Source: an uncultured Lachnospiraceae bacterium
Lineage (GTDB): Bacteria > Bacillota > Clostridia > Lachnospirales > Lachnospiraceae
Reading direction: 5' to 3'
Assembly: GCA_902770965.1 (NCBI GenBank)
Contig: CACXUY010000014.1
Coordinates: 1,841 to 65,840, forward strand
Length of the DNA stretch: 64,000 nucleotides
How positions within the stretch are numbered: position 1 is the stretch's first letter; each line of letters starts with the position of its first letter. Under the pieces are notes generated by a model. The model was not told where the DNA came from. It searched no databases and saw nothing but the letters and a program-made list of their open reading frames with translations. The position numbers and the translations under genes were made by a program. Below are positions 1-64,000 of this stretch, one piece after another.

Positions 1-173
1 TGAGGCGAATGGCGGTACGGTACAGCAGAACATGACGAATAATGTACAGAGTATATACGGATATGTTCAGAGGTAACGCGTCTGAGATTTTATGAAACCG
101 AATCAGACGGAGCCGCAGGAAAGTGTTTATGAGAAACGAGGACTATTGATTTTGTATTATCTTCAAAAAGCAT

Positions 174-200
174 TGACATTTCCTTCAGAACTGCTATAAT
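174..200 (+). promoter_or_regulatory. sigma70-type promoter candidate upstream of higB/higA
   Basis: TTGACA at 174-179 and TGcTATAAT (extended -10) at 192-200, with a 15-nt spacer. An AAGGAGG RBS follows at 228-234. Confidence 0.45.
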
Positions 201-292
201 TGACTTACCTAAAAGGTAAGTTTTTATAAGGAGGGGATCCTGCTCTGAACGTTGAGTATGAGGACGATGAGGTCAAAGAACTATTTGACGAT

Positions 293-619
293 TTGAATGA
301 TGTCGGTAATTCTAAGAACTTAATGAAAAAGGAGATTGGTGCTCAATTAACGAAGGCTGTTAAGAAACGATATAATCAAATCGTAGCGTTCACCTCGTTT
401 TCAGCACTTCAACAATCTGGAATAGGAAAAATGGAATCCCTGGAGGGTGACCGAAAGGGGTCATATTCGTTAAGAGTTTCCGCGAACTATCGTTTGATTG
501 TTAAACCAAAAGCAAAAGATTTAAGCGCAGAAAGCCTTAAGGGTTGCGACACACTAATTATCGAAGGGGTGATTGATTATCATGGTAAAGGGAAAAAATT
601 CAGTTGGATTATCCCGTGA
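293..619 (+). CDS. higB: HigB-like toxin (RelE/ParE superfamily, plasmid maintenance system killer type)
   Basis: LEGDRKGSYSLRVSANYRLIV...IIEGVIDYH matches the HigB signature (LKGDRxGxWSIxVxxNWRIxF...Y.DYH). The ORF-track start is TTG 293. The frame is open from 230, and a conserved-looking N-terminal strand (VEYEDDEVKELF) lies upstream, reachable only from CTG 245, 8 nt after the RBS. Confidence 0.75.
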   Translation: MNDVGNSKNLMKKEIGAQLTKAVKKRYNQIVAFTSFSALQQSGIGKMESLEGDRKGSYSLRVSANYRLIVKPKAKDLSAESLKGCDTLIIEGVIDYHGKGKKFSWIIP

Positions 620-1661
620 TTTTATTATTCATCCGGGAGAGACATTAGCGGAAGTACTTGAAGACAGGGAGATGTCGCAAAGGGAGCTTGCTGTCAGAAC
701 TGGAATGACTGAAAAGCATATCAGCACAGTTATTCATGGACAGAAGGGTATATCGGCTGCTTTTGCAAGAAAGTTAGAGTATGCTTTGGGAATTGAGACA
801 GCCTTCTGGATGAATCTTCAAGCAAATTACGACCGTGAATTACTTGAGTTTGAGGAAGTGAATAATATCACTGAAGCCGAATTAGGCGTTCTGAAAAATC
901 TTAAGGAAGTTACAGAAGTCTGGACGTCTTTTGGATGGCTTGATGAAGAAACGAACCCTGCCGCAATGGTGCTGGATTTTCGGATGATTTTTGGTATTAG
1001 TAATCTGCTCGATACTCCGAAAATTTCATATGCAGCTGCTTACCGTGCGCAAAACAAAAATGTAGATCCGTATGTACTATTTGCATGGCAAAGAATGTGT
1101 GAGCTTCTTACAAAGAACATCGAAATAGCTGATGAGGTAGACACGGAAAAGCTCAGAGAGATGATACCTGATATTAAACAGGTAATGTTCATGAGGGCAA
1201 ATCAAATTCAGAAGAAGTTGACTGCTATTTTTTCTGAATGTGGAATTGCTTTTAGAATAGTTCCGAACTTTACTGGTGCGCCGGTGCAGGGCTTTATTAA
1301 GAAAACAGAAGATGGGGCATTAATTCTTTGCATGACATTGAGACAAAAGTTTGCTGATATCTTCTGGTTCACGCTTTTTCATGAAATTGCCCATATTTTA
1401 AATGGCGATACAAAGCATGTATTCATTGATTTTGATTCAGTATCGGGAGAAGTTGAATCAAAGGCTGATAGTATGGCAGGCGAATTCCTGATTGATTCAA
1501 AGGCATATAAGAAGTTTGTTGCTGCAGAGGGATATAAACGGGCAAGTGAGATTGAACGATTTGCAAGTACACAGAAGGTGAAAGATTATATTGTTCAGGG
1601 TAGGCTTATGAAGGAAGAAATAATTCCTTGGAAGGCTCGACCAAGATACGAGTGGGCGTAG
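573..1661 (+). CDS. higA: HigA-type XRE-HTH antitoxin fused to an ImmA/IrrE (COG2856) zinc-metallopeptidase domain
   Basis: The N-terminus (IHPGETLAEVLEDREMSQRELA...FARKLEYALGIETAFWMNLQANYD) looks like a HigA/VapI HTH. The C-terminus carries FHEIAHILNGD, an HExxH motif of ImmA/IrrE type. The gene overlaps the end of higB; ATG 582 is an alternative start. Confidence 0.75.
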   Translation: MIIMVKGKNSVGLSRDFIIHPGETLAEVLEDREMSQRELAVRTGMTEKHISTVIHGQKGISAAFARKLEYALGIETAFWMNLQANYDRELLEFEEVNNITEAELGVLKNLKEVTEVWTSFGWLDEETNPAAMVLDFRMIFGISNLLDTPKISYAAAYRAQNKNVDPYVLFAWQRMCELLTKNIEIADEVDTEKLREMIPDIKQVMFMRANQIQKKLTAIFSECGIAFRIVPNFTGAPVQGFIKKTEDGALILCMTLRQKFADIFWFTLFHEIAHILNGDTKHVFIDFDSVSGEVESKADSMAGEFLIDSKAYKKFVAAEGYKRASEIERFASTQKVKDYIVQGRLMKEEIIPWKARPRYEWA

Positions 1662-1684
1662 TATTGATAACGATTTGGTTAAAG

Positions 1685-1718
1685 GCATCTGTCAACATGC
1701 ATGGCAGATGCTTTTATT
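1685..1718 (+). terminator. rho-independent terminator after higA
   Basis: GCATCTGTC (1685-1693) pairs with GGCAGATGC (1703-1711, one G-U pair), followed by TTTTATT. Confidence 0.6.
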
Positions 1719-1721
1719 ATA

Positions 1722-2100
1722 GGGTGCCCGGCGGCGCACGTTTCTAACGGGTGAAAGTCCCGAATCTGCCCGGTAGTGGGAAGGATATAGCCTAAGGCAA
1801 GGCTGCCATACAAGTCGAAGCCCGATAACTACACGGAATAGTTTGCAGTAGAAATGGTGGGTGGATGGCGGGGAAGGAACGATTCAATAGTTCAAGACAA
1901 AGAAGCGCAAGTTGATATGTCTGGGCGTTTCGGAATATTTTGCGCATCAGACGGCAGGGGGCCGCTGCGGGTACTGGTGGACGACCAACACAGGAGCGGT
2001 CAAAAGAGCATTAACAAAAGAAAGACTGGTACGGTGGGGGTGTTACGATCTCGCCACTGTGTACCAGGCAGTGTACGTAAAACTATTGAAACCGTCGTGT
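1722..2100 (+). ncRNA. structured non-coding region; candidate 5' (domain I-III) remnant of a group II intron with no RT ORF
   Basis: It begins GUGCC directly after the terminator. It contains UAACGGGUGAAAGUCCCGAAUC, GGUAGUGGGAAGG and AGCCUAAGGCAAGG, which I recall from bacterial group II intron 5' regions. There is no credible ORF across about 700 nt, and I found no domain V consensus. Confidence 0.3.
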
Positions 2101-2270
2101 CTTGGATCAAAAAACGGCAAATTGATACCTTCCTCCATAACTTATCTTTTTTATCATGAGTCCTATCAACGGTGCGTTGTCTTGTTTTGAAATCTTGTAC
2201 CGATTTGTGTCCAGGATCGCACTGTACAGCACAGGCCGTAACATCGGTCGCTTCAGCACAAATCCCTTCC

Positions 2271-2315
2271 CACACCATCCGTTCCCACACCATCCGTTCC
2301 CACACCATCCGTTCC
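2271..2315. repeat. 3 x 15-bp perfect tandem repeat (CACACCATCCGTTCC)
   Basis: Direct reading gives units at 2271-2285, 2286-2300 and 2301-2315. The repeat accounts for all the small overlapping ORFs in the track here. Confidence 0.9.
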
Positions 2316-2419
2316 GGCAACCAAGCGAATGGATTGACAAAAATCATGGATAGAGATAAAATTGTCTTGCGGTCTATAGTAGGTAAACTTTTGTGACAGA
2401 TTAATATCAGAGGTAAAAT

Positions 2420-2776
2420 ATGAGCCATTATCAGATGGGAGTATTGGAAACACGCTTTGCGAAAATCATATGGGAAAATGAACCCTTGTCATCTGGACAG
2501 CTGGTTGGGCTTGCCGCACAGGAATTGAACTGGAAAAAGTCGACCACGTTCACAGTGCTGAGAAGGCTCTGCGATAAGGGGATTTTCCAAAACAACAAGG
2601 GCACAGTAACGTCATTGTTGTCGCCTGACCAATATGCCACAGCTCAGAGCACGCAGTTTGTGAATGAAGCTTTTTGTGGATCCCTGCCGGCTTTTCTGGC
2701 TGCTTTTACTGCAGGACGAAAGTTGACGGAAGAGGAAATTTCTGAATTGCGCGATATCATTAAGTCGCAAGAGTAG
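2420..2776 (+). CDS. BlaI/MecI/CopY-family winged-helix transcriptional repressor
   Basis: 118 aa. The profile is typical of penicillinase-repressor family proteins (LSxxELxIMxxxW-like N-terminus, here ETRFAKIIWENEPLSSGQLV, then WKKSTTFTVLRRLCDKG). It lies directly upstream of an M56 peptidase gene. Confidence 0.8.
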   Translation: MSHYQMGVLETRFAKIIWENEPLSSGQLVGLAAQELNWKKSTTFTVLRRLCDKGIFQNNKGTVTSLLSPDQYATAQSTQFVNEAFCGSLPAFLAAFTAGRKLTEEEISELRDIIKSQE

Positions 2777-2825
2777 GTATATTAGGGAAAGTATGCCTTA
2801 TATTGTTCTGAAAAAGGTGTTATAA

Positions 2826-5090
2826 ATGGTAGACATTTTTCTGGAAGTGTTTAATCGCAGCGTTACGGCCGGCTGGCTCATATTAGTCGTTTTATTTTTG
2901 CGCATATTATTGCGTAGAACTCCTAAGAAGTACTTTGTTATATTATGGGCGCTGGTGGGAGTGCGTCTGATTCTGCCGTTTTCTCCGACTAGCAAATGGA
3001 GCATGATCCCTAGTTTTCAAACCATTCCAAAAGATGCTTTGTTATCTGGACAACCGGTGATAAATAGCGGCATTAGCATAGTAGACAACACGCTCAACCC
3101 CTTGGCAGACAGGCTACTTACGTCTATAGACGAGCCAGAAGAAAGCAAAGAAGATGCTTCATCTATAGATGGAACAACAGATTCAACCAATAAACGTAAT
3201 GGCTATGCGCTTTCAAATCCGAAGACTGAACAGCTTTCCAATCAACACAGTCCGAAAGAAGATCAGGATTCTGATGCCTCGATGCCTGACGCAGACTCTA
3301 AAGCCAAAACTGTATTCAGAATTGCCAAGATTGCCGCATTGACATGGATAATCGGGGTATTATTGATGCATTTATATGCCCTCATCAACTATTATCTCAT
3401 ACGTAGAAAGGTTGAAGTATCTTTCAAGATTGGAGACGGTATTCGAGTTTGCGATTATGTAGATTCCCCTTTCATTTTGGGGATTCTGAATCCTTGTATT
3501 TATCTGCCTTCGGATATTTCTGACAATGATGCCTTCTATGTTCTTGCACATGAACGGGCACATCTGGGGCACAAAGACAATTTATGGAAGCCCATAGGAT
3601 ACCTGCTGCTCTCTATATATTGGATCAATCCGTTAGTTTGGGCTGCATTCATTATGTTCTGCCGCGACATTGAGTTTGCCTGCGATGAGCACGTTGTAAA
3701 CGGGTTTGAACCCGAAGAAAAAACAAACTATGCCTCTACATTATTAAAGCTGAGCATTTTACACAGGGAAGCAATATCTCTACCATTGACCTTTGGTGAG
3801 GTTAGCGTAAAGCAACGCATAAAAAACGTGCTGAAGCACAAAAAAGCTGAGAGAAAACATATAATGGCGTGGTGGTTGGCATTTTTTGCGTTCGTCCTCT
3901 GTTTTATGACCAATCCGAAACCAATGAGCGCAAGACAATTTACTTTGCCGAAGCACAATCGAAATCAATTGATAGACGATAACACATTGTATGCAGACAC
4001 AGATGCGCATAAAGATACCTCCTACTTGATATCAGACAGATTTATGGCTGATTCTGATGACAGCCACAAGCATGAAATCATAATAAACACAGGGGATTTC
4101 ACGACAGAAGACCTGCATAAGACAGTAGAGGAATATGTTTCTGAACTATTGCATGTTTTTGAAGAAGGAAACATGAGAACTTTCAGCCCTCAAGAGTTTG
4201 CCTCAATTAACGGATATATTGTTGCTAAAAGCCTGATTAATGACCGTATTTCTTATATGGAGCAGAATGGCGAAGGCATTCGTCATCTGAGCATAAGTGT
4301 CCAGATAGATTCCGATGTTGTGGAAAACAAGGATTCTATATTGGTGGGGGCAGAAGGAACCATGCGTTATTCCGCTAATGGACACAATTGGGAAATAAGG
4401 CATCATTATAATGTTACAGTTGTAAATACCAATGGCGAATTGCAGTGTAAAGATATTGACACAGACGATGATGAAAATGTTGTATTTGCAAAAAAACAGA
4501 TCAGTGATTTGAAAGAAGAAGAAAAAGTGGCTTATGTAGACCATTTCTTTAAAAGCGAAGAAGCAATGGCGAATCCCATGTATCCATTGAGGCGGGCGAT
4601 ATTAGAATATGCTGAATCCATCACTTCGTCCGCAAACGGAGCTAACCCGACGGATTATTCGGCAGACGAATTTGAGACTGTAAACGGATACCTGGCTGCA
4701 AAGTACTATCAAACATTGCGTGAATGGTATCAAGAAAAAGGTTATACGGTTAAAGACCACCATGCTACCGGTGTGATTATAGATAGTATATACGATTTGG
4801 AAAATAGCAATAATAAACGACAAAAAATAGTCGAAGGATCTATCTGCTGCGTATATACGGATCCTGTAATGGGGACGCTTCAACACTATACAAGGCGGAT
4901 AGAAGTTCTCTTGGAAATGAGTGGAGAAACGGCATATCGCATAGTCGGCTTTAACAGTATCGGAAGCCATGAAATCGAAGAATTTCTAAATGATAACTTG
5001 ATGACTAGAGATGAAAAAATCGTATTTATAGACAATAATATCAGAGAAGCTGTAATAAGTGACGGCTTGCTTCCGATGGATAACAAATAG
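2826..5090 (+). CDS. M56-family (BlaR1/MecR1-like) membrane metalloprotease signal transducer with a non-canonical extracellular domain
   Basis: It has N-terminal TM helices and LAHERAHLGHKDNLWK (HExxH), followed by CDEHV, as in BlaR1. The C-terminal ~400 aa contain two copies of a ~100-aa module (EFASINGYIVAKSL..., EFETVNGYLAAKYY...). Confidence 0.8.
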   Translation: MVDIFLEVFNRSVTAGWLILVVLFLRILLRRTPKKYFVILWALVGVRLILPFSPTSKWSMIPSFQTIPKDALLSGQPVINSGISIVDNTLNPLADRLLTSIDEPEESKEDASSIDGTTDSTNKRNGYALSNPKTEQLSNQHSPKEDQDSDASMPDADSKAKTVFRIAKIAALTWIIGVLLMHLYALINYYLIRRKVEVSFKIGDGIRVCDYVDSPFILGILNPCIYLPSDISDNDAFYVLAHERAHLGHKDNLWKPIGYLLLSIYWINPLVWAAFIMFCRDIEFACDEHVVNGFEPEEKTNYASTLLKLSILHREAISLPLTFGEVSVKQRIKNVLKHKKAERKHIMAWWLAFFAFVLCFMTNPKPMSARQFTLPKHNRNQLIDDNTLYADTDAHKDTSYLISDRFMADSDDSHKHEIIINTGDFTTEDLHKTVEEYVSELLHVFEEGNMRTFSPQEFASINGYIVAKSLINDRISYMEQNGEGIRHLSISVQIDSDVVENKDSILVGAEGTMRYSANGHNWEIRHHYNVTVVNTNGELQCKDIDTDDDENVVFAKKQISDLKEEEKVAYVDHFFKSEEAMANPMYPLRRAILEYAESITSSANGANPTDYSADEFETVNGYLAAKYYQTLREWYQEKGYTVKDHHATGVIIDSIYDLENSNNKRQKIVEGSICCVYTDPVMGTLQHYTRRIEVLLEMSGETAYRIVGFNSIGSHEIEEFLNDNLMTRDEKIVFIDNNIREAVISDGLLPMDNK

Positions 5091-5141
5091 ACAGATATGG
5101 ATGTATAGATTTTTTATTAATATTATCCTCAAAGACATTGA

Positions 5142-5197
5142 CAGAAGGGGCTACATCATGTAAACTACTAATAGTTTACATGATGTAGCCCCTTCTG
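5142..5197. repeat. perfect long inverted repeat (hairpin) after the M56 gene
   Basis: CAGAAGGGGCTACATCATGTAAACT (5142-5166) is the exact reverse complement of AGTTTACATGATGTAGCCCCTTCTG (5173-5197), with a 6-nt loop ACTAAT (5167-5172). There is no T-run after it. Confidence 0.85.
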
Positions 5198-5288
5198 CAA
5201 TCAAATTGATTCTTAAGGGAGCAGTAGATAGCGCTGTCTGCTGCGCGTTCGCAAAGGTCCGTTAGTTATCATAAACAGGAGGCAGATA

Positions 5289-6182
5289 ATGAAAAATACT
5301 TATAAACTTATTGTGGTATTCATTCTAACAGTTGGTATATTCGGGATGAGTGCTTCCCGAGCGCACGCAGAATTGAAAGCTGATAACGCATCGTTAAAGA
5401 CATGTATTCAATTGTTTTGTGAAAAAATGTACGGAAGCATGTTGGCAGACAGCTCGACGAGCTTTTCAAAAGATGATTTTTTGACTGTTGATGGATACCT
5501 TACCGCAAAGGTATTTGAGGCAAAAAGAGATTATGAGCAGATTGACGTGCCCGGTGGTTTTACATATGTGAAAATCACAGATGTTATCATAAAGGGGATG
5601 GAGCAAGAAAAGAAAGGAGACATTTGCGTCACCGCTCGAATAAAATGCGATTATGTTTCCGGGGATGAAGCTAGTTACTGGGGGAACGATTATCAGTTTA
5701 CTGTACGGGTGGAAGGTGAATCGCTATCAGTTGTGGATGTGAAGGCATTGGAAGGTGATGAATTTTTAAATATCAGGGATTCGCTGCCTCTTTGGCAGGA
5801 AAAATGCAGCTATGCCGGAGAAGACTGGGAATATGAGGCAATTGACCTAATTCTCGACAATAAAAAGTTTGATGTAAAGGACCTGGTTCAGATTGATAAG
5901 ATAGAGCCAGAACCCGAAGCACCAGACAGAGTCGTAAACAGTGAGGAAGGGACAAAGTCAATAACCGTCTCATATAATACATATACCCATTCTGTTTTTT
6001 TCCATACTTCTGGAACCAATTACATACAGGATGCCGCAGATTTATATGTTTGCCAACATACCAGTTATAATCCTCATAGGCGTTTATCGGCGATCATTCG
6101 TTCATATTCTGCCAATGATCCTGATAATACTCCCTGTTACATGCGACGGATGCGGTTTTACAATGGCGTTTTTAATTCATGA
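5289..6182 (+). CDS. secreted protein of unknown function sharing a module with the M56 sensor domain
   Basis: It has a signal peptide (MKNTYKLIVVFILTVGIFGMSASRAHA). DFLTVDGYLTAKVFEAKRDY parallels the two modules in the preceding protein. The last ~80 aa look atypical, so the C-terminus is uncertain. Confidence 0.55.
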   Translation: MKNTYKLIVVFILTVGIFGMSASRAHAELKADNASLKTCIQLFCEKMYGSMLADSSTSFSKDDFLTVDGYLTAKVFEAKRDYEQIDVPGGFTYVKITDVIIKGMEQEKKGDICVTARIKCDYVSGDEASYWGNDYQFTVRVEGESLSVVDVKALEGDEFLNIRDSLPLWQEKCSYAGEDWEYEAIDLILDNKKFDVKDLVQIDKIEPEPEAPDRVVNSEEGTKSITVSYNTYTHSVFFHTSGTNYIQDAADLYVCQHTSYNPHRRLSAIIRSYSANDPDNTPCYMRRMRFYNGVFNS

Positions 6183-6232
6183 TATAAAATATTTAGGGTT
6201 AGCTGAATCAATGTCAGTAAGTTAGGTTGAAA

Positions 6233-6269
6233 GGGTTAGATTCCATGAGGGGTCTAACCCTATTTTTTT
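6233..6269 (+). terminator. rho-independent terminator
   Basis: GGGTTAGA ... TCTAACCC stem followed by TATTTTTTT. Confidence 0.65.
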
Positions 6270-6315
6270 GATAAAATTTCTCCAAAGGGGTTGACACAGA
6301 ACCCAAAATGTGTGG

Positions 6316-6398
6316 CCGCTCTCGCTACTGATTGAATGACAAGAGGTAGCGAGAGCGGACCTTGAAATTGGAAATGTAACCGTTATTCCAATTTCAAG
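6316..6398. repeat. two adjacent 13-bp-stem hairpins
   Basis: CCGCTCTCGCTAC (6316-6328) pairs with GTAGCGAGAGCGG (6346-6358). CTTGAAATTGGAA (6361-6373) pairs with TTCCAATTTCAAG (6386-6398). Confidence 0.7.
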
Positions 6399-6541
6399 TA
6401 GGTACTTATGACCCACAAAAAAATCAGTAATATTTTGGACTCTGTTATTAAATGTCAAGGAATACAAATTGAGATCGTACAAAAGCGATCCCCTGACAGA
6501 ATGGTATGTATTATCGGAAGTTTACAATGTTTTTGATATGA

Positions 6542-7387
6542 TTATTGATGAAGTAAATGAGCATAATGACACGATGATATGAGTATCTTCAAGAAATCAA
6601 TGAAATCCTCGCTTTTATGTGTGTCCCTGACCAGGGGGATTGCTTCCCCGGTAAGCAGATCTATTGCTGCCAGAAGTGATACCGTCCCTAACCGTTTGTA
6701 TTCGTAATCTCTCTTAATCGTACCGCTCTCTACTGTGGGCGGAAGATCGGGAGACGTTGTGGCAATGGCCTGAATACCGGGCTTTTCATCATAGGATACG
6801 GTATGGATATCCTGCTCACCAGCAGGTATAAACAGTTCACCGTTTTCATCAAAAAGCATCTCTATCTGCTTATAAACCAGCAGTACCTGGTGCATCTTTG
6901 CATCGAAATCAGGATTGCGGTTCTCACAGTAGTACTGTATCCGGAACGGTTTTATATTTGCTGCATCCAGAATGTTTTTCACGCTTGTTTTGGTAAGCGT
7001 TGACAGCCTTGTATAACCAGCGCTTTCAGCTGCCTTATTGATATGCGCTGTCAGTTTCGCATAGGTCCATGTTTCGGCAGAGTAGCCGAACTCCACAGGC
7101 TTTTGGCAGGCGATATTTATAATCCAGGTTTTTTCATCGTCGGTGATTTCTGCATTCCGGCCTCTGCCTGGAGCATCATATATGGCGTTTTCAATACCGC
7201 CTTCTTTGAATTTTTTCAAACACAGAAGGACGCTGTTTCGATTAAGATCGACCTTGTCAGCGATCGCATCTACGGAATCGCCGCTCTCCTTTAGGAGAAG
7301 GATCCTTGCGCGGGAAACGACTTGAGCCTGAAGCGTACGTGTCCTAACGATAGATTCCAGACGATCATGATCTTCGGCGGAAAGCAC
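6542..7387 (-). mobile_element. IS630-family transposase gene, 3'-truncated (remnant)
   Basis: The N-terminal HTH region and the start of the DDE domain (VSYDEKPGIQA..., YKRLGTVSLLAAIDLLTGE) are present. The ORF stops at ~281 aa, before the usual second and third catalytic regions. I did not identify clear terminal inverted repeats. Confidence 0.7.
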
Positions 7388-7517
7388 TAAGGTATTGATT
7401 TTGCCATCACTGAATACCTCCTAAATTTGGATGCATTCAGTATAGCACAGAACCATTATTTAGTATAGTTATTTAATTTACGCTCTACTAGAGAAAAACG
7501 AAATCAAGATTCCTATA

Positions 7518-8123
7518 TTGCATAACATTGGCAAGGGTACATTAATCGGAGCTATGACAGGTATTATCTGGATTGGGGTTGCTGCAGGAGTACTTATATT
7601 GTCAAAACAGTTAACTGTTACAAATAAGAATGAAATCCCGACACTTTGGCTCTGGATTATATCTGCATGTATTAATGTCATTATGCAGGAACTTCTGGTG
7701 AGAGGTTACATATATCAGTTTCTGAAGGAAAGATACAATCTTCTGGCAGCAGTAATAGTCACAACGGTATTATTTACGGTTGTGCATGGCGGAGCATTTG
7801 AGGCAGGGGTTATTCCAGTTATTAATGTCATCACTATGTGCCTTTTTACTACGGCAATGTATGAGTCAGAAAAGACATTGCTTGCTCCGATAATGGCTCA
7901 TGCAATATGGAATATTGTTGGCGCACTTTTCCTTGGAGGAATTAGTCTGGCAGATGATTATCCTCACATGCTTACAATGCAGGCTTCTGCGAATACACTT
8001 TTGTCAGGCGGTGAATATAAGATTGAGGCGAGCATTGTAACACTGATTCTTAATGCCGCATTGTTTGCCATCTTTTATATTAAGGATGCCGATCAAGAGG
8101 AACGATGTGCGCATAGCAGATAA
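7518..8123 (+). CDS. CPBP-family (CAAX/Rce1-like) intramembrane protease, probably 5'-truncated
   Basis: Motifs QELLVRGY (EExxxR), FTVVHG and HAIWN are present, and the protein is multi-TM. It abuts the IS630 remnant and is shorter than typical family members. Confidence 0.65.
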   Translation: MHNIGKGTLIGAMTGIIWIGVAAGVLILSKQLTVTNKNEIPTLWLWIISACINVIMQELLVRGYIYQFLKERYNLLAAVIVTTVLFTVVHGGAFEAGVIPVINVITMCLFTTAMYESEKTLLAPIMAHAIWNIVGALFLGGISLADDYPHMLTMQASANTLLSGGEYKIEASIVTLILNAALFAIFYIKDADQEERCAHSR

Positions 8124-8695
8124 TGAGATGCTTTTCTTTGATGAAGTGCTGATAGGTATCGAGGTTCATGTTGTCTATAAGAAGAAAAAATCAAGGACGC
8201 CAGGTTCTTGTATGCGTTCGAGGTTGCGAAAACGGTCGCGGCATAAGAGGTATCTTATCTGGCAAATGCCAGAAAGAAGGGGACATTTTTCCCGGACAGC
8301 TACGCAAAGAAAAAGCAGGTGTTCGGTGTAATTGTCCTTGAATGAGATCAGGACCTCGAACCTTAAACGGCATATCAATGCTTCTATAGTGCCTGCGGCG
8401 GATCGCGGAAATACGCATCGCAAAGCGGTTTCGCCACCGCGCATTTTGCGGCGAGTGCACGTAAACACTCATATCGAATGATTGGGGAAACGCTGAAATG
8501 AAGGCGCATAATCTTGGGGATACATTGATCAGCGTTTCCCCACGCCATCGATTGAAAAGACTGATGGCTGTTTTGGATAATAATATTCAGGCGTAAGCTG
8601 CACAAGGCAAATGAAATGCGGCATCAATATAGTACAGTATAGCCCAAAAGAAGTCTGAAAGCAGCCCGGATAAAGCCTGCCGGGGGAGCATATTT

Positions 8696-9334
8696 TTATT
8701 CTGCCGCGAGCGCGTCATCTATAAGTGCTTCATAATCATCCGAACCCCTTGCTCCGACGGCGGGTTCACCTACGATCCGCCCCTCAGCATCGACAAGATA
8801 AGAGGTGGGGATGAACTGCGCAGGAAATTCGTCGAATATGCCATCCCAGGGAAGCAGGTTCAAATATGTGACGCCGGTATTTGACAGTATCTCCTCGGCA
8901 GCCTGTATAGTCCTACTGTCATTAACGCCCATGACATCTACTACCACGCCGATTACAGCACATTCTTTGTCCTTCAGACGCCTGTTCAGCTCTTCAAGGT
9001 CAGGCATCTCTCTTATGCAAGGTCCGCAGAACGTGCCCCAGAGGTTGACCATAGTGAGCTTATTCTTGCTGAAAATATCTTCCGAGCGCACCGTGTTCCC
9101 TTGTAAATCTGTCGCCGCAAAGGAGACGGAAGGCTCTGCCTCGGCATCAACGATACTTTCATTGTTGGAGGAGTCAGTAGATCCTTCAGTGGTTTTAGCT
9201 GATTCCGAAGAATTCTTGCCGGAGCCGGATGTAGATGCAGATTGTGTGGAAGAGCATGCAGTTATGAAGATCATTGATGCGATGAGGAGCATAAGTAGAA
9301 AAATAGCAGATGCTGAGGTTATTTTCTTCTTCAT
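8696..9334 (-). CDS. TlpA/ResA-like thiol-disulfide oxidoreductase lipoprotein
   Basis: WGTFCGPCIREMP is a thioredoxin CxxC motif. The preferred start is MKKKITSAS (ATG at 9334), with lipobox FITAC and a Ser/Thr-rich linker. The ORF-track start (9415) would read through an intergenic repeat. Confidence 0.8.
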   Translation of the reverse strand: MKKKITSASAIFLLMLLIASMIFITACSSTQSASTSGSGKNSSESAKTTEGSTDSSNNESIVDAEAEPSVSFAATDLQGNTVRSEDIFSKNKLTMVNLWGTFCGPCIREMPDLEELNRRLKDKECAVIGVVVDVMGVNDSRTIQAAEEILSNTGVTYLNLLPWDGIFDEFPAQFIPTSYLVDAEGRIVGEPAVGARGSDDYEALIDDALAAE

Positions 9335-9367
9335 ACAGAGGTTAATCCTTTCGTTGATATTATGTTC

Positions 9368-9411
9368 GTAACTATTCAGCATCCCGAGTTTGGGGTGCTG
9401 AATAGTTGCTA
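9368..9411. repeat. short copy of dispersed inverted-repeat element (family 1)
   Basis: GTAACTATTCAGCATCCCGAGTTTGGGGTGCTGAATAGTTGC. Its termini match the ends of the ~75-bp copies at 14740, 33131, 33201 and 50835. Confidence 0.75.
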
Positions 9412-9433
9412 GCATTTTAGGAGAAGGGAACAG

Positions 9434-10306
9434 TCAATCTTCGCTTTGCCGCTTGTGCTTTCCTATGATGGAAAATGACAGCGCATGCATAGGACAGGCT
9501 TTCATGCATTCGCCGCAGCGGATGCACTCCGCGCTGTCGGGGTCTTTATGCGGGTCAACCTTCATCTCACAAACTCTTTGGCAGATGCCGCAGTCAACGC
9601 ACTTATTGTTATCAAGTCGGATTCGGATGAGACTGATACGCTGAAACAAGGAGTAAAACGCGCCGAGAGGGCAGATATATTTGCAAAAAGGCCTGTATAT
9701 CAGCACGGATGAGAGCAGACACAGCGCCAGCAAAAGCATTTTCCACCTGAACAGCCACCCAAGCGCAGGACGAAGCGTGTCGTTTAACAGTACTTGGAAT
9801 ACGCCGCCTTGAAGTGTGCCGACCGGACACAGATACTTGCAGAAGAACGGCACCCCGGCTCCATATTTGGTCCGGTAGAGGAGCGGAAGACCGATGACCA
9901 GTACAGAGAGCACAAGGTATTTTAGGCGGCGCAGAGGACGGTCGATCTTATCGGGGATATCGAGCTTCGGTATCGGGACTGGGATCATGTAAAGAAGCTC
10001 TTGCAGCAGACCGAACAGGCACAGCCAGCCGCAGATGAATCGCCCCACAAAAAGCCCGACAGCAGCAAGACATCCAAAAACATAGGCCGGAAACCTCCTG
10101 TGTCTTTCGTTCAGTACAGCCTGAAGCGCGCCGACAGGGCATGCGCCGAGTGCGCCGGGGCAGGAATAGCAGTTCATGCCCGGTACGCAGAAGTGCTTTA
10201 AAGGACCTGTGTATAAGGTCTGACCGCCCGGAAGGAAGCCTTTTACATATGCGTTAGTAAGCAGACCCCAGCCGGTCTGTATTATTTTTCGAAGATGTTT
10301 AGCCAA
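9434..10306 (-). CDS. membrane-bound 4Fe-4S ferredoxin-type protein (NapH/MauN-like)
   Basis: Several TM helices. Cys motifs: CYSCPGALGACP, CPVG, CKYICPLG, CVDCGICQRVCE and CIRCGECMKACP. Confidence 0.75.
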   Translation of the reverse strand: MAKHLRKIIQTGWGLLTNAYVKGFLPGGQTLYTGPLKHFCVPGMNCYSCPGALGACPVGALQAVLNERHRRFPAYVFGCLAAVGLFVGRFICGWLCLFGLLQELLYMIPVPIPKLDIPDKIDRPLRRLKYLVLSVLVIGLPLLYRTKYGAGVPFFCKYLCPVGTLQGGVFQVLLNDTLRPALGWLFRWKMLLLALCLLSSVLIYRPFCKYICPLGAFYSLFQRISLIRIRLDNNKCVDCGICQRVCEMKVDPHKDPDSAECIRCGECMKACPMHALSFSIIGKHKRQSED

Positions 10307-10451
10307 TGCCGATACACTCCATGCAGATTACTGCGGCTTTTCCGAAGACCGATTCCGCCTCCCCAGCAGCAGCGCCGAGTACGCTCATGCAAACTGCGGC
10401 AAGGATGAGTAACAGTGTAAGAAAAACAGAACGCGAATGTATGTCTTTCAT
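10299..10451 (-). CDS. small membrane CXXC-motif protein (CD1871A-like), co-operonic with the 4Fe-4S/TlpA genes
   Basis: The start is MKDIHSR, preceded by AGGAGGG. It has one TM helix and then CMEC near the C-terminus. It overlaps the start of the 4Fe-4S gene. Confidence 0.55.
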   Translation of the reverse strand: MKDIHSRSVFLTLLLILAAVCMSVLGAAAGEAESVFGKAAVICMECIGIG

Positions 10452-10827
10452 GTTTTTGTCCCTCCTGAGTGCTTCGATTATAGCACATTTGTCAGATATA
10501 ATCACTTCGAACATGCCTGTTATCGCCATGGGATACGATCTTATGATACTGTCCGACGATACACTTTGCATGCAATAGTAGTATGCAGCTGTATGTCAGA
10601 TATAAAAGCAAACACCCTGTGGATTGCTCCGCGCTGTGAGCTCACATTACGCTCATCGGTATTTACACTTAGGGATTTATATAGAATATTTCGTATAAAT
10701 CAGGTATATATTGGGCATAGATCGGCATCATTTTGGTAGAATGGCAAAGTATACGGTGATATAATATGGAACGACCCATATATCATGTATGCGGCCGTTT
10801 TTTTCATGCATGTCTATATTAACAGGT

Positions 10828-10896
10828 CTGTACTATCCTAACTGTACTATCCTAACTGCACTATCATAATTGTATTATCATAACTGTATTACCATA
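10828..10896. repeat. 5 x 14-bp degenerate tandem repeat (CTGTACTATCCTAA)
   Basis: Units start at 10828, 10842, 10856, 10870 and 10884 and diverge progressively. The repeat lies in the intergenic region upstream of the GT39 gene. Confidence 0.85.
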
Positions 10897-11073
10897 TCTT
10901 TATAAAGTTCTTTATTTCAAGAAGCCACGAAGATCATATATGAACGACAGATCCCAAGTGCTGAATCAGCTTTTGTTGAAAGGTTACGTGAAAGAAATCA
11001 TTTATATCGCATATCCAGGCCTTATATTGATGCGGCAAAATCTGCGTTATCATCATTATCAGAGGGGATTACT

Positions 11074-12816
11074 ATGGCTGAATCGAATAATAATGTACAG
11101 CTGAAGAAAAAACCAAAGAGAACGGTCGAGCTCATTTGCCTTGTCTTGCTCCTGCTTCTTGCGACTGCAAATGTGCTTTACTGGGGCAGCCGGAAAGAAG
11201 GCTATCATCTTGATGAACTGTTCTCCTATACACAGGTATGCAACACGGCCTATCTAAGGATGACCACTAATCAAAAGGATAGCAAGTATCTGAACATCTG
11301 GCATGACGTATCCTGGTTTGAAGATTTCTTAACAATCAATGATGATGAGGCGTTTGACCTTGTCGGGGCATGGAATACCGCCAAGGATAACGACGCACAT
11401 CCCCCACTGTATTTTGTGATACTGGAGCTGTTTATATCGCTCTTTTTCAGAAATCATTTCACAAAGTGGAGCGGCCTGGCCGCCAACCTTCCTTTTTTCA
11501 TTTTTACGCTGATCCTGTTATATTGCCTGAGCAAAAAGCTGTTCCGTAACGATGGAATACCTGCTCTTGCGACTGTTCTTTTCTATGGTATCAGCGTCGG
11601 GGCAGTAAGCATGGCAGTATTTATACGAATGTACATGGTTTTGTCCTTTTTTGCTATGCTGCTGCTGTATCTCCATTGTCTCCTTTATGAAAATGTATTT
11701 ATCAAAGGAAAAACGACGGGGCAGAGTACCGGTGTGATAATCGGCATATTCTTCAGTATACTTCTAGGTACGTTGACCCAATATTACTATTATCTCTTTG
11801 CGTTTTTTGTCTGCGCTGTTTTTTTCATCTGCCTTTACATCAGAAAAAAATGGGCTTCTCTCAGGGTATACACCGCAACCGCGATTTCGGCGGTATCAGC
11901 AAGCATCATACTTTGTCCGAACTTCATGAAAGATATTTTTCGTGGCCATAGGGGAGTAGGAACAATAGGTGAAGCCCTGTCGTTAAAGGGCTGGGTCTAT
12001 AATGGAATAGAGTATTTGCAGTTGACAGTCAGATCATTATTCGGGATTCTTGGCCGTGCGGTTGTCGTTATAATATTGTTGATGTCGGTCATATTAATAT
12101 GGAAATACATTATCGCTAAAACCGCCCCATGTGACGCGGATAACCGAATAAAAGACCGATCGGAATGGAAGCATGAGTTCGAAGCAAATAAACCTGAATC
12201 AAAGGCTGAAGCGAAAAACCAATGGGAGACAAGATTTGTCATACTCATCTCTCTGGCGATGGCTTTGTATGCGGCAAGTATCGCATTGATTGCTCCTTAC
12301 CAGGAATTACGATATGTTGCGGTTGTATTTCCTTTTGCCGTATTGGCAGTGTGTTATTTTGCTGTGCTGCTGGCTTCATGCGTCACTGAGGCTAAGATTT
12401 TCAGGGGAGTTATATTGTTCGTCATCCTGCTGTCTGTGATATCAGGATACCGTTCGCCTGGAGTGGATTATTTATTTGTCGGGTTTAACGAACAGCTGCA
12501 GCGTCTGGATACTCTTAGACCGGACAGGGCAATTGTCATTATAGATAAGAATAAAACATTCAGCACAAATATAGCACCGTGTTTGCTAAAATCATCTTAT
12601 ATATATCAGACATATTCGGATGATATTTCGGAGCTATCCGGCTTTAAAAAAGAGAACGATGAGAACATCGTGGTGTATATTTACAATGATGATTCACCGG
12701 AAATCGTTATTGAAGAAGTCAAAGACATTCTTCAGGCTTCGGGAGCATCTGAAGAGCTATTGACCGAGGGAAAACATCAGTTCCGAATGTATAGACTATT
12801 CTTTGATGAGCAATGA
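11074..12816 (+). CDS. GT-C fold glycosyltransferase, family 39 / ArnT-PMT-like membrane protein
   Basis: About 12 TM segments, GYHLDELFSY (DE loop motif), DAHPPLYF, and a soluble C-terminal domain. Confidence 0.75.
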   Translation: MAESNNNVQLKKKPKRTVELICLVLLLLLATANVLYWGSRKEGYHLDELFSYTQVCNTAYLRMTTNQKDSKYLNIWHDVSWFEDFLTINDDEAFDLVGAWNTAKDNDAHPPLYFVILELFISLFFRNHFTKWSGLAANLPFFIFTLILLYCLSKKLFRNDGIPALATVLFYGISVGAVSMAVFIRMYMVLSFFAMLLLYLHCLLYENVFIKGKTTGQSTGVIIGIFFSILLGTLTQYYYYLFAFFVCAVFFICLYIRKKWASLRVYTATAISAVSASIILCPNFMKDIFRGHRGVGTIGEALSLKGWVYNGIEYLQLTVRSLFGILGRAVVVIILLMSVILIWKYIIAKTAPCDADNRIKDRSEWKHEFEANKPESKAEAKNQWETRFVILISLAMALYAASIALIAPYQELRYVAVVFPFAVLAVCYFAVLLASCVTEAKIFRGVILFVILLSVISGYRSPGVDYLFVGFNEQLQRLDTLRPDRAIVIIDKNKTFSTNIAPCLLKSSYIYQTYSDDISELSGFKKENDENIVVYIYNDDSPEIVIEEVKDILQASGASEELLTEGKHQFRMYRLFFDEQ

Positions 12817-12886
12817 AATGACGGACTGTGTGAGTGAGGACAGCCGAACAATTCCTCGACCGCATTTACAGCGAAAAATGATAATA

Positions 12887-12971
12887 ATGGCAGTTGAACA
12901 ATGGTTTTAAGTGAAGACAGCATAGAATATGGCAGTTAAACAATGGTTTTTAAGTGAGGACAGCATAGAAT
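12887..12971. repeat. 2 x ~42-bp tandem duplication ending at the GT2 start codon
   Basis: ATGGCAGTTGAACAATGGTTTTAAGTGAAGACAGCATAGAAT (12887-12928) is repeated at 12929-12971 with 3 differences. The next unit would begin with ATGG, which is the GT2 start at 12972. Confidence 0.85.
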
Positions 12972-13946
12972 ATGGAAGATATGAACAGCAAATACTGTAA
13001 AAAAAGGAAGGTATCGGTTGTGGTTCCTGCCTACAACGAGGCGGAATCGATCCCCCTGCTCTATGAAGAGATATGTGAGAATCTCGATAGCCTGACAGAG
13101 GCAGGCCTGATCGGTGATTATGAGATCTTGTTTATCAACGACGGTAGCGCAGATAATACCGAAAGCGTGCTGTTAAAGCTCCATGAAAGCGATGAAAGAG
13201 TCCATCTGATCTCATTGCGAAGAAATTTCGGTAAATCAACAGCAATGCAGGCGGGCTTTCACCATGTGGCGGGTGATATCGTATTCACTATGGATGCCGA
13301 CCTGCAGGACGATCCGGCTGAGTTCAGACGCTTTATCGAGAAGCTGGATGAAGGGTATGACCTTGTCGTGGGCTGGAAGCAGAACCGTCTGGATCCGGCA
13401 GAGAAACGCCTTCCGTCAAAGCTTTTCAACACGGTGACATCAAAGACATCCGGAGTCAGGCTGCATGACTTTGACTGCGGCTTTAAGTGCTTCCGCAAGG
13501 AGGTCGTCGATGCGCTCGATATATACGGTGAACTGCATCGTTACATCCCCGTGCTGGCTCACCGTAAAGGCTTCAAGATCACGGAGATAACGGTAAACCA
13601 CAGGAAAAGGACGCATGGTAAATCGAAGTATGGCTTCGAGCGGTATATGAGGGGGCTTCTTGATTCCCTGACGACCACGTTTCTTTTGAAGTACTATGAT
13701 CGGCCGATGTACTTTTTTGGAAGGCTGGGACTGTTTACGGGCGGCCTGGGTTTTGTGATATGCCTTTGGCTGTCAATTCAATGGCTGGGCGGAGAGTCGA
13801 TAGGAACACGCCCGCTGCTTACCCTCGGCGTGCTGCTGGTCATCATGGGCGTGCAGTTCATTTCCACAGGCTTTGTCTGTAATCTGATCGTCGACAGGCA
13901 TTTCAGGAACTCATATAACGAAAGCCATATAAAATATATAACGTGA
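12972..13946 (+). CDS. GT2 polyprenyl-phosphate glycosyltransferase (GtrB/ArnC/DPM1-like)
   Basis: VSVVVPAYNE, NDGSxD, DADLQDDP and two C-terminal TM helices. Confidence 0.85.
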   Translation: MEDMNSKYCKKRKVSVVVPAYNEAESIPLLYEEICENLDSLTEAGLIGDYEILFINDGSADNTESVLLKLHESDERVHLISLRRNFGKSTAMQAGFHHVAGDIVFTMDADLQDDPAEFRRFIEKLDEGYDLVVGWKQNRLDPAEKRLPSKLFNTVTSKTSGVRLHDFDCGFKCFRKEVVDALDIYGELHRYIPVLAHRKGFKITEITVNHRKRTHGKSKYGFERYMRGLLDSLTTTFLLKYYDRPMYFFGRLGLFTGGLGFVICLWLSIQWLGGESIGTRPLLTLGVLLVIMGVQFISTGFVCNLIVDRHFRNSYNESHIKYIT

Positions 13947-14067
13947 AAGGCTCGTAAGCTGCGCCGTGCCCCCGGACCATTGCATGGCTTTCCGCGAGGC
14001 ACACAGGGGAGCCTCGCCAAGCCGCGCTGCGGCGTCATGACAAGATATGGAGCAAAGGAAGTGTGTG

Positions 14068-14157
14068 TCCTGAAGGAAGGGCATGTCTCTAAGGAAGGGC
14101 ATGTCACGAAAGAAGGGCAGGTCTCGAATGAAGGACATATCCGGAAGGATGAGCATG
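14068..14157. repeat. 5 x 18-bp tandem repeat
   Basis: Units are GTCCTGAAGGAAGGGCAT, GTCTCTAAGGAAGGGCAT, GTCACGAAAGAAGGGCAG, GTCTCGAATGAAGGACAT and ATCCGGAAGGATGAGCAT. On the + strand they read in frame as (V/I)xKEGH hexapeptides. Confidence 0.85.
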
Positions 14158-14173
14158 GCGGGCTGTATGGGGA

Positions 14174-14635
14174 ATGCTTATGGATGAGAAATTGGAAAAG
14201 AAGGACAGGAAGCATCTCTTGAAGGATGGACGTCTTGCGGAGGTCATAAGATACATATTCTTCGGAGTCGGTACGACTGTGGTAAATATTGCCATATATC
14301 AAAGCCTGCTTCCGTTTATGGATTACCGCGTCAGCAATTTGATAGCGATACTGGCCGCGAAGATATTTGCTTATGTCACGAACAAGCTGTTTGTGTTCCG
14401 GTCAAAATGTGGCAGCTTAAAAGAATTGCTGCTGGAGATGCTGAGGTTCATCCTTGCGCGCGGCGCGACGGGTGTGTTTGACTATTTCGGCCTGATGTTC
14501 GCGGTGGATGTATTGCGGCAGGACCGTGTATGGTCAAAATACGTTATCCAGATCATTGTTATAGCCATGAACTATATTTTGGGGAAAAAGGCAGTATTTG
14601 TCGGGAAGGGTAAAAAGGAACAGAATAAAACTTAA
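14174..14635 (+). CDS. GtrA-family membrane protein (polyprenyl-phosphate sugar flippase-like)
   Basis: IRYIFFGVGTTVVNIAIYQ, NKLFVF, four TM helices and ~150 aa. It is adjacent to the GT2 and GT39 genes. Confidence 0.8.
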   Translation: MLMDEKLEKKDRKHLLKDGRLAEVIRYIFFGVGTTVVNIAIYQSLLPFMDYRVSNLIAILAAKIFAYVTNKLFVFRSKCGSLKELLLEMLRFILARGATGVFDYFGLMFAVDVLRQDRVWSKYVIQIIVIAMNYILGKKAVFVGKGKKEQNKT

Positions 14636-14700
14636 AGATCATCAGGCGTGCGTTCTTCACGCAAGGAAGCCGACCGCCGCAGGTATATGGTATCGCGAGA

Positions 14701-14738
14701 TGAAGCCATTTAATAATCATAAGTGGCTTCATTTTTTT
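14701..14738 (+). terminator. rho-independent terminator candidate after gtrA-like gene
   Basis: TGAAGCCA (14701-14708) pairs with TGGCTTCA (14724-14731), followed by TTTTTTT. Confidence 0.5.
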
Positions 14739-14739
14739 G

Positions 14740-14813
14740 TTATTATTCAGCGCCTCTGACCGCCCCGCAACGAGGGGGCGCAGCATCCCGAGTCTGGCGC
14801 GCAGAATAGTTAC
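14740..14813 (+). repeat. dispersed inverted-repeat element, family 1 (full copy)
   Basis: TTATTATTCAGCGCC...CCGCAACGAGGGGGCGCAGCATCCCGAGTCTGGCGCGCAGAATAGTTA. It is collinear with the copy at 50835 and with the reverse complement of the copy at 33201. Confidence 0.8.
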
Positions 14814-15013
14814 CATTTTTTAAAAGGCTAAAGCGAGAAATTATTCCGGCTTTGCCGGGCATGGCCGCGCGGCGGGCAGGGTTCGGCTACATCACCCTTG
14901 CTGGATTTATTTGGGCGACTCAGTCTGCCAGCCAGACGGCTATTGAATAATCTTATGTTTTTTTATATAATGAAGCAGAATATCAGAATTTGAACGCCAT
15001 GACTGCATGAAGG

Positions 15014-16681
15014 ATGAATGCATGGTCAGGTCATACAAACAGAACAATAACAGGCATGGCTAACTATGCTGACGATAGGAACGTGACGAACATGAATGAT
15101 GAGAATAAGAATGATATGAGTATTAAAGAGAAGGCGGGAGAGGGCATTCCCGAAGAAGCGCAGATGTCTGCCGTCACAGAAAAGGATGATGCCGCAGCAC
15201 AAAAGACCGATCAGGACAAGGTCATAGACAGATCAGATGATAAAAGCACTGAGGATGAGACTGCTGTAGACAAGTCCGCGCCTGACGGAGCTGTTGAGGA
15301 TAAAGAATCTGAAAACAAAAAATCTGAAGACAAAACCTCCGGCGACCATTGTACTGTGTGCGGGAGGCCTGAGTCTGAGACCGGACCTTTGATCAACATG
15401 TTCAGTGGCTTCAGGATCTGCCGTGACTGCATCCAGAACACGCTGAACGGTTTTCCCGACCAGAACGTACAGCTTGATTTCTCCAAGATAGATCTCGGTA
15501 AGCTTCCGTTTAATTTCCAGATGATAGATCTGAGCAATATCGGCTTCCCCAGAATGCGGGCACCCAAGGTTAAGGAAAGGAAAGAACCGGAGGTGCCGGT
15601 CGTAAAAGACACTGCCGCGTTGATGCGGGATGTCCCCGCGCCCCATCATATAAAAGGGATGCTTGACGAATATGTGGTAGGTCAGACGAAGGCTAAGAAG
15701 ATACTGTCGGTGGCGGTTTACAACCATTACAAGCGCCTTGCCGCGAACAGCGACGATGGCGTGGAGATCGAGAAATCGAACGTGCTCATGATCGGTCCCA
15801 CCGGCAGCGGCAAGACCTTCCTGGTGAAGACTTTGGCAAGGCTGCTGAAGGTGCCGCTCGCCATAGCTGACGCGACCTCCCTGACCGAAGCGGGATATAT
15901 CGGAGATGACATCGAGAGCGTGCTCACCAAGCTCCTTGCTGTGGCGGACAATGATGTTGAAAAAGCAGAGCATGGTATAGTGTTCATCGATGAGATCGAC
16001 AAGATCGCCAAGAAAAAGAACATGAACTCCAGGGATGTCAGCGGCGAGTCGGTGCAGCAGGAGCTGCTCAAGATGCTTGAGGGCAGCCGTATAGAAGTGC
16101 CGGTGGGTTCCGGAAGCAAAAACGCCATGACGCCTACGACGCAGATAGATACCTCGAACATACTGTTCATCTGCGGCGGCGCATTTCCCGATCTGGAGGG
16201 CATAGTACGCGAGAGGCTGAAGAAGCGTTCCGCTATCGGATTTAATTCGGAACTCAAGGACAGCTACGACAATGACGAGAATATCCTGCAGCATGTCACG
16301 ATGGAGGATCTCCGTAAATTCGGCATGATACCGGAATTTCTGGGGCGCATGCCTGTATTAGTGACGCTTGAGGCCATGACGAAGGATTATCTTGTCAGAA
16401 TCCTGAAAGAGCCGAGGAACGCCATCCTGAAGCAGTACAAAAAGCTCATGGCGATGGACGAGGTGGATCTTCAGTTCGAGGACGAAGCCTTGGAGGTCAT
16501 CGCCGAGAGGGCCATGGAGAAGAAGACAGGCGCGAGGGCGCTCCGCTCGATACTGGAAGAGTGCATGCTCGATCTGATGTATGAGATTCCAAAGGACAGC
16601 AATATAGGGCGTGTCATTATCACCAAGGCTTATCTTGAGGGGCACGGCGGTCCTGGGATAGAATTCAGGAGCCAGCTGTAA
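15014..16681 (+). CDS. clpX: ClpX-type AAA+ unfoldase with a long acidic N-terminal extension
   Basis: Zinc-ribbon CTVCGR...CRDC, Walker A GPTGSGKT, Walker B IVFIDEIDK and sensor region GARALRSILE. About 110 extra residues precede the zinc ribbon. The true start within 15014-15130 is uncertain. Confidence 0.8.
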   Translation: MNAWSGHTNRTITGMANYADDRNVTNMNDENKNDMSIKEKAGEGIPEEAQMSAVTEKDDAAAQKTDQDKVIDRSDDKSTEDETAVDKSAPDGAVEDKESENKKSEDKTSGDHCTVCGRPESETGPLINMFSGFRICRDCIQNTLNGFPDQNVQLDFSKIDLGKLPFNFQMIDLSNIGFPRMRAPKVKERKEPEVPVVKDTAALMRDVPAPHHIKGMLDEYVVGQTKAKKILSVAVYNHYKRLAANSDDGVEIEKSNVLMIGPTGSGKTFLVKTLARLLKVPLAIADATSLTEAGYIGDDIESVLTKLLAVADNDVEKAEHGIVFIDEIDKIAKKKNMNSRDVSGESVQQELLKMLEGSRIEVPVGSGSKNAMTPTTQIDTSNILFICGGAFPDLEGIVRERLKKRSAIGFNSELKDSYDNDENILQHVTMEDLRKFGMIPEFLGRMPVLVTLEAMTKDYLVRILKEPRNAILKQYKKLMAMDEVDLQFEDEALEVIAERAMEKKTGARALRSILEECMLDLMYEIPKDSNIGRVIITKAYLEGHGGPGIEFRSQL

Positions 16682-16966
16682 ATAATCCGGGGATTCACAT
16701 GCCTGGTGATGTCTTCAGCCCAAGCATGCAGGTTTGACAGGATATGAACCGTAGGTTTTACGGAATAAGACAAAAGACTGCCCACAGATCGCCGCGGTGG
16801 CATGAACCGCAGAAGCTCACCGCTTAGATGGGGCAGTCTTTCATTTTTATAAGTCCCTGAGGCGAACGCAGACAAGAGCTTGTTTTCGGATGCATGCGGT
16901 TGTCGAAGGATAACCGGTGTGTGGATTTATTGTCCACGCGCGATCCGCATTGACATTCAGCCGCGC

Positions 16967-18304
16967 TCACATAAGCAGATTCGAAGCAATTGTGAAGAAG
17001 ATCAGCAGCGTCACTGCATCGACTATAGTGGTGAGCAGAGGGCTTGACATGACAGCCGGGTCAAGACCTATCTTCTTACCGAAGAGAGGCAGCATGCATC
17101 CGAAGGTCTTGGCGAAGATGACAGCGAAGAAGATCGAAAGACCCACGACCACGGCAGTCAGCATTCCGCGGTGGTCGAGGACGATCACCTTAAGAAAACA
17201 GACGGGCGCAAGCGTCAAGCCGATGCAGGTGGCGACCCGGATCTCCTTCCAGACAACCTTCAGCACGTCCGCGGGTTCAATCTCATCAAGGGACAGTGCG
17301 CGGATGACGGTTGTGACGGCCTGGCTTCCGGCATTTCCGCCCGTATCCATAAGCATAGGTATGTAGGCCGCCAGCATATATGCTGTCAAAGCCTCCTCGA
17401 AATTCGTTATGATAAGTCCTGTGAAGGTAGCCGAGATCATGAGGAAGAGCAGCCACACGATCCTTTTTTTATACAATTCCAGAGTGGAGCTTTTCATGTA
17501 AGGGTGCTCGGAGGGGACGATAGCCGCCATCTTCTCGATATCCTCCGTAGCTTCCTGCTCGATAACGTCCATGACGTCGTCGACCGTGATGATGCCGACC
17601 AGCCGCTCCTCGCTGTCAACGACAGGAAGGGCGATGAAGTCGTATTTCGTGAACATATCCGCCACCTCTTCCTGATCTTCCAGGGTTGTGGTGTAGATGA
17701 CGTTCGTCTCCATTATGTCTTCGATCTTGTCCTCATAGTTGGACAAGAGGAGCGTCTTGACGGATACCATGCCTATAAGCTTGCGGTCAGGCTGGATCAC
17801 ATAGCAGGTATAGATCGTCTCCTTGTCGATGCCGACGCGGCGTATCCTGGTAAATGCGTCCAGAACAGTCATGTCCTTGCGGAGGTCGACGTACTCTATG
17901 GTCATGATGCTGCCGGCCGAGTCCTTCGGGTAATGCAGCACGGTGTTGATGCTGCGGCGCAGCTCGGGGTCGGTGTGGCGGAGGATACGCCTCACCACAT
18001 TCGCCGGCATCTCCTCGATGATGTCAACCGTATCATCGAGGTAGAGCTGGTCCATGACCTCCTCCAGCTCCTTATCGCTGAAGGACTTGATCAGCGTCTC
18101 CTGCATGTCCGGTTCCATCTCGACGAAGACGTCAGCCGCGAGCTCCTTCGGCAGGATCCGGAACATGATGATCAGCTCGTCTTCCTCAAGCTCCGCGTTC
18201 GTCAAAAGCTCAGCGACGTCAGCGGGCTCCATCTCGCGAAGATAATCTCGGAGCTTTGCGTACTCCTTTTTGTGGTACATCTCATCGATTACTTCATTGA
18301 TCAT
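16967..18304 (-). CDS. mgtE: MgtE magnesium transporter
   Basis: MgtE N domain, CBS pair and C-terminal TM domain with DTGGNAGSQ. The start MINEV (ATG 18304) is preceded by AAGGAAGGGGGA. Confidence 0.9.
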   Translation of the reverse strand: MINEVIDEMYHKKEYAKLRDYLREMEPADVAELLTNAELEEDELIIMFRILPKELAADVFVEMEPDMQETLIKSFSDKELEEVMDQLYLDDTVDIIEEMPANVVRRILRHTDPELRRSINTVLHYPKDSAGSIMTIEYVDLRKDMTVLDAFTRIRRVGIDKETIYTCYVIQPDRKLIGMVSVKTLLLSNYEDKIEDIMETNVIYTTTLEDQEEVADMFTKYDFIALPVVDSEERLVGIITVDDVMDVIEQEATEDIEKMAAIVPSEHPYMKSSTLELYKKRIVWLLFLMISATFTGLIITNFEEALTAYMLAAYIPMLMDTGGNAGSQAVTTVIRALSLDEIEPADVLKVVWKEIRVATCIGLTLAPVCFLKVIVLDHRGMLTAVVVGLSIFFAVIFAKTFGCMLPLFGKKIGLDPAVMSSPLLTTIVDAVTLLIFFTIASNLLM

Positions 18305-18550
18305 GCAAAGCTCCCCCTTCCTTGTCTTTTTCAAAAAGTTGAATATCGTAATTCCGTAAGTGGACAAATCTTAAAACATTATACACTATAATCAGTGGAA
18401 AAGAAACCATGTACTTTATGGAGGACGAGAAAGTGAAAGGCGCTGAAGTGAAAGGCGAGAAAGCCCTAAAGGATCTTTGTTACAGCTTGCGGGCTATGGA
18501 CTAATACTGTTATAATAAAAACGTCTTAGAAGAATCATCCAGGAGGGTGA

Positions 18551-19103
18551 ATGATGCATATTAAGTTGGAAAATATCGGGATCATAAAAGAATCAACGAT
18601 TGCGTTAGATGGCTTAACAGTGATCACGGGAAAGAATAATTCAGGCAAGAGTACCGTTGGAAAAGCTTTGTATGCTTTGTTGGACGCTGTCTGCGATCTT
18701 CAGGATAAGGCTAAAAAAGACAGACTGTACTATATTCGTACGTATTTAAAGGACATTAGGAATGTTTTCTTTGATGTAACGATTAAGGATTATAAAGTCA
18801 CGAATGACGGCAATCCGTTTTTTTTACTCGCCGTTTAAAAGAGTTTATCTGGTGGATGATCCTTTTGTATTGGATGACATTTCCATGCCTGGGAAGTCTC
18901 GGATGATTTTTGGATTAGATATGGCTGAAACGGATACATTACTAAATCCCAATAGGGTAGTTTCGCACAATTTTCGACTTAGAAAATACCTGAAAAGTCG
19001 GCAAGGCCTAAGTGTTTTTGAACAAACTGTCCTGAATGATGCATTAAGAAATTTTGCAGTATCTTTCCGAATCAAAGATTCTTCGCAACAAGTTTTTACA
19101 TAA
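18551..19103 (+). pseudogene. decayed AAA/ABC-type ATPase gene (two frame-shifted fragments)
   Basis: Fragment 1 has Walker A (ITGKNNSGKSTVGKALYALL). Fragment 2 (from 18804) has VYLVDDPFVLDD, a Walker B-like motif. Together they total under 200 aa in different frames. The block looks AT-rich. Confidence 0.55.
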
Positions 19104-19119
19104 TTTTGAGGAATGATAT

Positions 19120-19386
19120 ATGCTTGAAAGAGATTTATTGAGTTATGCAGAGACAAACTGGAATGATTTTATAAAGCCGGTCTCTGATATTTCAAAAAAT
19201 GAGCACACTCATATTCCTTTGGTCATGGGGGCTGAGTTACTTTATAACTTTGATGCTGTAACTGATTCGCTTTTTTCTCCTGAAAAAAAACCTGCTTTAG
19301 CAAACGGGAAGGCATACTTCTACGATTCTGTAGAAGTCCTTTCTGCAGTAGATTTTCAGAACAGGCTGCAATTGCAGGCGTTGTAG
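19120..19386 (+). CDS. hypothetical protein (possibly a fragment of the partner gene of the decayed ATPase)
   Basis: 88-aa ORF with an ATG start in the same AT-rich block. I recognise no motif. Confidence 0.3.
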   Translation: MLERDLLSYAETNWNDFIKPVSDISKNEHTHIPLVMGAELLYNFDAVTDSLFSPEKKPALANGKAYFYDSVEVLSAVDFQNRLQLQAL

Positions 19387-19480
19387 ATGTGGCAGACTCG
19401 GATATTTATCAATGGGCCTCTTGGCGCATGATGTACGTATCATATGCGTTAAGAGGCCCATTTTATAGTTGATGCATGAT

Positions 19481-21466
19481 TCAGCGGCTTTCCAGCAGCT
19501 TCTTCATCTCGATCATGCGGTCCCGGAGCACGGCGGCTTCTTCAAAGTTGAGTTCTGCCGCCGCGGTGTTCATGCTCTGCTTGAGTTTGCTGATGAGCGC
19601 CTTGAGCTCCTTTTCGTCCATGGACTCAGGATCTTTTTCAAGCTTGGCCGCCTGAGGAGTCTGAACCTCGGCGAGGATGGAGATCTGGTCGCGCACAGCC
19701 TTGCGTATGGTAGTTGGCGTGATGCCGTGTTCATCGTTGTAGGCCTGCTGTATCTCACGGCGGCGGTTCGTCTCATCTATCGCGGCGCGCATCGAATCGG
19801 TGATGGTGTCGGCATACATGATGACGTGGCCGTCCGCGTTTCTGGCCGCGCGTCCTATGGTCTGGATCAGCGAGGTCTCCGAGCGAAGGAAGCCTTCCTT
19901 GTCCGCGTCAAGAATGGCGACGAGCGTGATCTCAGGGATGTCGAGGCCCTCTCTGAGGAGGTTGATGCCGACCAGGACATCGAAGACGCCCATACGCATG
20001 TCCCGTATGATCTCGGTGCGCTCAAGAGTCTTGACATCCGAGTGAAGATATCGGACCTTTATGCCGATCTCGCGCATGTACTCGGTGAGATCTTCGGCCA
20101 TTCGCTTGGTCAGCGTTGTGATCATGACCTTGTTGCCGGCATCCGTCTCCTTGTTGCACTCAGAGATCAGGTCGTCGATCTGTCCCTTGACCGGCCTGAC
20201 CTCAACCCTGGGATCAAGCAGGCCGGTGGGACGCAGTATTTGCTCCACTCTAAGGCTCTCATGGTCTTTCTCATAGATGCCGGGCGTGGCGGAGACGAAG
20301 AGCGTCTGATGGATCTTGTCCTCGAACTCCGCGAAATTCAGCGGCCGGTTGTCCAGGGCGGACGGCAGCCTGAAGCCGTAATCCACGAGTATCTGCTTGC
20401 GGTTGTGGTCTCCGTTCCACATGCCCCTGACCTGAGGGACTGTCATGTGGGATTCATCTATCATGAGGATGAAATCCTTCGGAAAATAGTCGAGCAGGGT
20501 GTGGGGAGTGGAGTGGGGCGGACGCCCCTCCAGCACCCGGCTGTAGTTTTCGATGCCGGAGCAGAAACCGGTCTCACGCAGCATCTCTATGTCGAAATTC
20601 GTCCGCTCCTCTATGCGCTGCGCCTCGAGCAGCTTGTCCTCTGAACGGAAGAAATCTATCCGTTCCTTCAGTTCTGCCTCTATCTCGCCGATGGCGCGGT
20701 CCATCTTGTCCTTGGATACGACGTAATGGGATGCCGGAAATATGACCACATGCTTCAGGCTCGCCTTTATCTCTCCGGTCAGGAGGTCCACCTCAGTTAT
20801 GCGGTCAACCTCATCGCCGAAAAACTCGATGCGGATCACCGTGTCTCCGGTTCCGGCGGCTATGACCTCGACGACATCGCCTCGCACTCTGAAGGTTCCT
20901 CGCTTGAAATCCATCTCATTGCGGATGTACTGGAGGGCTATCAGCCTCTTGATCACCTCGTCGCGGTCTTTTACCATGCCGGGCCTGAGGGTGACGGTCA
21001 TGTTCTTGTAATCGATGGGGCTTCCGAGGGAGAAAATGCAGCTGACAGAGCTTACGATGATCACGTCGTCGCGCTCAGAAAGGGCTGCCGTCGCCGAGTG
21101 GCGAAGCCTGTCTATCTCGTCGTTGATCGCTGAATCCTTGGCGATATAGGTGTCGCTTGAAGGCACGTATGCCTCGGGCTGGTAATAGTCGTAGTAGCTG
21201 ACGAAATATTCCACCGCGTTTTCGGGGAAAAACTCCTTGAATTCGCCGTAAAGCTGGGCCGCCAGGGTCTTGTTGTGCGAGAGGACCAGAGTCGGGCGGC
21301 CGATATTCTTGATGACATTCGCCATGGTGAAGGTCTTGCCAGACCCGGTGACGCCCTGCAGGGTCTGGAATTTTGCGCCGGAGCGGAAGCTCTCGGTCAA
21401 CGCTTCGATTGCCTGCGGCTGGTCGCCGGTGGGCGCGAAATCAGAGACCAACTTAAATTCTGCCAT
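19481..21466 (-). CDS. uvrB: excinuclease ABC subunit B
   Basis: [12 protein letters not shown], helicase motifs, and a C-terminal UVR domain ([14 protein letters not shown]). Confidence 0.95.
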
Positions 21467-21661
21467 ATGATGCCATGCCTTTCTTCTATTAAATACATGT
21501 ACAAATGGTTTTCCGGATCATTTAAAAAATCTTTTATACCCCATATGTTAACATATACGATGCTATAATTCAATTTGGGTATTTGCCCGGCATCTCAGGA
21601 TGAGGATTGCCGGCAACCCGGATCCGGGGCATCCGCGCAATTACTTTAGAAGTCGGCCCCC

Positions 21662-21719
21662 TGCGAAGCACGAAGCCACGCGGGGACTTATAAAGTATGG
21701 TTGTGCCAAACTTGGCATG
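21662..21719 (-). repeat. dispersed repeat family 2, copy 1 (inverted relative to copy 2)
   Basis: The reverse complement reads CATGCCAAGTTTGGCACAACCATACTTTATAAGTCCCCGCGTGGCTTCGTGCTTCGCA. This matches 54940-54997, with 35 identical leading nt. Confidence 0.8.
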
Positions 21720-21906
21720 CAGGTTACTCTGTCTGGTGATCAACATATGGGATGTACTGTACGGACAATAATATGTAAAAAATATTACAATGATAATCCG
21801 ATATTTGACACCGAAAAACGGTTGTGCTATTGTTATCTTGTCCATCAAACAACGTAGAAAACTGCATATTCTGTTATCATAATACTGAAAAAGGAGACTT
21901 GTGGAG

Positions 21907-23397
21907 ATGAAACTGCTGAATTACAAGGTTCTTGAGGAGAGCGGCTATGATGGTTACGTACTGAAGGACGCCCCGGTCAAGGTTCTTCAGTTCGGCGAAG
22001 GCAATTTTATGAGGGCATTTGTCGATTACTGGTTTGATGTTGCCAACGAGAAGACCGGGTGGAACGGTAAGGTCATGATGATCCAGCCCATAGCACAGGG
22101 CATGACCGAGTTGTTCAACAAGCAGGAGGGTCTCTACACCTTATATCTTAGAGGCAGCGTGAATGGAAAAGCTGTGGATGACAAGCGCGTGATAACAGCT
22201 GTTGCCGGCTGCCTGAACCCCTACAGTGACTACGACAAGATGCTCGAGGAAGCGCGTTCCGAGGAGCTTGAGTTCGTCACCTCTAACACCACTGAGGCCG
22301 GTATCGTCTTTGATCCTGAGTGCAGGTTCGAGGACACGCCCCCCTCATCCTTCCCCGCGAAGCTGACACAGCTGCTTTATGCCAGGTACAAGGCCGGCAG
22401 GAAAGGAGTGGCGATCCTTAGCTGTGAGCTGATTGACAATAACGGCAAGGAGCTTCAGAAATGTGTTGATCAGTACATAGAACTCTGGGGACTGGAAGAC
22501 GGCTTCCGCAGATGGGTCGATGAGGACAACCTTTTCTGCTCTACATTGGTTGACCGCATAGTCCCCGGGCGCATCCGCGACCCCGAAGAAGTCAGGAAGC
22601 TCACTGAGGAGAACGGATACGAGGATCCGCTTATTGATGTGGGCGAGGTGTTCGGCGTTTGGTATATCGAGGGTCCGAAGGAGCTTGAGGAAAGGCTTCC
22701 TTTCAAGGCGGCGAGCGTAAACGTCCATGTCGTACCCGAGGTGGCGCCTTACAAGAAGAGGAAAGTGCGTATACTGAACGGCGCGCATACCGGATTCGTG
22801 CTCGGCGCTTATCTCGCGGGTCAGGATATCGTGCGTGACTGTATGCATAACGACACGATACGCGGTTTCATGAACAAGATGCTTTACGACGAAGTCATAC
22901 CGATCCTTCCTTTGGATGAGGACGACTGCAAGGAGTTCGCGGCGGCTGTCACGGACCGCTTCAACAATCCTTTCGTTGACCATCAGCTCATGAGTATTTC
23001 GCTGAACTCCACATCGAAGTGGAAGGCCCGCAATATGCCCTCCTTCCTGGAGTACATCGAGAAATTCGGCAAGCTGCCCGCGGCTCTCACCATGAGCCTT
23101 GCCGCGTATATCGCTTTTTATTCGTCTGATATTCAGGAAAGGGCTGAGGACGGACTTCTTTGTAAGAGGCCTGCCGGGGATATCTACAAGGTACAGGATG
23201 ATGCCTGGGTGCTCGATTTCTACTATGACCGCAAAGACTCTGACGCGGCTGCCCTGGTGCATGACGTGCTTTCCAATACCAGGATGTGGGATCGTGACTT
23301 GACGCAGATCGCGGGACTCGAGGAGCTTGTCATCAAGGATCTTGAGATGATAAGGAGCGAAGGAGCGGAGGCTGCGTACAAGAGCTGTCTTGGTTGA
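21907..23397 (+). CDS. uxaB: tagaturonate reductase (altronate oxidoreductase), mannitol dehydrogenase family
   Basis: VLQFGEGNFMRAFVDYW at the N-terminus and ~497 aa, typical of UxaB. ATG 21907 is preferred over GTG 21901. Confidence 0.8.
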   Translation: MKLLNYKVLEESGYDGYVLKDAPVKVLQFGEGNFMRAFVDYWFDVANEKTGWNGKVMMIQPIAQGMTELFNKQEGLYTLYLRGSVNGKAVDDKRVITAVAGCLNPYSDYDKMLEEARSEELEFVTSNTTEAGIVFDPECRFEDTPPSSFPAKLTQLLYARYKAGRKGVAILSCELIDNNGKELQKCVDQYIELWGLEDGFRRWVDEDNLFCSTLVDRIVPGRIRDPEEVRKLTEENGYEDPLIDVGEVFGVWYIEGPKELEERLPFKAASVNVHVVPEVAPYKKRKVRILNGAHTGFVLGAYLAGQDIVRDCMHNDTIRGFMNKMLYDEVIPILPLDEDDCKEFAAAVTDRFNNPFVDHQLMSISLNSTSKWKARNMPSFLEYIEKFGKLPAALTMSLAAYIAFYSSDIQERAEDGLLCKRPAGDIYKVQDDAWVLDFYYDRKDSDAAALVHDVLSNTRMWDRDLTQIAGLEELVIKDLEMIRSEGAEAAYKSCLG

Positions 23398-23745
23398 GCT
23401 GATTGAAAATGCAAAAACAGGGACTGTGCCCTCGTAAAAACAGGGCGCAGTTCTTTTATTGATGCGCCCGGCCGCGAGGCGAGAACGCGAAGCACGGTGA
23501 CAATCCGAGGTTTATACGCTTGGTGGTACGAGCCCGGCATACAGGTATAGTATGCATATTTGTATATGTATATTTTATCGAAGATGGCAGAGGCTCATTT
23601 TCATTTTTGAGTTGCGAGTAAGGTAAAGTGGTGGTATTATGAGTTTTGTATTACGAGTATCCTGCTGATTACGGTATCCGATCATTTTCCGGTCGGAGCC
23701 TCTGTTCCAATCATTGATCAATCATTAATACTTCAGGAGAAAAAA

Positions 23746-24693
23746 ATGCTGGATTCTACAACTATAACCGATAACACAGAATTCAAGATGCCGATATATG
23801 ACATTCCCGAATCCTATGTCATTTGCGGATGCTCGACCGCCGATATGGAAGAGAGCTTTTTCATAAAACGCAGAATTCCTTGCGCGTTCTTCCATTTTAC
23901 TCTAGATGGGAAGAATTATGATGACAACTTCGGAAGGTCGATACCTTTCGACAGATTTTACGAGATGGTCGCTGAGGGCGCACAGCCTGTCTCATCGCAG
24001 GTGAACGTCGCCCAATACTCTGATCTTTGGACTCCGTATCTGGAGATGGGAAAAGACGTGCTTCACGCGACCCTGTCGTCCGGTATTTCCGGAACCTATA
24101 ATTCTGCCTGCATTGCGCGTGACGAGCTTTCGGAGAAATATCCTGACCGGAGGATCCTGGTTGTGGATTCTTTATCCGCTTCTTCCGGTTTCGGGATGGT
24201 GCTTGATTACATGGCTGACATGCGCGATGAGGGCAGGAGCATCGATGATGTCTACCAGTGGGTGCTTGACAACAGAAACCGCGTGCACCATTGGTTCTTT
24301 TCTACCGATCTGACGAGCTTCTGGAGGGGAGGACGCATCTCAAGAGCCAGCGCGTTTTTCGGCAACACCTTCAACATCTGCCCGCTGATGAACGTGAACG
24401 ATGAGGGTAAGCTTATCCCCCGCCGCAACGTCCGCACGAAGAAGAGGGTGATGGATGAACAGGTGAGGGAGATGATGGAGCATGTGGAGGACGGCAAGGC
24501 CTATAAGGGAAAATGCTTCATAAGCAATTCTGCCTGCCGCAAGGACGCGGAGGCTGTCGCGGCGAAGATAGTAGCACAGCTTCCTCAGCTCAAGGACAAG
24601 ATCGTTATCAATTCCATAGGAACGACCATCGGCACGCACACGGGACCCGGTACAGTGGCGCTCTTCTTCATGGGCGATGAGCGCGTCAGGTGA
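23746..24693 (+). CDS. DegV-family fatty-acid-binding protein
   Basis: The length and profile fit DegV (SSQVNVAQY, LSSGISGTYNSA, IGTHTGPG). Confidence 0.8.
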   Translation: MLDSTTITDNTEFKMPIYDIPESYVICGCSTADMEESFFIKRRIPCAFFHFTLDGKNYDDNFGRSIPFDRFYEMVAEGAQPVSSQVNVAQYSDLWTPYLEMGKDVLHATLSSGISGTYNSACIARDELSEKYPDRRILVVDSLSASSGFGMVLDYMADMRDEGRSIDDVYQWVLDNRNRVHHWFFSTDLTSFWRGGRISRASAFFGNTFNICPLMNVNDEGKLIPRRNVRTKKRVMDEQVREMMEHVEDGKAYKGKCFISNSACRKDAEAVAAKIVAQLPQLKDKIVINSIGTTIGTHTGPGTVALFFMGDERVR

Positions 24694-25089
24694 CCGGCGC
24701 AGGATAACGGCAAAAACACGTCTGAAGTGCAGTCGCTTCGTCCTGCATTCTAACGGTTATCTTGAGGTGCTGAATAATTACATATTTATCAAGGGGCATG
24801 GATCGCGGGTCGGGATGCTTGCCCCTCTTTTGATGCACAGCTATGTGCAGTGAATCAATTATACTTCCGTTGAGTGGCTGTCTGCCATAAGCCGGCTTTT
24901 GATGCTCAGGCACATGCAGGGAATGCTCCAGGACTTGTCTGGCAGGAGCCGCGCGGTGAGCAGGGCTCGATTATATCTCCCATATCCGGTTGTAACTGAG
25001 ATGAGCGCTGAGGCAGAGGCGGCTGGGGCGGCTAAGGCTGGACTCGCTGAGACAGAGTATTAATAGCGGTGAGGAGGGAAGACAGCTTT

Positions 25090-25998
25090 ATGCAGAAAAT
25101 GATAATTCTTCAGGTGACATTATTTGTCCTGATAGCCGTTGGCTTCTTCCTCAAAAAGAAAGGCATATTCGGTACGACAGGGCAGAAGAATCTCACTGAC
25201 CTGGTGATATACGTTGTCCTTCCGTGCAATATCGTGAACGCCTTTATGGTGGATTTCAGCATGGAACGGCTGTATGCCTGCGCCGGGATCCTGCTGATCT
25301 CGCTGGGCATCCAGATCTTTGCCGTCATCTACGGCAAGCACGTAGCCGCGAGAGGTGAGGCTGAGGACAGGGCGAAATGTATCCGCTATGCCATCATTTG
25401 TTCCAATGCGGGCTTCTTGGGAAATCCCATCGCGGAGGGGCTTTACGGAGCGGAGGGACTGCTGCTCGCGTCCTTCTACTTGCTTCCTCAGAGGATAATG
25501 ATGTGGTCGGAGGGTATAGCCGTCTTTTCAGGAGAATCGGACGTGAAAGCGACTGCGAAAAAGGTCGTCTCCCATCCGTGCGTCATTGCGTGTTTTCTGG
25601 GACTTGCCCTCATGATCTCGCAGGTGAAGCTGCCGGATATGGTCGTTAACCCCGTACAGGCGCTTGGAAGGTGCAACACCGCGCTGTCCATGCTGGTCAT
25701 TGGCATGATCCTGGCGGACATAAATGTGAGGCAGTTCCTTGACGTCAGCCTTTTGCGTTTTGCCGCCCACCGCCTGCTTATTATCCCGGGACTTGTCCTG
25801 CTGGTTTGCCATTTCCTTCCGGTGAGCGATACCGTGCGCAGCCTGTCGGTGCTGCTTGCCGCTATGCCGGCCGGAGCTACCACCAGCATCCTCGCCTCAA
25901 ACTATGGGCAGGACCCGAAGTTCGCCACGGAGCTTGTCATCTCATCGACGCTGCTCTCGCTGCCATCGGTCGCACTATGGAGCTTGCTGGTGCTGTGA
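25090..25998 (+). CDS. AEC-family (auxin efflux carrier-type) permease
   Basis: About 10 TM helices. The profile is typical of this family (NAGFLGNPI, LAAMPAGATTSILA). ATG 25090 follows GAGGAGGG. Confidence 0.75.
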   Translation: MQKMIILQVTLFVLIAVGFFLKKKGIFGTTGQKNLTDLVIYVVLPCNIVNAFMVDFSMERLYACAGILLISLGIQIFAVIYGKHVAARGEAEDRAKCIRYAIICSNAGFLGNPIAEGLYGAEGLLLASFYLLPQRIMMWSEGIAVFSGESDVKATAKKVVSHPCVIACFLGLALMISQVKLPDMVVNPVQALGRCNTALSMLVIGMILADINVRQFLDVSLLRFAAHRLLIIPGLVLLVCHFLPVSDTVRSLSVLLAAMPAGATTSILASNYGQDPKFATELVISSTLLSLPSVALWSLLVL

Positions 25999-26092
25999 GG
26001 GCGCGGCAGATCATCTTGCGGTTGCATTTCGAGACAAAAAAGGTTAACCTAATAGAGACGACCTAAAGGAAATACAAAAAGGAGAAACAGAT

Positions 26093-26344
26093 ATGCTTGA
26101 ATTCAGGTATGATACGCAGCTTTTGATCGATGGCACTGATCTTGACGAGGACGCCATCAATGATTACATCACGGAGAATTTTAAGGGCGACAGCCTGCTT
26201 GCGGTTGGAGATGAGGACATGATCAAGATTCATTTCCATACTAATGAGCCTTGGAAGCTGCTTGAGTACGCCGCTTCGCTCGGCGAGATCTACGATATAG
26301 TTGTGGAGGACATGGATCGCCAGACCAGAGGCCTCAAGGGCTGA
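26093..26344 (+). CDS. small protein resembling the C-terminal domain of DAK2-fusion (YloV/FakA-type) proteins
   Basis: GDSLLAVGDEDMIKIHFHTNEP...IVVEDMDRQ matches the GDSLLVVGD..KVHVHTN.P...NM..Q pattern. Confidence 0.55.
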   Translation: MLEFRYDTQLLIDGTDLDEDAINDYITENFKGDSLLAVGDEDMIKIHFHTNEPWKLLEYAASLGEIYDIVVEDMDRQTRGLKG

Positions 26345-26364
26345 GTCGCGGGAGCTTCATATTT

Positions 26365-27504
26365 ATGAGTAAGAGTAATAAGAGCGGCGGCAGGGGCAAT
26401 ATCGTCAGGGGCGGCCGTTCGAACGTGGGTTTTAAGAAGAGCACCGTATATACCGGGCCCGGCAGCTACAAGGCGAAGAAGGACAAAGGGGTTTTCGGTT
26501 CGTTTGTCTCGATTTTTACTGATGGCTGGAAGGCTCTTGATAAGAAGGAGTTGGCATCCGCAGCACCCGTCGTGGTAGTCTTCGCCGCGATCGGGCTCGC
26601 TGCTGTGAAACTGATCCCACTGGTTCCGGTGGGAAATGAGGCGGTGTCACGTATGCTCACTGAGCTGCTGCATCTGGCTGCCATTTGGATATGCAGCGCC
26701 GTGTATTCTTTCGTGAAGAAGGCAGTGCCTGAGATCGCGGACACCCGGAAACAGGCGAAAGGCATGGGACTTGGCTTGCTGTACGGCCTTATCTGGCTGG
26801 GCGGCGTGACCTCCATTTTGCTCATGTACAAGGTACTGAGCTTCGGGAAGGGAGCTGGGTCCTTGGACGGGCTGGTCTTGTGGGTCATAGCCCTTTTCGC
26901 CCGCGCCTTGATGACTGAGCTTTTTGCCCATGGGATAGTTTACAGTGACCTGCGGAGGAGATTCAACTTCGCGGTCGCCGCCGTATATGCCGCGGTAGTG
27001 TTCCTTGCTTTGAATTGGGAGACGGCCGTAGTCAATCCTTATTCATTTCTGACCATTCTTTTCGCGAGCGTTTTCTTCAGCGCCGCCATAGAGAATTCAG
27101 GTACTTTCATCACGTCCATCACGGCATATTACATATGGATATGCGTTGGAGGGCTGATACTTGGCCTGGTCTGCCTGCCGGCGGACTATCCTGCCATGCT
27201 CGTGCCTTCATTTACCGGGAGCGTCCTGCTGACGGGAGGCGCTGCACGCATCGAAGGAAGCCTCATAACCCTCGTGATAAATATCATGTTCATCTTCTCG
27301 TTCTACAGCATGTGGGTGAAGAAGTATCAGGAGGAGCATGAGGAGGCAGAGGTAAAGGCAAGGCGGAATCGTCCCGTAGATGAAGTCGATCCTGATAAGG
27401 TGCGCATCGGCGGCAGAGTATTTCCGAATGTTGAGACGCACATCGGGCAGAAGACACGCTACGCCGACAAATCATTTATGGATAAGCTCAAGGACCTGTT
27501 CTGA
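26365..27504 (+). CDS. polytopic membrane protein, CPBP-like with degenerate motifs
   Basis: A basic Gly-rich N-terminus and about 8 TM helices. TELFAHGIVY sits where CPBP proteases have EExxxRG. Function is unknown. Confidence 0.45.
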   Translation: MSKSNKSGGRGNIVRGGRSNVGFKKSTVYTGPGSYKAKKDKGVFGSFVSIFTDGWKALDKKELASAAPVVVVFAAIGLAAVKLIPLVPVGNEAVSRMLTELLHLAAIWICSAVYSFVKKAVPEIADTRKQAKGMGLGLLYGLIWLGGVTSILLMYKVLSFGKGAGSLDGLVLWVIALFARALMTELFAHGIVYSDLRRRFNFAVAAVYAAVVFLALNWETAVVNPYSFLTILFASVFFSAAIENSGTFITSITAYYIWICVGGLILGLVCLPADYPAMLVPSFTGSVLLTGGAARIEGSLITLVINIMFIFSFYSMWVKKYQEEHEEAEVKARRNRPVDEVDPDKVRIGGRVFPNVETHIGQKTRYADKSFMDKLKDLF

Positions 27505-27647
27505 CAGGTCCTGCTTTTCTATATGGTTTCTGTTCAGCTTCTGTTCAGCGTCCCGGTTAGGAAGGCCTTCAAGGCTGTTCATAGGCTGCCGTAAGGCGGT
27601 GGGCAAGAGCTCAGACAAATGGGGCATCGGAGAAAGAGGTGTGTATT

Positions 27648-29099
27648 ATGGGATTAAATGATACGCCTTCGGGCGAAAGAGTACATATAGGTTTTTTTGG
27701 CAGGAGGAATTCCGGCAAATCCAGCCTGGTAAACGCCGTGACAGGGCAGGAAATGTCCCTCGTCTCGGACACCTTAGGCACGACTACCGATCCCGTGTCA
27801 AAGGCGATGGAGCTTCTGCCGCTAGGTCCGGTCGTCATCATCGACACGCCTGGCTTTGACGATGTGGGGGAGCTTGGCGGGCAGCGGGTGAGGCGCGCAC
27901 GCCAGATCTTGAATCGCGCCGACATGGCGGTGCTTGTCATAGACGCCACCGTGGGGATGACGGACAGCGACCGACAGCTGGTCAGGATCTTTGAAGAAAA
28001 GGAGATCCCGTATATTGTCGCGGCTAATAAATGCGACCTCCTGGAGGGGGGAGCGGTCCCGGTCCCGCAATATACGGCTGCCGCGCAGGGCATGCCAGCA
28101 GGGCAGGGCAATACGATTGTGCAAAACCCGGATGCCGTGCAAACCACGCCAGCCGGACAGGACAATGCAATTGCGCAAGAGGCATCTGCCGCGCAGGGCG
28201 AAGAGACTACGCAAGAGAAGTCGGATGTGCAGAATGCGACAGTCGTGCGGGGCGAAGCAGTAGTGCAAGGCGAAGCATCCTCGCCGAAGGTCACCTCAGG
28301 CAGCACTATATATGTCAGCGCCCTTCACGGCACCAATATTTATGAATTAAAAGAGTGCATGGCTGCCCTCACTGGCGTCAAAAAGGAAGAAAAACGCCTT
28401 GTCGGCGATATGCTGGAGGCAGGCGATCTCGTCATATTGGTCATTCCCATAGATGAATCTGCCCCCAAGGGCAGGCTGATACTTCCTCAGCAACAGACCA
28501 TCAGGGACATACTGGAGGCGGGTGCTGCCGCTGTCTGTGTGAAGGACACGGAGCTGAAGCTCACGCTGGACAGGCTTGGGGCGAGGCCGAGGCTTGTCAT
28601 AACAGACAGTCAGGCCTTCGGAAGGGTTTCAAAGGAGACACCGGGCGACATACTGCTCACATCATTTTCGATATTGATGGCAAGATATAAGGGATTCCTG
28701 GATACAGCTGTCAAAGGCGCGGCGAAGCTTGAGAGGCTTAAGGACGGCGACCGCATCCTTGTTGCGGAGGGCTGCACTCATCACAGGCAATGCGAGGATA
28801 TCGGTACTGTGAAGCTTCCAGGATGGCTGCGAAAATACACCGGGAAGGAGCTGGTATTTGAGTCCAGTTCCGGGCGCAGCTTTCCGGAGGATCTGTCGCC
28901 TTACGCCCTCGTCCTTCACTGCGGGGGCTGTATGCTTAACGAAAGAGAGATGCTCTATAGGATGAAATGCGCCGAAGACCAGGGCGTGGCATTTACCAAC
29001 TACGGAATCGCTATCGCCCAGGTTCACGGCATATTGAAGAGGAGCCTGTCTCTCTTCCCGGAACTTGCTGCGATGCTTGCCGAAAGGCAACGGGTATGA
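27648..29099 (+). CDS. hydF: [FeFe]-hydrogenase maturation GTPase HydF, with a low-complexity insertion
   Basis: GRRNSGKSSLVNA (G1), DTPG, NKCD, and the C-terminal CTHH...HCGGC cluster-binding motif. An ~80-aa Q/A/G-rich insert is encoded around 28040-28300. Confidence 0.85.
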   Translation: MGLNDTPSGERVHIGFFGRRNSGKSSLVNAVTGQEMSLVSDTLGTTTDPVSKAMELLPLGPVVIIDTPGFDDVGELGGQRVRRARQILNRADMAVLVIDATVGMTDSDRQLVRIFEEKEIPYIVAANKCDLLEGGAVPVPQYTAAAQGMPAGQGNTIVQNPDAVQTTPAGQDNAIAQEASAAQGEETTQEKSDVQNATVVRGEAVVQGEASSPKVTSGSTIYVSALHGTNIYELKECMAALTGVKKEEKRLVGDMLEAGDLVILVIPIDESAPKGRLILPQQQTIRDILEAGAAAVCVKDTELKLTLDRLGARPRLVITDSQAFGRVSKETPGDILLTSFSILMARYKGFLDTAVKGAAKLERLKDGDRILVAEGCTHHRQCEDIGTVKLPGWLRKYTGKELVFESSSGRSFPEDLSPYALVLHCGGCMLNEREMLYRMKCAEDQGVAFTNYGIAIAQVHGILKRSLSLFPELAAMLAERQRV

Positions 29100-29420
29100 G
29101 CCAAGGAACCTTGGGGCGTTTGGCGCGTTTGCTCGGAGCAATTTAAGCGTTTTTATGTTGCCGTTATTGGAAAATAGTTGTATACTGTCAAGAAATGTGT
29201 CCGGAGGATTAGCTCATATGATATGGACTTACATAATCGTGTTGGATTTCGTATGCGGTTCAGGGCGCATTTAACTGCTGTATTTCGCGGATAGGTATGA
29301 ACGGAAGTTATTTCAGGAAAAAGTTGATCGATGTCTGCGAAATGATAAAGATGCCGCATAGGCTGTGTCTGCAGGTCAGACATTGATGCGGCAGAACTAT
29401 CATCAATAAAGGAGGAAGCT

Positions 29421-30389
29421 ATGAAAAAGACACTTAGCGTTTTTCTTGCTGCCGCTCTTGCGTTTGGCATGATGGCATGCAGCAACGCGAACACCACCAC
29501 ACCTGCTACCGAGGCGCCTGCTACCGAGGCGGCTTCTGCCGAAGAAGTCACTACAGAAGAAGTCACTGCTGAAGCGGCTGACGCTGAGACAGAGAAGGCG
29601 GCAGAAGTAGGAGAGGGCGGAAGCGAAGACAACGAAGTCGGTGAAGAGGTCAGCGCGGAATCTTCAGATGATGCGGTTGTGATCACCGGCGCGGGCGTAA
29701 AGACTGCCGGAACTCTTGTCATGTCAACCAACGCCGAGTTCCCGCCCTATGAGTATCATGACAGCGCTACCGACACCGGTATCGGTGATTTTGCCGGCAT
29801 TGACGTTGAGATTGCCAAAGCTATCGCCGAGAAGATGGGCTGCGAGCTGAAGATCGAAGACATCGCATTTGACTCAATCGTTCCTCAGGTCAACTCAGGC
29901 ATGGCCGACATGGGCATGGCAGGCATGACCGTCACCGAGGACAGGAAGAAGAATGTTGACTTCTCTGACACCTATGCCATATCAAGGCAGGTCATCGTAG
30001 TCAAGGAAGACTCTGAGTTTGTCGGCGTTGAGGACCTCGCGGGCAAAAGGATCGGCGTCCAGCAGGGAACTACCGGAGACATCCTTGCGTCCGGTGATAA
30101 AAACATCAGCGAAGGCGTTGAGCGCTACAACAAAGCCATGGAAGCTATCCAGTCCCTTTCTCAGGGCATGGTCGATGCCGTCATCGTTGATATTGAACCC
30201 GCCAAGGTTTTTGTCAGCGAGGTAACCGGACTTAAGATTCTCGATCAGGAGTACACATTAGAAGAGTATGCCATCTGCGTCAAGAAAGGAAATACCGAGC
30301 TGCTTGACAACATCAACGCTGCTCTCGCGGTTCTTAAGGCAGACGGAACTCTTGATGCCATCGTAGATAAGTATATCAACGCAAAATAA
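29421..30389 (+). CDS. amino-acid ABC transporter substrate-binding lipoprotein
   Basis: Lipobox GMMAC, an acidic A/E/T-rich linker, then a family-3 SBP domain (STNAEFPPYEY, GIDVEIAKAIA). Confidence 0.85.
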   Translation: MKKTLSVFLAAALAFGMMACSNANTTTPATEAPATEAASAEEVTTEEVTAEAADAETEKAAEVGEGGSEDNEVGEEVSAESSDDAVVITGAGVKTAGTLVMSTNAEFPPYEYHDSATDTGIGDFAGIDVEIAKAIAEKMGCELKIEDIAFDSIVPQVNSGMADMGMAGMTVTEDRKKNVDFSDTYAISRQVIVVKEDSEFVGVEDLAGKRIGVQQGTTGDILASGDKNISEGVERYNKAMEAIQSLSQGMVDAVIVDIEPAKVFVSEVTGLKILDQEYTLEEYAICVKKGNTELLDNINAALAVLKADGTLDAIVDKYINAK

Positions 30390-30457
30390 GCCGACAGAGG
30401 GCTATATGTGGCAGTTTCGGTGATGCAGGATTAAAAAGCCGAACAAGAGCCGTATGA

Positions 30458-30497
30458 AACGCTGCAGCAAAAGAGCATTTTCGCTGCAGCGTTTTTT
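30458..30497 (+). terminator. intra-operon terminator/attenuator hairpin
   Basis: AAACGCTGCAGC (30458-30469) pairs with GCTGCAGCGTTT (30483-30494), followed by TTT. Confidence 0.65.
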
Positions 30498-30551
30498 GAA
30501 AGAAGGCAGCTTTAGCGGATTTATTATGTACGGGCGAATACAGAAAGAAGA

Positions 30552-31271
30552 ATGGAAGGTGAAGAGATGACTTGGTGGCAGAATTTGGTTGAGGATTTTG
30601 TGACAAATTTCGTTGTCGACAACAGATGGAAATTTCTCACGGATGGCTTGGCGGTGACGCTGAAGGTCACCGCGTTCTCTGTGGTGGTCGGCTTGCTCAT
30701 GGGCTTTCTGGTCGCCGTGGTGAGGACAGTTCACGAGGAGACCGGGCGCTTCAAGATTCTGAACGCCATCGCGGGAGCATACCTGACATTCTTCCGCGGA
30801 ACCCCGGTGGTCGTACAGCTGATGCTTATCTATTTCGTAGTGCTCGGCCAGTGGATGGGCGTCACGAACAAGATGCTCGCCGCGGTCCTGGCATTCGGCA
30901 TCAATTCGGGCGCGTATCAAGCGGAGATCTTTCGCGCCGGCATCCAGTCGGTACCGCGCGGTCAGTTCGAAGCGGGGCGCAGCCTGGGCTTCAGCTATAC
31001 GCAGACGATGGTGACGATCATTATGCCCCAGGCTTTGAAGAACATTCTTCCTACCTTGTGCAATGAATTCATCACCCTGCTCAAGGAGACATCGGTGGCG
31101 GGCTATATAGCCCTCCAGGATCTGACGAAGGGCGGCGACATCATTCGCAGCCGCACGTATTCGGCGTTCATGCCGCTGATCGCGGTCGCGCTGATCTACC
31201 TCATAATGGTGTTGGTTCTGACCTATCTTATCAGGAGGCTTGAGAGGAGGCTGAAGAGAAGTGAGCGATAA
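30552..31271 (+). CDS. amino-acid ABC transporter permease (His/Glu/Gln/Arg/opine family)
   Basis: EAA-loop region [23 protein letters not shown] and five TM segments. Confidence 0.85.
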
Positions 31272-32004
31272 CAGCAATGTCATCATAAAAGTGGAGAATC
31301 TGGTAAAGGCCTTCGGAGACAACGTCGTGCTTAACGACATTTCAACTAATATTTATAAGGGCGATGTGGTGTGCGTCATAGGACCTTCGGGTTCAGGCAA
31401 ATCGACCTTCCTTCGCTGCCTGAATCTTCTGGAAAAGCCCACCGGCGGCCACATTTATTTTGAGGGAAATGACATCACCGACAAGAGAGCGGATGTGGAC
31501 AAGCACAGGCAGAAGATGGGGATGGTCTTCCAGCAGTTCAACCTCTTCCCGCATATGACTATCCTGCGGAATCTCACCGTCGCCCCGATGAAGCTTCAGG
31601 GCAAATCGAAGGAGGAGGCCGAGGCTTACGCGATGGAGATGCTGGGGAAGGTCGGATTGGCAGACCGCAGTGATTCGTACCCCAGCCAGCTTTCCGGCGG
31701 CCAGCAGCAGCGCGTGGCTATCGTCCGCGCCCTTTGCATGAAGCCTGACGTGATGCTTTTTGATGAGCCGACCTCGGCTCTTGACCCTGAGATGGTCGGC
31801 GAGGTCCTGAACGTCATGCGCTCGCTTGCCGAGCAGAGGATGACGATGGTCGTGGTCACCCATGAGATGGGTTTCGCGAGGGAGGTATCGTCCCGCATCA
31901 TGTTCCTGGACGGAGGGGATTTCGTGGAGGAGAATGAACCACGGGAATTTTTCACGAACCCTAAGAGCGACAGGCTCAAGAGCTTTCTCAGCAAGGTGCT
32001 GTGA
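31261..32004 (+). CDS. amino-acid ABC transporter ATP-binding protein
   Basis: [24 protein letters not shown] and [10 protein letters not shown]. It overlaps the permease stop. Confidence 0.9.
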
Positions 32005-32103
32005 GCGGCAGGAGGCCGCAGCCGGTGTGTTCGCAAGGTGCGGCGCATTGGCTGCGGTCTGTGTTTAAAATGCAATTCGAATGAAATATGGCTTGGTGTG
32101 AAT

Positions 32104-33081
32104 ATGGAGAGAAAGAAGAGAGAGTTAGTGATAGTGCGAGGCGGCGGCGACCTGGCAACCGGCACGATATACAGGCTCTATCGGGCAGGCTTTAGGGTAC
32201 TGATTCTTGAAGCTGCCACGCCGACTGCGATCAGGCGCGAAGCCGCTTTTTGTGAAGCTGTTCGCCTCGGAAGCATGACGGTTGAAGGCGTGACGGCGAG
32301 GCGCATGGATATAGATTTTGCACAGATGAAAAAAAGCGGTGCTGCCTTCAGACATACAGAGTCTGTTCGAGATCAAATGAAGGATGGTTTTGAACAGCAG
32401 AGGATCAGCACTGATGAGATAAAGGCTGTTATCAGCCAGTTGGATGAATGTTGGGATAAAGGCGAGATACCTCTTGTCGTTGATGAAGAGGCTTCAGCCG
32501 CCTATGTCCTGCGTCCGGAGGTCCTGGTCGACGCAATTATGGCGAAGAAAAATATAGGCACAGATCGAGCCATGGCTCCCTTCGTTGTGGCGTTAGGTCC
32601 CGGATTTAAGGCAGGCAAAAGAGATGTCCCGGACGCTGACGTGGACGTGGTCATAGAGACGATGAGAGGGCATGATCTGGGCCGTCTCATACATGAAGGC
32701 AGCGCCGCTCCCAACACAGGCGTACCCGGGCTGATCGCCGGGGAGGACATCCGCAGGGTGGTTCATGCTCCCGCTGCCGGCAGCATTAGGAATCTGTCAG
32801 CCATAGGCGACATAGTCGAGGAAGGGCAGGTCATTGCGAGAATCCTGCCGAGAGAAGCTGCGGAACGGTCGGACGGCATCCCGGTCCCGGCATCTCTTTC
32901 CGGTGTCCTGCGGGGCATCATCCAGGATGGCTTCTGTGTGTGGGAAGGGATGAAGATCGCTGATATAGACCCCAGGCGGGAGCAGCAGAAGAACTGCCGG
33001 ACTATATCGGACAAAGCCCGTGCTCTGGGGGGGAGCGTACTCGAAGCCATAGACCATTACCTGTATGGGAGAGAAGGATGA
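32104..33081 (+). CDS. yqeB: selenium-dependent molybdenum hydroxylase system protein, YqeB family
   Basis: VIVRGGGDLATGTIYRLYRAGFRVLILE...PTAIRREAAFCEAV is typical of the YqeB/EF2563 family. Confidence 0.7.
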   Translation: MERKKRELVIVRGGGDLATGTIYRLYRAGFRVLILEAATPTAIRREAAFCEAVRLGSMTVEGVTARRMDIDFAQMKKSGAAFRHTESVRDQMKDGFEQQRISTDEIKAVISQLDECWDKGEIPLVVDEEASAAYVLRPEVLVDAIMAKKNIGTDRAMAPFVVALGPGFKAGKRDVPDADVDVVIETMRGHDLGRLIHEGSAAPNTGVPGLIAGEDIRRVVHAPAAGSIRNLSAIGDIVEEGQVIARILPREAAERSDGIPVPASLSGVLRGIIQDGFCVWEGMKIADIDPRREQQKNCRTISDKARALGGSVLEAIDHYLYGREG

Positions 33082-33130
33082 TGGCATAGCCGGGCAGAGC
33101 ATATAAAAAGTGCAGTAAAATTTAAGCACC

Positions 33131-33186
33131 ACTATTCGGCATCTCGGACTCGGGATGCTGAGTATCCCTGGTTGTGCTGAATAGCC
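33131..33186 (-). repeat. dispersed inverted-repeat element, family 1 (shortened copy)
   Basis: ACTATTCGGCATCTCGGACTCGGGATGCTGAGTATCC...GTGCTGAATAGCC. Confidence 0.7.
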
Positions 33187-33200
33187 ATTACAGATAAAGG

Positions 33201-33275
33201 TAACTATTCAGCACCCCAGACTCGGGATGCTGCGCATCCTTCGTTGTGGTGCGGCGAGGGGTGCTGAATAATTAC
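33201..33275 (-). repeat. dispersed inverted-repeat element, family 1 (full copy, inverted orientation)
   Basis: TAACTATTCAGCACCCCAGACTCGGGATGCTGCGCATCCTTCGTTGTGGTGCGGCGAGGGGTGCTGAATAATTA. Its reverse complement is collinear with the copies at 14740 and 50835. Confidence 0.8.
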
Positions 33276-33316
33276 AGATAAGGATAATCCTGAACCCGTA
33301 TTGCTGAGGAGTCAAA

Positions 33317-34972
33317 ATGAGAGTCTGGAGATCAGATGGCAGCGGCGCGGCTTGCCTGACGGACGCGCTCTGTATAAACAAGGATATCATAAAAAAAAGA
33401 AGTAAAATGGACTGCTGCATTATTTCTGTCATCGGAGGTGGGGGAAAGACCAGCCTTCTATATCTTATGTCCAGGGAGCTTGCGGCAGATGGATTTCGGG
33501 TTGCCTTGACTACGACCACGCACATGATAATCCCGAAGACATTTCCATGGACCGAGAGTGTTGACGAAGCAGCGCGTATGCTTTCGAGAGAACCGGTGCT
33601 TGTGGCACATAAGGTTTCTTCGGATGCTTCAGGAACAGCTTCATCTTCGTCAAACAGATATGACTTTTCATCGATGGATAATGGTTCGGAAGATGCCGTG
33701 CACATAAAAGACGGCGCAGCTCACAAATATCCTTTAATAAAAGGAAAATGCACTGCGCTCACAGCTGAAGAGTTTGCTGTTTTGCGCAGGGAGGCCGACA
33801 TTATCCTGGTTGAAGCGGACGGAGCAAGGCAGCTTCCTATAAAGGCAGCTGTGGCACATGAGCCTGTCATCATGCCCGATTCTGATTATGTAATAGCTGT
33901 CGCAGGGATAGATGCCATTGGACAGCCGCTGCAAAAAGTATGTCATAGACCGTGGCTTGCGGCCGGTCGTTTTGGCGTACCCTTGGACATGGCAGTCACG
34001 GAAAAGATGTTGGCTGACCTTTTGACTGATCCTGTTATAGGGCAGATGAAGGGCATTGCGGGGCGTGGTAAATCTCAATCCGCGAGGCAGTTTCGTGTTC
34101 TTGTCAATAAGGCCGATGATGAGGGGAGAAGAAAAAGCGCGTTTGAGATCTGCCGCATGTTATCTTCGCGAGGTCTCATTTCCGCGGTATCGGCTCTGAG
34201 AGACAGGGTAGCTTTAATAGTCCTTGCGGCCGGTCAGGGGAAGCGGTTTACTCACAATAAAAATGATAGTGATGGAACAGCCGTAGTCCGTGTGGGAGAC
34301 CAAAGATATATAGATGAGACCGGAACGGAACATTTGAGACGATCTGATAAGAATACGATAAGTAAGAGTGAATCGGGGTATATCGGATATCCGGATAAGG
34401 AAGCGGTAAACAAGCTGGAATATTGTGTGAGAGGGGAGCCGATTTATGCGGGTTTGCTTCGTGCCGTGAGAGAACTCATATCAGGGTACGGAGACGAGAT
34501 CATTCATGAGAAGATATTGGTGACGCAGGAAGCCAGGCATGAGCTTCGCAGGGCCGCTGAGGCAGATGGGTTCAAAATTGTCATCAATCAGCAGCCATGG
34601 AAAGGAATATCGTCATCCATAAAGCTTGGGATAAATGCGGCTGAAGCTTCGGAGGCATATCTTTTCACCGTCTGCGATCAGCCGAAGCTCACGAGCAGGA
34701 CATTTTACAGGCTGATAGAAGCATATCAGTATGGCAGTGGCTCAATCGCGGCAGTGAGATCGATGGAGGCATTTGTGAATGCACAGGCGGCAGCCGGAGG
34801 AAACCCGAATATATTCTCGGTCCGCTATCGCAGCGATCTGTTGGCTCTTGAAGGCGACATGGGTGGAAAAAATATAATACGGAAGCACGAGACGGAAACG
34901 TCATACGTTGACGTGCCGTCAGAGGAGCTTTTTGATATAGACACGAAGGGAGATCTTTGGAGGTTTATATAA
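33317..34972 (+). CDS. yqeC: fusion of YqeC (selenium cofactor biosynthesis) and MocA/MobA-like NTP transferase (Mo-cofactor cytidylyltransferase)
   Basis: The N-terminal half has ISVIGGGGKTSLLY...VALTTTTHM (YqeC P-loop). The C-terminal half has LIVLAAGQGKRF...NKL and LFTVCDQP (MobA-like). Low-complexity inserts occur in both halves. ATG 33317 follows GAGGAG; ATG 33407 is an alternative start. Confidence 0.7.
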   Translation: MRVWRSDGSGAACLTDALCINKDIIKKRSKMDCCIISVIGGGGKTSLLYLMSRELAADGFRVALTTTTHMIIPKTFPWTESVDEAARMLSREPVLVAHKVSSDASGTASSSSNRYDFSSMDNGSEDAVHIKDGAAHKYPLIKGKCTALTAEEFAVLRREADIILVEADGARQLPIKAAVAHEPVIMPDSDYVIAVAGIDAIGQPLQKVCHRPWLAAGRFGVPLDMAVTEKMLADLLTDPVIGQMKGIAGRGKSQSARQFRVLVNKADDEGRRKSAFEICRMLSSRGLISAVSALRDRVALIVLAAGQGKRFTHNKNDSDGTAVVRVGDQRYIDETGTEHLRRSDKNTISKSESGYIGYPDKEAVNKLEYCVRGEPIYAGLLRAVRELISGYGDEIIHEKILVTQEARHELRRAAEADGFKIVINQQPWKGISSSIKLGINAAEASEAYLFTVCDQPKLTSRTFYRLIEAYQYGSGSIAAVRSMEAFVNAQAAAGGNPNIFSVRYRSDLLALEGDMGGKNIIRKHETETSYVDVPSEELFDIDTKGDLWRFI

Positions 34973-35193
34973 GAGAATGGTGAATGCTGTCGTCAGATGG
35001 CAGAACGTATTGTTCGGATTACATCGTTTCAGCCTCTGCTTTAACGCTGTTCCGGAATTGGTTGTTCAGAATGGATCGTTCGGTGTTATGACGTGCAAAA
35101 TGTGAACTATTACAGAAATACCAATATAATGACTCACGAAGAATACAGATAAAAACATAAAAACGAAGAAATATATAGAATTTAATAAAACGC

Positions 35194-35222
35194 TTGACAA
35201 TCAATATTGGAGTGTATATAAT
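35194..35222 (+). promoter_or_regulatory. consensus sigma70 promoter for the tRNA pair
   Basis: TTGACA at 35194-35199, a 17-nt spacer, and TATAAT at 35217-35222. The tRNA-Pro 5' end lies 22 nt downstream. Confidence 0.7.
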
Positions 35223-35243
35223 AGCGAAGTATCGAGTTCGCAA

Positions 35244-35317
35244 CGAGGTGTGGCTCAGCTTGGTAGAGCGCTGCGTTCGGGACGCAGAGGTCGCAGGTTC
35301 AAATCCTGTCGCCTCGA
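35244..35317 (+). tRNA. tRNA-Pro (anticodon CGG)
   Basis: I folded the cloverleaf by hand. The acceptor stem CGAGGTG pairs with CGCCTCG, the D arm is GCTCAGCTTGGTAGAGC, the anticodon stem-loop is CTGCG-TTCGGGA-CGCAG, and the T loop is GGTTCAAATCC. CCA is not encoded. Confidence 0.9.
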
Positions 35318-35368
35318 CTTGGACGCATTTCCTACTTGCGTCGAGACAATTTAATATTTATAACATGT

Positions 35369-35440
35369 GGTTCCTTGGTCAAGCGGTTAAGACGCCGCCC
35401 TCTCACGGCGGAAACAGGGGTTCGATTCCCCTAGGGACTA
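35369..35440 (+). tRNA. tRNA-Glu (anticodon CTC)
   Basis: The acceptor stem GGTTCCT pairs with AGGGACT (two G-U pairs). The anticodon stem-loop is CCGCC-CTCTCAC-GGCGG, and the T arm is AGGGGTTCGATTCCCCT. Confidence 0.85.
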
Positions 35441-35441
35441 T
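35419..35441 (+). repeat. left copy of 23-bp exact direct repeat (tRNA-Glu 3' end; att-like)
   Basis: GGTTCGATTCCCCTAGGGACTAT is identical to 47088-47110. Imperfect similarity continues for about 60 nt more, through a terminator-like hairpin, on both sides. Confidence 0.9.
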
Positions 35442-35999
35442 TGAAAAAGACCTCTCATCGAAGGTCTTCTTTTTTTGTTTTGGAAGGGGTGAATCAGGGA
35501 AACAGGGGAGTCAGGGTGAGACACGTGGACTCAGGCGAGTCCACATGACTCTTTTGAACATATGTAGTAGAAATATAGGATGGAAGCTGATTCGCGGATC
35601 ATAGACTGTTTTGCAAGCGGCGGTTTGGTTTTTGTTGATACTTATTCCCAGACGTAAGTGCGGGCTCTTTGCAAGGCGTATGTTTACATTAGGTTCATGG
35701 CATCTTATCATTTTAGTATGATATATTGTGTATGAATCACGACATCGCATGAATATATCTTGTAATTAGACGCTCTGTTTGCTATGTTTATTTGGTCAGA
35801 CACGTCGAGACTGATTTGTCAGTAACCCCCCATGCAGGATGCTGCCCCACCATGCATATAAGCCTGGGGGGGTAATGTCCATGCGGGGCATGCACACGGC
35901 CGCGCAGAGGAAGGTGCCGGCTGAATGCGACGCACGGTCGGCGCAGCTCGCCGCAAGCGGCGAGTTTATATAGTAATCATGAACAAGGAGACTTGGAAG

Positions 36000-37031
36000 A
36001 TGTCAAAAATAACACCCACTCCATATCAGGATATTTATTCCGAAATCAAAGATGCGCTATTACTTTCCCGTAACCAGGCCTATAGTGCGGTCAATTTTGC
36101 AATGGTTCAGGCATACTGGCACATTGGGCGAATCATCGTGGAGCACGAGCAGAACGGAAGCCTTCGTTCCGAATATGGAAAGGGTGTGTTGAAGGATGTG
36201 TCAGAACGGCTTCAACAGGAGTTTGGCGATGGGTTTTCTGTTCGGAATCTGCAACAGATGAAAAAGTTCTACGCTACTTTTCCAAATGCGAACGCACTGC
36301 GTACGCAATTGACCTGGACACATTATCGCGCTTTGCTTCGCGTGGAGGATGACATAGCGCGAAACTGGTATATAGAGGAGTGCATTAAATCCGGATGGTC
36401 GAGTCGACAGCTGGAGCGGCAGATTTCCACGTTATACTACGACCGACTTTTGGCTAGCAGGGACAAGTCTTCTGTAATTGCGGAAGCGGGAGAATTGATG
36501 AAACCGCTTGAGGCAGAGAGCTTTATCAAAGACCCTTACGTGTTGGACTTCCTCGATTTGAAAAACTACCCTGCCCTGCGCGAGTCCGATCTGGAACAGG
36601 CATTGATCGACAAATTGCAGGAGTTTCTGCTGGAGCTGGGACGCGGATTCTGCTTTATTGCAAGACAGAAACTCATGCGGTATGAAGACGAGGACTTCTA
36701 TCTTGATCTTGTCTTTTATCACAGCATTTTGAAATGCCACGTACTGATCGATCTGAAAATCGGAAAGCTGACACATGCCGACGTTGGCCAAATGGACAGT
36801 TACATCCGTATGTTTGATGCGCTATACAAAAACGATGACGACAATCCTACGATTGGGATTATCCTTTGTTCTCAGAAAAATGAGGCTATTGTTAAGTATT
36901 CGGTGTTGAACGATGCGAAACAAGTCTTTGCTTCTAAGTACCGTCTGACGTTGCCCACAGCAGAGGAATTGCAACGGGAGATTGAGGAAGAAAGACGAAA
37001 AATCGAGGAAAGAGGGGAATCGAGAAACTGA
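36000..37031 (+). CDS. YhcG-family (DUF1016) PD-(D/E)XK nuclease
   Basis: AVNFAMVQAYWHIGRIIVEHEQNG, LTWTHYRALL, GRGFCFIARQ and DLVFYHSILKCHVLIDLKIGK are typical of YhcG/DUF1016. ATG 36000 follows AAGGAG. Confidence 0.75.
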   Translation: MSKITPTPYQDIYSEIKDALLLSRNQAYSAVNFAMVQAYWHIGRIIVEHEQNGSLRSEYGKGVLKDVSERLQQEFGDGFSVRNLQQMKKFYATFPNANALRTQLTWTHYRALLRVEDDIARNWYIEECIKSGWSSRQLERQISTLYYDRLLASRDKSSVIAEAGELMKPLEAESFIKDPYVLDFLDLKNYPALRESDLEQALIDKLQEFLLELGRGFCFIARQKLMRYEDEDFYLDLVFYHSILKCHVLIDLKIGKLTHADVGQMDSYIRMFDALYKNDDDNPTIGIILCSQKNEAIVKYSVLNDAKQVFASKYRLTLPTAEELQREIEEERRKIEERGESRN

Positions 37032-37043
37032 GGAGGCACATAG

Positions 37044-37511
37044 AATCTCTCTGTGCTACGTTCCCGTGGCAGCTATACCGTCATCGACAAGATCACGGTC
37101 AGTCTGAATATCAAGCGCGATGTCTATGAGGCCGAGTTCTCCAATCTCGGTCTGAAGGCTGTGCCGATTTCTGACGAGTACCCGGATTTGGTGCATCGTG
37201 CAGTTGGATTACGAATACATCGAAGAGGATAAGAAGAACGGCAATCCCATTCAGATTCGGAAGCTGACTCCGATACAGCTTTCCTTGACTGTATGCACTG
37301 CTATATTCCCGGTTGGGAGATTCCAAAGTTTTGTCCGGAGCATTTCACGAATGACTACGGATTCATTACGGACTACCTCGCCGAATATATCCGGGAGCTG
37401 CGGAAGGAACAGTACGGCGATGCGCTGGCTCACTACTTCCACCTTGGAAAAAATCTGAATCAGCGCGACACCATAGCCGTGCGCAGGATAGTTGTATTAA
37501 ACGTCAAATAA
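37044..37511 (+). pseudogene. brxL: remnant of a brxL-type (BREX Lon-like protease, TIGR02688) gene
   Basis: Three frame-shifted pieces. They read VIDKITVSLNIKRDVYEAEFSNLGLKAV (N-terminal region), VQLDYEYIEED...PIQIRKLTPIQ, and DTAFLDCMHCYIPGWEIPKFCPEHFTNDYGFITDYLAEYIRELRK...LGKNLNQRDTIAVR (C-terminal region). The AAA+ core and both gene ends are missing. The match is from my memory of BrxL sequences. Confidence 0.5.
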
Positions 37512-37528
37512 ATAATAGGGGTGGCAAG

Positions 37529-39217
37529 ATGGAAGAAAAAACGGTTTACAGTTATCACACCTTTCTATATCCCTTTTTGTGGAATGACATAGATGGGAAT
37601 CACAGTATTGATGTCTTTGAGACAAAATTAAAACTGGAAAGTGCAGGCTGGTCTCAGGATGATATGGTTTCTAAAAAGAATGGTGAAATTAATCTGACCA
37701 GTGTTGTCAATAATGAGTCCCAAGATGAACAACGACTGGATTATCAGACATTTCAGTATTTTAATCCGGCTGCAAGAAAAGCTCTCTTTCGGGAAGATGG
37801 AGAAATAGTGCATGGTTGGAAGTATCGTTCGGGTGACGTACATAATAAAGCAGAATATAAGATATTTGAAAAAGGAAGCGATAATCCATATGTTTTGAAT
37901 ATAAATCATATCCGTCTCAGACTTTTCAATACCGGTGTAGGGATACTTGTGTTTGAGTTGGAGTACCCTATGCCGAACGAGGGAGTAAAAAAAGCACGGC
38001 AGGATATCAGAGCGATCAACGAGCTTGGTAGAAGAGTTTTTCCGGAGTTCCTTCCTGAACAGCCAGAAATTTTCATGGGAAGCCTTTTTGCCACGAGAAT
38101 AGAAATTGTTGTTGATGAGAATCATTTTGAAGAGAATTTGTACTGTCGTTCGGGGTTGCATGGAGAACAAAGCTACCTTAGAGATCCGTTGCATAAGCAG
38201 AGTTTTTTATTTACGCTTTTAGGCTATGATAGCAATAGTACAATCTCTATAACACCAGCTGTGGATGATAGGATGTTTGTCTGCTGCTGTATAATGGATC
38301 CGGATTATACAGAACATTTTTTATATCGTTCGTATCAGGATCCGTCTTTAGAGAAGACCGAATTATCGGAAGAAGAAAAGAAATTTAGTATGCAAAATAA
38401 GCAGCCTATGTTTCTGGATAACTGGGATGTTGGTACGGAATTATATGCATTGACCAATATTGATTATAAAGATAGCAGTTGTCAGAATCGGGTGATGCTG
38501 AACCAATACTTTGAAGATCAACTATATCTTAGGTGGACTGAGATCGGGTATAGCACGATTTATTCGGTGACAAACCATTCGATGATATGTTTGACCGGAG
38601 ATAGGAAATATGTTACTGCGCCAGTTGTTAATCCTTTCTTGATTGAATATATCCAACTTTGTATATTGGTTCTTGCTCAGAGGGCATCTTTGATAGCCTT
38701 TGATAGCAGAATTACAGAGGCTATTTCCAGGGATGACGAGAAAGAGATTATCACTGACAAGTTGTTAACATTATCCAAAGATTTTGCTAAGTTTCAGGGG
38801 CAAATCCTGATTCCTGAGGCTACTCCTCAAATACAAGGTATAGAGCTTTATGGAAAGCTGCAGAGGATGCTCTTTATTGAAAAACTTCAAAATAACGTAC
38901 TCAGTCAGATGAGCAGTCTTTCTGGAATGGCTCAATATGAGCAGGAACGAAGACAGCAAAAAATGGATAAAGATCTTGAAGAACAACAATTTAAGACAGG
39001 CTTATTCTTCAACGTGATAGCAGCGGTTACGATAGTTTCGGTTCTGATTGATTTATTTAATTATATAGTCTGGTTTGTTTCTCCTCATGATGATATATGT
39101 CTTCCATCATGGTGGATAATGATGATTATTGATGTTATATTGATTTTAACTGTCGCGGGAAGAAGTATAAGCTTGATCCATGATAAAAAGAAGAAGGAGA
39201 AAGAGAAGGATGAGTGA
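37529..39217 (+). CDS. corA: CorA-like membrane protein, candidate type III CRISPR accessory effector
   Basis: 562 aa. It has a large soluble N-terminal region and a predicted long helical segment (KLQNNVLSQMSSLSGMAQYEQERRQQKMDKDLEEQQ). Two TM helices sit at the extreme C-terminus (GLFFNVIAAVTIVSVLIDLFNYIVWFV; WWIMMIIDVILILTVAGRSISLI), followed by a KKKKEKEK tail. There is no GMN motif. Its stop overlaps the cmr1 start. Confidence 0.6.
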   Translation: MEEKTVYSYHTFLYPFLWNDIDGNHSIDVFETKLKLESAGWSQDDMVSKKNGEINLTSVVNNESQDEQRLDYQTFQYFNPAARKALFREDGEIVHGWKYRSGDVHNKAEYKIFEKGSDNPYVLNINHIRLRLFNTGVGILVFELEYPMPNEGVKKARQDIRAINELGRRVFPEFLPEQPEIFMGSLFATRIEIVVDENHFEENLYCRSGLHGEQSYLRDPLHKQSFLFTLLGYDSNSTISITPAVDDRMFVCCCIMDPDYTEHFLYRSYQDPSLEKTELSEEEKKFSMQNKQPMFLDNWDVGTELYALTNIDYKDSSCQNRVMLNQYFEDQLYLRWTEIGYSTIYSVTNHSMICLTGDRKYVTAPVVNPFLIEYIQLCILVLAQRASLIAFDSRITEAISRDDEKEIITDKLLTLSKDFAKFQGQILIPEATPQIQGIELYGKLQRMLFIEKLQNNVLSQMSSLSGMAQYEQERRQQKMDKDLEEQQFKTGLFFNVIAAVTIVSVLIDLFNYIVWFVSPHDDICLPSWWIMMIIDVILILTVAGRSISLIHDKKKKEKEKDE

Positions 39218-40556
39218 TCATCATAATTCACCATATTGTAGGTTAGTAGAACTCCGGCAGTATACTCCTTTATTACATTTTCAGGGAGATACAGAGGGAG
39301 CTTGTTTGCGTGCATCAGAAGTGAAGCCAAAGCTGGATCGTTTCGTGTGGGATTATCTTAACAGAAATCAAATCAGCATTCCGGAAAGTTGGCAGCTTAA
39401 GAACATGGATGAAGAGTCTCCATATGAACCAGCTTTACGATACAAGATGCGGTTTATGGGAAATATGAAGAAAAGAGAAGATAAGAAACATCTTCTTTAT
39501 TTTGCGCAGAACATGGACGGTACTTCAATAGCTTTAGAAAGCTTATCTAATACCAGGATGACGATTATTTCTCTGGTCAAAGATCGTTTGGGAACAGACT
39601 GTCCACTTTACAATAATAAATATTTGGAGAATCCCACTATCTGTGAGTTGATTGACGCATTACTTCCCGCATTCTTCTGTCTGCATTGTTTTGGAACAAG
39701 AAATGGAAAAGGCTTTGGAAGCTTTGAAATCGTAGGAAGTACTATAAGCGATGAGGAGATTGATTACTATAAAGAACGAGATTGTATGAAAGTATACCGT
39801 TTGTCATCCAGTCGAAATTCATATTCGGACATGAATTGTCTGGATGATATTTATGTCCTTTCGGGTATGATGAAGGGCGGTTTTAATCGTCCATATTATA
39901 AAGGAGATATTCAAAAATATCTATGGAGAGAGAACATAGGTTCAGAAAAATCGTTTATAAAGCAAGAGATATTTCCTAATGAGACGGTAAACAACACAGG
40001 AGAATCATTATTGGACTGGTATAATAATGATCTTTGTGGGGGAAGAAATCATAGACCTCAAAAGGTATATAAAAACAATCAATTTCTCCGCGCCATGTTA
40101 GGATTAACTGATCACTATGATTATTTTTTCTACAATAGAAATTTGAAAAAACGCGTAGTTAAAACGATATGGGTAAAGTCGAAAAACAGTGAAATAACAC
40201 GTTTTGCGAATCCTATCCGCTTTAAGCCATGTTCTGGAGGTTTTCGTATACTTGTATACAGGATACCGAATGCGATGTTAAACAAGTCGCAAGCATCGGA
40301 AGACAATGGTTTTGAGTTTTCTTTTAGTTCCAAGCAATATACGCTTTATACACCAGAATTTTTTGATCTTGTGGCTTTTATGCATTATTTCCTTTCTCCG
40401 TTTCACGATAATAAATCGAGAAAGTCGCATAATTGGGAAGCGTTAAAAGATAAAAGTTATCAGCTGTATTATGGCAAAAATAATAGCCAAACTCGGTTTT
40501 TTAATGATACCCTTGATAATCTCCGGATCGCGTATGGATGGGAGGAATCCATATGA
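39210..40556 (+). CDS. cmr1: type III-B RAMP protein Cmr1 (divergent, long)
   Basis: It is the first gene of a cmr1-cas10-cmr3-4-5-6 order. It has YTPLLHFQGD...LRASEVKPKLDRF, the G-rich loop FGTRNGKGFGSF, and RFANPIRFKP. ATG 39210 lies inside ATGAGTGA, overlapping the upstream stop. Confidence 0.6.
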   Translation: MSDHHNSPYCRLVELRQYTPLLHFQGDTEGACLRASEVKPKLDRFVWDYLNRNQISIPESWQLKNMDEESPYEPALRYKMRFMGNMKKREDKKHLLYFAQNMDGTSIALESLSNTRMTIISLVKDRLGTDCPLYNNKYLENPTICELIDALLPAFFCLHCFGTRNGKGFGSFEIVGSTISDEEIDYYKERDCMKVYRLSSSRNSYSDMNCLDDIYVLSGMMKGGFNRPYYKGDIQKYLWRENIGSEKSFIKQEIFPNETVNNTGESLLDWYNNDLCGGRNHRPQKVYKNNQFLRAMLGLTDHYDYFFYNRNLKKRVVKTIWVKSKNSEITRFANPIRFKPCSGGFRILVYRIPNAMLNKSQASEDNGFEFSFSSKQYTLYTPEFFDLVAFMHYFLSPFHDNKSRKSHNWEALKDKSYQLYYGKNNSQTRFFNDTLDNLRIAYGWEESI

Positions 40557-42199
40557 ATAAACAGTATGTAGGTGTTACCATAGGCCCCATTACCGATACA
40601 TTGATGCTCACTTCCTCGCCTGCCGGTCTTTGGGGTGCAAGTTATCTCTTCTCGTGGATTAGCCGTAGATTGATTCATTATTTAGTGGTTGATTATAAGG
40701 TTGAGCAGAGTCGATTTGTAGCCCCCTTTTTCTCAGTGAAGAATAACGAGATCTTTCTTCCTGAAGAAAATGATATCGATTATGAGGATATGTGGAAAAA
40801 GGGAATTGGCCTGTTTCATGATCGTATAATATTCTGTTCAGATAGTTTAACAAACCCACTTGAAATCGTTGCGAAGGCCAGAGAAGCTGTCATTTGCGAA
40901 CTCACAGAAGAAATAGCTAGAATAGAATCTAAAACAGAATCTACGACAAATAAGAAGGATATATATGAGTGGCTGGATGGTTATATACGGATTTATGCTG
41001 TTCAAAGGGAGAGCGCATCTCCACTACTAGATTTGGGTGCTGATCTAAGTGCAATGGAACTGGAACCTCATTTTTTCGGGCTTGAAAAGTATAATCATCT
41101 TTTGGGTATTTTTGAAAATATAATTCCTTGCGATGAAAATCATTCACATATGGAGCTGGGGATGAAAAATAAGCTGATGAAGCAATTCCTGCTCTCTCAT
41201 CGTGATGAAGATGCCTGGGTGCTTTATGATAATAATCATATGATAAAAGATTTACAGGATATCGCAGCGAATGGTGCAAATCCTGTAATGAAACACACTC
41301 AGTATTATGCTGTGCTGAAATCAGACGGAGACAGTATGAGCAAGATACTGGAAAACTTGATTGACGATGAAGAAGTCCGAACCTATAGTAAAAAATGCCT
41401 TGGTTTCTGCGCAAAGGCTGCTCAGCAGATATATAAATACGGCGGTGTGCCTCTTTATGCGGGTGGTGACGACCTGTTGGCTCTTTTGCCGTTAACCGGC
41501 ACGCACCCTGAAAATCATGAGAAATGTACCCTTTTTGGCTTAATAAATTATATACGCACATTGTTTAATGGGGTGTTTAAAGAGGATAGAGAAAGATTTA
41601 ATGGCATGCCGACGATATCTTTTGGTATCTCAATACAATTCTATAAAAGCCCGTTGTTTGAGGCACTGGAGCGAGCAGATGGATTACTGTATCGTGCTAA
41701 ATTGGGATTAAAAGATGCATGCTATCTGCATCTGCAAAAACATAGTGGACAATCTGTATTGTTTACCGAAGAACGTCTTAATTACGTTAATGAAGAAGGC
41801 GACAATTTGATTTCCGCTTTGGACAAGTTGTTAACAAATACGAGAATCGGTGATATCAATAATGACGATGCTGTTCTTTTTCTGTCTGGTCTAGGATTTA
41901 CATTGGAACAATATAAAAATTTGTTTTACCTGGCTATCGAAAAGACAAAGCGAACAGATGCGATTTTAGAGAATCTGTTCGCTAATCTCTTTAGCAATGT
42001 GGATCAAAAACAATTTGAACCTTATATAACCGAAATAAAAAAATTGACAGTGCAGCTCATCAGAAAGAATAGTGAGAATGAAGCAAAGGCAAAAAGAAGG
42101 CAGAATGAAGCAAATCAGGGCGAAGGAGTTATGTCTCAGCTTCAGGCCATAATTCGACTATTGCATTTTATGAGAGAGGGGGGAGCAGAGAAAGAATGA
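40553..42199 (+). CDS. cas10: Cas10/Cmr2 large subunit lacking the HD domain
   Basis: It starts directly with the Cmr2 block YVGVTIGPITDTL...GLWGASYLFSWI. It has YYAVLKSDGDSMSKIL, the cyclase motif LYAGGDDLLALLP (GGDD at 41462-41473), and ISFGISIQFYKSPLFEALERADGLLYRAK. It is only ~548 aa with no HD-type N-terminus. Confidence 0.8.
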   Translation: MNKQYVGVTIGPITDTLMLTSSPAGLWGASYLFSWISRRLIHYLVVDYKVEQSRFVAPFFSVKNNEIFLPEENDIDYEDMWKKGIGLFHDRIIFCSDSLTNPLEIVAKAREAVICELTEEIARIESKTESTTNKKDIYEWLDGYIRIYAVQRESASPLLDLGADLSAMELEPHFFGLEKYNHLLGIFENIIPCDENHSHMELGMKNKLMKQFLLSHRDEDAWVLYDNNHMIKDLQDIAANGANPVMKHTQYYAVLKSDGDSMSKILENLIDDEEVRTYSKKCLGFCAKAAQQIYKYGGVPLYAGGDDLLALLPLTGTHPENHEKCTLFGLINYIRTLFNGVFKEDRERFNGMPTISFGISIQFYKSPLFEALERADGLLYRAKLGLKDACYLHLQKHSGQSVLFTEERLNYVNEEGDNLISALDKLLTNTRIGDINNDDAVLFLSGLGFTLEQYKNLFYLAIEKTKRTDAILENLFANLFSNVDQKQFEPYITEIKKLTVQLIRKNSENEAKAKRRQNEANQGEGVMSQLQAIIRLLHFMREGGAEKE

Positions 42200-43368
42200 A
42201 ATATTGGAAAATAACCCTAAAACCTTTAGATGCTTATTTCCTGGGAGGGGAGCGAAATGTATTTTATCAAAACAATCCGGTACAACGTTCCGAACGAAGA
42301 CCTTATTTTATTCGTTCCAATCATATGATTTCACAGTCCGCTGCGTTTGGAGTACTACGATATCTAGGTATTCATAGCCCAAATGCTAATTATCGTTTGT
42401 CGTCTGAGGATATAAAAAATATAGGAGACAGAAGCTTTAGCATCACACGAAACCAACAAGGATACGGTCGCATATGCAGTATTTCCCCCGTGTTTCTATG
42501 TGATCAGGAAGGTAAACGGTACGTAGCTGCTCCGTGTAATCGTGTTAAGGCTGATTTTGAATGCTGCTATGATAAAGAGCATCCAAAGATGCCGTTTGTT
42601 TCCTTTGAAGCCTTCCGACGTGTAATAACCATGGATGGTACACGGTATTTACCATCTGAGTATAATGAGAAAAGGGCTTGTGACCCATCAGATCTGCTAT
42701 GCTTAGAAACAGGTGACGTCATATCATCCCCTTTTTCTACTCAGATACGTACGGGAATCAATAGAGAAAGTCAAAAGCTAAAGCAAAATGGAAATCTGTC
42801 GGACGATAATCCTAGTGGTTTCTTTAAGAAGGAATATATTGTTCTGGATAGAGACTATTCCTTCATGTTTTATGCTGAAACAGAAGATGGTTTTTTTATT
42901 CACCGTGATACAGTGGTTTACATAGGACAGGGAAGAACGCCTTTTTCTGCTCATGCAGAAGATGCACAGAAAAAGTGGGATATTGATTTACCGGTTTGTT
43001 GCCGACCGTCAGTTGGAGCAAAATGGGAAAGCGCAACGGTAATTTCTGACATGTTCTTTGATGGGCATATAAAAGAACTAAAAAGGCTGTGCTCATTGAT
43101 GATTTCATCTATCAGGGATCATCGGTGTATGGAAACAAATTACTCGGCAGAAAATGCGGGCAACCGATATAGTAAAAAGGAAGCATTAAAACTGATACCT
43201 GCCGGTAGTGTGTTTTTGTTTATGGGAGACGATAACGGTAAAGAACCGAAGGATCAGCTTTGTCATTTTCGAAATACGCTGATAAAAACCCGTTATTGGG
43301 ATAGCGCTTTGCGCGCCGGCTTCAATTATGTACTATATAGCGATATTCAACAGAATGGAGGACAATGA
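42196..43368 (+). CDS. cmr3: type III-B RAMP protein Cmr3
   Basis: ITLKPLDAYFLGGERNVF...SQSAAFGVLRY (Cmr3 N-terminal pattern), ISPVFL, and its position after cas10. It has an ATGA overlap with cas10. Confidence 0.7.
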   Translation: MKYWKITLKPLDAYFLGGERNVFYQNNPVQRSERRPYFIRSNHMISQSAAFGVLRYLGIHSPNANYRLSSEDIKNIGDRSFSITRNQQGYGRICSISPVFLCDQEGKRYVAAPCNRVKADFECCYDKEHPKMPFVSFEAFRRVITMDGTRYLPSEYNEKRACDPSDLLCLETGDVISSPFSTQIRTGINRESQKLKQNGNLSDDNPSGFFKKEYIVLDRDYSFMFYAETEDGFFIHRDTVVYIGQGRTPFSAHAEDAQKKWDIDLPVCCRPSVGAKWESATVISDMFFDGHIKELKRLCSLMISSIRDHRCMETNYSAENAGNRYSKKEALKLIPAGSVFLFMGDDNGKEPKDQLCHFRNTLIKTRYWDSALRAGFNYVLYSDIQQNGGQ

Positions 43369-44171
43369 TTATGTCAAATATACTGTATAGGTTAACATGC
43401 CTTACCAACCTTCATATGGGGAGCGGAGATATAAACTATGATGTGATAGACTTGGAAGTAGAGCGCGATCCGGTATTAATGGAGCCAACAATGAATGCTA
43501 GCGGTGTCAAAGGTGCCCTTCGGGATTATTGTAAGAAAACTATGTCTGATGATGATTTGCTGTTTGTATTTGGCGGCAAAGCAAAAAATGATGATGATAA
43601 CGGAGCTCAAAGAAATAATCAAGGGACACAGCAGGGGTTTTACAATTTTTTTTCCGGAGATATGTTGGCTCGTCCTATAAGAATATCTGAAGGAGAAGGG
43701 GCATATCTGCTTGCTACAACGCCAGATATTCTCAAAACGCTTTTGCGTAAATTACATGCGTTTGGGTTTTGCATCGGCTATAATGAGAATGATATTCCGG
43801 CTCTGCCGCAAGATGGTTCTGTACTATCCCCGGTAAATATCATAAGTGTTGAAGGACAAAAAGTTACAAATGGAACGTGCGCATATTTATCTGCTCTTCT
43901 TGGATCTGACCATTGGGTTTTGATGAGCAGTCAACAGTTAAGGGATATTGATCTGCCGGTTTTAGCTCACAATGTATTGGAGGATGGTATCAGCAAGAAT
44001 CTATGGTATGAGCAGGTTGTTCCTCATGAGAGTGTTTTCTTGCTGATCATATCAGGACTGGAAAACGACGATAGATTAAGTAAGACGTTAACTAAAAAGT
44101 GCATGGTTCAGTTTGGCGCGGGAGCTACCACTGGAAACGGTTATACCTTGATGGAACAACTGGAGGTATAA
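43365..44171 (+). CDS. cmr4: type III-B backbone RAMP Cmr4
   Basis: CLTNLHMGSGD...VIDLEVERDPV...ASGVKGALRDY (RAMP motif with candidate catalytic Asp) and the C-terminal G-rich loop FGAGATTGNGYT. Confidence 0.75.
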   Translation: MIMSNILYRLTCLTNLHMGSGDINYDVIDLEVERDPVLMEPTMNASGVKGALRDYCKKTMSDDDLLFVFGGKAKNDDDNGAQRNNQGTQQGFYNFFSGDMLARPIRISEGEGAYLLATTPDILKTLLRKLHAFGFCIGYNENDIPALPQDGSVLSPVNIISVEGQKVTNGTCAYLSALLGSDHWVLMSSQQLRDIDLPVLAHNVLEDGISKNLWYEQVVPHESVFLLIISGLENDDRLSKTLTKKCMVQFGAGATTGNGYTLMEQLEV

Positions 44172-44175
44172 ACAC

Positions 44176-44601
44176 ATGAACAAGAAATTAGTGAATGAAC
44201 TCATTCCTTTAGCATATCAGGAATTAGATTCAGTAGGTATTGCTCAGAACGGTGAGATCTCAAAGGGCTTTCGTGGCCAGATTGCTTCTTTTGGTGCAGC
44301 AATAGCCACAGGGTCTTTGCTGGCGGCATCGGCATTCTTTAATGATCAGGGCGGCTCTAAGAGTGAACGCCATAAGCTAATGGTGGCCATTAACAATATG
44401 TTGGCTTACAAGGATATGGAGAATGGTTGCTTAGTACAAAATCAAGGAAATACCTTATTTGATACTGTAAAAATATGGATGAAGGCTCACAATGGTTCTG
44501 ATAGGGAGATTAAAGAAAAAGTGCTTTCGTGTGCCATAGCCTTAAAACTTGCCATGAATCTTTACTCACTGAAACCAGAGAAAAAGAATAAAAAAGGCTA
44601 A
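44176..44601 (+). CDS. cmr5: type III-B small subunit Cmr5
   Basis: 141 aa and helical. FRGQIASFGAAIATGSLLAASAFF resembles the Cmr5 core. It lies between cmr4 and cmr6. Confidence 0.65.
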   Translation: MNKKLVNELIPLAYQELDSVGIAQNGEISKGFRGQIASFGAAIATGSLLAASAFFNDQGGSKSERHKLMVAINNMLAYKDMENGCLVQNQGNTLFDTVKIWMKAHNGSDREIKEKVLSCAIALKLAMNLYSLKPEKKNKKG

Positions 44602-44622
44602 TTTTGCGGAGGAGGATCATTC

Positions 44623-45540
44623 TTGAACCAGCATTATGAATTTTGGGTAAAATACTATGAGAGGTTGATAGAATCCGATACTGCATTTGCTGAAGCGCTT
44701 AATATTAATAATGAAAATTTGACGAAACGCATTTGGAAAACAGGAAATCGGGAAATCCTTCCGGGATGCAATGAAGAACCCTTCTCTGGCTGCAAACATC
44801 TACGATTGGAGGTGAATTATCCTGGCTTGTTAGTAGGCATAGGAAACGCTCATGACAGTGGGAAGAAATTTGAAGATAAAGACAAAACCGACAGGACAAA
44901 AAAGAAAGATAAGAAAAAGGATACACCAGAAGAAATAAAACTGGGAATACTATTAGACTCAGTAACCGGTTTGCCGTTTTTACCTGGAAGCATGTTGAAG
45001 GGGATATTGCGCTCGGCATTCTTATATAATGTTGATTATATTAAAGATTTGCTTCAGTATATAGATTCTTCTTTATTGCTGACCGCCGAACAGGTAGAAG
45101 AATTAGAACTGGATATTTTCGGACATCAACACCCTTGCCATAATTATGAAACCGATATCGAAGCAGGGACAGGAAGAGATGTTTTTTTTGATGTTTATCC
45201 AATTCAGCCGGATGGGAAAAGTCATCTGATTGGTATAGAAAACATCACATCTCACCGTGCTAAAAACCGTAAGCTCGATGGCTTAACAAAACTCAATCCA
45301 CTTACGCTGCTAAAGATTATGCCGGGAGTAGTGCTTTTGTTTAGGTTTTATCTGAATGATACTGATTTAAAAGATGGAATCAGGATTACAGCAAATCATA
45401 AATTAAATCTTTTTAAACAGATACTGCTTGATTTGGGCGCTGGTGCAAAGACAAATGTGGGCTTTGGCGTGTTGACAGATACGAAAAACCCTGAGGAAAC
45501 GGACAAGTATTATTATCTGGAAGAAATGCACAGAGATTAA
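44623..45540 (+). CDS. cmr6: type III-B RAMP protein Cmr6
   Basis: GLPFLPGSMLKGILRSAF, DIFGH, DVFFDVYP and the G-rich loop LGAGAKTNVGFGVL. The TTG start is 7 nt after GGAGGAGG. Confidence 0.75.
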   Translation: MNQHYEFWVKYYERLIESDTAFAEALNINNENLTKRIWKTGNREILPGCNEEPFSGCKHLRLEVNYPGLLVGIGNAHDSGKKFEDKDKTDRTKKKDKKKDTPEEIKLGILLDSVTGLPFLPGSMLKGILRSAFLYNVDYIKDLLQYIDSSLLLTAEQVEELELDIFGHQHPCHNYETDIEAGTGRDVFFDVYPIQPDGKSHLIGIENITSHRAKNRKLDGLTKLNPLTLLKIMPGVVLLFRFYLNDTDLKDGIRITANHKLNLFKQILLDLGAGAKTNVGFGVLTDTKNPEETDKYYYLEEMHRD

Positions 45541-45564
45541 GAACTAAAATCATCATTTAGTAGA

Positions 45565-45594
45565 AACCTCCTGGTCCATCTCAGGAGGTTTTTT
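45565..45594. terminator. bidirectional terminator between cmr6 and the convergent DUF3791 gene
   Basis: AACCTCCTG (45565-45573) pairs with CAGGAGGTT (45582-45590), then TTTT. The same hairpin recurs at ~48962-48990. Confidence 0.65.
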
Positions 45595-45799
45595 CTGATA
45601 CTCTCTTATAATAATCCCTAAAATAATCCGGTCCCTCTGCCCAAAGTGCTGAATCGAAATCGAGCAGGCATTCGTAAGCTTTTGATTCAAGGACTTCTTT
45701 TCTGATTTCGTCAATTGGTTTTCCACTTTCGGCGGCCATATCTTCAATAGCAAGGGCTAATGTCAGAGCAGCGCATGTATTCATTGTTTCATATGACAT
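45581..45799 (-). CDS. DUF3791-like small protein
   Basis: 72 aa. It lies downstream of, and overlaps, a DUF3990-like gene, which is the triad arrangement I recall from Clostridia. Confidence 0.5.
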   Translation of the reverse strand: MSYETMNTCAALTLALAIEDMAAESGKPIDEIRKEVLESKAYECLLDFDSALWAEGPDYFRDYYKRVSEKTS

Positions 45800-46367
45800 A
45801 TTTCCTCGCCTCCTGAAACATCAGACAGCTTATAACTTTTTCAGTCAAGAAGCAGAACTGATCTTCAAGCTTATCAGGCAAAAGCCTTTTGATTGTATCA
45901 TTTATCGCTTCGTCAGATTCTATATCTCCATACAATTCGCCAAGATAAGCTGTGATGGTTGTATTTGTTTTATCATTTGCAACTTTTCCGATAATGATTT
46001 CCGCACTAAATATTCTGGGGTCAATTCCTGGTTTTAGTTGCGTGGCAAGATGTTCTCGTCTGTTCTGCGCGATAAACCAGAGCCATTCTTTATTAGTTGT
46101 AGGAAATTCATAAAAATCTATTCCCTCTTTCGGTGCTTTGAATCTAAAGGATAAAACAAAACCAAAGTCTTGGTCCATCGGCAAATCGCCAGTATTTACT
46201 GCTTTTCGTATGGATGATTTAATAAAAAGCCGGGCTTGATTTAGGTTCGAAGTCAGATAAAAGCCCTTACCAAAATCCTTACCTTTATTGCACATCGAAA
46301 GGTCGATTGTCTCAACAGGGGCATAGCTTCCGTGAAACAGGAGCATGCCGTCTCTTAACTTGGTCAT
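45789..46367 (-). CDS. DUF3990-domain protein
   Basis: MTKLRDGMLLFHGSYAPVETIDLS...GKDFGKGFYLTS is a typical DUF3990 N-terminus. It has an ATGA overlap with the upstream DUF3791 gene. Confidence 0.6.
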   Translation of the reverse strand: MTKLRDGMLLFHGSYAPVETIDLSMCNKGKDFGKGFYLTSNLNQARLFIKSSIRKAVNTGDLPMDQDFGFVLSFRFKAPKEGIDFYEFPTTNKEWLWFIAQNRREHLATQLKPGIDPRIFSAEIIIGKVANDKTNTTITAYLGELYGDIESDEAINDTIKRLLPDKLEDQFCFLTEKVISCLMFQEARKYVI

Positions 46368-46576
46368 ACACATGCCCCCTTTTTCTGTAGAATGCGAACG
46401 ATACCATTGAGAATATACTCGTCACCGTTCATGTGAAGAACATCATAGCACTCTTCGATATATTTCCAGATGCCATAGTTTTCAAATAAGCGATTAGCGT
46501 CCGCAGGTTTCAAATTAAATTTACGAACGAAATCACTAAAAACCCTTGCTTCCATAAACAGTATCTCATTAACCAT
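46364..46576 (-). CDS. DUF3791-like small protein
   Basis: The start is MVNEILFMEARVFSDFVRKF, preceded by GGAGGA. The ORF-track N-terminal extension has no support. Confidence 0.55.
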   Translation of the reverse strand: MVNEILFMEARVFSDFVRKFNLKPADANRLFENYGIWKYIEECYDVLHMNGDEYILNGIVRILQKKGACV

Positions 46577-47087
46577 GACCGTATCCTCCGTAGAAAAGCA
46601 TAACATATTTATCTGATAACATAAAGAACGATTTTTACTGTTTACTAGAAGGTATTCCGGTATGAAGGGAAAAAAGGTGGTTTTCAGCGGGATCAAAGGA
46701 TCCTGCCGGTTTTCCGGAGTTGACCGTACCGCTCTTGCGTTGCTCGCCGTAGGCGAGTTGCTCCACATTGGAAAAAATAGCAGCTTTAGATTTGGACGTT
46801 ATACCATGCTGAGTCCTCGAGACTAGCTGGGCGAATCAAGGGCGAGCGGACGGCAGGGACTGTTCTGTTGTCCGCTTTTAAATCTGATACAAGATACAGG
46901 ATGTCCGCAAATAACACCAGAATATTGGTGGATTCTTGGTGAACATGGTGCCAATATATCAATAAAAAAACTAATCAGGTTAGAAAAAGTATAGCATGAC
47001 CGTGCAAAACATGGGCAGAAATTACTATATAGTTTGACAAATCGATATACAGAACAAAATAATTCAAAATTGTTCTGCAAATGCAAT

Positions 47088-47110
47088 GGTTCGATTCCCC
47101 TAGGGACTAT
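47088..47110 (+). repeat. right copy of 23-bp exact direct repeat (partial tRNA-Glu 3' end; att-like)
   Basis: GGTTCGATTCCCCTAGGGACTAT has no tRNA 5' half upstream. It is followed by a hairpin (AAAAAGACCTCTCAGCAGAGGTCTTTTT) similar to the one after the intact tRNA-Glu. Confidence 0.9.
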
Positions 47111-47388
47111 CTAAAGAAAAAGACCTCTCAGCAGAGGTCTTTTTCATTTTCGGAGGAGGGGTGAGTAATCCGGGCTCCGGGTACCAGCAATCCGCAAATG
47201 GATATCGATATACCGGAGTATGATATCGGGCGATTCAAAACATTCAGTCCGCCTAAGCGTACTTTTTATTCGCCAATGATACCATCCTGACATAGAATGA
47301 TGCCAGGCAATCAGTGCCTGCATTCAATCCTGAATCGCCTTATCAAGGATTGAGTGTTGAAAATAGAGGAAGTTCACATGTACCGGCA

Positions 47389-47417
47389 TTGACATTATAC
47401 CGGTTGACCGTTATAAT
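47389..47417 (+). promoter_or_regulatory. consensus sigma70 promoter upstream of the HTH/NTase pair
   Basis: TTGACA at 47389-47394, a 17-nt spacer, and TATAAT at 47412-47417. TACCGG(N)TTGAC direct repeats overlap the promoter and may be an operator. Confidence 0.6.
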
Positions 47418-47438
47418 GTTATGGAAGGCAGGTGAAGA

Positions 47439-48011
47439 ATGATGACCATCCGAGAGAAATTAAAAGATAAAAACATGTCTGTATACCGGCTTGCCAAAGC
47501 TAGCGAGCTTCCCTATGCGACTGTAAACGATATTTGCAGCGGCAAAGCGCAGCTGGAAAAATGCAGCGCCGAAACGATCTATAAGATTGCCAAAGCACTG
47601 GACGTTCCCATGGAGGAACTGCTTGCCCCCTGCTTCCTCAAACGCAGCAGTTTTGAAAACTTCAAAAGCAATATCTGCCACCGAGTCAAAGAGCTGGGCG
47701 ATATAGACTTTCTTATCGAAACGCTGGAGAGCCATGACATCCGGACCTATTATGAGCGGAAATGGTATCCTGAAAGCCTTTACCTCCTTGCCATGCTGGA
47801 CTATATCAGCCGGGAAAATGATGTTCCCCTTGTCAGCGAATACGACGACATCAGGCGGTGCAGGCTGGAAAAACCGGTTTATCCGGCCAGTCTCCGGGCT
47901 GTTTCAGCGGCGGCCAGAAGCGACGCCGCGCTGAAAGAGGCAGAGAAAACGGCGATCCCGGAGTTTATGCGGTTTAACATTATAGAAAGCGAAGTGCGAA
48001 ATGTCATCTGA
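47439..48011 (+). CDS. XRE-family HTH protein (putative antitoxin/regulator)
   Basis: The N-terminal HTH reads MSVYRLAKASELPYATVNDICSGK...TIYKIAKALDVPMEELL. The stop overlaps the next start by 11 nt. Confidence 0.65.
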   Translation: MMTIREKLKDKNMSVYRLAKASELPYATVNDICSGKAQLEKCSAETIYKIAKALDVPMEELLAPCFLKRSSFENFKSNICHRVKELGDIDFLIETLESHDIRTYYERKWYPESLYLLAMLDYISRENDVPLVSEYDDIRRCRLEKPVYPASLRAVSAAARSDAALKEAEKTAIPEFMRFNIIESEVRNVI

Positions 48012-48774
48012 ACGCAGCGTTGAGTTTACAAAAGACAATATTGACATCTACTTGAAAGAGGTTGCGAAGGAATACCGGAAACAGGTTGGGAAGGGAATGC
48101 CCGCCGAACTGATCCTGATCGGCGGTGCTTCCGTCCTGATCAATTACGGATTCAGAAATATGACCACCGATATAGACGCCTTGATCCGGGCGGCTTCCAG
48201 CATGAAGGATGCGATTAGCAGGGTTGGTGATCGTTTTGGCCTTCCCACCGGCTGGCTGAACGCCGACTTCAAGAACACGGACTCCTACACCCCGAAGCTC
48301 GAAGAGTTTTCCTCCTATTACAGAACCTATTCCAACGTACTGTCAATCCGTACCGTGAAAGCGGAATATCTGATTGCCATGAAACTGCGATCCGGCAGAC
48401 AGTATAAGAGTGACCTGTCCGATGTGCTGGGCATTCTGGCGGAACATGAAAAAAGAGGAACGCCTATCACGATGGAGCAGATACGAAAAGCCGTGACTGA
48501 CCTGTACGGCGACTGGACATCTCTTTCGGATGTGTCTCAGGCGTTTATAGAAAATGTCATGGCGGACGGACGGTTTGAACAGCTTTATGTGCAGACGGCC
48601 CAGGGTGAGAAGGAAACGAAGGAACTTCTGATCCGGTTTGAGAAGGACTATCCGGGCGTAACGAAGGAGTCCAATGTGGACGCTATCGTCGGTAATCTTC
48701 AAAAGAAAGCGGATAAAGCTTCCATCCTTGCCCAGCTTCGGCAAAAGAAGTCCAAAGGCATGGAGACAATTTAG
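48001..48774 (+). CDS. Pol-beta-fold nucleotidyltransferase-like protein (DUF6036/AbiEii-like), putative toxin
   Basis: LILIGGASVLINYGFRNMTTDIDAL matches the GG/GS-x(n)-DxD nucleotidyltransferase pattern. AEYLIAMKLRSGRQYKSDLSD is typical of this family. It is translationally coupled to the HTH gene. Confidence 0.55.
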   Translation: MSSERSVEFTKDNIDIYLKEVAKEYRKQVGKGMPAELILIGGASVLINYGFRNMTTDIDALIRAASSMKDAISRVGDRFGLPTGWLNADFKNTDSYTPKLEEFSSYYRTYSNVLSIRTVKAEYLIAMKLRSGRQYKSDLSDVLGILAEHEKRGTPITMEQIRKAVTDLYGDWTSLSDVSQAFIENVMADGRFEQLYVQTAQGEKETKELLIRFEKDYPGVTKESNVDAIVGNLQKKADKASILAQLRQKKSKGMETI

Positions 48775-48957
48775 GAGAAGAACCCGCGAAAGAGGAATGA
48801 CCGGGAAAGATAACCGAATATTGAGCTTGATACTAGATCGGGCCGGGAATGTTCAGACCGGAATATTCAGAGGGGTGACTCACCCCTCCTCGAGATATTT
48901 TATGATGCCGTCTGCGGAGATCTTGGCCTGGCAGACGATGAAAGATTTCTTTAAGCT

Positions 48958-49527
48958 GAAAAACCTCCTGATCCATCTCAGGAGGTTTTTTCTGATACCT
49001 TCTTATAGTAATCTCTAAAATAATCCGGTCCTTCTGCCCAAAGCGCTGAATCGAAATCGAGCAGGCATTCGTAAGCTTTTGATTCAAGAACGTCTTTTCT
49101 GATTTAGTCAATTGTTTTTCCGCTTTCGGCAGCCATGTCTTCAATAGCAAGGGTTAATGTCAAAGCAGCGCATGTGCTCATTGCGTCATATGACATATTT
49201 TTTCGCCTCCTCAAACATCAGACAACTGATAGCCTTTTCAGTCAAGAAGCAGAACTGATCTTCAAGCTTATCAGGCAAAAACCTTTTAATTGTAGTTTCC
49301 GTGAAACAGGAGCATGCCGTCTCTTAACTTGGTCATACACATGCCCCCTTTTTCTGTAGAATGCGAACGATATCATTGAGAATATACTCGTCACAGTTCA
49401 TGTGAAGAACATCATAGCACTCTTCGATATATTTCCAGATGCCATAGTTTTCAAATAAGCGATTAGCGTCCGTAGGTTTCAAATTAAACTTACGAACAAA
49501 ATCACTAAAAACCCTTGCTTCCATTTC
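48958..49527 (-). pseudogene. decayed second copy of the DUF3791-DUF3990-DUF3791 cassette
   Basis: It is collinear with 45561-46560 at high identity. The DUF3990 body is deleted, with a junction near 49295 leaving only MTKLRDGMLLFHG. The distal DUF3791 is disrupted, while the proximal DUF3791 (49333-49524) is nearly intact. Confidence 0.75.
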
Positions 49528-49603
49528 ATATTTTCATCCCATGAGGGCGGAAAAGTGAGCGTTAACCGGCCAGTCAGTGGCCGTTGATTTGTCAGTGATC
49601 GTC

Positions 49604-50791
49604 TTATAGCTTTCCGACAACAAATTCAAAGTATTCCTGGACTTCCTCATAGGTCTTAAAGCGTGCCATGTACACATAGCGTCCCATCTGCGGCCAGTCG
49701 ATGGGCGGCATTTCCTCCCATAGCACGATCTGATCGCCATAGCACTCCATGATTTCTTCATGAGAGCGCAGGTAGCTGTGCCCGTCTTTTCTCGCCGCAT
49801 ATGCGCAGTAGAACTGCTCGTCTGATTTGGGGACAAAGCGGTTGTCATCTGCGATCATATCGGCATATATCTTGAAGACATCGACCGAGTGAGCATAGTT
49901 CATCATGTCCGGGTCATGTCCGCCGGCGGGACGCATGTTTACCTCAAGCGCCACGAAATCGCCTGTTTCCCCGAGACCCTGACGAGGGCTTGCGAGCTTG
50001 AAGAACTCAAGATGCACGAAGCACTGGCGGACGCCGAAGGCTTTCACCGTCCTGCGCCCGAGGTCGCGAAGCTGCGGCGGCAGGTCGGGGCAGGTGTAAA
50101 ACGCGACGTCAAGATCGTCGAGGACAGCATCCATGACGGGCGCATAGGTGGCAGTCGACTCAAAAAGCGGTTCACAGTGTGAGTCAATGACGGCATCGTA
50201 GGTCCAGATATCGCCTTCTATGAACTCCTCCATGACATAGGATATGGAAGGCAGGGCATCGTAGAACGCCTCAAGCTCCGCGTCGTCCTTCAGCTTCCAG
50301 GTATCATTTGCTCCGACCCCTATGTTCGGCTTCACTATGACCGGATATCTAACCTCACGAATGAAGGCCCGGCCTGCCTCCCTGGTAGTCACCACATGCT
50401 GCCTGGCGGTAGGGATGCCTGCCTCGTGATAAATCTTCTTCATGAGAGCCTTTTCTTTGATGAAAGCGATCCTGTCGCTGCGGATTCCGATGGGGACATT
50501 GAAATCCGTGCGCAGCCTGGCATCAAGCTCCAGCCAATACTCGTTCAGTGACTCCAGAAAGTCGATCTTGCCGTATTTGAATGAGAAGAATGCCACGGCA
50601 CGGAAGACCTGATCATAATCCTCAAGCGAACTGACATAGTAATACTCGGTGAGAGCGGCCTTGAGCTGGTCGTCGAGGGAATCAAAAGGCGTGTCACCGA
50701 TACCGAACACCCTGATGCCGTTCTTGCTCAGACGATCACAGAAAGATGTGCCCGTATGCGGGAAGTTCGGGGAAATAAATACGTAATTCAA
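49604..50791 (-). CDS. ATP-grasp domain protein (carboxylate-amine ligase type)
   Basis: YPVIVKPNIGVGANDTWKL, EEFIEGD and the overall ATP-grasp layout. The substrate is unknown. Confidence 0.65.
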   Translation of the reverse strand: MNYVFISPNFPHTGTSFCDRLSKNGIRVFGIGDTPFDSLDDQLKAALTEYYYVSSLEDYDQVFRAVAFFSFKYGKIDFLESLNEYWLELDARLRTDFNVPIGIRSDRIAFIKEKALMKKIYHEAGIPTARQHVVTTREAGRAFIREVRYPVIVKPNIGVGANDTWKLKDDAELEAFYDALPSISYVMEEFIEGDIWTYDAVIDSHCEPLFESTATYAPVMDAVLDDLDVAFYTCPDLPPQLRDLGRRTVKAFGVRQCFVHLEFFKLASPRQGLGETGDFVALEVNMRPAGGHDPDMMNYAHSVDVFKIYADMIADDNRFVPKSDEQFYCAYAARKDGHSYLRSHEEIMECYGDQIVLWEEMPPIDWPQMGRYVYMARFKTYEEVQEYFEFVVGKL

Positions 50792-50834
50792 GGTATGACC
50801 TCCTTTTTTGCAAATATGTTTCTTGCAAAATGTG

Positions 50835-50910
50835 CTATTATTCAGCGCCTATCACCGCCCTGCAACGAGGGATGCGCAGCATCCTGAGTCTGAGGCGCTG
50901 AATAATTACC
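50835..50910 (+). repeat. dispersed inverted-repeat element, family 1 (full copy)
   Basis: CTATTATTCAGCGCCTATCACCGCCCTGCAACGAGGGATGCGCAGCATCCTGAGTCTGAGGCGCTGAATAATTACC. The termini are ATTATTCAGCGCC and GGCGCTGAATAAT. Confidence 0.85.
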
Positions 50911-51335
50911 AAAACATGAATAATATCATCAAAAATAACAGTGGCGTCTGACGATATTTGTGCTATAATAGCACGGTTATAAAAATGTAGTATTTAAAGG
51001 ATGGCTGCATTATCAATAATATCACACCTTGGTTAAGGAAGCACTGACAAAATCAATTATTATATATCCCAGTACTGCCAAAGAAGCGCAGACTCCATCA
51101 ACAAAATGAAAAAGCCTGCGTATGTCATGATAATAGGCGAACGGCTTATCTGGAATGGGTCTGAGATATATTGTCTGCTGATGGTCAGGGGGGTGGGGTA
51201 AGAAGCCGCACAGGAACATCTGCAGAACAGGAACATCTATAGAATCTGTTCAGTGGAGTATGCCGATCTTGGTATGTTGGCATGGAAGGCTTTTGATAAT
51301 GCCCGGCAGTTTTAGCAGAAAGAAGGCTGAAATTA

Positions 51336-52622
51336 ATGAAATCTATGGTTGCTGTTGCTATTGCACTGTTCGCCGGCTTGATGATGACGCGTTTGTTCAA
51401 AAAAATGAATCTGCGCTTCCCCGATGTAACGGCGTTTTTGCTGGCGGGACTGCTTGTGGGACCTTTTGGAATAGGGAAAATGGATCTTCCCGGGATAGGT
51501 TTTTCGAATTTTGCCGAAGTCGATGAACTGAACATCATAAAGCTCGCGGCTTTGGGCTTCATCGCATTTTCCATCGGCAAAGAGTTCGATCTCAAAGACC
51601 TGAAGAAGACGGGTAAGTCTGCCGCCGTCATCGGAGTATTTCAGGCCGTGGCAACGACTATTTGCGTCGATATCTTTCTTGTAGGTCTGCATCTTCTGCT
51701 GGGAGAAGACACCCTTCCGCTCGCCGTGGTGGTGACCCTGGGAGCCATCGCCGCTGCCACAGCCCCTGCCGCAACGCTTATGGTGGTGCGCCAGTACAAG
51801 GCGGATGGCCCGCTGACGAAGCTCCTCCTGCCCATAGTCGCCTTGGACGATGCCGTCGGCCTCGTCATTTTTGCCGTATCGCTTGGCATAGCGCAGGCGC
51901 TTGAAGGCGGTGCGGTAAGCATACTCTCTATATTAGTCGAACCCATGCTTGAGATCATCGGCTCCCTCGTTCTTGGAGCGGTCATGGGCTTGCTGCTCTC
52001 GCGCATAGAAAAAATGTTTTTTTCCAACACCAACCGGCTCAGCATCACCATAAGCTTCGTATTGTTCACCATAGCAATGGCATCCCTGTCATTTGAGCTG
52101 GGTGACATCACGCTGTCATTTTCTTGCCTGCTGGTGTGCATGGTCGCCGGGACGGTATTTTGCAATATCGGTGAGAACGCGGAGGAAATATTTGAGCGCT
52201 GTGACAAGTGGACGGCTCCGCTGTACGCTGTCTTTTTCGTCGTGTCCGGAGCGGAGCTTGATCTTGGCGTCTTCCTGCGCCCGACGGCACTGCTCATCGG
52301 CATCGTCTATGTCTTAGTCAGGGCAATTGGCAAATACCTAGGCGCGGGCCTGTCCAGCACGATGATGCAATGCGACGCGAATGTGAGGAAATACCTCGGC
52401 ATAACCTTGTTCCCTCAGGCCGGAGTCGCCCTCGGGATGGTCATTTCTGCCCAGACTCTAGGAGATGAAGCAGGGGCGCTCATCCGAAATGTCATCCTTT
52501 TTTCAGTGCTGATATACGAGCTGGTAGGTCCCTCGATGACCAGGTGGGCGCTTGATAAAGCAGGCGAGATCGGAGAGATTCCGGAGCACAAGAAATCACA
52601 TGAGAGGTTTAAGAAGAAATGA
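51336..52622 (+). CDS. cation:proton antiporter (CPA2 / Na+-H+ exchanger family)
   Basis: About 12 TM helices, with the N-terminal pattern LFAGLMMTRLFKKMNLRFPDVTAFLLAGLLVGPFG typical of Kef/NapA-type antiporters. Confidence 0.8.
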   Translation: MKSMVAVAIALFAGLMMTRLFKKMNLRFPDVTAFLLAGLLVGPFGIGKMDLPGIGFSNFAEVDELNIIKLAALGFIAFSIGKEFDLKDLKKTGKSAAVIGVFQAVATTICVDIFLVGLHLLLGEDTLPLAVVVTLGAIAAATAPAATLMVVRQYKADGPLTKLLLPIVALDDAVGLVIFAVSLGIAQALEGGAVSILSILVEPMLEIIGSLVLGAVMGLLLSRIEKMFFSNTNRLSITISFVLFTIAMASLSFELGDITLSFSCLLVCMVAGTVFCNIGENAEEIFERCDKWTAPLYAVFFVVSGAELDLGVFLRPTALLIGIVYVLVRAIGKYLGAGLSSTMMQCDANVRKYLGITLFPQAGVALGMVISAQTLGDEAGALIRNVILFSVLIYELVGPSMTRWALDKAGEIGEIPEHKKSHERFKKK

Positions 52623-52643
52623 ATGCTTGATCCATCCTTTCCT

Positions 52644-52661
52644 GGGGTGCTGAATAGTTAC
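52644..52661. repeat. half-site of family 1 repeat
   Basis: GGGGTGCTGAATAGTTAC matches one terminus only. Confidence 0.5.
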
Positions 52662-52890
52662 GATCATTATGGATAACCAAAACAGAAAACAAAAAGAATA
52701 AAACATTTGTAGATAGTATGAAGATCACGTGGGATAGCGTACCATGTGCCCCCGATTAGTACACTACAGAAATAGTTTTACAAAGCGATTGTTATATGGT
52801 ATTATGCTTTTGTCACCACGGCTGCCAGTTAGCGATGTCTTTATATGCTGTCGTAATATGGATAAGACGTTATCGCAGCCGATATTGTAA

Positions 52891-53582
52891 TTGACGCGCT
52901 TCGGCGATATACTAACACCGAAGGCGTGGGACGGAGGAAAGAACATGCACAATACCACGAATACCGCACCCTACACGATAAAGCCAGCAGATATAGCAGC
53001 CGAGGTCAACGGCACAACGTCCGCAGTCGGCAGCGCAACCGCTGCCACGACTGGCAGCGCAACCACCATAGCCAATAGCACCACGGTCACAGGTACAAGC
53101 ATTGCGCATAAGGGCGTGACCACTGCCGCAGTTGGCGGCAGTTCCAAGGTGAACGAAAAGATCAAGGACAGGCTGTTTAAGTTCGTTTTCGGCAATCCGG
53201 ACAACAAAGAGTGGACGCTGAGTCTCTTGATGTAGCGATAAATGAAATGCCGGATGATTTTGTCATCAAGCCTTTCATCATTCTTCACAGAGCGGAGGTA
53301 AAGCACATGTGTATCACGGAATATGACGAGGAACGAACTCTGGCGGAAATGAAAGAAGACGGCAGAAAAGAAGGAAGAGCAGAAGGAAGAGAAGAAGGAA
53401 GAGCAGAAGGAAGAGCAGAAGGAAGAGCAGAAGGAAGAGCAGAAGGAAGAGCAGAACTCGCTGAATTGATATCCGTGCTTCTTGATCAGGGCAGGATAGA
53501 GGATGCCAAGCGTCTGGCCAAGGATATAGAGTTCAGGGACGGTCTTTTAGCGGAGTTCGGCATAGGCACTGCAAACGGTTAA
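52891..53582 (+). pseudogene. Rpn-family (PD-(D/E)XK, transposase_31-like) gene with an internal deletion or frameshift
   Basis: The N-terminal fragment has KDRLFKFVFGNPDNKEWTLSLL. The second frame (53211-53582) has the typical C-terminal tail with EGRAEGR repeats and LISVLLDQGRIEDAKRLA. The nuclease core is missing. Confidence 0.45.
53370..53453 (+). repeat. 7 x 12-bp tandem repeat (GAAGGAAGAGCA) encoding (EGRA)n
   Basis: Direct reading; one unit differs by one base (GAA for GCA). Confidence 0.9.
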
Positions 53583-53752
53583 AGTTGTGTGAATTTCCAT
53601 ATCAATATGCTTTAAAGTTGAGATTCTTTTGCTATAATATTTATTAGCGATACATATAGGATCAGGGCTTTAGCATGCATTTATAGTTTACGTTTTTAAG
53701 CTCATCCTTTATTACTCATGGTTAAAGCTAATATTATCAAAGGAGGAAAACT

Positions 53753-54934
53753 ATGAAAAAGAAAATGTTGTCACTTTTGATTTCAGGCATCATGATCTTG
53801 AGCCTGGCAGCCTGCGGGGGTTCCGGCAACGGCTCGTCCAACAACGGCGGCGCGTCACCGTCTACGGGCAAAGAGGGAAATGCCGGCGAGACGACAACCA
53901 AGTCGGATTCCGGCGAGGAAGCTTCCGCGGACGGTCTCGACGCGCTGATCGAAGCGGCCAAGGCAGAGGGAGAGCTGGTCGTTTACGGCTCCTGTGAAGA
54001 GGATTATCTTGCCGCCGCCTGTGAGAATTTTGAGAAGACCTACGGCATCAAGGTTCAGTATCAGAGATTGTCCACCGGAGAAGTTCAGGGCAAGATCGAC
54101 GAGGAGAACGGCAACCCCTCGGCTGACGTATGGTTCGGCGGAACGACCGACCCCTACAACGAAGCCGCTTCGGCAGGTCTGCTCGAGCCCTACGAGGCGA
54201 TCAACGCGTCGCATTTGATCAACGACCAGTACAGAGATGCCGATGGCAACTGGTACGGCATCTACAAGGGCATCCTTGGCTTCATGGTGAACACAGACGA
54301 GCTGGAGAGAAAGGGGCTGGATGCTCCCAAGGATTGGGCAGACTTGCTCGATGAGAAGTACAAAGGCCTTATCTGGCTGTCAAACTACAATACAGCCGGT
54401 ACCGCGAAGCTCGTCGTAAACACCATGATTCAGAAGATGGGTCACGATGAGGGCATACAGTACCTGGTCGACCTTGACAAAAACATCGAAGTTTACACTA
54501 AGTCTGGCTCGGGTCCTTCCAAGAATATCGGAACCGGCGAGTGCACTATCGGAATCGGCTTCCTGCACGATGGCATCACCCAGATTGTTGACAATGGATA
54601 TGGCAACATTTCCCTGATCATCCCTTCGAGCGGCACCTCCTTTGAGGTCGGCGCGACGGCTATCTTCAAGGGATGCAAGCATCCCAATGCTGCCAAGCTG
54701 TGGGTGGAATACGCCCTGTCTCCTGAATGCGTGGAGCTCGCCGCCGAGAACGGCTCATACCAGTTCCTGGTCATCGACAACGCCAAGCAGCCTGAAGTGG
54801 CGGATGAGTTCGGCCTTGATCCCGACAACGTGATGGAATATGATTTTGAAGATGCCAAGCAGAACACCTCCAAGTATGTCGAGGACGTGATGCAGGCGCT
54901 TCATGGCGGAGACGACCGCTTCAAGACGGAGTAA
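53753..54934 (+). CDS. ABC transporter substrate-binding lipoprotein (Fe(III)/polyamine SBP family)
   Basis: Lipobox LSLAACGGS, a Gly/Ser linker and the family-1 SBP pattern (VVYGSCEEDY, VWFGGT). Confidence 0.75.
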   Translation: MKKKMLSLLISGIMILSLAACGGSGNGSSNNGGASPSTGKEGNAGETTTKSDSGEEASADGLDALIEAAKAEGELVVYGSCEEDYLAAACENFEKTYGIKVQYQRLSTGEVQGKIDEENGNPSADVWFGGTTDPYNEAASAGLLEPYEAINASHLINDQYRDADGNWYGIYKGILGFMVNTDELERKGLDAPKDWADLLDEKYKGLIWLSNYNTAGTAKLVVNTMIQKMGHDEGIQYLVDLDKNIEVYTKSGSGPSKNIGTGECTIGIGFLHDGITQIVDNGYGNISLIIPSSGTSFEVGATAIFKGCKHPNAAKLWVEYALSPECVELAAENGSYQFLVIDNAKQPEVADEFGLDPDNVMEYDFEDAKQNTSKYVEDVMQALHGGDDRFKTE

Positions 54935-54939
54935 ACCTA

Positions 54940-54997
54940 CATGCCAAGTTTGGCACAACCATACTTTATAAGTCATCGCGTGGCTCCGCGCTTCGCA
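54940..54997 (+). repeat. dispersed repeat family 2, copy 2
   Basis: CATGCCAAGTTTGGCACAACCATACTTTATAAGTCATCGCGTGGCTCCGCGCTTCGCA. It contains the palindrome TGCCAAGTTTGGCA. Confidence 0.8.
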
Positions 54998-55116
54998 CTC
55001 CCGCCACGCTAACCGGTATTCGCACTTTTCGCCCCCATGGGCAAGAGGACAGATCGTCCCTGTCCATGGGGCTTCTTCTATGTTTCGACATCATTTTTAT
55101 ATCGAGGTTCAAACAT

Positions 55117-56823
55117 ATGGCAAAATCTCAAAGTACGGAATTGGATCGCAAGAAGTTTTTCGCGGATCCGATCATGGTCACTACCATCGCGGTGCTGATC
55201 GCGTTTTTGACTGTATTTATTCTTTATCCGCTTGCGATTCTGCTGGTAGACAGCTTCATGGGCGATGACGGACCGACCATGTCCATATTCGCCAGGGTCA
55301 TGGCCATGCCGAACTTCCGAAGGGCGATTACGAACACTCTCAAGGTCGGCTTCCTGACAGGAATCGCCTCCTCTCTCATCGGTCTGCTCTTCGCTTATGT
55401 TGAGGTGTACGTGAAGCTGCGTACCCGCCTGATGAGTGGGCTTTTTCAGGTGGTCTCCATGCTGCCGGTGGTCTCGCCGCCCTTCGTCCTGTCTCTTTCG
55501 ATGATAATGCTCTTCGGCAAGTCGGGAATCATCACGCGTTTCCTTCTGGGGATCTATGATAACAGCGTGTATGGATTCTGGGGCATTGCCATCGTACAGA
55601 CGCTCACGTTCTTCCCTGTGTGCTATATGATGCTCAAGGGACTTTTGAAAAATATCGATCCTTCCTTGGAAGAAGCAGCGAGAGACATGGGAGCGTCCAG
55701 GTTCAAGGTTTTTACTACCGTGACGCTGCCGCTGATCCTTCCGGGCCTTGGAAATGCGTTCCTGGTCACTTTCATCGAATCCATCGCTGATTTTGCTAAC
55801 CCGATGATTATCGGCGGTTCCTACGACACTCTCGCGACCACTATATATCTGCAGATCACCGGCGCTTATGACAAAGAAGGCGCGTCAGCCATGGCCGTCG
55901 TCCTGCTGTGCATCACATTGGTGATGTTTATGGTGCAGAAATACTGGCTGGAAGCAAAGAGCACGGCTACTTTGTCCGGCAAGGCGAGCCGGATGAGGAT
56001 GCTCATCGAGGATAAGTCCGTCACCATTCCATTGACGGTGCTGTGCAGTCTCTTTGCCATCTTTGTCATCGGCATGTATGTCTGCGTTCCTTTCGGAGCT
56101 CTTTTCAGGACCTGGGGCTACGATTTTCATCTGACCTTCAAATGGTTCGGGCAGGTGTTTAAACGGTACAAGGGGCTGAAGGCTTTCAAGGATTCCTTCC
56201 TGCTGTCCTTCATTTCCGCTCCGATAACCGCGCTGCTTTCAATGATCATATCGTATCTGGTCGTGAAGAGAAATTTCCGCGGTAAGGGCTTCATCGAGTT
56301 CGTTTCCATGCTGGCGATGGCGGTTCCCGGCACAGTCCTTGGTATAGGTTATATCCGCGGCTTCTCGGCCGGCGTTTTCCGCACCGGCTTCCTGCAGGGA
56401 CTATACGGAACCGGGGCTATTCTCGTGATCGTCTTTGTCGTGAGGAGTCTGCCGACCGGCACCCGTTCGGGAATCTCAGCCTTGCGCCAGATCGACAAAT
56501 CAATCGAGGAGTCGGCATATGATATGGGCGCGGACAGCTTTACGGTTTTCATGACGGTCACTCTTCCACTGATAAAGGACAGCTTCCTCAGCGGTCTCGT
56601 GACTGCCTTTGTGAGAAGCATAACCGCCATTTCCGCGATCATCCTGCTGGTCACGCCTCAGTACCTGCTGATCACCGTGCAGATCAACGAATTTGCCGAA
56701 AAAGGTTCATACGGAATCGCATGCGCGTTCGCGACGATACTGATACTCATCACCTACGGCGCGGTCTTGCTGATGAACCTTTTCATCAAATTCTTCGGAA
56801 CAAGCCGATACTCTGAGGGCTGA
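55117..56823 (+). CDS. ABC transporter permease with two fused permease domains (FbpB/Fe(III)-type)
   Basis: About 12 TM helices and two EAA-like loops (EEAARDMGASRFKVF; EESAYDMGADSFTVF). Confidence 0.8.
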   Translation: MAKSQSTELDRKKFFADPIMVTTIAVLIAFLTVFILYPLAILLVDSFMGDDGPTMSIFARVMAMPNFRRAITNTLKVGFLTGIASSLIGLLFAYVEVYVKLRTRLMSGLFQVVSMLPVVSPPFVLSLSMIMLFGKSGIITRFLLGIYDNSVYGFWGIAIVQTLTFFPVCYMMLKGLLKNIDPSLEEAARDMGASRFKVFTTVTLPLILPGLGNAFLVTFIESIADFANPMIIGGSYDTLATTIYLQITGAYDKEGASAMAVVLLCITLVMFMVQKYWLEAKSTATLSGKASRMRMLIEDKSVTIPLTVLCSLFAIFVIGMYVCVPFGALFRTWGYDFHLTFKWFGQVFKRYKGLKAFKDSFLLSFISAPITALLSMIISYLVVKRNFRGKGFIEFVSMLAMAVPGTVLGIGYIRGFSAGVFRTGFLQGLYGTGAILVIVFVVRSLPTGTRSGISALRQIDKSIEESAYDMGADSFTVFMTVTLPLIKDSFLSGLVTAFVRSITAISAIILLVTPQYLLITVQINEFAEKGSYGIACAFATILILITYGAVLLMNLFIKFFGTSRYSEG

Positions 56824-56830
56824 CATTATA

Positions 56831-56990
56831 TGAAGGATGGCTATCTTTGAAGGCTGGTCATCTATGAAGGCTGGCCATCTATAGAAATTTGATCATCTAT
56901 GGCAGCTGGCCATCTATAGAAATTTTGTCATCTATGAAGGCTGGCCATCTATAGAAATCTGCTCATCTATGAGGACTGATTATCTATGAT
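56831..56990. repeat. complex tandem repeat (~35-bp units built on CATCTAT cores) between permease and ATPase genes
   Basis: AAGGCTGGCCATCTATAGAAATTTGATCATCTATG-like units occur three times, with partial units on both sides. Confidence 0.85.
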
Positions 56991-57149
56991 GCTGTTCAGA
57001 ATGTTGATCGTTATTGAAGGATGATCAGGCCAGGAAGGTCGCAGAAGCACTGATAATTGCGCGTAAAACACTGTCAGAAGGGGAGCTGCGGTCATATCAG
57101 TAACGCTGTTCCCAGAGAGCGACTATTATTAAGAAAGAAGGAAAACGGA

Positions 57150-58223
57150 ATGGCAAAGGAAAAGAAAGGGATACGTCTGGAACACATTTCCAAGATATAT
57201 AAAGATCCGAAGACAAAACAGGATTTTTACGCGGTTCATGATGTGAGCCTGAATATTGAGCCGGGAAGCTTCGCGACGCTGCTCGGGCCTTCGGGCTGCG
57301 GAAAGACTACCATACTTCGCATGATAGCGGGCTTCGAGTCTCCGGACGAAGGTGAGATCTATCTGGGTGATGAGGCGATCAACGCCCTTACCCCAAACAA
57401 GCGTGACACGGCAATGGTCTTCCAAAGCTATGCCTTGCTCCCGCACTACAATATTTTCGATAATGTCTCCTATGGCCTGAAGCTTCGGAAAATGGACAAG
57501 GAGACCATCAAGAAGAAGGTCACTGATATCCTGGGTCTTGTCGGACTTGAAGGCATGGAGGCCCGTATGACGAACCAGCTTTCGGGCGGCCAGCAGCAGC
57601 GAGTGGCTCTGGCTCGCGCTCTGGTACTCGAACCCGGAGTGCTGCTCTTCGATGAGCCTCTGTCAAATCTGGACGCGAAGCTCCGCGTCACCATGCGCAC
57701 GGAGATCCGCCGCATCCAGCAGGAGGCCGGAATCACGGCGGTTTATGTCACACACGACCAATCAGAGGCCATGGCGATATCCGACAAGGTCATAATCATG
57801 GAAAAGGGCGTAATGGCCCAGATGGGCACTCCGCAGGAGATTTATTATCATCCCAACAGTGAGTTCGTCGCGGATTTCATAGGCGAGGCGAATTTCCTGA
57901 AAGGAAAACTCAAGTCTGTCTCCGGAGGAGTCGGACATTTTGATATCGCCGGCGGATCGGCGGACATACAGGCAGACGGTCATGCGGCGGGCGGCGAATA
58001 CACCCTGGTGCTTCGTCCTGAAGCGGCAGTGGTGGCTGACTCAGGGCAGCTTCCCTGCAAGGTGGTGCTCAGCTGCTTCATGGGCTCTTACCAGAACTAC
58101 CATGTCATGGTTGGCGATGCCCTCGTGCGCATTACGGATTTCAACCCCAAGAACAAGAAGATCTACAAGGAAGGTGATCAGGCGTTCGTGAAATTCGACC
58201 CCTCTTCGGTGCATATCCTGTAA
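57150..58223 (+). CDS. ABC transporter ATP-binding protein (PotA/FbpC-type with C-terminal TOBE-like domain)
   Basis: [24 protein letters not shown] and LLFDEPLSNLD. The start is ATG 57150 (MAKEKKGIRLEHIS). Confidence 0.9.
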   Translation: MAKEKKGIRLEHISKIYKDPKTKQDFYAVHDVSLNIEPGSFATLLGPSGCGKTTILRMIAGFESPDEGEIYLGDEAINALTPNKRDTAMVFQSYALLPHYNIFDNVSYGLKLRKMDKETIKKKVTDILGLVGLEGMEARMTNQLSGGQQQRVALARALVLEPGVLLFDEPLSNLDAKLRVTMRTEIRRIQQEAGITAVYVTHDQSEAMAISDKVIIMEKGVMAQMGTPQEIYYHPNSEFVADFIGEANFLKGKLKSVSGGVGHFDIAGGSADIQADGHAAGGEYTLVLRPEAAVVADSGQLPCKVVLSCFMGSYQNYHVMVGDALVRITDFNPKNKKIYKEGDQAFVKFDPSSVHIL

Positions 58224-58428
58224 ACCTGTAAACCGGTATTCCTGCATGCGGCCATTAACCGAAACGCGTCAGGCGGATGAAGGCAGAGACAGAGATAAGG
58301 ATACAATAAGGATAAAGCCTGTCGCGGTATTCGGAGAGTGGCAGCATACATGCGTGTATGAATGCATCCCTATATGGCCACCCGCTTCGCAGGGGACCGA
58401 CTTTCAATGTAATGAGAGGAGAACGGAT

Positions 58429-59310
58429 ATGAGGATTCCAGACATAATGAAGAGAAGGATGAGCTTTTCCTTTGAAGTATTTCCTCCGAAGGAAGACAAG
58501 CCTCTTGAACCGCTTCTCGCAGCTCTCGAGGAGCTGTATAAGTTCAATCCGGATTTTATCAGCTGCACCTACGGAGCGGGAGGCACGAATGTAGGACGGA
58601 ATCTGGAGGTCCTGCGTTCCATCAAAAACAGAGGCGAGACGATACCTGTCACCCATTTTACCTGCGTGGGCAACAGCCGTGAAGATATTCGACGCCAGCT
58701 CGATGAGTATCTTTCTATCGGGGTCGATCATCTGTTGGCTCTTAGGGGTGACCTTCCGGCAAATAATATGGGGACAGGCGGCGATTTCTCCTATGCGAAC
58801 GAGCTCATCGCCTTTATTCGCGCCCATTACGGAGACCGCTTCGCCATAGCCATAGGAGCTTATCCGGAGAAACACGTAGAGGCGAAAAACCTGGCGGAGG
58901 ATATCGCCCATCTTCGCATCAAGCAGGACGCGGGAGCTGATTTCATTATGACACAGCTTTGCTTTGACACCGAGGGCTTCAAGAGGTGGATGGACCGCAT
59001 CCGCCGGGCCGGTGTCCGAATACCCGTGAATGCTGGAGTTATGCCGGTCACAAACAAGGATTCGGTGATACGTATGGCGCTGTCGAGAAACGGCTGCTCC
59101 ATCCCGAGGCATCTTGCCGAGATCATCAGCCGCTATTGGGACGATCCTGTGGGCTTCAGGGAAGCAGGAATCGAGTACACCGTCAGGCAGATCGGAGAGC
59201 TCATCTGCGAGGGCATCGATGGACTCCATATCTATGCATTGAACCGCCATGAGACGATAGAAGAGATCGTGCGCAAGTCGGGCATACAGGCCAATCCCAA
59301 AGGACTGTGA
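58429..59310 (+). CDS. metF: methylenetetrahydrofolate reductase
   Basis: FSFEVFPPK, CTYGAGG and ~293 aa. ATG 58429 follows GAGGAG. Confidence 0.85.
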   Translation: MRIPDIMKRRMSFSFEVFPPKEDKPLEPLLAALEELYKFNPDFISCTYGAGGTNVGRNLEVLRSIKNRGETIPVTHFTCVGNSREDIRRQLDEYLSIGVDHLLALRGDLPANNMGTGGDFSYANELIAFIRAHYGDRFAIAIGAYPEKHVEAKNLAEDIAHLRIKQDAGADFIMTQLCFDTEGFKRWMDRIRRAGVRIPVNAGVMPVTNKDSVIRMALSRNGCSIPRHLAEIISRYWDDPVGFREAGIEYTVRQIGELICEGIDGLHIYALNRHETIEEIVRKSGIQANPKGL

Positions 59311-59346
59311 AGCTTGTTTTATTATCAGTGAGGGAGAAACAGTATC

Positions 59347-60240
59347 ATGGAGAAAGAAAACCTACATGCCGGGACGCTGCTGATCATTCTTGCCGGGTGC
59401 TTTTGGGGGAGCATGGGTATATTCGTCAGAAGGCTTGGCACCTTCGGCTTTACATCTATCCAGATAGTGGCTATCCGCGTCACTTTGGCTGCCTTGGTCT
59501 TTTGTGTGCTGATGCTCATCAAGGATCGTTCGGGCTGTGGGATCTCGGTACGCGACATTCCGCTGTATTTGGGGCTGGGCTTCGGAAGCATCCTCTTCTT
59601 CACGGTATGTTATTTTACCGCGATCAGGCTCATGCCGCTGTCCACGGCGGCTATCCTTCTCTATACCTCCCCTATCTGGATAATGCTTATGTCGATGCTT
59701 TTCTTCCATGAGAAAATGAATCGTAAAAAGCTGGGGGCTCTTGCGCTTGCCTTCGCCGGCTGCGTCCTGGTCTCCGGAATTTCAGGGGAAGGTATACCTC
59801 TGAGAGGATTGCTTGTCGGGCTCGGCTCAGGAATCGGTTATGGGCTATACAGTATTCTGGGGACGGTAGCCCTTCGTAAGTATTCCCCCTACACTGTCAC
59901 TGCCTACACCTTTCTTTTCGCGGCAGTCGGAGCATGCCTGATCTGTGATCCGATGGATTTGATGAGAAAATGTGCCGCCGCGCCGGATCACGCGGCATTG
60001 TTCCTGCTCTGCTGCATGACAGCTTTAGTAACCGCCGTGGTTCCGTTTCTCGCATATACGATAGGTCTTCGCACCGTGGAAGCCAGCAGGGCGGGAATCC
60101 TCGCGACTATTGAGCCGATGGTGGCTGCTTTGATAGGGATACTGGTCTTTTCTGAGCAGCTGACTGTCCTCTCGGGACTCGGTATACTTATGATTCTCGC
60201 CGCAGTGATACTATTGAATTCACATTGTACAGATAACTGA
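59347..60240 (+). CDS. DMT-superfamily (EamA-type) transporter
   Basis: Ten TM helices in a two-EamA-repeat layout. Confidence 0.75.
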   Translation: MEKENLHAGTLLIILAGCFWGSMGIFVRRLGTFGFTSIQIVAIRVTLAALVFCVLMLIKDRSGCGISVRDIPLYLGLGFGSILFFTVCYFTAIRLMPLSTAAILLYTSPIWIMLMSMLFFHEKMNRKKLGALALAFAGCVLVSGISGEGIPLRGLLVGLGSGIGYGLYSILGTVALRKYSPYTVTAYTFLFAAVGACLICDPMDLMRKCAAAPDHAALFLLCCMTALVTAVVPFLAYTIGLRTVEASRAGILATIEPMVAALIGILVFSEQLTVLSGLGILMILAAVILLNSHCTDN

Positions 60241-60438
60241 TCGGTTACGGTGTTTTTCCTTATGTTACAGCGAATACAGTCTCCATAATCCATTTACAGG
60301 TTTGCTTGCAGGAGATAGGCCTTCATGTTATACTAAAATAATGCCTGAAGCACCAGCATTCGGTCAGCGTATGATGCGGAAAGACAGAAGAAGTTTTTCC
60401 GGGACTTATGCAAGAGGGAAATAGAGGAGAGAAGTGAG

Positions 60439-61731
60439 ATGACTTATAGGGAAGCAATTAATTATATTCACAGCATTGGCTGGCGAGGCAGCAAACCCGG
60501 CCTTACAAGGATTCGTGAACTTCTGTCGAAGCTCGGCAATCCGCAGGACGACCTTAAATTCGTGCATGTGGCGGGGACGAACGGCAAGGGTTCTACCTGT
60601 GCCATGATCGAATCAATACTTCGCGCGGCGGGATACCACACGGGGCTTTTTATTTCACCTTACGTCTATTGCTTCAATGAGAGGATACAGGTAGACGGAC
60701 AGGAGATAGGCGATGAGGAGCTTGCGGAACTGGTTGATGTGATCAAGCCGATAGCGGAAGCAATGGAGGATCTGCCCACGCAGTTTGAACTCATCACCGC
60801 TGCCGGTATGCTTTATTATAAGAAGAAACACTGCGATATCGTAGTTCTTGAGGTGGGGCTTGGCGGCGAGCTTGACTCCACGAACGTGATCCGCACTCCT
60901 GAAGTCGCGGTCATCACCTCGATCGGACTTGATCACACTGCCATACTCGGTACATCTGTTATTGAGATAGCCATGGCCAAAGCCGGCATCATGAAGGAAG
61001 GGGGCAGTGTCGCCATCTGCGGCCGCAACCGCGAGGCCATGCTTGTCTTCCAGATGAAGGCTGAAAAAGTCGGTGCCAATATTTACAGACCCAGATATGA
61101 TTCGATAGAATTCAAGACACGCACCGATGAGAAGCAGGTTTTCTCATATGCCTCTTATGATGACCTGGAGCTTCCACTCGCCGGAACGTATCAGTTGGAC
61201 AATGCCGCGCTGGCTATCACCGTGGCTCAGATCCTTCAGGAGAAGGGGTGGGATATTCCCGAAGAGGCGGTGCGCAAGGGTCTTGCCAATGTGAGGTGGC
61301 CCGGACGTTTTGATATAATTCACCGGGAACCCACAGTGCTCATAGATGGTTCGCACAACCCTCAGGCCATCCGCGTCACGATGGACACGCTGAGATCTGT
61401 CTATGGAGACAAGAAGATAATATTTGTCACGGGTGTTTTTGCTGACAAGGATTACCGAACGATGATGACGGAGCTTACGCCTCTCGCGAAGTTTTTCGTC
61501 GCTACTCAGCCTGTCGGAGAGAGGGGCCTTGACGCGGAGACACTCGCGCATACAGTGGAATTCATGGGCAGAATGCCGGTCAAGGTTGAGCCTGTAATCG
61601 CGGATGCTTGCGCATACGCGTGGGAGAATGCGGACAAGGACGATGTTATCTGTGTGATAGGCTCGTTCTCCTTGGTCGCTCCTGCGAGAGAGGCGTTCGA
61701 GAAGCTGTTTGCTGCCGAAAAAGCTGATTGA
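60439..61731 (+). CDS. folC: folylpolyglutamate synthase / dihydrofolate synthase
   Basis: HVAGTNGKGST, LEVGLGG and IDGSHNPQA. Confidence 0.9.
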   Translation: MTYREAINYIHSIGWRGSKPGLTRIRELLSKLGNPQDDLKFVHVAGTNGKGSTCAMIESILRAAGYHTGLFISPYVYCFNERIQVDGQEIGDEELAELVDVIKPIAEAMEDLPTQFELITAAGMLYYKKKHCDIVVLEVGLGGELDSTNVIRTPEVAVITSIGLDHTAILGTSVIEIAMAKAGIMKEGGSVAICGRNREAMLVFQMKAEKVGANIYRPRYDSIEFKTRTDEKQVFSYASYDDLELPLAGTYQLDNAALAITVAQILQEKGWDIPEEAVRKGLANVRWPGRFDIIHREPTVLIDGSHNPQAIRVTMDTLRSVYGDKKIIFVTGVFADKDYRTMMTELTPLAKFFVATQPVGERGLDAETLAHTVEFMGRMPVKVEPVIADACAYAWENADKDDVICVIGSFSLVAPAREAFEKLFAAEKAD

Positions 61732-61942
61732 ACTTGAAGGACTGCTCGCGTATATTAGCTGATTATATCAGGAATCAGATCGGAACAAAGCTGCCGTATG
61801 AGGGAGCAGCAGACCGGAGCTAAGACGGCTGCTGAATGGAGCAATGCTTATTGAGGTTGGAGCAGCTGTCTGAAATCGCCGGCATTTTATGCCATGTGGT
61901 TTTGACAGGCGGCAGGTTGTCATTTTGACCGGGAGGAAATGT

Positions 61943-62926
61943 ATGAAGCCGGTTCTGTACATAGTCGTGCCTTGTTATAACGAGCAGGAGGTTCTGCCGA
62001 TGACCAGCAGGCTTTTTCTCGATAAACTCTTGCAGCTGGAAGCTTGCGGCAAGATAAGCGGAGAGAGCCGGGTGCTTTTCGTCAATGACGGGTCAAAGGA
62101 CGGCACGTGGGATATCATTTGCCGCTTGGCGGAGGAAGACCGGCACTTCCTGGGGATAGCGCAGAGCAGAAACCGCGGTCATCAGAACGCGGTGCTCGCA
62201 GGGCTTATGGAGGCAAAGGATCGCTGCGACATCACTATCTCTATAGATTGCGATGGTCAGGACGATATCAACGCCATGGACAAGATGGTGGATGCCTATC
62301 TGGATGGCTGCGAGGTGGTCTATGGAGTCAGGTCAAAACGCGACACGGACACGTTTTTTAAACGCTTCACGGCGGAAGCCTTCTATAAGCTGCTCAACAG
62401 AATGGGGGCGGAGGTCGTTTTCAACCACGCGGACTACAGGCTGATGAGTTCAAGAGTCCTGCAGGAATTAGCCGGTTTCAAAGAAGTGAATCTCTTCCTT
62501 CGCGGTATGGTTCCGCTGGTTGGCTTCAAGAGTACGGCGGTAAGCTATGAGCGCCGGGAGCGCATCGCCGGAGAAAGCCATTATCCCTTTTCCAAGATGC
62601 TGGGGCTGGCTATTGATGGCATCACAAGCATGTCAGTGCGCCCTTTGCGAATGATCATCAGCTTTGGCTTCCTCGTTGCTATCCTGAGCTTTATCGGCGT
62701 CATTTGGGCGCTTTTTCAGAGGCTCATCGGAGGCACAGCGTGGGGCTGGGCGAGCATGACCTGTATCATTTGTTTTGTGTCGGGCGTGCAGCTTATAAGC
62801 CTCGGCGTGATAGGCGAGTACATAGGGAAGATATATATGGAGACCAAACACCGGCCTCGATATATCATCAGTGAGAGAACCTGGGAGAAGATGAACCGGG
62901 GAGAAGATGAACCGGGGAGAAGATGA
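61943..62926 (+). CDS. GT2 polyprenyl-phosphate glycosyltransferase (GtrB/CsbB-like)
   Basis: IVVPCYNE, NDGSKD, DCDGQDD and two C-terminal TM helices. ATG 61943 follows GGGAGG. The C-terminal tail is encoded by a tandem repeat. Confidence 0.85.
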   Translation: MKPVLYIVVPCYNEQEVLPMTSRLFLDKLLQLEACGKISGESRVLFVNDGSKDGTWDIICRLAEEDRHFLGIAQSRNRGHQNAVLAGLMEAKDRCDITISIDCDGQDDINAMDKMVDAYLDGCEVVYGVRSKRDTDTFFKRFTAEAFYKLLNRMGAEVVFNHADYRLMSSRVLQELAGFKEVNLFLRGMVPLVGFKSTAVSYERRERIAGESHYPFSKMLGLAIDGITSMSVRPLRMIISFGFLVAILSFIGVIWALFQRLIGGTAWGWASMTCIICFVSGVQLISLGVIGEYIGKIYMETKHRPRYIISERTWEKMNRGEDEPGRR

Positions 62927-62940
62927 ACCGGGCGGAAGAT
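62887..62940 (+). repeat. 3.4 x 16-bp tandem repeat (GAAGATGAACCGGGGA) spanning the GT2 stop codon
   Basis: Units start at 62887, 62903 and 62919, with a partial unit at 62935. The unit length is not a multiple of 3. Confidence 0.9.
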
Positions 62941-62974
62941 AGCCGTGTGGAATAATATCATGTGCCGGATGATC

Positions 62975-63105
62975 AGACAGCAGATGCTAAGGCGATGAGT
63001 GCTCGTGCGGCAGATGGCCGTGCGGAGGATTGTCAGCCAGATGTTCGGGCAACAGATGCACAGACGGCAGATGTTCGCGCGGCAGATGCTCGGGCGGAAG
63101 TGTGA
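62975..63105 (+). repeat. degenerate ~15-18-bp repeats built on GGCAGATG(C/T)TCG
   Basis: CAGATG recurs about 7 times at a roughly regular spacing upstream of the cyclohydrolase-family gene. Confidence 0.7.
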
Positions 63106-63145
63106 ATCTGGAGCAGGTGACAGAAGGCAGAGGAGGAAGCAGAAA

Positions 63146-63817
63146 ATGGTATGGGTTGATAACGCATCAAAGAAAGCTACGGATTTTATTGATCATTCCT
63201 GTGCCGCCTTCACTGAAGCGCTGGCATCGAAAGCACCGGTCCCGGGCGGCGGAGGCGCGTCGTCGCTGGTAGCCGCAATAGGGATAGCCTTGGGCAGCAT
63301 GGTCGGAAGCCTTACTCTGGGCAAGAAGAAATACGCTGATGTCCAGAACGATATAGAGGTGTTGATGGGTGAGGCGGAAGAGCTGAGGAAGGCTTTCCTG
63401 AATTTGGTCGGTCGCGATGCCGAGGTCTTCGAACCCCTTTCGAGAGCTTATGCTCTGCCAAAGGATACAGAAGAGCAGCTGGCTGAGAGAGACAGGGTCA
63501 TGGAAGAAGCCTTGGCGGATGCATGCCTTGTGCCGCTTGAGATCATGGAGAAATGCTGCCGCGCGATAGAGGTCATAGCCGGTTTTGCTCAAAAGGGTTC
63601 TGCGATAGCTATCAGCGATGCGGGAGTCGCCGCAGCCTGCTGCCGCGGGGCGCTTGAAGGCGCGAGCCTGAATGTTTTTATCAACACCAAGGCGATGAAG
63701 AACCGCGAGACCGCGGAATCATTTAACGAGAGAGCAGACGCTATGCTGGATAAATATGTCCCAATGGCGGAAGAGATATTTATAAATGTTCGAGGCAAAC
63801 TTAAGGAACAAAGATAA
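63146..63817 (+). CDS. cyclodeaminase/cyclohydrolase-family protein (FtcD C-terminal / FchA-like)
   Basis: FTEALASKAPVPGGGGASSLVAAIGIALGSMVGSLT is the family signature. ATG 63146 follows GAGGAGG. The ORF-track N-terminal extension reads through the repeat. Confidence 0.75.
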   Translation: MVWVDNASKKATDFIDHSCAAFTEALASKAPVPGGGGASSLVAAIGIALGSMVGSLTLGKKKYADVQNDIEVLMGEAEELRKAFLNLVGRDAEVFEPLSRAYALPKDTEEQLAERDRVMEEALADACLVPLEIMEKCCRAIEVIAGFAQKGSAIAISDAGVAAACCRGALEGASLNVFINTKAMKNRETAESFNERADAMLDKYVPMAEEIFINVRGKLKEQR

Positions 63818-63970
63818 AAGCAGGTACAGAACGAAGGTAAAAGCAGGTACAGAACGAAGATAACAGTAAGTACGGAACGAAGATAACAGTAAGTACGGAA
63901 TGAAGATAACAGTAAGTACGGAATGAAGATAACAGAAAGTACGGAACGAAGATAACAGCAAGCAGAGTGT
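63813..63970 (+). repeat. ~7 x 23-bp tandem repeat (GATAACAGTAAGTACGGAACGAA)
   Basis: Units start at 63859, 63882, 63905, 63928 and 63951, with two more divergent units upstream. The repeat begins at the stop codon of the preceding gene, and the units are contiguous with no spacers. Confidence 0.85.
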
Positions 63971-64000
63971 AAGTATAGGGAGAAAGTATGCCAGCTAGAT

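Follow-up and report, generated by a model that had tools for sequence, protein, structure and literature searches.

The gene that opens the cmr operon in this Lachnospiraceae sequence raises the question of whether its product is a signal-gated membrane effector of a CRISPR system or a magnesium channel of the CorA type. The window analyzed here, i.e., the whole stretch of 64,000 nucleotides, contains the operon, a small defense island around it, and flanking DNA. The first-pass annotation had favored a ligand-gated pore with an N-terminal sensor over a Mg2+ channel. That core agrees with the published family model, the full-length match to CRISPR-associated CorA profiles, the cmr operon, the conserved arginine and aspartate pairs, and the conserved soluble part; the premise about the GMN motif that accompanied it was wrong, and CorA folds are matched only weakly. 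We give a probability of about three in four to the reading that the effector belongs to the CRISPR-associated CorA family, within the type III-B “CorA-1” group, as a SAM-AMP-gated membrane effector of a GMN-less Clostridial branch.

The effector protein and its family

The reading frame is not a chance one, since an identical protein is present in ENA, 503 homologs were scored at E≤1e-3, and an exhaustive profile search found 3,537 related clusters at 50% identity. The product consists of a soluble part of ~450 to 490 residues, a long stalk helix leading into the first transmembrane helix (TM1), a 10-residue loop, a second transmembrane helix (TM2), and a basic tail (Table 1). The translation and the TM1, loop, TM2, and tail segments first read from this frame match its translation exactly and agree with hydropathy and the AlphaFold2 model. 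Kyte-Doolittle analysis gave two strong hydrophobic segments, both C-terminal (window centers 497 to 509 and 531 to 542), and a third, marginal peak just over the cutoff at residues 373 to 375. In the AlphaFold2 model (pLDDT, 90.6; pTM, 0.85) the charged stretch that had been noticed ahead of TM1 forms one unbroken helix with it, residues 450 to 517, followed by a helix spanning residues 524 to 561. Across the family, arginine or lysine is most frequent at tail positions 552 and 554 to 557, and at 553 lysine is the most frequent residue apart from gaps; under the positive-inside rule, such a basic tail would put both termini of the protein in the cytoplasm. A motif scan of the whole protein found neither DHH nor GGGH, as the earlier reading had it, and there is no fused DHH/DEDD domain. 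The N-terminal domain had also been called very large; at ~480 to 490 residues the size is right but is not unusual, being the family norm (median protein lengths of 552 residues for 79 genome-encoded homologs and 543.5 residues for 236 retrieved proteins).

Table 1. Features of the window that bear on the effector, its operon, and the surrounding island
Feature	Position	Strand	Basis and remarks
tRNA-Glu	35368-35441		3' end lies in left att-like repeat
Left att-like repeat (tRNA-Glu 3' end with its terminator hairpin)	35419..35476	+	Direct repeat with 47088-47149
YhcG/DUF1016 PD-(D/E)xK nuclease gene, candidate PDC-S02	35925..37031	+	Pfam YhcG_C, E=1.2e-57; PADLOC PDC-S02, E=2.3e-144
corA-like effector gene	37529..39217	+	Opens cmr1-6 operon; 562 aa and stop codon; ORF translation
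N-terminal signature YSYHTFLYPF, residues 7-16	37547..37576	+	Strand beta-1 of soluble domain
G167-R168-R169, counterpart of B. fragilis CorA R152/R153	38027..38035	+	Conservation; Supplementary Fig. 10 mapping
D246-D247-R248-M249, counterpart of B. fragilis CorA D219/D220	38264..38275	+	Conservation; Supplementary Fig. 10 mapping
E-A-T-P-Q-I-Q-G-I-E-L-Y motif, residues 430-441	38816..38851	+	Directly ahead of stalk helix; conservation
Charged stalk helix, residues 450-490, continuous with TM1	38876..38998	+	AlphaFold2 model; C-terminal-only model agrees
TM1 GLFFNVIAAVTIVSVLIDLFNYIVWFV, residues 491-517	38999..39079	+	Hydropathy; alignment with GMN-bearing members
Outer loop SPHDDICLPS (short, acidic), residues 518-527	39080..39109	+	Translation; 518-523 non-helical in AlphaFold2 model
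TM2 WWIMMIIDVILILTVAGRSISLI, residues 528-550	39110..39178	+	Hydropathy; helix 524-561 in AlphaFold2 model
Basic C-terminal tail HDKKKKEKEKDE, residues 551-562	39179..39214	+	Translation; family conservation
cmr1	39180..40556	+	PADLOC Cmr1, E=7e-57, match from residue 23
cas10/cmr2, short form	40538..42199	+	Pfam Cas10-Cmr2_palm2, E=8.5e-23; TIGR02577 above cutoff
cmr3	42196..43368	+	PADLOC Cmr3, E=6.7e-20
cmr4	43365..44171	+	TIGR02580, 93 bits (cutoff 87)
cmr5	44176..44601	+	PADLOC Cmr5, E=6.5e-39
cmr6, 305 aa	44623..45540	+	TIGR01898, 76.6 bits
PDC-M13 candidate defense module, three genes (72-aa gene, DUF3990, DUF3791)	45564..46555	-	Pfam; PADLOC PDC-M13A/B/C
cas6 remnant, last ~62 codons, stop codons directly upstream	46620..46823	+	Cas6 HMMs
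Right att-like repeat (partial tRNA-Glu 3' end and hairpin)	47088..47149	+	Closes ~11.7-kb island

Two CorA-like profiles of PADLOC match the effector, PDLC01174 with E=5.1e-65 over effector residues 3 to 551 (profile positions 2 to 441 of 446) and PDLC01043 with E=7.3e-61. Pfam and NCBIfam assign it to no family, and PDB sequence searches with the protein itself and with a 104-sequence profile gave no match at E≤10; we know of no solved structure of a CRISPR CorA. Relatives are nearly absent from phage and plasmid collections, which yielded four plasmid records and one phage contig. Conservation is concentrated in the soluble part, with a mean identity of 38 to 41% in the homolog alignment compared to 16.5% for the transmembrane part; in TM2, only hydrophobicity is conserved and not sequence. 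The segment YSYHTFLYPFLW starts at residue 7, as does the YSYHTFLYPF block, which is the best conserved of the protein (mean top-residue frequency, 0.83): among 104 sequences, H10 and F12 are invariant, and conservation is 90% or higher at S8, Y9, T11, P15, and F16. In the motif at residues 430 to 441, Q436 is invariant and conservation is 90% or higher at E430, T432, Q434, G437, E439, and Y441; relatives scoring above the Pfam CorA threshold align with this motif in register.

Two further motifs connect the protein with the characterized Bacteroides fragilis CorA, in which alanine mutants of R152/R153 and of D219/D220 abolish immunity (PMC10600005). In Supplementary Fig. 10 of that study, the R152R153 label sits above INQ(Y/F)GR(K/R) and the D219D220 label above P-I-I-D-D-R-M-F-V. 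The counterparts in the effector are conserved almost without exception across the 79 homologs: R168 in 79 and R169 in 77, D246 in 78 and D247 in 77, and R248 and M249 in all 79.

The GMN motif and CorA ancestry

Neither G-M-N nor any G-[MVI]-N tripeptide occurs anywhere in the effector, which bears out the first-pass annotation on the absence of this signature. The string LFNYIV had been placed where GMN should be; the motif is indeed replaced, but alignment with GMN-keeping relatives puts ~V514-W515-F516 at its position, with a register uncertain by a few residues. The accompanying premise, an absence of GMN from CRISPR-associated CorAs, does not hold generally. Of the 11 CorA-1 proteins that Chi et al. 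2023 aligned in Supplementary Fig. 10 (PMC10600005), 8 have G-x-x-G-M-N at the end of TM1, the row whose numbering gives D219/D220 among them, and GMN is kept in 8 of 79 genome-encoded homologs. Loss of GMN therefore does not separate CRISPR CorAs from Mg2+ channels. Its distribution follows lineage: Campylobacterota, Desulfobacterota, and most of the published CorA-1 set retain the motif, the Bacteroidota loci retrieved for comparison have a degenerate form of it, and Clostridia have lost it, its loss being typical of a Clostridial branch of the CRISPR CorAs. Specific to the same branch is a Ser-x3-Asp pattern near the outer end of TM1, with S504 found in 33 and D508 in 34 of the 40 closest homologs. 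Since the GMN cation filter is lost in this branch, Mg2+-selective conduction is not expected of its members.

Ancestry in the CorA family is nonetheless suggested by intermediates. F-G-M-N is retained in relatives whose homology extends along the whole protein (tblastn E=1e-44 to 1e-47), and the GMN-bearing relatives score 33.9 to 47.3 bits against Pfam CorA (cutoff, 27), with 6 of the 8 GMN-keeping relatives and one Bacteroidales member reaching the gathering score. The effector itself has no match to PF01544 even at E≤10 and thus appears to be a diverged descendant rather than a recognizable member. Structural comparison points the same way, though weakly. The nine best Foldseek matches to the full AlphaFold2 model are all solved CorA structures, with E=2e-3 to 1.5e-2 and TM-scores of 0.13 to 0.22. 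For a model of the C-terminal module alone, CorA structures are the top two matches (E=0.5; TM-score, ~0.35 to 0.36) and nearly the sole ones spanning the whole query; with a TM-score of only ~0.35 and a worse E-value, the fold evidence stays weak. No housekeeping CorA, sought for a profile-profile comparison, was among the retrieved sequences.

The likeness to canonical CorA/MIT Mg2+ channels, such as Thermotoga maritima CorA (PF01544), is one of layout: a cytoplasmic domain, a long stalk helix leading into TM1, and TM2 and a basic C terminus after a short outer loop, in addition to the weak Foldseek matches and the probable homology through GMN-bearing intermediates. Unlike those channels, the effector has no GMN filter and no Pfam match, its soluble part, roughly double in size, carries invariant motifs of its own, and its gene context is one of immunity and not of ion homeostasis.

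The cmr operon, its island, and its missing parts

The effector gene lies directly upstream of cmr1 and overlaps it, and cas10 and cmr3 to cmr6 follow on the same strand; Cmr1 to Cmr6 accompany CorA homologs in 60 to 66 of 78 related loci. Each of the seven genes is an open frame of full length in which the catalytic and signature residues are intact. Two of the starts may be placed too far upstream in the open reading frames, as cmr1 may begin with the ATG at 39210, overlapping the corA stop, and cas10 probably begins at M6 (40553). The Cmr6 product aligns to residues 1 to 283 of the 405-residue homolog in L001, a Ruminococcus sp. locus, and has no S1-like C-terminal extension of the kind seen in its closest relatives. 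Truncation of this gene is not supported; no remnant is present downstream, and lengths in the family range from 205 to 454 residues.

No HD domain was detected in Cas10, which carries GGDD at residues 309 to 312 (D311/D312). Among 62 CorA-linked Cas10 proteins, the columns of two acidic residues, D95 and E174, are 98% Asp and 100% Glu, respectively, and in Bacteroidota Cas10s they fall at positions 71 to 75 and 146 to 162. SAM-AMP synthesis by B. fragilis Cas10 needs D70 and E151 (PMC10600005), to which D95 and E174 appear to correspond, as judged from the conserved columns and the nearby numbering rather than from a direct alignment.

The nearest relatives of the effector, 41 to 50% identical, are encoded in Clostridial and Oscillospiraceae CorA-Cmr loci with a DEDD gene (L001/L005 from a Ruminococcus sp. 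MAG, L003, L007, L086, and L087). These share the order corA-cmr1-cas10-cmr3-cmr4-cmr5-cmr6, the loss of GMN, and S-A-x-x-D-L in TM1. They differ in continuing with a DEDDh nuclease of 176 to 179 residues and an intact Cas6 (one fused protein in L087), and their Cmr6 often has the S1-like extension; the window has none of these, and its cas6 remnant is of a different type. That remnant matches a Cas6 HMM from cluster c16 with E=6e-14 (profile positions 256 to 318), PADLOC Cas6 with E=1.9e-12 (positions 241 to 294 of 296), and Pfam PF10040 with 26.3 bits (cutoff, 25); the HMM from the common Cas6 cluster does not match it.

The cas cassette sits on an ~11.7-kb island at a tRNA-Glu gene, bounded by att-like repeats that are identical over 23 bases and nearly so in the hairpin after them. 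The GC content of the cassette and of the PDC-M13 module is 0.36 to 0.41, compared to ~0.5 to 0.55 in the flanks, and is ~0.46 at the yhcG end. The yhcG gene forms the upstream cargo of the island. The PDC-M13 module fills the gap from the cmr6 stop to the cas6 remnant, and cas6 has been cut to its 62-codon remnant by the insertion of this module. A second, internally deleted copy of the module lies outside the island at 48961-49524, and in none of the 83 related loci clustered does PDC-M13 stand beside CorA.

Two other components expected of such a system are missing from the window. Searches of the 64 kb for NrN, DEDD, or SAM-AMP lyase found no HMM match at E≤10 and none by tblastn, the lyase HMM being built from machine-read sequences and possibly insensitive. 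The NrN proteins linked to CorA carry IDHHN and GGGE motifs, with GGGE in the place of GGGH. We considered whether this locus is an exception in having no degrader and rejected the idea, as 15 of 28 complete related loci likewise have none within 3 to 10 kb. In Escherichia coli, B. fragilis CorA confers immunity only when an enzyme of the NrN, DEDD, or lyase type is present (PMC10600005, PMC12255297). That about half of the well-covered loci are without a known degrader is at odds with this reported strict requirement and suggests unrecognized degraders or supply in trans. There is also no CRISPR array within the 64 kb, and no leftover repeat was found with 23 repeats from related loci at up to 7 mismatches. 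With cas6 truncated and no array, the present-day function of the system is uncertain. However, cas6 is not nearby in 13 and an array is absent in 12 of the 28 complete related loci, which makes supply in trans from another CRISPR locus plausible. The copy is incomplete as it stands: to act, it would need both crRNA and processing to come from another part of the genome, and it would otherwise be an early-stage remnant.

Candidate mechanism, alternatives, and significance

SAM-AMP is probably the signal of the effector. On the preferred reading, the Cmr complex would meet a matching foreign RNA, whereupon the short, HD-less Cas10 would join ATP and S-adenosyl-methionine into SAM-AMP. This would bind the large cytoplasmic domain of CorA in a pocket including R168/R169 and D246/D247, and the long stalk helix would relay the signal to the membrane module, formed by two helices in each subunit of what is presumed to be a pentamer. 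The membrane would then be breached or depolarized, and the infected cell would stop growing. Precedents are B. fragilis CorA, which binds SAM-AMP (PMC10600005), and the type III-D2 CorA, which is required for messenger-dependent growth arrest (PMC13294483).

B. fragilis type III-B CorA (PMC10600005) belongs to the same family over its full length and is likewise an ancillary gene product of a cmr1-6 system with an HD-less Cas10. It shares the large soluble N-terminal part, stalk, two transmembrane helices, and basic tail, and its immunity-required RR and DD motifs are conserved here together with the acidic residues of the partner Cas10. Bacteroidota members are only ~25 to 30% identical to the effector, however, which is ~70 residues longer than the 491-residue reference row, partly through a poorly conserved insert at ~262 to 300. 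In contrast to the published CorA-1 alignment, most of which keeps GMN, the effector has no GMN, no adjacent NrN, and a branch-specific S-x3-D in TM1. The type III-D2 system (PMC13294483) resembles the present locus in having no NrN, DEDD, or lyase gene and in carrying a toxin-antitoxin-like module beside the cas genes; its VapBC-like module is required for defense and is proposed to remove the messenger (PMC13294483). It differs in being another CRISPR subtype with a very distant CorA (15% identity to the III-B protein; PMC13294483), and the module here is PDC-M13 (DUF3990/DUF3791), on the opposite strand and repeated outside the island.

These comparisons frame the other readings of the locus. 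The family assignment could be right and this copy inactive, the insertion that destroyed cas6 having ended crRNA-guided activation and corA and the cmr genes being intact only because the event is recent. With just the last ~62 codons of cas6 left, a repeated module lodged precisely in the gap from the cmr6 stop to this remnant, no array or related-repeat-like sequence in the 64 kb, no degrader, and no integrase seen on the island, this is a substantial possibility, although one we consider unlikely given that all seven genes are full length with intact catalytic and signature residues and that related loci lacking cas6 or an array make supply in trans plausible. A separate doubt concerns the membrane helices, which might only anchor a signal-sensing protein that has no CorA-like gated pore and is toxic by membrane disruption through clustering or by an activity of its soluble domain. 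The transmembrane module is poorly conserved and has lost GMN, its fold match to CorA is weak, some homologs of 448 to 466 residues, located outside cmr loci, apparently lack a complete transmembrane pair, and Chi et al. themselves held other mechanisms of membrane disruption possible (PMC10600005). Removal of the transmembrane domain nevertheless abolishes immunity by B. fragilis CorA (PMC10600005), the stalk-TM1-loop-TM2-tail architecture is retained, and the conserved S504 and D508 on TM1 suggest that TM1 is a working lining and not simply an anchor, so that a purely anchoring role seems rather unlikely to us.

Another Cas10 product might also be the ligand, whether a cyclic oligoadenylate or SAM-AMP2 or a conjugate not yet described. 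A gene for SAM-AMP degradation is missing from the locus, a degrader-less Actinomyces CorA clade is proposed to use cA6 (PMC11229360), the III-D2 CorA answers to SAM-AMP as well as to SAM-AMP2 (PMC13294483), and Card1/Can2-like CARF nucleases adjoin CorA in 11 related loci, a hint of mixed signaling in the family. We nevertheless hold a different ligand to be distinctly unlikely: the RR, DD, and Cas10 acidic pairs are conserved in the Clostridial and Bacteroidota branches alike, DEDD phosphodiesterases, which Chi et al. assign to the SAM-AMP CorA-1 group, are encoded in the intact loci of the nearest relatives, and the system is type III-B and not of the Actinomyces type. Least credible, with next to no chance of being right, is an ordinary CorA/MIT divalent-cation transporter lying beside cas genes by accident. 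The architecture is CorA-like, and Arcobacter plasmid homologs are annotated in RefSeq as “CorA family divalent cation transporter”; but the effector lacks GMN and matches CorA in neither Pfam nor NCBIfam, its ~450-residue soluble domain has invariant motifs of its own, and both the linkage to cmr1-6 in related loci and the match to CRISPR-specific CorA-like profiles speak against chance.

The preferred reading, a SAM-AMP-gated effector, can be extended into an improbable but more specific picture, in which the GMN-less Clostridial branch would comprise functionally distinct CorA effectors with a ring of S504 and D508 lining the pore, no dedicated SAM-AMP degrader, and PDC-M13 (DUF3990/DUF3791) serving as a reset or partner. 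Working without a degrader would be contrary to the “obligate” pairing reported for B. fragilis. The role given to PDC-M13 in this picture is by analogy with that proposed for the VapBC-like module of type III-D2.

The known picture of SAM-AMP signaling is unchanged by these points. For annotation, the gene is to be described as a type III-B CRISPR effector and not as a magnesium transporter, as RefSeq names some of its relatives, and the lineage-linked loss of GMN bears on whether CRISPR CorAs conduct ions as CorA does. The cassette, lying on a small tRNA-flanked defense island and damaged by another defense module, is a concrete example of turnover inside defense islands.

Architecture and CorA ancestry of the effector

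The open reading frame of the CorA-like effector is real, and its translation reproduces exactly the residues quoted in the first-pass annotation. A Kyte-Doolittle scan found two strong hydrophobic segments, both C-terminal, and a marginal peak at residues 373-375. The basic tail, which is common throughout the family, and the acidic loop would place both termini in the cytoplasm by the positive-inside rule. The AlphaFold2 model, built from 104 homologues, is confident (pLDDT 90.6, pTM 0.85) and has alpha/beta domains to about residue 358, followed by helices at 359-400, 405-425, and 435-447, a single 68-residue helix (450-517) comprising the charged stalk and TM1, and a last helix at 524-561. 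The N-terminal domain is as large as had been remarked, but it is not exceptional, being the norm in a family whose median member is 552 aa long. The sequence contains neither a G-M-N or G-[MVI]-N tripeptide nor the DHH or GGGH of an NrN motif, in agreement with the reading by eye.

Features of the effector, its operon, and the enclosing island
Feature	Position	Strand	Remark
Left repeat	35419-35476		tRNA-Glu 3' end and terminator hairpin
YhcG/DUF1016 PD-(D/E)xK nuclease gene	35925-37031	+	Inside island, just upstream of corA; PADLOC single-gene candidate PDC-S02, E=2e-144
corA	37529-39217	+	562 aa
YSYHTFLYPFLW	starts at residue 7		
TM1	residues 491-517		
Loop SPHDDICLPS	residues 518-527		
TM2	residues 528-550		
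Tail HDKKKKEKEKDE	residues 551-562		
cmr1	39180-40556	+	Same strand as corA; frames overlap or abut
cas10	40538-42199	+	Short; HD domain not detected
cmr3	42196-43368	+	
cmr4	43365-44171	+	
cmr5	44176-44601	+	
cmr6	44623-45540	+	
72-aa protein, DUF3990, DUF3791	45564-46555	-	Matches PADLOC three-gene candidate PDC-M13
cas6 remnant	46620-46823	+	5'-truncated, last ~62 residues; second Cas6 type; HMM E=6e-14
Right repeat	47088-47149		tRNA-Glu 3' end and hairpin; 23 identical bases, then near-identical hairpin

Neither Pfam nor NCBIfam assigns the protein to a family, and the PADLOC CRISPR-associated "CorA-like" profiles span it completely (E=5.1e-65 and 7.3e-61). There were 503 scored homologues, almost all without a name; 272 species genomes have a relative, and an exhaustive profile search gave 3,537 clusters at 50% identity. 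ENA holds an identical copy, and the other closest relatives are only ~50% identical. The protein is a new and divergent member of an effector family that is already known; assignments as a Mg2+ channel and as a new system were both rejected.

The structural evidence for a relation to CorA is thin. No related PDB chain was found by sequence or profile search. With the full model, the nine best Foldseek matches are all Thermotoga CorA; below them, a metallopeptidase and a handful of other unrelated chains are mixed with CorA (E. coli, C. jejuni, and M. jannaschii) and ZntB cytosolic domains, and all of these matches have E=2e-3 or worse and TM-scores of 0.13 to 0.22. When residues 359-562 were modelled separately (pLDDT 88.8), CorA again came out on top, but with E of about 0.5 and a TM-score of 0.35; the matches spanning this whole query are almost exclusively CorA chains.

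Sequence intermediates provide the convincing link. Among 79 genome-encoded homologues, eight, from Desulfobacterota, Campylobacterota, Caldithrix, and Caloranaerobacter, end TM1 in F(F)GMN; those from Bacteroidota have GMI or GVV at this site, and the Clostridial ones have no similar residues. Six of the eight GMN-bearing proteins and one Bacteroidales protein reach the Pfam CorA gathering score, matching profile positions ~180-292, i.e., the stalk end, TM1, and TM2. Homology between these relatives and our protein covers its whole length (tblastn E=1e-44 to 1e-47), and the alignment stays in register across the stalk and the invariant E-x-T-x-Q-x-Q-G-I-E-L-Y motif. Our protein is therefore a genuine derivative of CorA with an eroded signature.

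The more general claim that CRISPR-associated CorAs lack GMN did not hold: in Supplementary Fig. 10 of Chi et al. (PMC10600005), as read by machine, G-x-x-G-M-N closes TM1 in 8 of 11 CorA-1 proteins, and therefore these proteins are not GMN-less as a class. Loss of GMN is a mark of the Clostridial branch. By register, the site lies at about V514-W515-F516 of our protein; with the signature lost, Mg2+ selectivity is not expected. Within this branch, taken as the 40 closest homologues, TM1 conserves S504 (33/40) and D508 (34/40), which lie a single helical turn from each other close to its outer end, and TM2 is conserved in hydrophobicity alone.

The cassette and its island

The cassette is of type III-B, in which the CorA-1 group of Chi et al. 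2023 (PMC10600005) is found. Direct repeats of a tRNA-Glu 3' end enclose ~11.7 kb holding defense genes only: the YhcG/PDC-S02 nuclease gene, corA-cmr1-6, PDC-M13, and a cas6 remnant. No integrase was seen on the island. The cas cassette and PDC-M13, which make up most of the island, have a low GC content of 0.36 to 0.41, compared to about 0.5 to 0.55 in the flanks and ~0.46 at the yhcG end. Tandem repeats elsewhere in the window have a 35-nt unit (56829-56972, four copies), a 12-nt purine-rich unit (53354-53456, ~7 copies), and a 23-nt unit (63805-63962, ~7 copies, near the window end).

All seven remaining cassette genes are intact. The window has no CRISPR array and, with 23 repeats from related loci as queries, no repeat-like sequence; HMMs for DEDD nuclease, NrN, and SAM-AMP lyase (the last seeded from the supplement of PMC12255297) gave no match in it even at E<=10. 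The nearest relatives with intact loci (L001, L086, and L007) carry corA-cmr1-6, a 176- to 179-aa DEDDh nuclease, and cas6; gene order differs in another intact relative, L003. At the end of the operon in related locus L087, a single protein (8406-9692, +) joins a DEDDh nuclease (residues 19-183) to Cas6 (188-423). Of 28 related loci that carry CorA and Cmr1-6 and are flanked by 3 kb or more on both sides, 15 have no DEDD, NrN, or lyase, 13 have no cas6, and 12 have no array; absence of a degrader is not rare.

The cas6 remnant, between PDC-M13 and the right att repeat, matches PADLOC Cas6 (E=1.9e-12, profile positions 241-294 of 296) and Pfam PF10040 over threshold, with stop codons immediately upstream. 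It is overlapped by a minus-strand "DUF3791" frame (46364-46768) whose N-terminal extension is probably spurious. PDC-M13 abuts the cmr6 stop codon and fills the gap from there to the remnant, and has thus taken the place of the cassette's 3' end. It has the appearance of an insertion, and PDC-M13 was beside CorA in none of the 83 related loci that were clustered. A second copy (48961-49524) has an internal deletion of ~460 nt that removes most of DUF3990, a protein toxin-like in appearance. Between the two copies, just outside the island, overlapping Cro/C1-type HTH and DUF6036 nucleotidyltransferase genes (47439-48774, +) look like a toxin-antitoxin or defense pair. The system would need crRNA and its processing from elsewhere, or would be an early remnant. 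Since a type III-D2 CorA system is reported to need a VapBC-like toxin-antitoxin module, not NrN, DEDD, or lyase, for defense (PMC13294483, 2026), the adjacent PDC-M13 is worth testing.

Variation among related loci

N-terminal domains are fused to CorA in locus L033 (9167-11383; protein P0087, also P0108) and in homologues P0052, P0054, P0055, P0064, P0066, P0086, P0096, P0098, and P0191. A DEDD nuclease domain is fused in 9 of the 236 CorA proteins retrieved, and two fused CorAs bear an endonuclease-IV-type TIM barrel (Pfam AP_endonuc_2), which may represent a fourth class of messenger-degrading domain. In 11 loci, including L003 (12308-13576), L004, L013, L023, L039, L050, L063, L064, L065, and L071, corA adjoins a gene for a Card1/Can2-like CARF nuclease of ~412 aa with a weak Pfam Card1_endonuc match, a hint that cyclic oligoadenylate signaling also operates in some CorA-linked systems.

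Two kinds of small protein of unknown function recur between corA and cmr1 (loci L013, L019, L049, L056, and L058, with a similar one in L022; L052, L068, L069, L079, and L083): one in Clostridia of ~160 to 210 aa with an FTRNNP motif, and one in Bacteroidota, next to NrN, of ~180 aa with membrane and coiled-coil segments. Five loci (L018, L026, L045, L060, and L080) have CorA-family genes without cmr in the fetched flanks (about 4 to 10 kb); four of these five proteins are only 448 to 466 aa, seemingly missing the full TM pair, and such genes may encode homologous sensors that serve outside CRISPR loci. Locus L012 has corA paralogues (1311-2789 and 9096-10637; 492 and 513 aa) on either side of one cmr1-6 cassette.

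The soluble domain as candidate sensor

The invariant or near-invariant residues of the soluble part are H10, F12, E143, E145, N164, G167, R168, R169, D246, D247, R248, M249, R335, W336, Q384, and R385. In B. fragilis, the Cmr complex produces SAM-AMP, CorA binds it, and immunity requires the CorA TM domain together with R152/R153 and D219/D220 (PMC10600005). The supplement of that paper labels R152R153 over INQ(Y/F)GR(K/R) and D219D220 over P-I-I-D-D-R-M-F-V, so these pairs correspond to R168/R169 and D246/D247; the 491-aa row that supplies the D219/D220 numbering is one of the eight GMN-bearing CorA-1 rows. Mean identity to our protein is 37.6% over residues 1-358, 40.8% over 359-487, and 16.5% over the TM module, a pattern such as would be expected if a specific ligand sensor were joined to a membrane element of a generic kind.

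The partner Cas10 retains GGDD (D311/D312). Among 62 CorA-linked Cas10s, acidic residues D95 (98%) and E174 (100%) are conserved, in columns that fall at positions 71-75 and 146-162 of the Bacteroidota sequences; by position, we infer that they are equivalent to B. fragilis Cas10 D70 and E151, mutation of which abolishes SAM-AMP synthesis (PMC10600005). In the mechanism that we propose, Cmr would be activated by target RNA and Cas10 would make SAM-AMP, which would be bound by the soluble domain at a predicted site comprising, among other residues, the RR and DD motifs; from there the stalk would relay the signal to the TM helices of what is presumed to be a pentamer, with a breach of the membrane as the probable outcome.

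Follow-up and report, generated by a model that had tools for sequence, protein, structure and literature searches.

An HD-less Cas10 encoded within a CorA-linked operon

What can a Cas10 protein contribute to defence when its HD nuclease domain is missing, which signal would it make, and does the surrounding locus still allow that signal to be used? These questions are raised by a cas10 gene in the 64,000-nucleotide stretch of DNA analysed here (the window). A sequence-only reading had described its product as a Cas10 that lacks the HD domain, retains the GGDD motif and depends on signalling through a neighbouring CorA-like protein.

The open reading frame encodes Cas10/Cmr2, the large subunit of type III-B complexes (Table 1). 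Its product matches Pfam Cas10-Cmr2_palm2 (PF22335; 8e-23), NCBIfam TIGR02577 Cas10/Cmr2 (91.7 bits, cut-off 79.4) and, over residues 4–514, PADLOC Cas10b (3e-46). The neighbouring genes on the same strand, cmr1, cmr3, cmr4, cmr5 and cmr6, were all identified. An AlphaFold model (pLDDT 87.7, pTM 0.90), Foldseek comparisons and profile alignment reveal the four-domain Cas10 core fold of Palm1, D2, Palm2 and D4. The top Foldseek matches were the B chains of 9lq5–9lq8, with a TMq of 0.73 and a probability of 1.00 for 9lq5_B. This 600-residue, HD-less Cas10/Cmr2 is the closest solved relative (single-sequence E 3.6e-29), and the family profile covers its residues 2 to 598 (3.5e-80). PDB 9LQ5–9LQ8 chain B is most probably the SAM-AMP synthase that Chi et al. 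(2023) described from Bacteroides fragilis; its residue numbering fits that study, with D70, E151 and D328/D329 located exactly where Chi et al. place them. With at most 49% identity to anything in the databases searched, the gene adds one divergent clostridial member to the family.

Table 1. Position of the genes, the ribosome-binding site and the key codons of the operon and its surroundings
Feature	Position	Strand	Remarks
corA-like membrane effector gene	37529..39217	+	562 aa; PADLOC CorA 5e-65, residues 3-551
cmr1	39210..40556	+	448 aa from ATG 39210; PADLOC Cmr1 7e-57
ribosome-binding site GGGAGG	40540..40545	+	7 nt 5' of cas10 ATG; read from sequence
cas10/cmr2	40553..42199	+	548 aa, without HD domain
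D90 codon (GLFHDRIIF)	40820..40822	+	B. fragilis Cas10 D70; aligned to GLFPDRYIF of 9lq5_B
E169 codon (SAMELEP)	41057..41059	+	B. fragilis Cas10 E151; profile alignment onto E151 of 9lq5_B
D258-G-D260, first metal-binding motif of Palm2 (SDGDSM)	41324..41332	+	invariant; aligned to SDGDSM of 9lq5_B
GGDD, G304-D307, Palm2 catalytic loop	41462..41473	+	D306/D307 equal B. fragilis D328/D329
cmr3	42196..43368	+	PADLOC Cmr3 7e-20
cmr4, backbone RNase	43365..44171	+	NCBIfam TIGR02580, 93 bits, cut-off 87
cmr5, Cas11 small subunit	44176..44601	+	PADLOC Cmr5 6.5e-39
cmr6	44623..45540	+	NCBIfam TIGR01898, 76.6 bits, cut-off 51.1
cas6 3' remnant	46623..46826	+	last ~61 codons of a ~310-aa Cas6; PF10040 2.3e-5, 25.4 bits, cut-off 25

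The protein opens with MNKQYVGVTIGPITDTL...LWGASYLFS and thus begins at the Palm1 block, where the sequence-only reading had placed it, with no HD domain at its N-terminus. Its M1 lines up with the starts of at least 90% of 41 homologues. The ATG shares bases with the stop codon of cmr1 (ATGA, with TGA at 40554–40556), and this overlap had been given as the reason why the gene cannot extend further upstream. The gene indeed cannot, but the reason is a different one: an extra N-terminal domain is impossible because of in-frame stops. Translation of the upstream frame meets a stop at 40517–40519, 12 codons 5' of the ATG, and the sole alternative start is an ATG at 40538, five codons further 5'. 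The same conclusion emerges from the structural model, which superimposes on the HD-deleted Pyrococcus furiosus Cmr2dHD (TMt 0.55–0.57, TMq 0.55–0.61, probability 1.00) better than on full-length P. furiosus Cmr2 (TMt 0.40). Both proteins share the Palm1-D2-Palm2-D4 core, whereas only P. furiosus Cmr2 carries the N-terminal HD domain of ~200 residues.

The HD domain is not encoded nearby either, as had been anticipated. We listed the ORFs of 35.4–49.7 kb on both strands and scanned them for a separate HD; the family scans of the neighbouring ORFs detected no HD or other nuclease family except a DUF1016/YhcG PDDEXK protein. Genome-wide, the imperfectly sensitive profile PF01966, for which Cas10-type HD domains are divergent targets, gave 18 matches, none of them on the contig with cas10. 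On these grounds, a separately encoded HD domain was ruled out. Antisense ORFs of up to 206 aa within cas10, corA and cmr6 had no family match and were treated as spurious.

An HD domain could in principle seem to be missing after a recent loss of 5' sequence, through misassembly or because the start codon was chosen wrongly, and the product is short next to P. furiosus-type Cmr2. Nothing else favours such a local artefact, which we regard as wildly improbable and as already refuted by the alignments: the upstream frame is closed by a stop, the cas10 start is translationally coupled to cmr1, the N-terminus matches the starts of the 41 homologues and 9lq5_B residue for residue, and six other assemblies carry the identical gene. 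Members of the CorA-associated Cas10 branch are HD-free and start straight at the first Palm domain. All 343 database relatives were HD-less by length, a result to which the 0.55–1.75x query-length filter itself contributes. Judged from these sequences, the absence of the HD domain is the ancestral state of the whole family and no local truncation of one gene, so that the feature earlier presented as peculiar to this gene is a family-wide trait. An HD-less, signal-dependent Cas10 is already textbook knowledge for CorA-linked type III-B systems.

Active-site residues point to SAM-AMP as the probable product

The sole enzymatic output of this Cas10 branch is the Palm1/Palm2 active site with its DGD and GGDD motifs. 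Both are intact here, as had been read from the sequence. The GGDEF-like Palm2 domain carries the GGDD loop and, ahead of it, a D-x-D metal site within YYAVLKSDGDSM (residues 251–262), where D258 is encoded at 41324–41326 and D260 at 41330–41332. D90, E169, D258, D260 and GGDD are invariant among the 41 homologues and also across the Cas10s of 80 related genomic loci. The alignment proposed as a check on the palm domain, extended to these 80 loci and 9lq5_B, thus shows no substituted catalytic residue. D90 is present in 79 of the 80 locus Cas10s, the remaining one having a gap in a truncated ORF; its invariance there is partly selected, since the loci were fetched with three patterns that included the D90 motif. 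E169 was not among these patterns. The invariance of the D/E pair across the family speaks for using both residues to recognise SAM-AMP-type Cas10s by sequence.

In B. fragilis Cas10, the acidic pair D70/E151 has been linked to SAM binding in the acceptor site, and the D70N/E151R double exchange left the enzyme unable to make SAM-AMP while enabling it to make pppApA (Chi et al. 2023, PMC10600005). The HD-containing P. furiosus Cmr2, with an acceptor site of the cOA type, has N300/R436 in place of D90/E169 (Chi et al., PMC10600005). Because the Cas10 studied here retains the acidic pair, we predict that its product is most likely SAM-AMP and not a cyclic oligoadenylate. The description of GGDD as a cyclase motif would therefore be right about the motif and probably wrong about the chemistry.

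The DGD and GGDD motifs are generic to all Cas10 cyclases, and they would equally suit an ordinary enzyme that makes cyclic oligoadenylates and gates CorA with them, as proposed for the Actinomyces CorA/Csm6-2 clade. Some CorA clades have been suggested to respond to cA6 (Hoikkala et al. 2024). In addition, at least 10 related loci encode a CARF-PDDEXK/Card1-type nuclease alongside a Cas10 of the same family; as this class is normally driven by cA4, the D/E pair may not exclude cOA synthesis. Nevertheless, we consider an ordinary cyclase quite improbable. The conserved D90/E169 pair corresponds to the very residues whose exchange switched the product in B. fragilis, the nearest solved homologue in both sequence and fold is a SAM-AMP-type complex, and the relatives possess DEDD nucleases or SAM-AMP lyases rather than ring nucleases. 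Across the 80 loci, we counted a CorA homologue in 62, a DEDDh nuclease in 24 and a SAM-AMP lyase homologue in two (L052 and L057; E 2e-18 to 9gad_A). NrN-type DHH proteins were found in none of the 80, using housekeeping DHH seeds of limited sensitivity. In the closest relative (L001), a 171-aa gene located 3' of cmr6 matches nothing in PDB or Pfam; it was considered as a SAM-AMP lyase and rejected, as its alignment shows DEDDh exonuclease motifs.

A module resembling the B. fragilis Cmr system

The order corA-cmr1-cas10-cmr3-cmr4-cmr5-cmr6 forms an operon with overlapping stops and starts in which all seven ORFs are intact, and its first gene, upstream of cmr1, is a CorA gene of the CRISPR type. 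The longest cmr1 ORF starts at 39180; the 448-aa call in Table 1 is taken from public assemblies. The catalytic aspartate of Cmr4, D29 (43449–43451), aligns onto D27 of 9lq5_D (B. fragilis D27). The CorA-like protein had no Pfam, NCBIfam or PDB sequence match and was assessed by family conservation: in an alignment of 61 CorA homologues, it retains the family-invariant motifs RR (R168/R169) and DDRM (D246-D247-R248-M249). A promoter and terminator scan gave 36 promoter-like sites where 29.6 were expected.

Our preferred explanation, to which we assign a probability of roughly 0.78, is that this Cas10 is the large subunit of a type III-B Cmr complex from the CorA-associated branch typified by B. 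fragilis and that, by homology, it makes SAM-AMP for CorA. By the same homology, Cmr1–6 loaded with crRNA would bind a complementary foreign transcript, and Cmr4 would cut the RNA through D29. Cas10, switched on by target binding, would then join ATP and S-adenosylmethionine to form SAM-AMP, with D90/E169 presumably taking the place of residues, basic or neutral, by which cOA-making Cas10s hold the triphosphate of the acceptor ATP. Finally, the CorA-like protein, made from the same transcript, would bind SAM-AMP through its cytoplasmic domain, which would damage membrane integrity and stop the infected cell. In B. fragilis, where Cas10 is likewise HD-less, both the GGDD site and CorA are needed for immunity, the signal binds CorA, and a D328A/D329A mutant of Cmr abolished immunity (PMC10600005).

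Comparing the two systems reveals Cas10 domains arranged alike from the first residue onwards, through to the C-terminal helical domain, intact DGD and GGDD motifs, the equivalent acidic pair, a CRISPR-type CorA gene in an operon with cmr1-6, and a retained catalytic aspartate in Cmr4. However, the Cas10 proteins share just ~22% identity in a structural alignment, the host here is a clostridial-type gut bacterium, and corA precedes cmr1 whereas it follows the cmr genes in B. fragilis. Unlike that system, the locus has no NrN phosphodiesterase, intact cas6 or array in cis. The CorA type III-B loci of Streptococcus oralis and clostridia (CorA-1 cluster, Chi et al. 2023; Clostridium botulinum lyase, PMC12255297) encode a Cas10 of the same family (27–38% identity) and a CorA homologue (27–43% identity), and their Cmr genes follow the same order. 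They have retained Cas6, arrays, often RT-Cas1/Cas2, and either a lyase or a DEDDh nuclease of 170 aa; all of these are absent here or, for Cas6, reduced to a stump. The type III-D2 Cas10 of Gammaproteobacteria bacterium HyVt-522 is also HD-less and signals to CorA by a SAM-derived nucleotide (PMC13294483). That system differs in its subtype with fused Cas7 proteins, in a toxin-antitoxin (TA) module proposed as degrader, and in a second product, SAM-AMP2, made besides SAM-AMP.

The operon lies in an eroded island

The inference that output is signal-dependent and runs through CorA agrees with the B. fragilis experiments (PMC10600005), but the further step of speaking of defence in this host is not established, given a cas6 stump and the lack of both an array and a degrading enzyme. 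The stump is 48% identical to residues 250–310 of the 312-aa Cas6 of a related locus (L068; E 9.8e-10), and nothing else in the genome resembles Cas6. A DUF3990/DUF3791 cassette is inserted between cmr6 and the stump, at the position where the closest CorA-bearing relatives have cmr6-DEDD-cas6. We found no CRISPR array within the window and no cas1 or cas2 in cis with the cmr operon; the locus thus lacks the cas6 and array that supply crRNA in a complete type III-B locus. No SAM-AMP-degrading enzyme (NrN, DEDD nuclease or lyase) is associated with the operon, and no unassigned ORF of at least 100 aa remains in the island. Profiles of the CorA-linked DEDD nucleases and lyases had no match at E <= 10 in the genome, which is 93.65% complete, and its four DHH proteins are all encoded on contigs other than that of cas10. 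Fragments of brxL lie just upstream, the island edges are formed by a 23-nt tRNA-Glu repeat, and no integrase was found in the island. A search of 60 relatives of the host returned a single distant Cas10 homologue of the same family (33% identity), which left the island without an intact ancestral counterpart for comparison.

These features raise the possibility that the locus is an inactive relic, whose Cas10 is of the SAM-AMP type and whose module no longer defends the host for want of a crRNA-processing enzyme, an array and an off-switch. Such a reading concerns activity and not identity, and it can be compatible with a SAM-AMP synthase. We take it seriously, at somewhat less than an even chance. 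The truncation of cas6 and its separation from cmr6, the missing array and Cas6, the lack of a degrader, the adjoining brxL fragments and the island borders without integrase all point towards decay, as does the intact arrangement in the nearest relatives. Moreover, the systems reconstituted from B. fragilis and C. botulinum needed a degrading enzyme to confer immunity (PMC10600005, PMC12255297). Against decay stand seven consecutive intact genes (8 kb), whose starts are coupled and whose products retain every catalytic residue, and an identical Cas10 protein sequence in six independent metagenome assemblies. Elsewhere, the genome has an array of type I-C and an orphan one with 15 repeats. The repeat of the orphan array has ATTGAAAC at its end, which is also true of the repeats beside related Cmr loci. 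Finally, about 36 of the 62 related CorA loci likewise show no DEDD, lyase or DHH gene in the fetched flanks, which suggests that members of this clade may manage without an off-switch.

Whichever its present state, the locus provides a natural example of an effector module that persists without cas6, array or off-switch, and a module of this kind bears on the question posed by Chi et al. of why immunity needs a degrading enzyme. Were it to work, its crRNAs would have to come from the type I-C or the orphan array, and it would operate without the usual off-switch. It is unlikely, though conceivable, that the stripped corA-cmr1-6 cassette is still a working defence despite the loss of adaptation genes and of a cas6, an array and a SAM-AMP off-switch of its own; it would then tolerate SAM-AMP signalling with no dedicated degrader and receive crRNAs in trans from either array, carrying 8-nt ATTGAAAC/T-like tags.

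A Cas10 core without an HD domain

The sequence-only reading held that the cas10 (cmr2) product lacks the HD domain and keeps the GGDD motif, and its start, motifs, family models and fold all bear this out. The gene encodes 548 residues from an ATG that overlaps the cmr1 stop codon (ATGA) and lies 7 nt behind GGGAGG (40540–40545). An in-frame stop at 40517–40519, 12 codons 5' of this ATG, means that a ~200-residue HD domain cannot be attached; the sole alternative start, ATG 40538, adds five residues. The earlier conclusion that no upstream extension exists thus stands, but not the reason given for it: in-frame stops, rather than the overlap with the cmr1 stop, are the cause. The DGD block YYAVLKSDGDSM (residues 251–262) and GGDD (residues 304–307, nt 41462–41473) lie where they had been placed.

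Family models identify the protein consistently. It matches Pfam Cas10-Cmr2_palm2 (8e-23) and, weakly, Cmr2_N over residues 5–98; it scores 91.7 bits against NCBIfam TIGR02577 'type III-B Cas10/Cmr2' (curated cut-off 79.4), and the PADLOC Cas10b model spans residues 4–514 (3e-46). Among solved structures, the best relative is chain B of 9LQ5–9LQ8, a 600-residue 'Type III-B Cas10/Cmr2' without an HD domain (E 3.6e-29). Residue 4 of the window protein pairs with residue 2 of chain B of 9LQ5 (9lq5_B), and a profile of 41 homologues covers 9lq5_B residues 2–598 (E 3.5e-80). The AlphaFold model made from this alignment is confident (pLDDT 87.7, pTM 0.90). Foldseek ranks the B chains of 9lq5–9lq8 highest (TMq 0.68–0.73) and the HD-deleted P. 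furiosus construct Cmr2dHD next (TMq up to 0.61, TMt 0.55–0.57); the model covers less of full-length P. furiosus Cmr2 (TMt 0.40). Sequence and predicted fold thus agree: the protein is a complete Cas10 core lacking the HD domain.

The HD-less state belongs to the whole family. A protein search limited to candidates of 0.55–1.75 times the query length returned 343 relatives at E ≤ 1e-5; those listed measure 470–641 residues and, outside the protein's own cluster, share at most 49% identity with it. Across the 41 aligned sequences, the first Met and an N-terminal block (Y5, T9, G11, P12, T16, P23, W27, S30 and S34) vary little or not at all, so the N-terminus is the family's normal one. An HD domain is recognisable in only 39% of the Cas10s of 1113 type III loci (Hoikkala et al. 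2024, PMC11229360); its absence is not unusual in itself.

Predicted signalling chemistry

The cas10 gene lies in a compact corA-cmr operon (see table). PADLOC recognises CorA (5e-65) and Cmr1 (7e-57), and Cmr4 keeps its catalytic aspartate, D29 pairing with D27 of 9lq5_D. The interpretation put forward earlier is already explained by published work on the B. fragilis Cmr system, which makes SAM-AMP rather than cyclic oligoadenylate and whose immunity is abolished by D328A/D329A (Chi et al. 2023, PMC10600005). In that study, the acidic residues D70 and E151, conserved in CorA-linked Cas10s, adjoin the methionine part of SAM, and a D70N/E151R double mutant makes pppApA in place of SAM-AMP. Counted along the alignments, 9lq5_B carries D70 in GLFPDRYIF, E151 in LNIIENQE and D328/D329 in GGDD; as this numbering fits, 9lq5_B is most probably the B. 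fragilis protein.

Alignment with 9lq5_B finds the palm catalytic residues kept, D306/D307 standing at the D328/D329 positions, and the window Cas10 has D90 (GLFHDRIIF) and E169 (SAMELEP) as equivalents of the acidic pair. D90, E169, D258, D260 and GGDD are invariant across the 41 homologues. They are also invariant, bar four sequences, in the Cas10s of 80 related loci, which were taken from species-representative genomes by three peptide patterns that include the D90 motif and not E169; in three sequences S replaces the first G, and a truncated ORF is gapped at D90. CorA likewise retains the residues that do not vary across 61 CorA homologues of the related loci, R168-R169 and D246-D247-R248-M249 among them. 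These probably match the R152/R153 and D219/D220 shown to be essential by Chi et al. (PMC10600005).

On the best-supported reading, crRNA would guide the complex onto foreign RNA, Cmr4 would cut that RNA, the activated Palm site of Cas10 would make SAM-AMP, and SAM-AMP would activate CorA. Gene identity and key residues are observed directly, whereas the product and the gating of CorA are inferred from the B. fragilis system. One observation calls for caution over the SAM-AMP assignment. In at least ten related loci (L001, L025, L032, L034, L042, L043, L054, L063, L072 and L080), a CARF-PDDEXK or Card1-like nuclease gene neighbours the cmr genes, together with CorA in seven; in the other three, the contig ends close to the cmr genes, so CorA may lie beyond it. 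The Cas10s of these loci retain the D/E pair. Either the nucleases respond to a signal other than cA4, or this Cas10 family is not as exclusive as supposed.

Related loci

The 80 related loci come mostly from Clostridia, with some from Streptococcus and a few others. A CorA homologue is present in 62, a 170-residue protein with DEDDh exonuclease motifs (VDAETDG...HxAxxD) in 24, usually adjoining corA or cmr6, and a homologue of the solved SAM-AMP lyase in two (E 2.3e-18 to 9gad_A). Cas6, RT-Cas1 or Cas1, and arrays with repeats ending ATTGA(A/T/G)AC are common. This gene content is the known architecture of SAM-AMP systems. The nearest CorA-bearing relatives (L009–L011) read corA-cmr1-6-DEDD, with cas6 next in L009.

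Several loci show further variation. A conserved ORF of 156–210 residues lies between corA and cmr1 in L011, L028, L039, L048, L053 and L054 and has no Pfam or PDB match; in the window, by contrast, corA and cmr1 overlap and this ORF is absent. A TPR-containing protein of ~710 residues is conserved in CorA loci of Streptococcus and some clostridia (L033, L065, L069–L071, L076, L077, L086 and L088), where its gene separates cmr6 from that of the DEDD nuclease. In L001, the CARF-PDDEXK/Card1-like nuclease takes the position ahead of cmr1, with a DEDD nuclease after cmr6.

Missing components in the host genome

The proposal of a signal-dependent defence with CorA as output points in the right direction, but the claim that it operates here is weakened by the crRNA source and by the lack of a degrading enzyme. 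A 3' stump of cas6, reading ...RRYSGMKGKKVVFSGIKG...HIGKNSSFRFGRY and 48% identical to residues 250–310 of the 312-residue Cas6 of L068, is the only Cas6-like sequence found in the host genome (78 contigs, 93.65% complete), and the 64-kb window holds no CRISPR array. The single cas1 sits in a type I-C operon with an array (contigs C12/C36). An orphan array on contig C34 has no cas genes nearby; its repeat, in reverse complement, is GCCGCAATTAGCCCGCCTGAGGGCATTGAAAC, ending in ATTGAAAC. The type I-C repeat reads ...GGATTGAAAT, and the ends of both resemble those of repeats in related Cmr loci, with no Cas6 in the genome to cut either. Cas5c of type I-C leaves an 11-nt handle, not an 8-nt one.

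The host genome has no match, even at E ≤ 10, to profiles of the SAM-AMP lyase or of the DEDD nuclease linked to CorA, and its four DHH proteins are encoded on contigs other than the window's. Immunity needed a degrading enzyme in both reconstituted systems (B. fragilis, PMC10600005; C. botulinum, PMC12255297), which weakens the case for active defence. Against such a need counts that the flanks retrieved for ~36 of the 62 CorA-bearing loci hold no gene for a DEDD nuclease, lyase or DHH protein, in a crude survey with greedily picked ORFs, some cut contigs and limited NrN sensitivity.

An eroded island

Features of the cmr island, its surroundings and the orphan array
Feature	Position	Strand	Description
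tRNA-Glu(CTC) direct repeat GGTTCGATTCCCCTAGGGACTAT	35419–35441 and 47088–47110		23 nt; 3' end of the tRNA gene; brackets island
DUF1016/YhcG PDDEXK nuclease	35925–37031	+	first gene in island; PADLOC PDC-S02 2e-144
brxL fragments (BREX)	37053–37511	+	directly 5' of corA; BrxL_N 8e-11, BrxL_ATPase 6e-24, different frames
corA, cmr1, cas10, cmr3, cmr4, cmr5, cmr6		+	seven genes head to tail, ends overlapping or nearly touching
cas10 (cmr2)	40553–42199	+	548 residues
Cassette copy 1 (72-aa ORF, DUF3990, DUF3791)	45553–46576	-	intact; between cmr6 and cas6 stump
cas6 3' stump	46623–46826	+	last ~61 codons of ~310-aa PF10040-type Cas6; PF10040 2.3e-5
HTH (XRE) protein and DUF6036 nucleotidyltransferase	47439–48774	+	translationally coupled; just outside island repeat
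Cassette copy 2 (72-aa ORF, DUF3990, DUF3791)	48833–49524	-	decayed
Orphan CRISPR array	C34:24751–25690		~15 repeats; among thyA, folA, transglutaminase-like gene, EamA transporter

The window Cas10 adds a new, divergent member to the family of HD-less, SAM-AMP-type Cas10s linked to CorA, and it is set in an eroded island. Between the repeats lie 11.7 kb of 37–46% GC (cmr operon ~37–41%, flanks ~49–55%), containing DUF1016, brxL fragments, corA-cmr1-6, the DUF3990 cassette and the cas6 stump, and no integrase. A distant Cas10 homologue occurs in only one of 36 same-family genomes. Identical proteins in the same arrangement occur in six metagenome assemblies. All this marks the island as horizontally acquired and partly eroded.

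DUF3990 matches the PADLOC candidate-defence families PDC-M13/M10 and has further homologues on contigs C8 and C16. In a III-D2 SAM-AMP system, a neighbouring toxin-antitoxin module has been proposed to degrade the signal (PMC13294483); a similar role for the DUF3990 cassette would be pure speculation. The DUF1016/YhcG protein also matches a Cas-associated PD-DExK model and has a second copy, 85% identical, on contig C5. The HTH (XRE)/DUF6036 pair looks like a toxin-antitoxin module.
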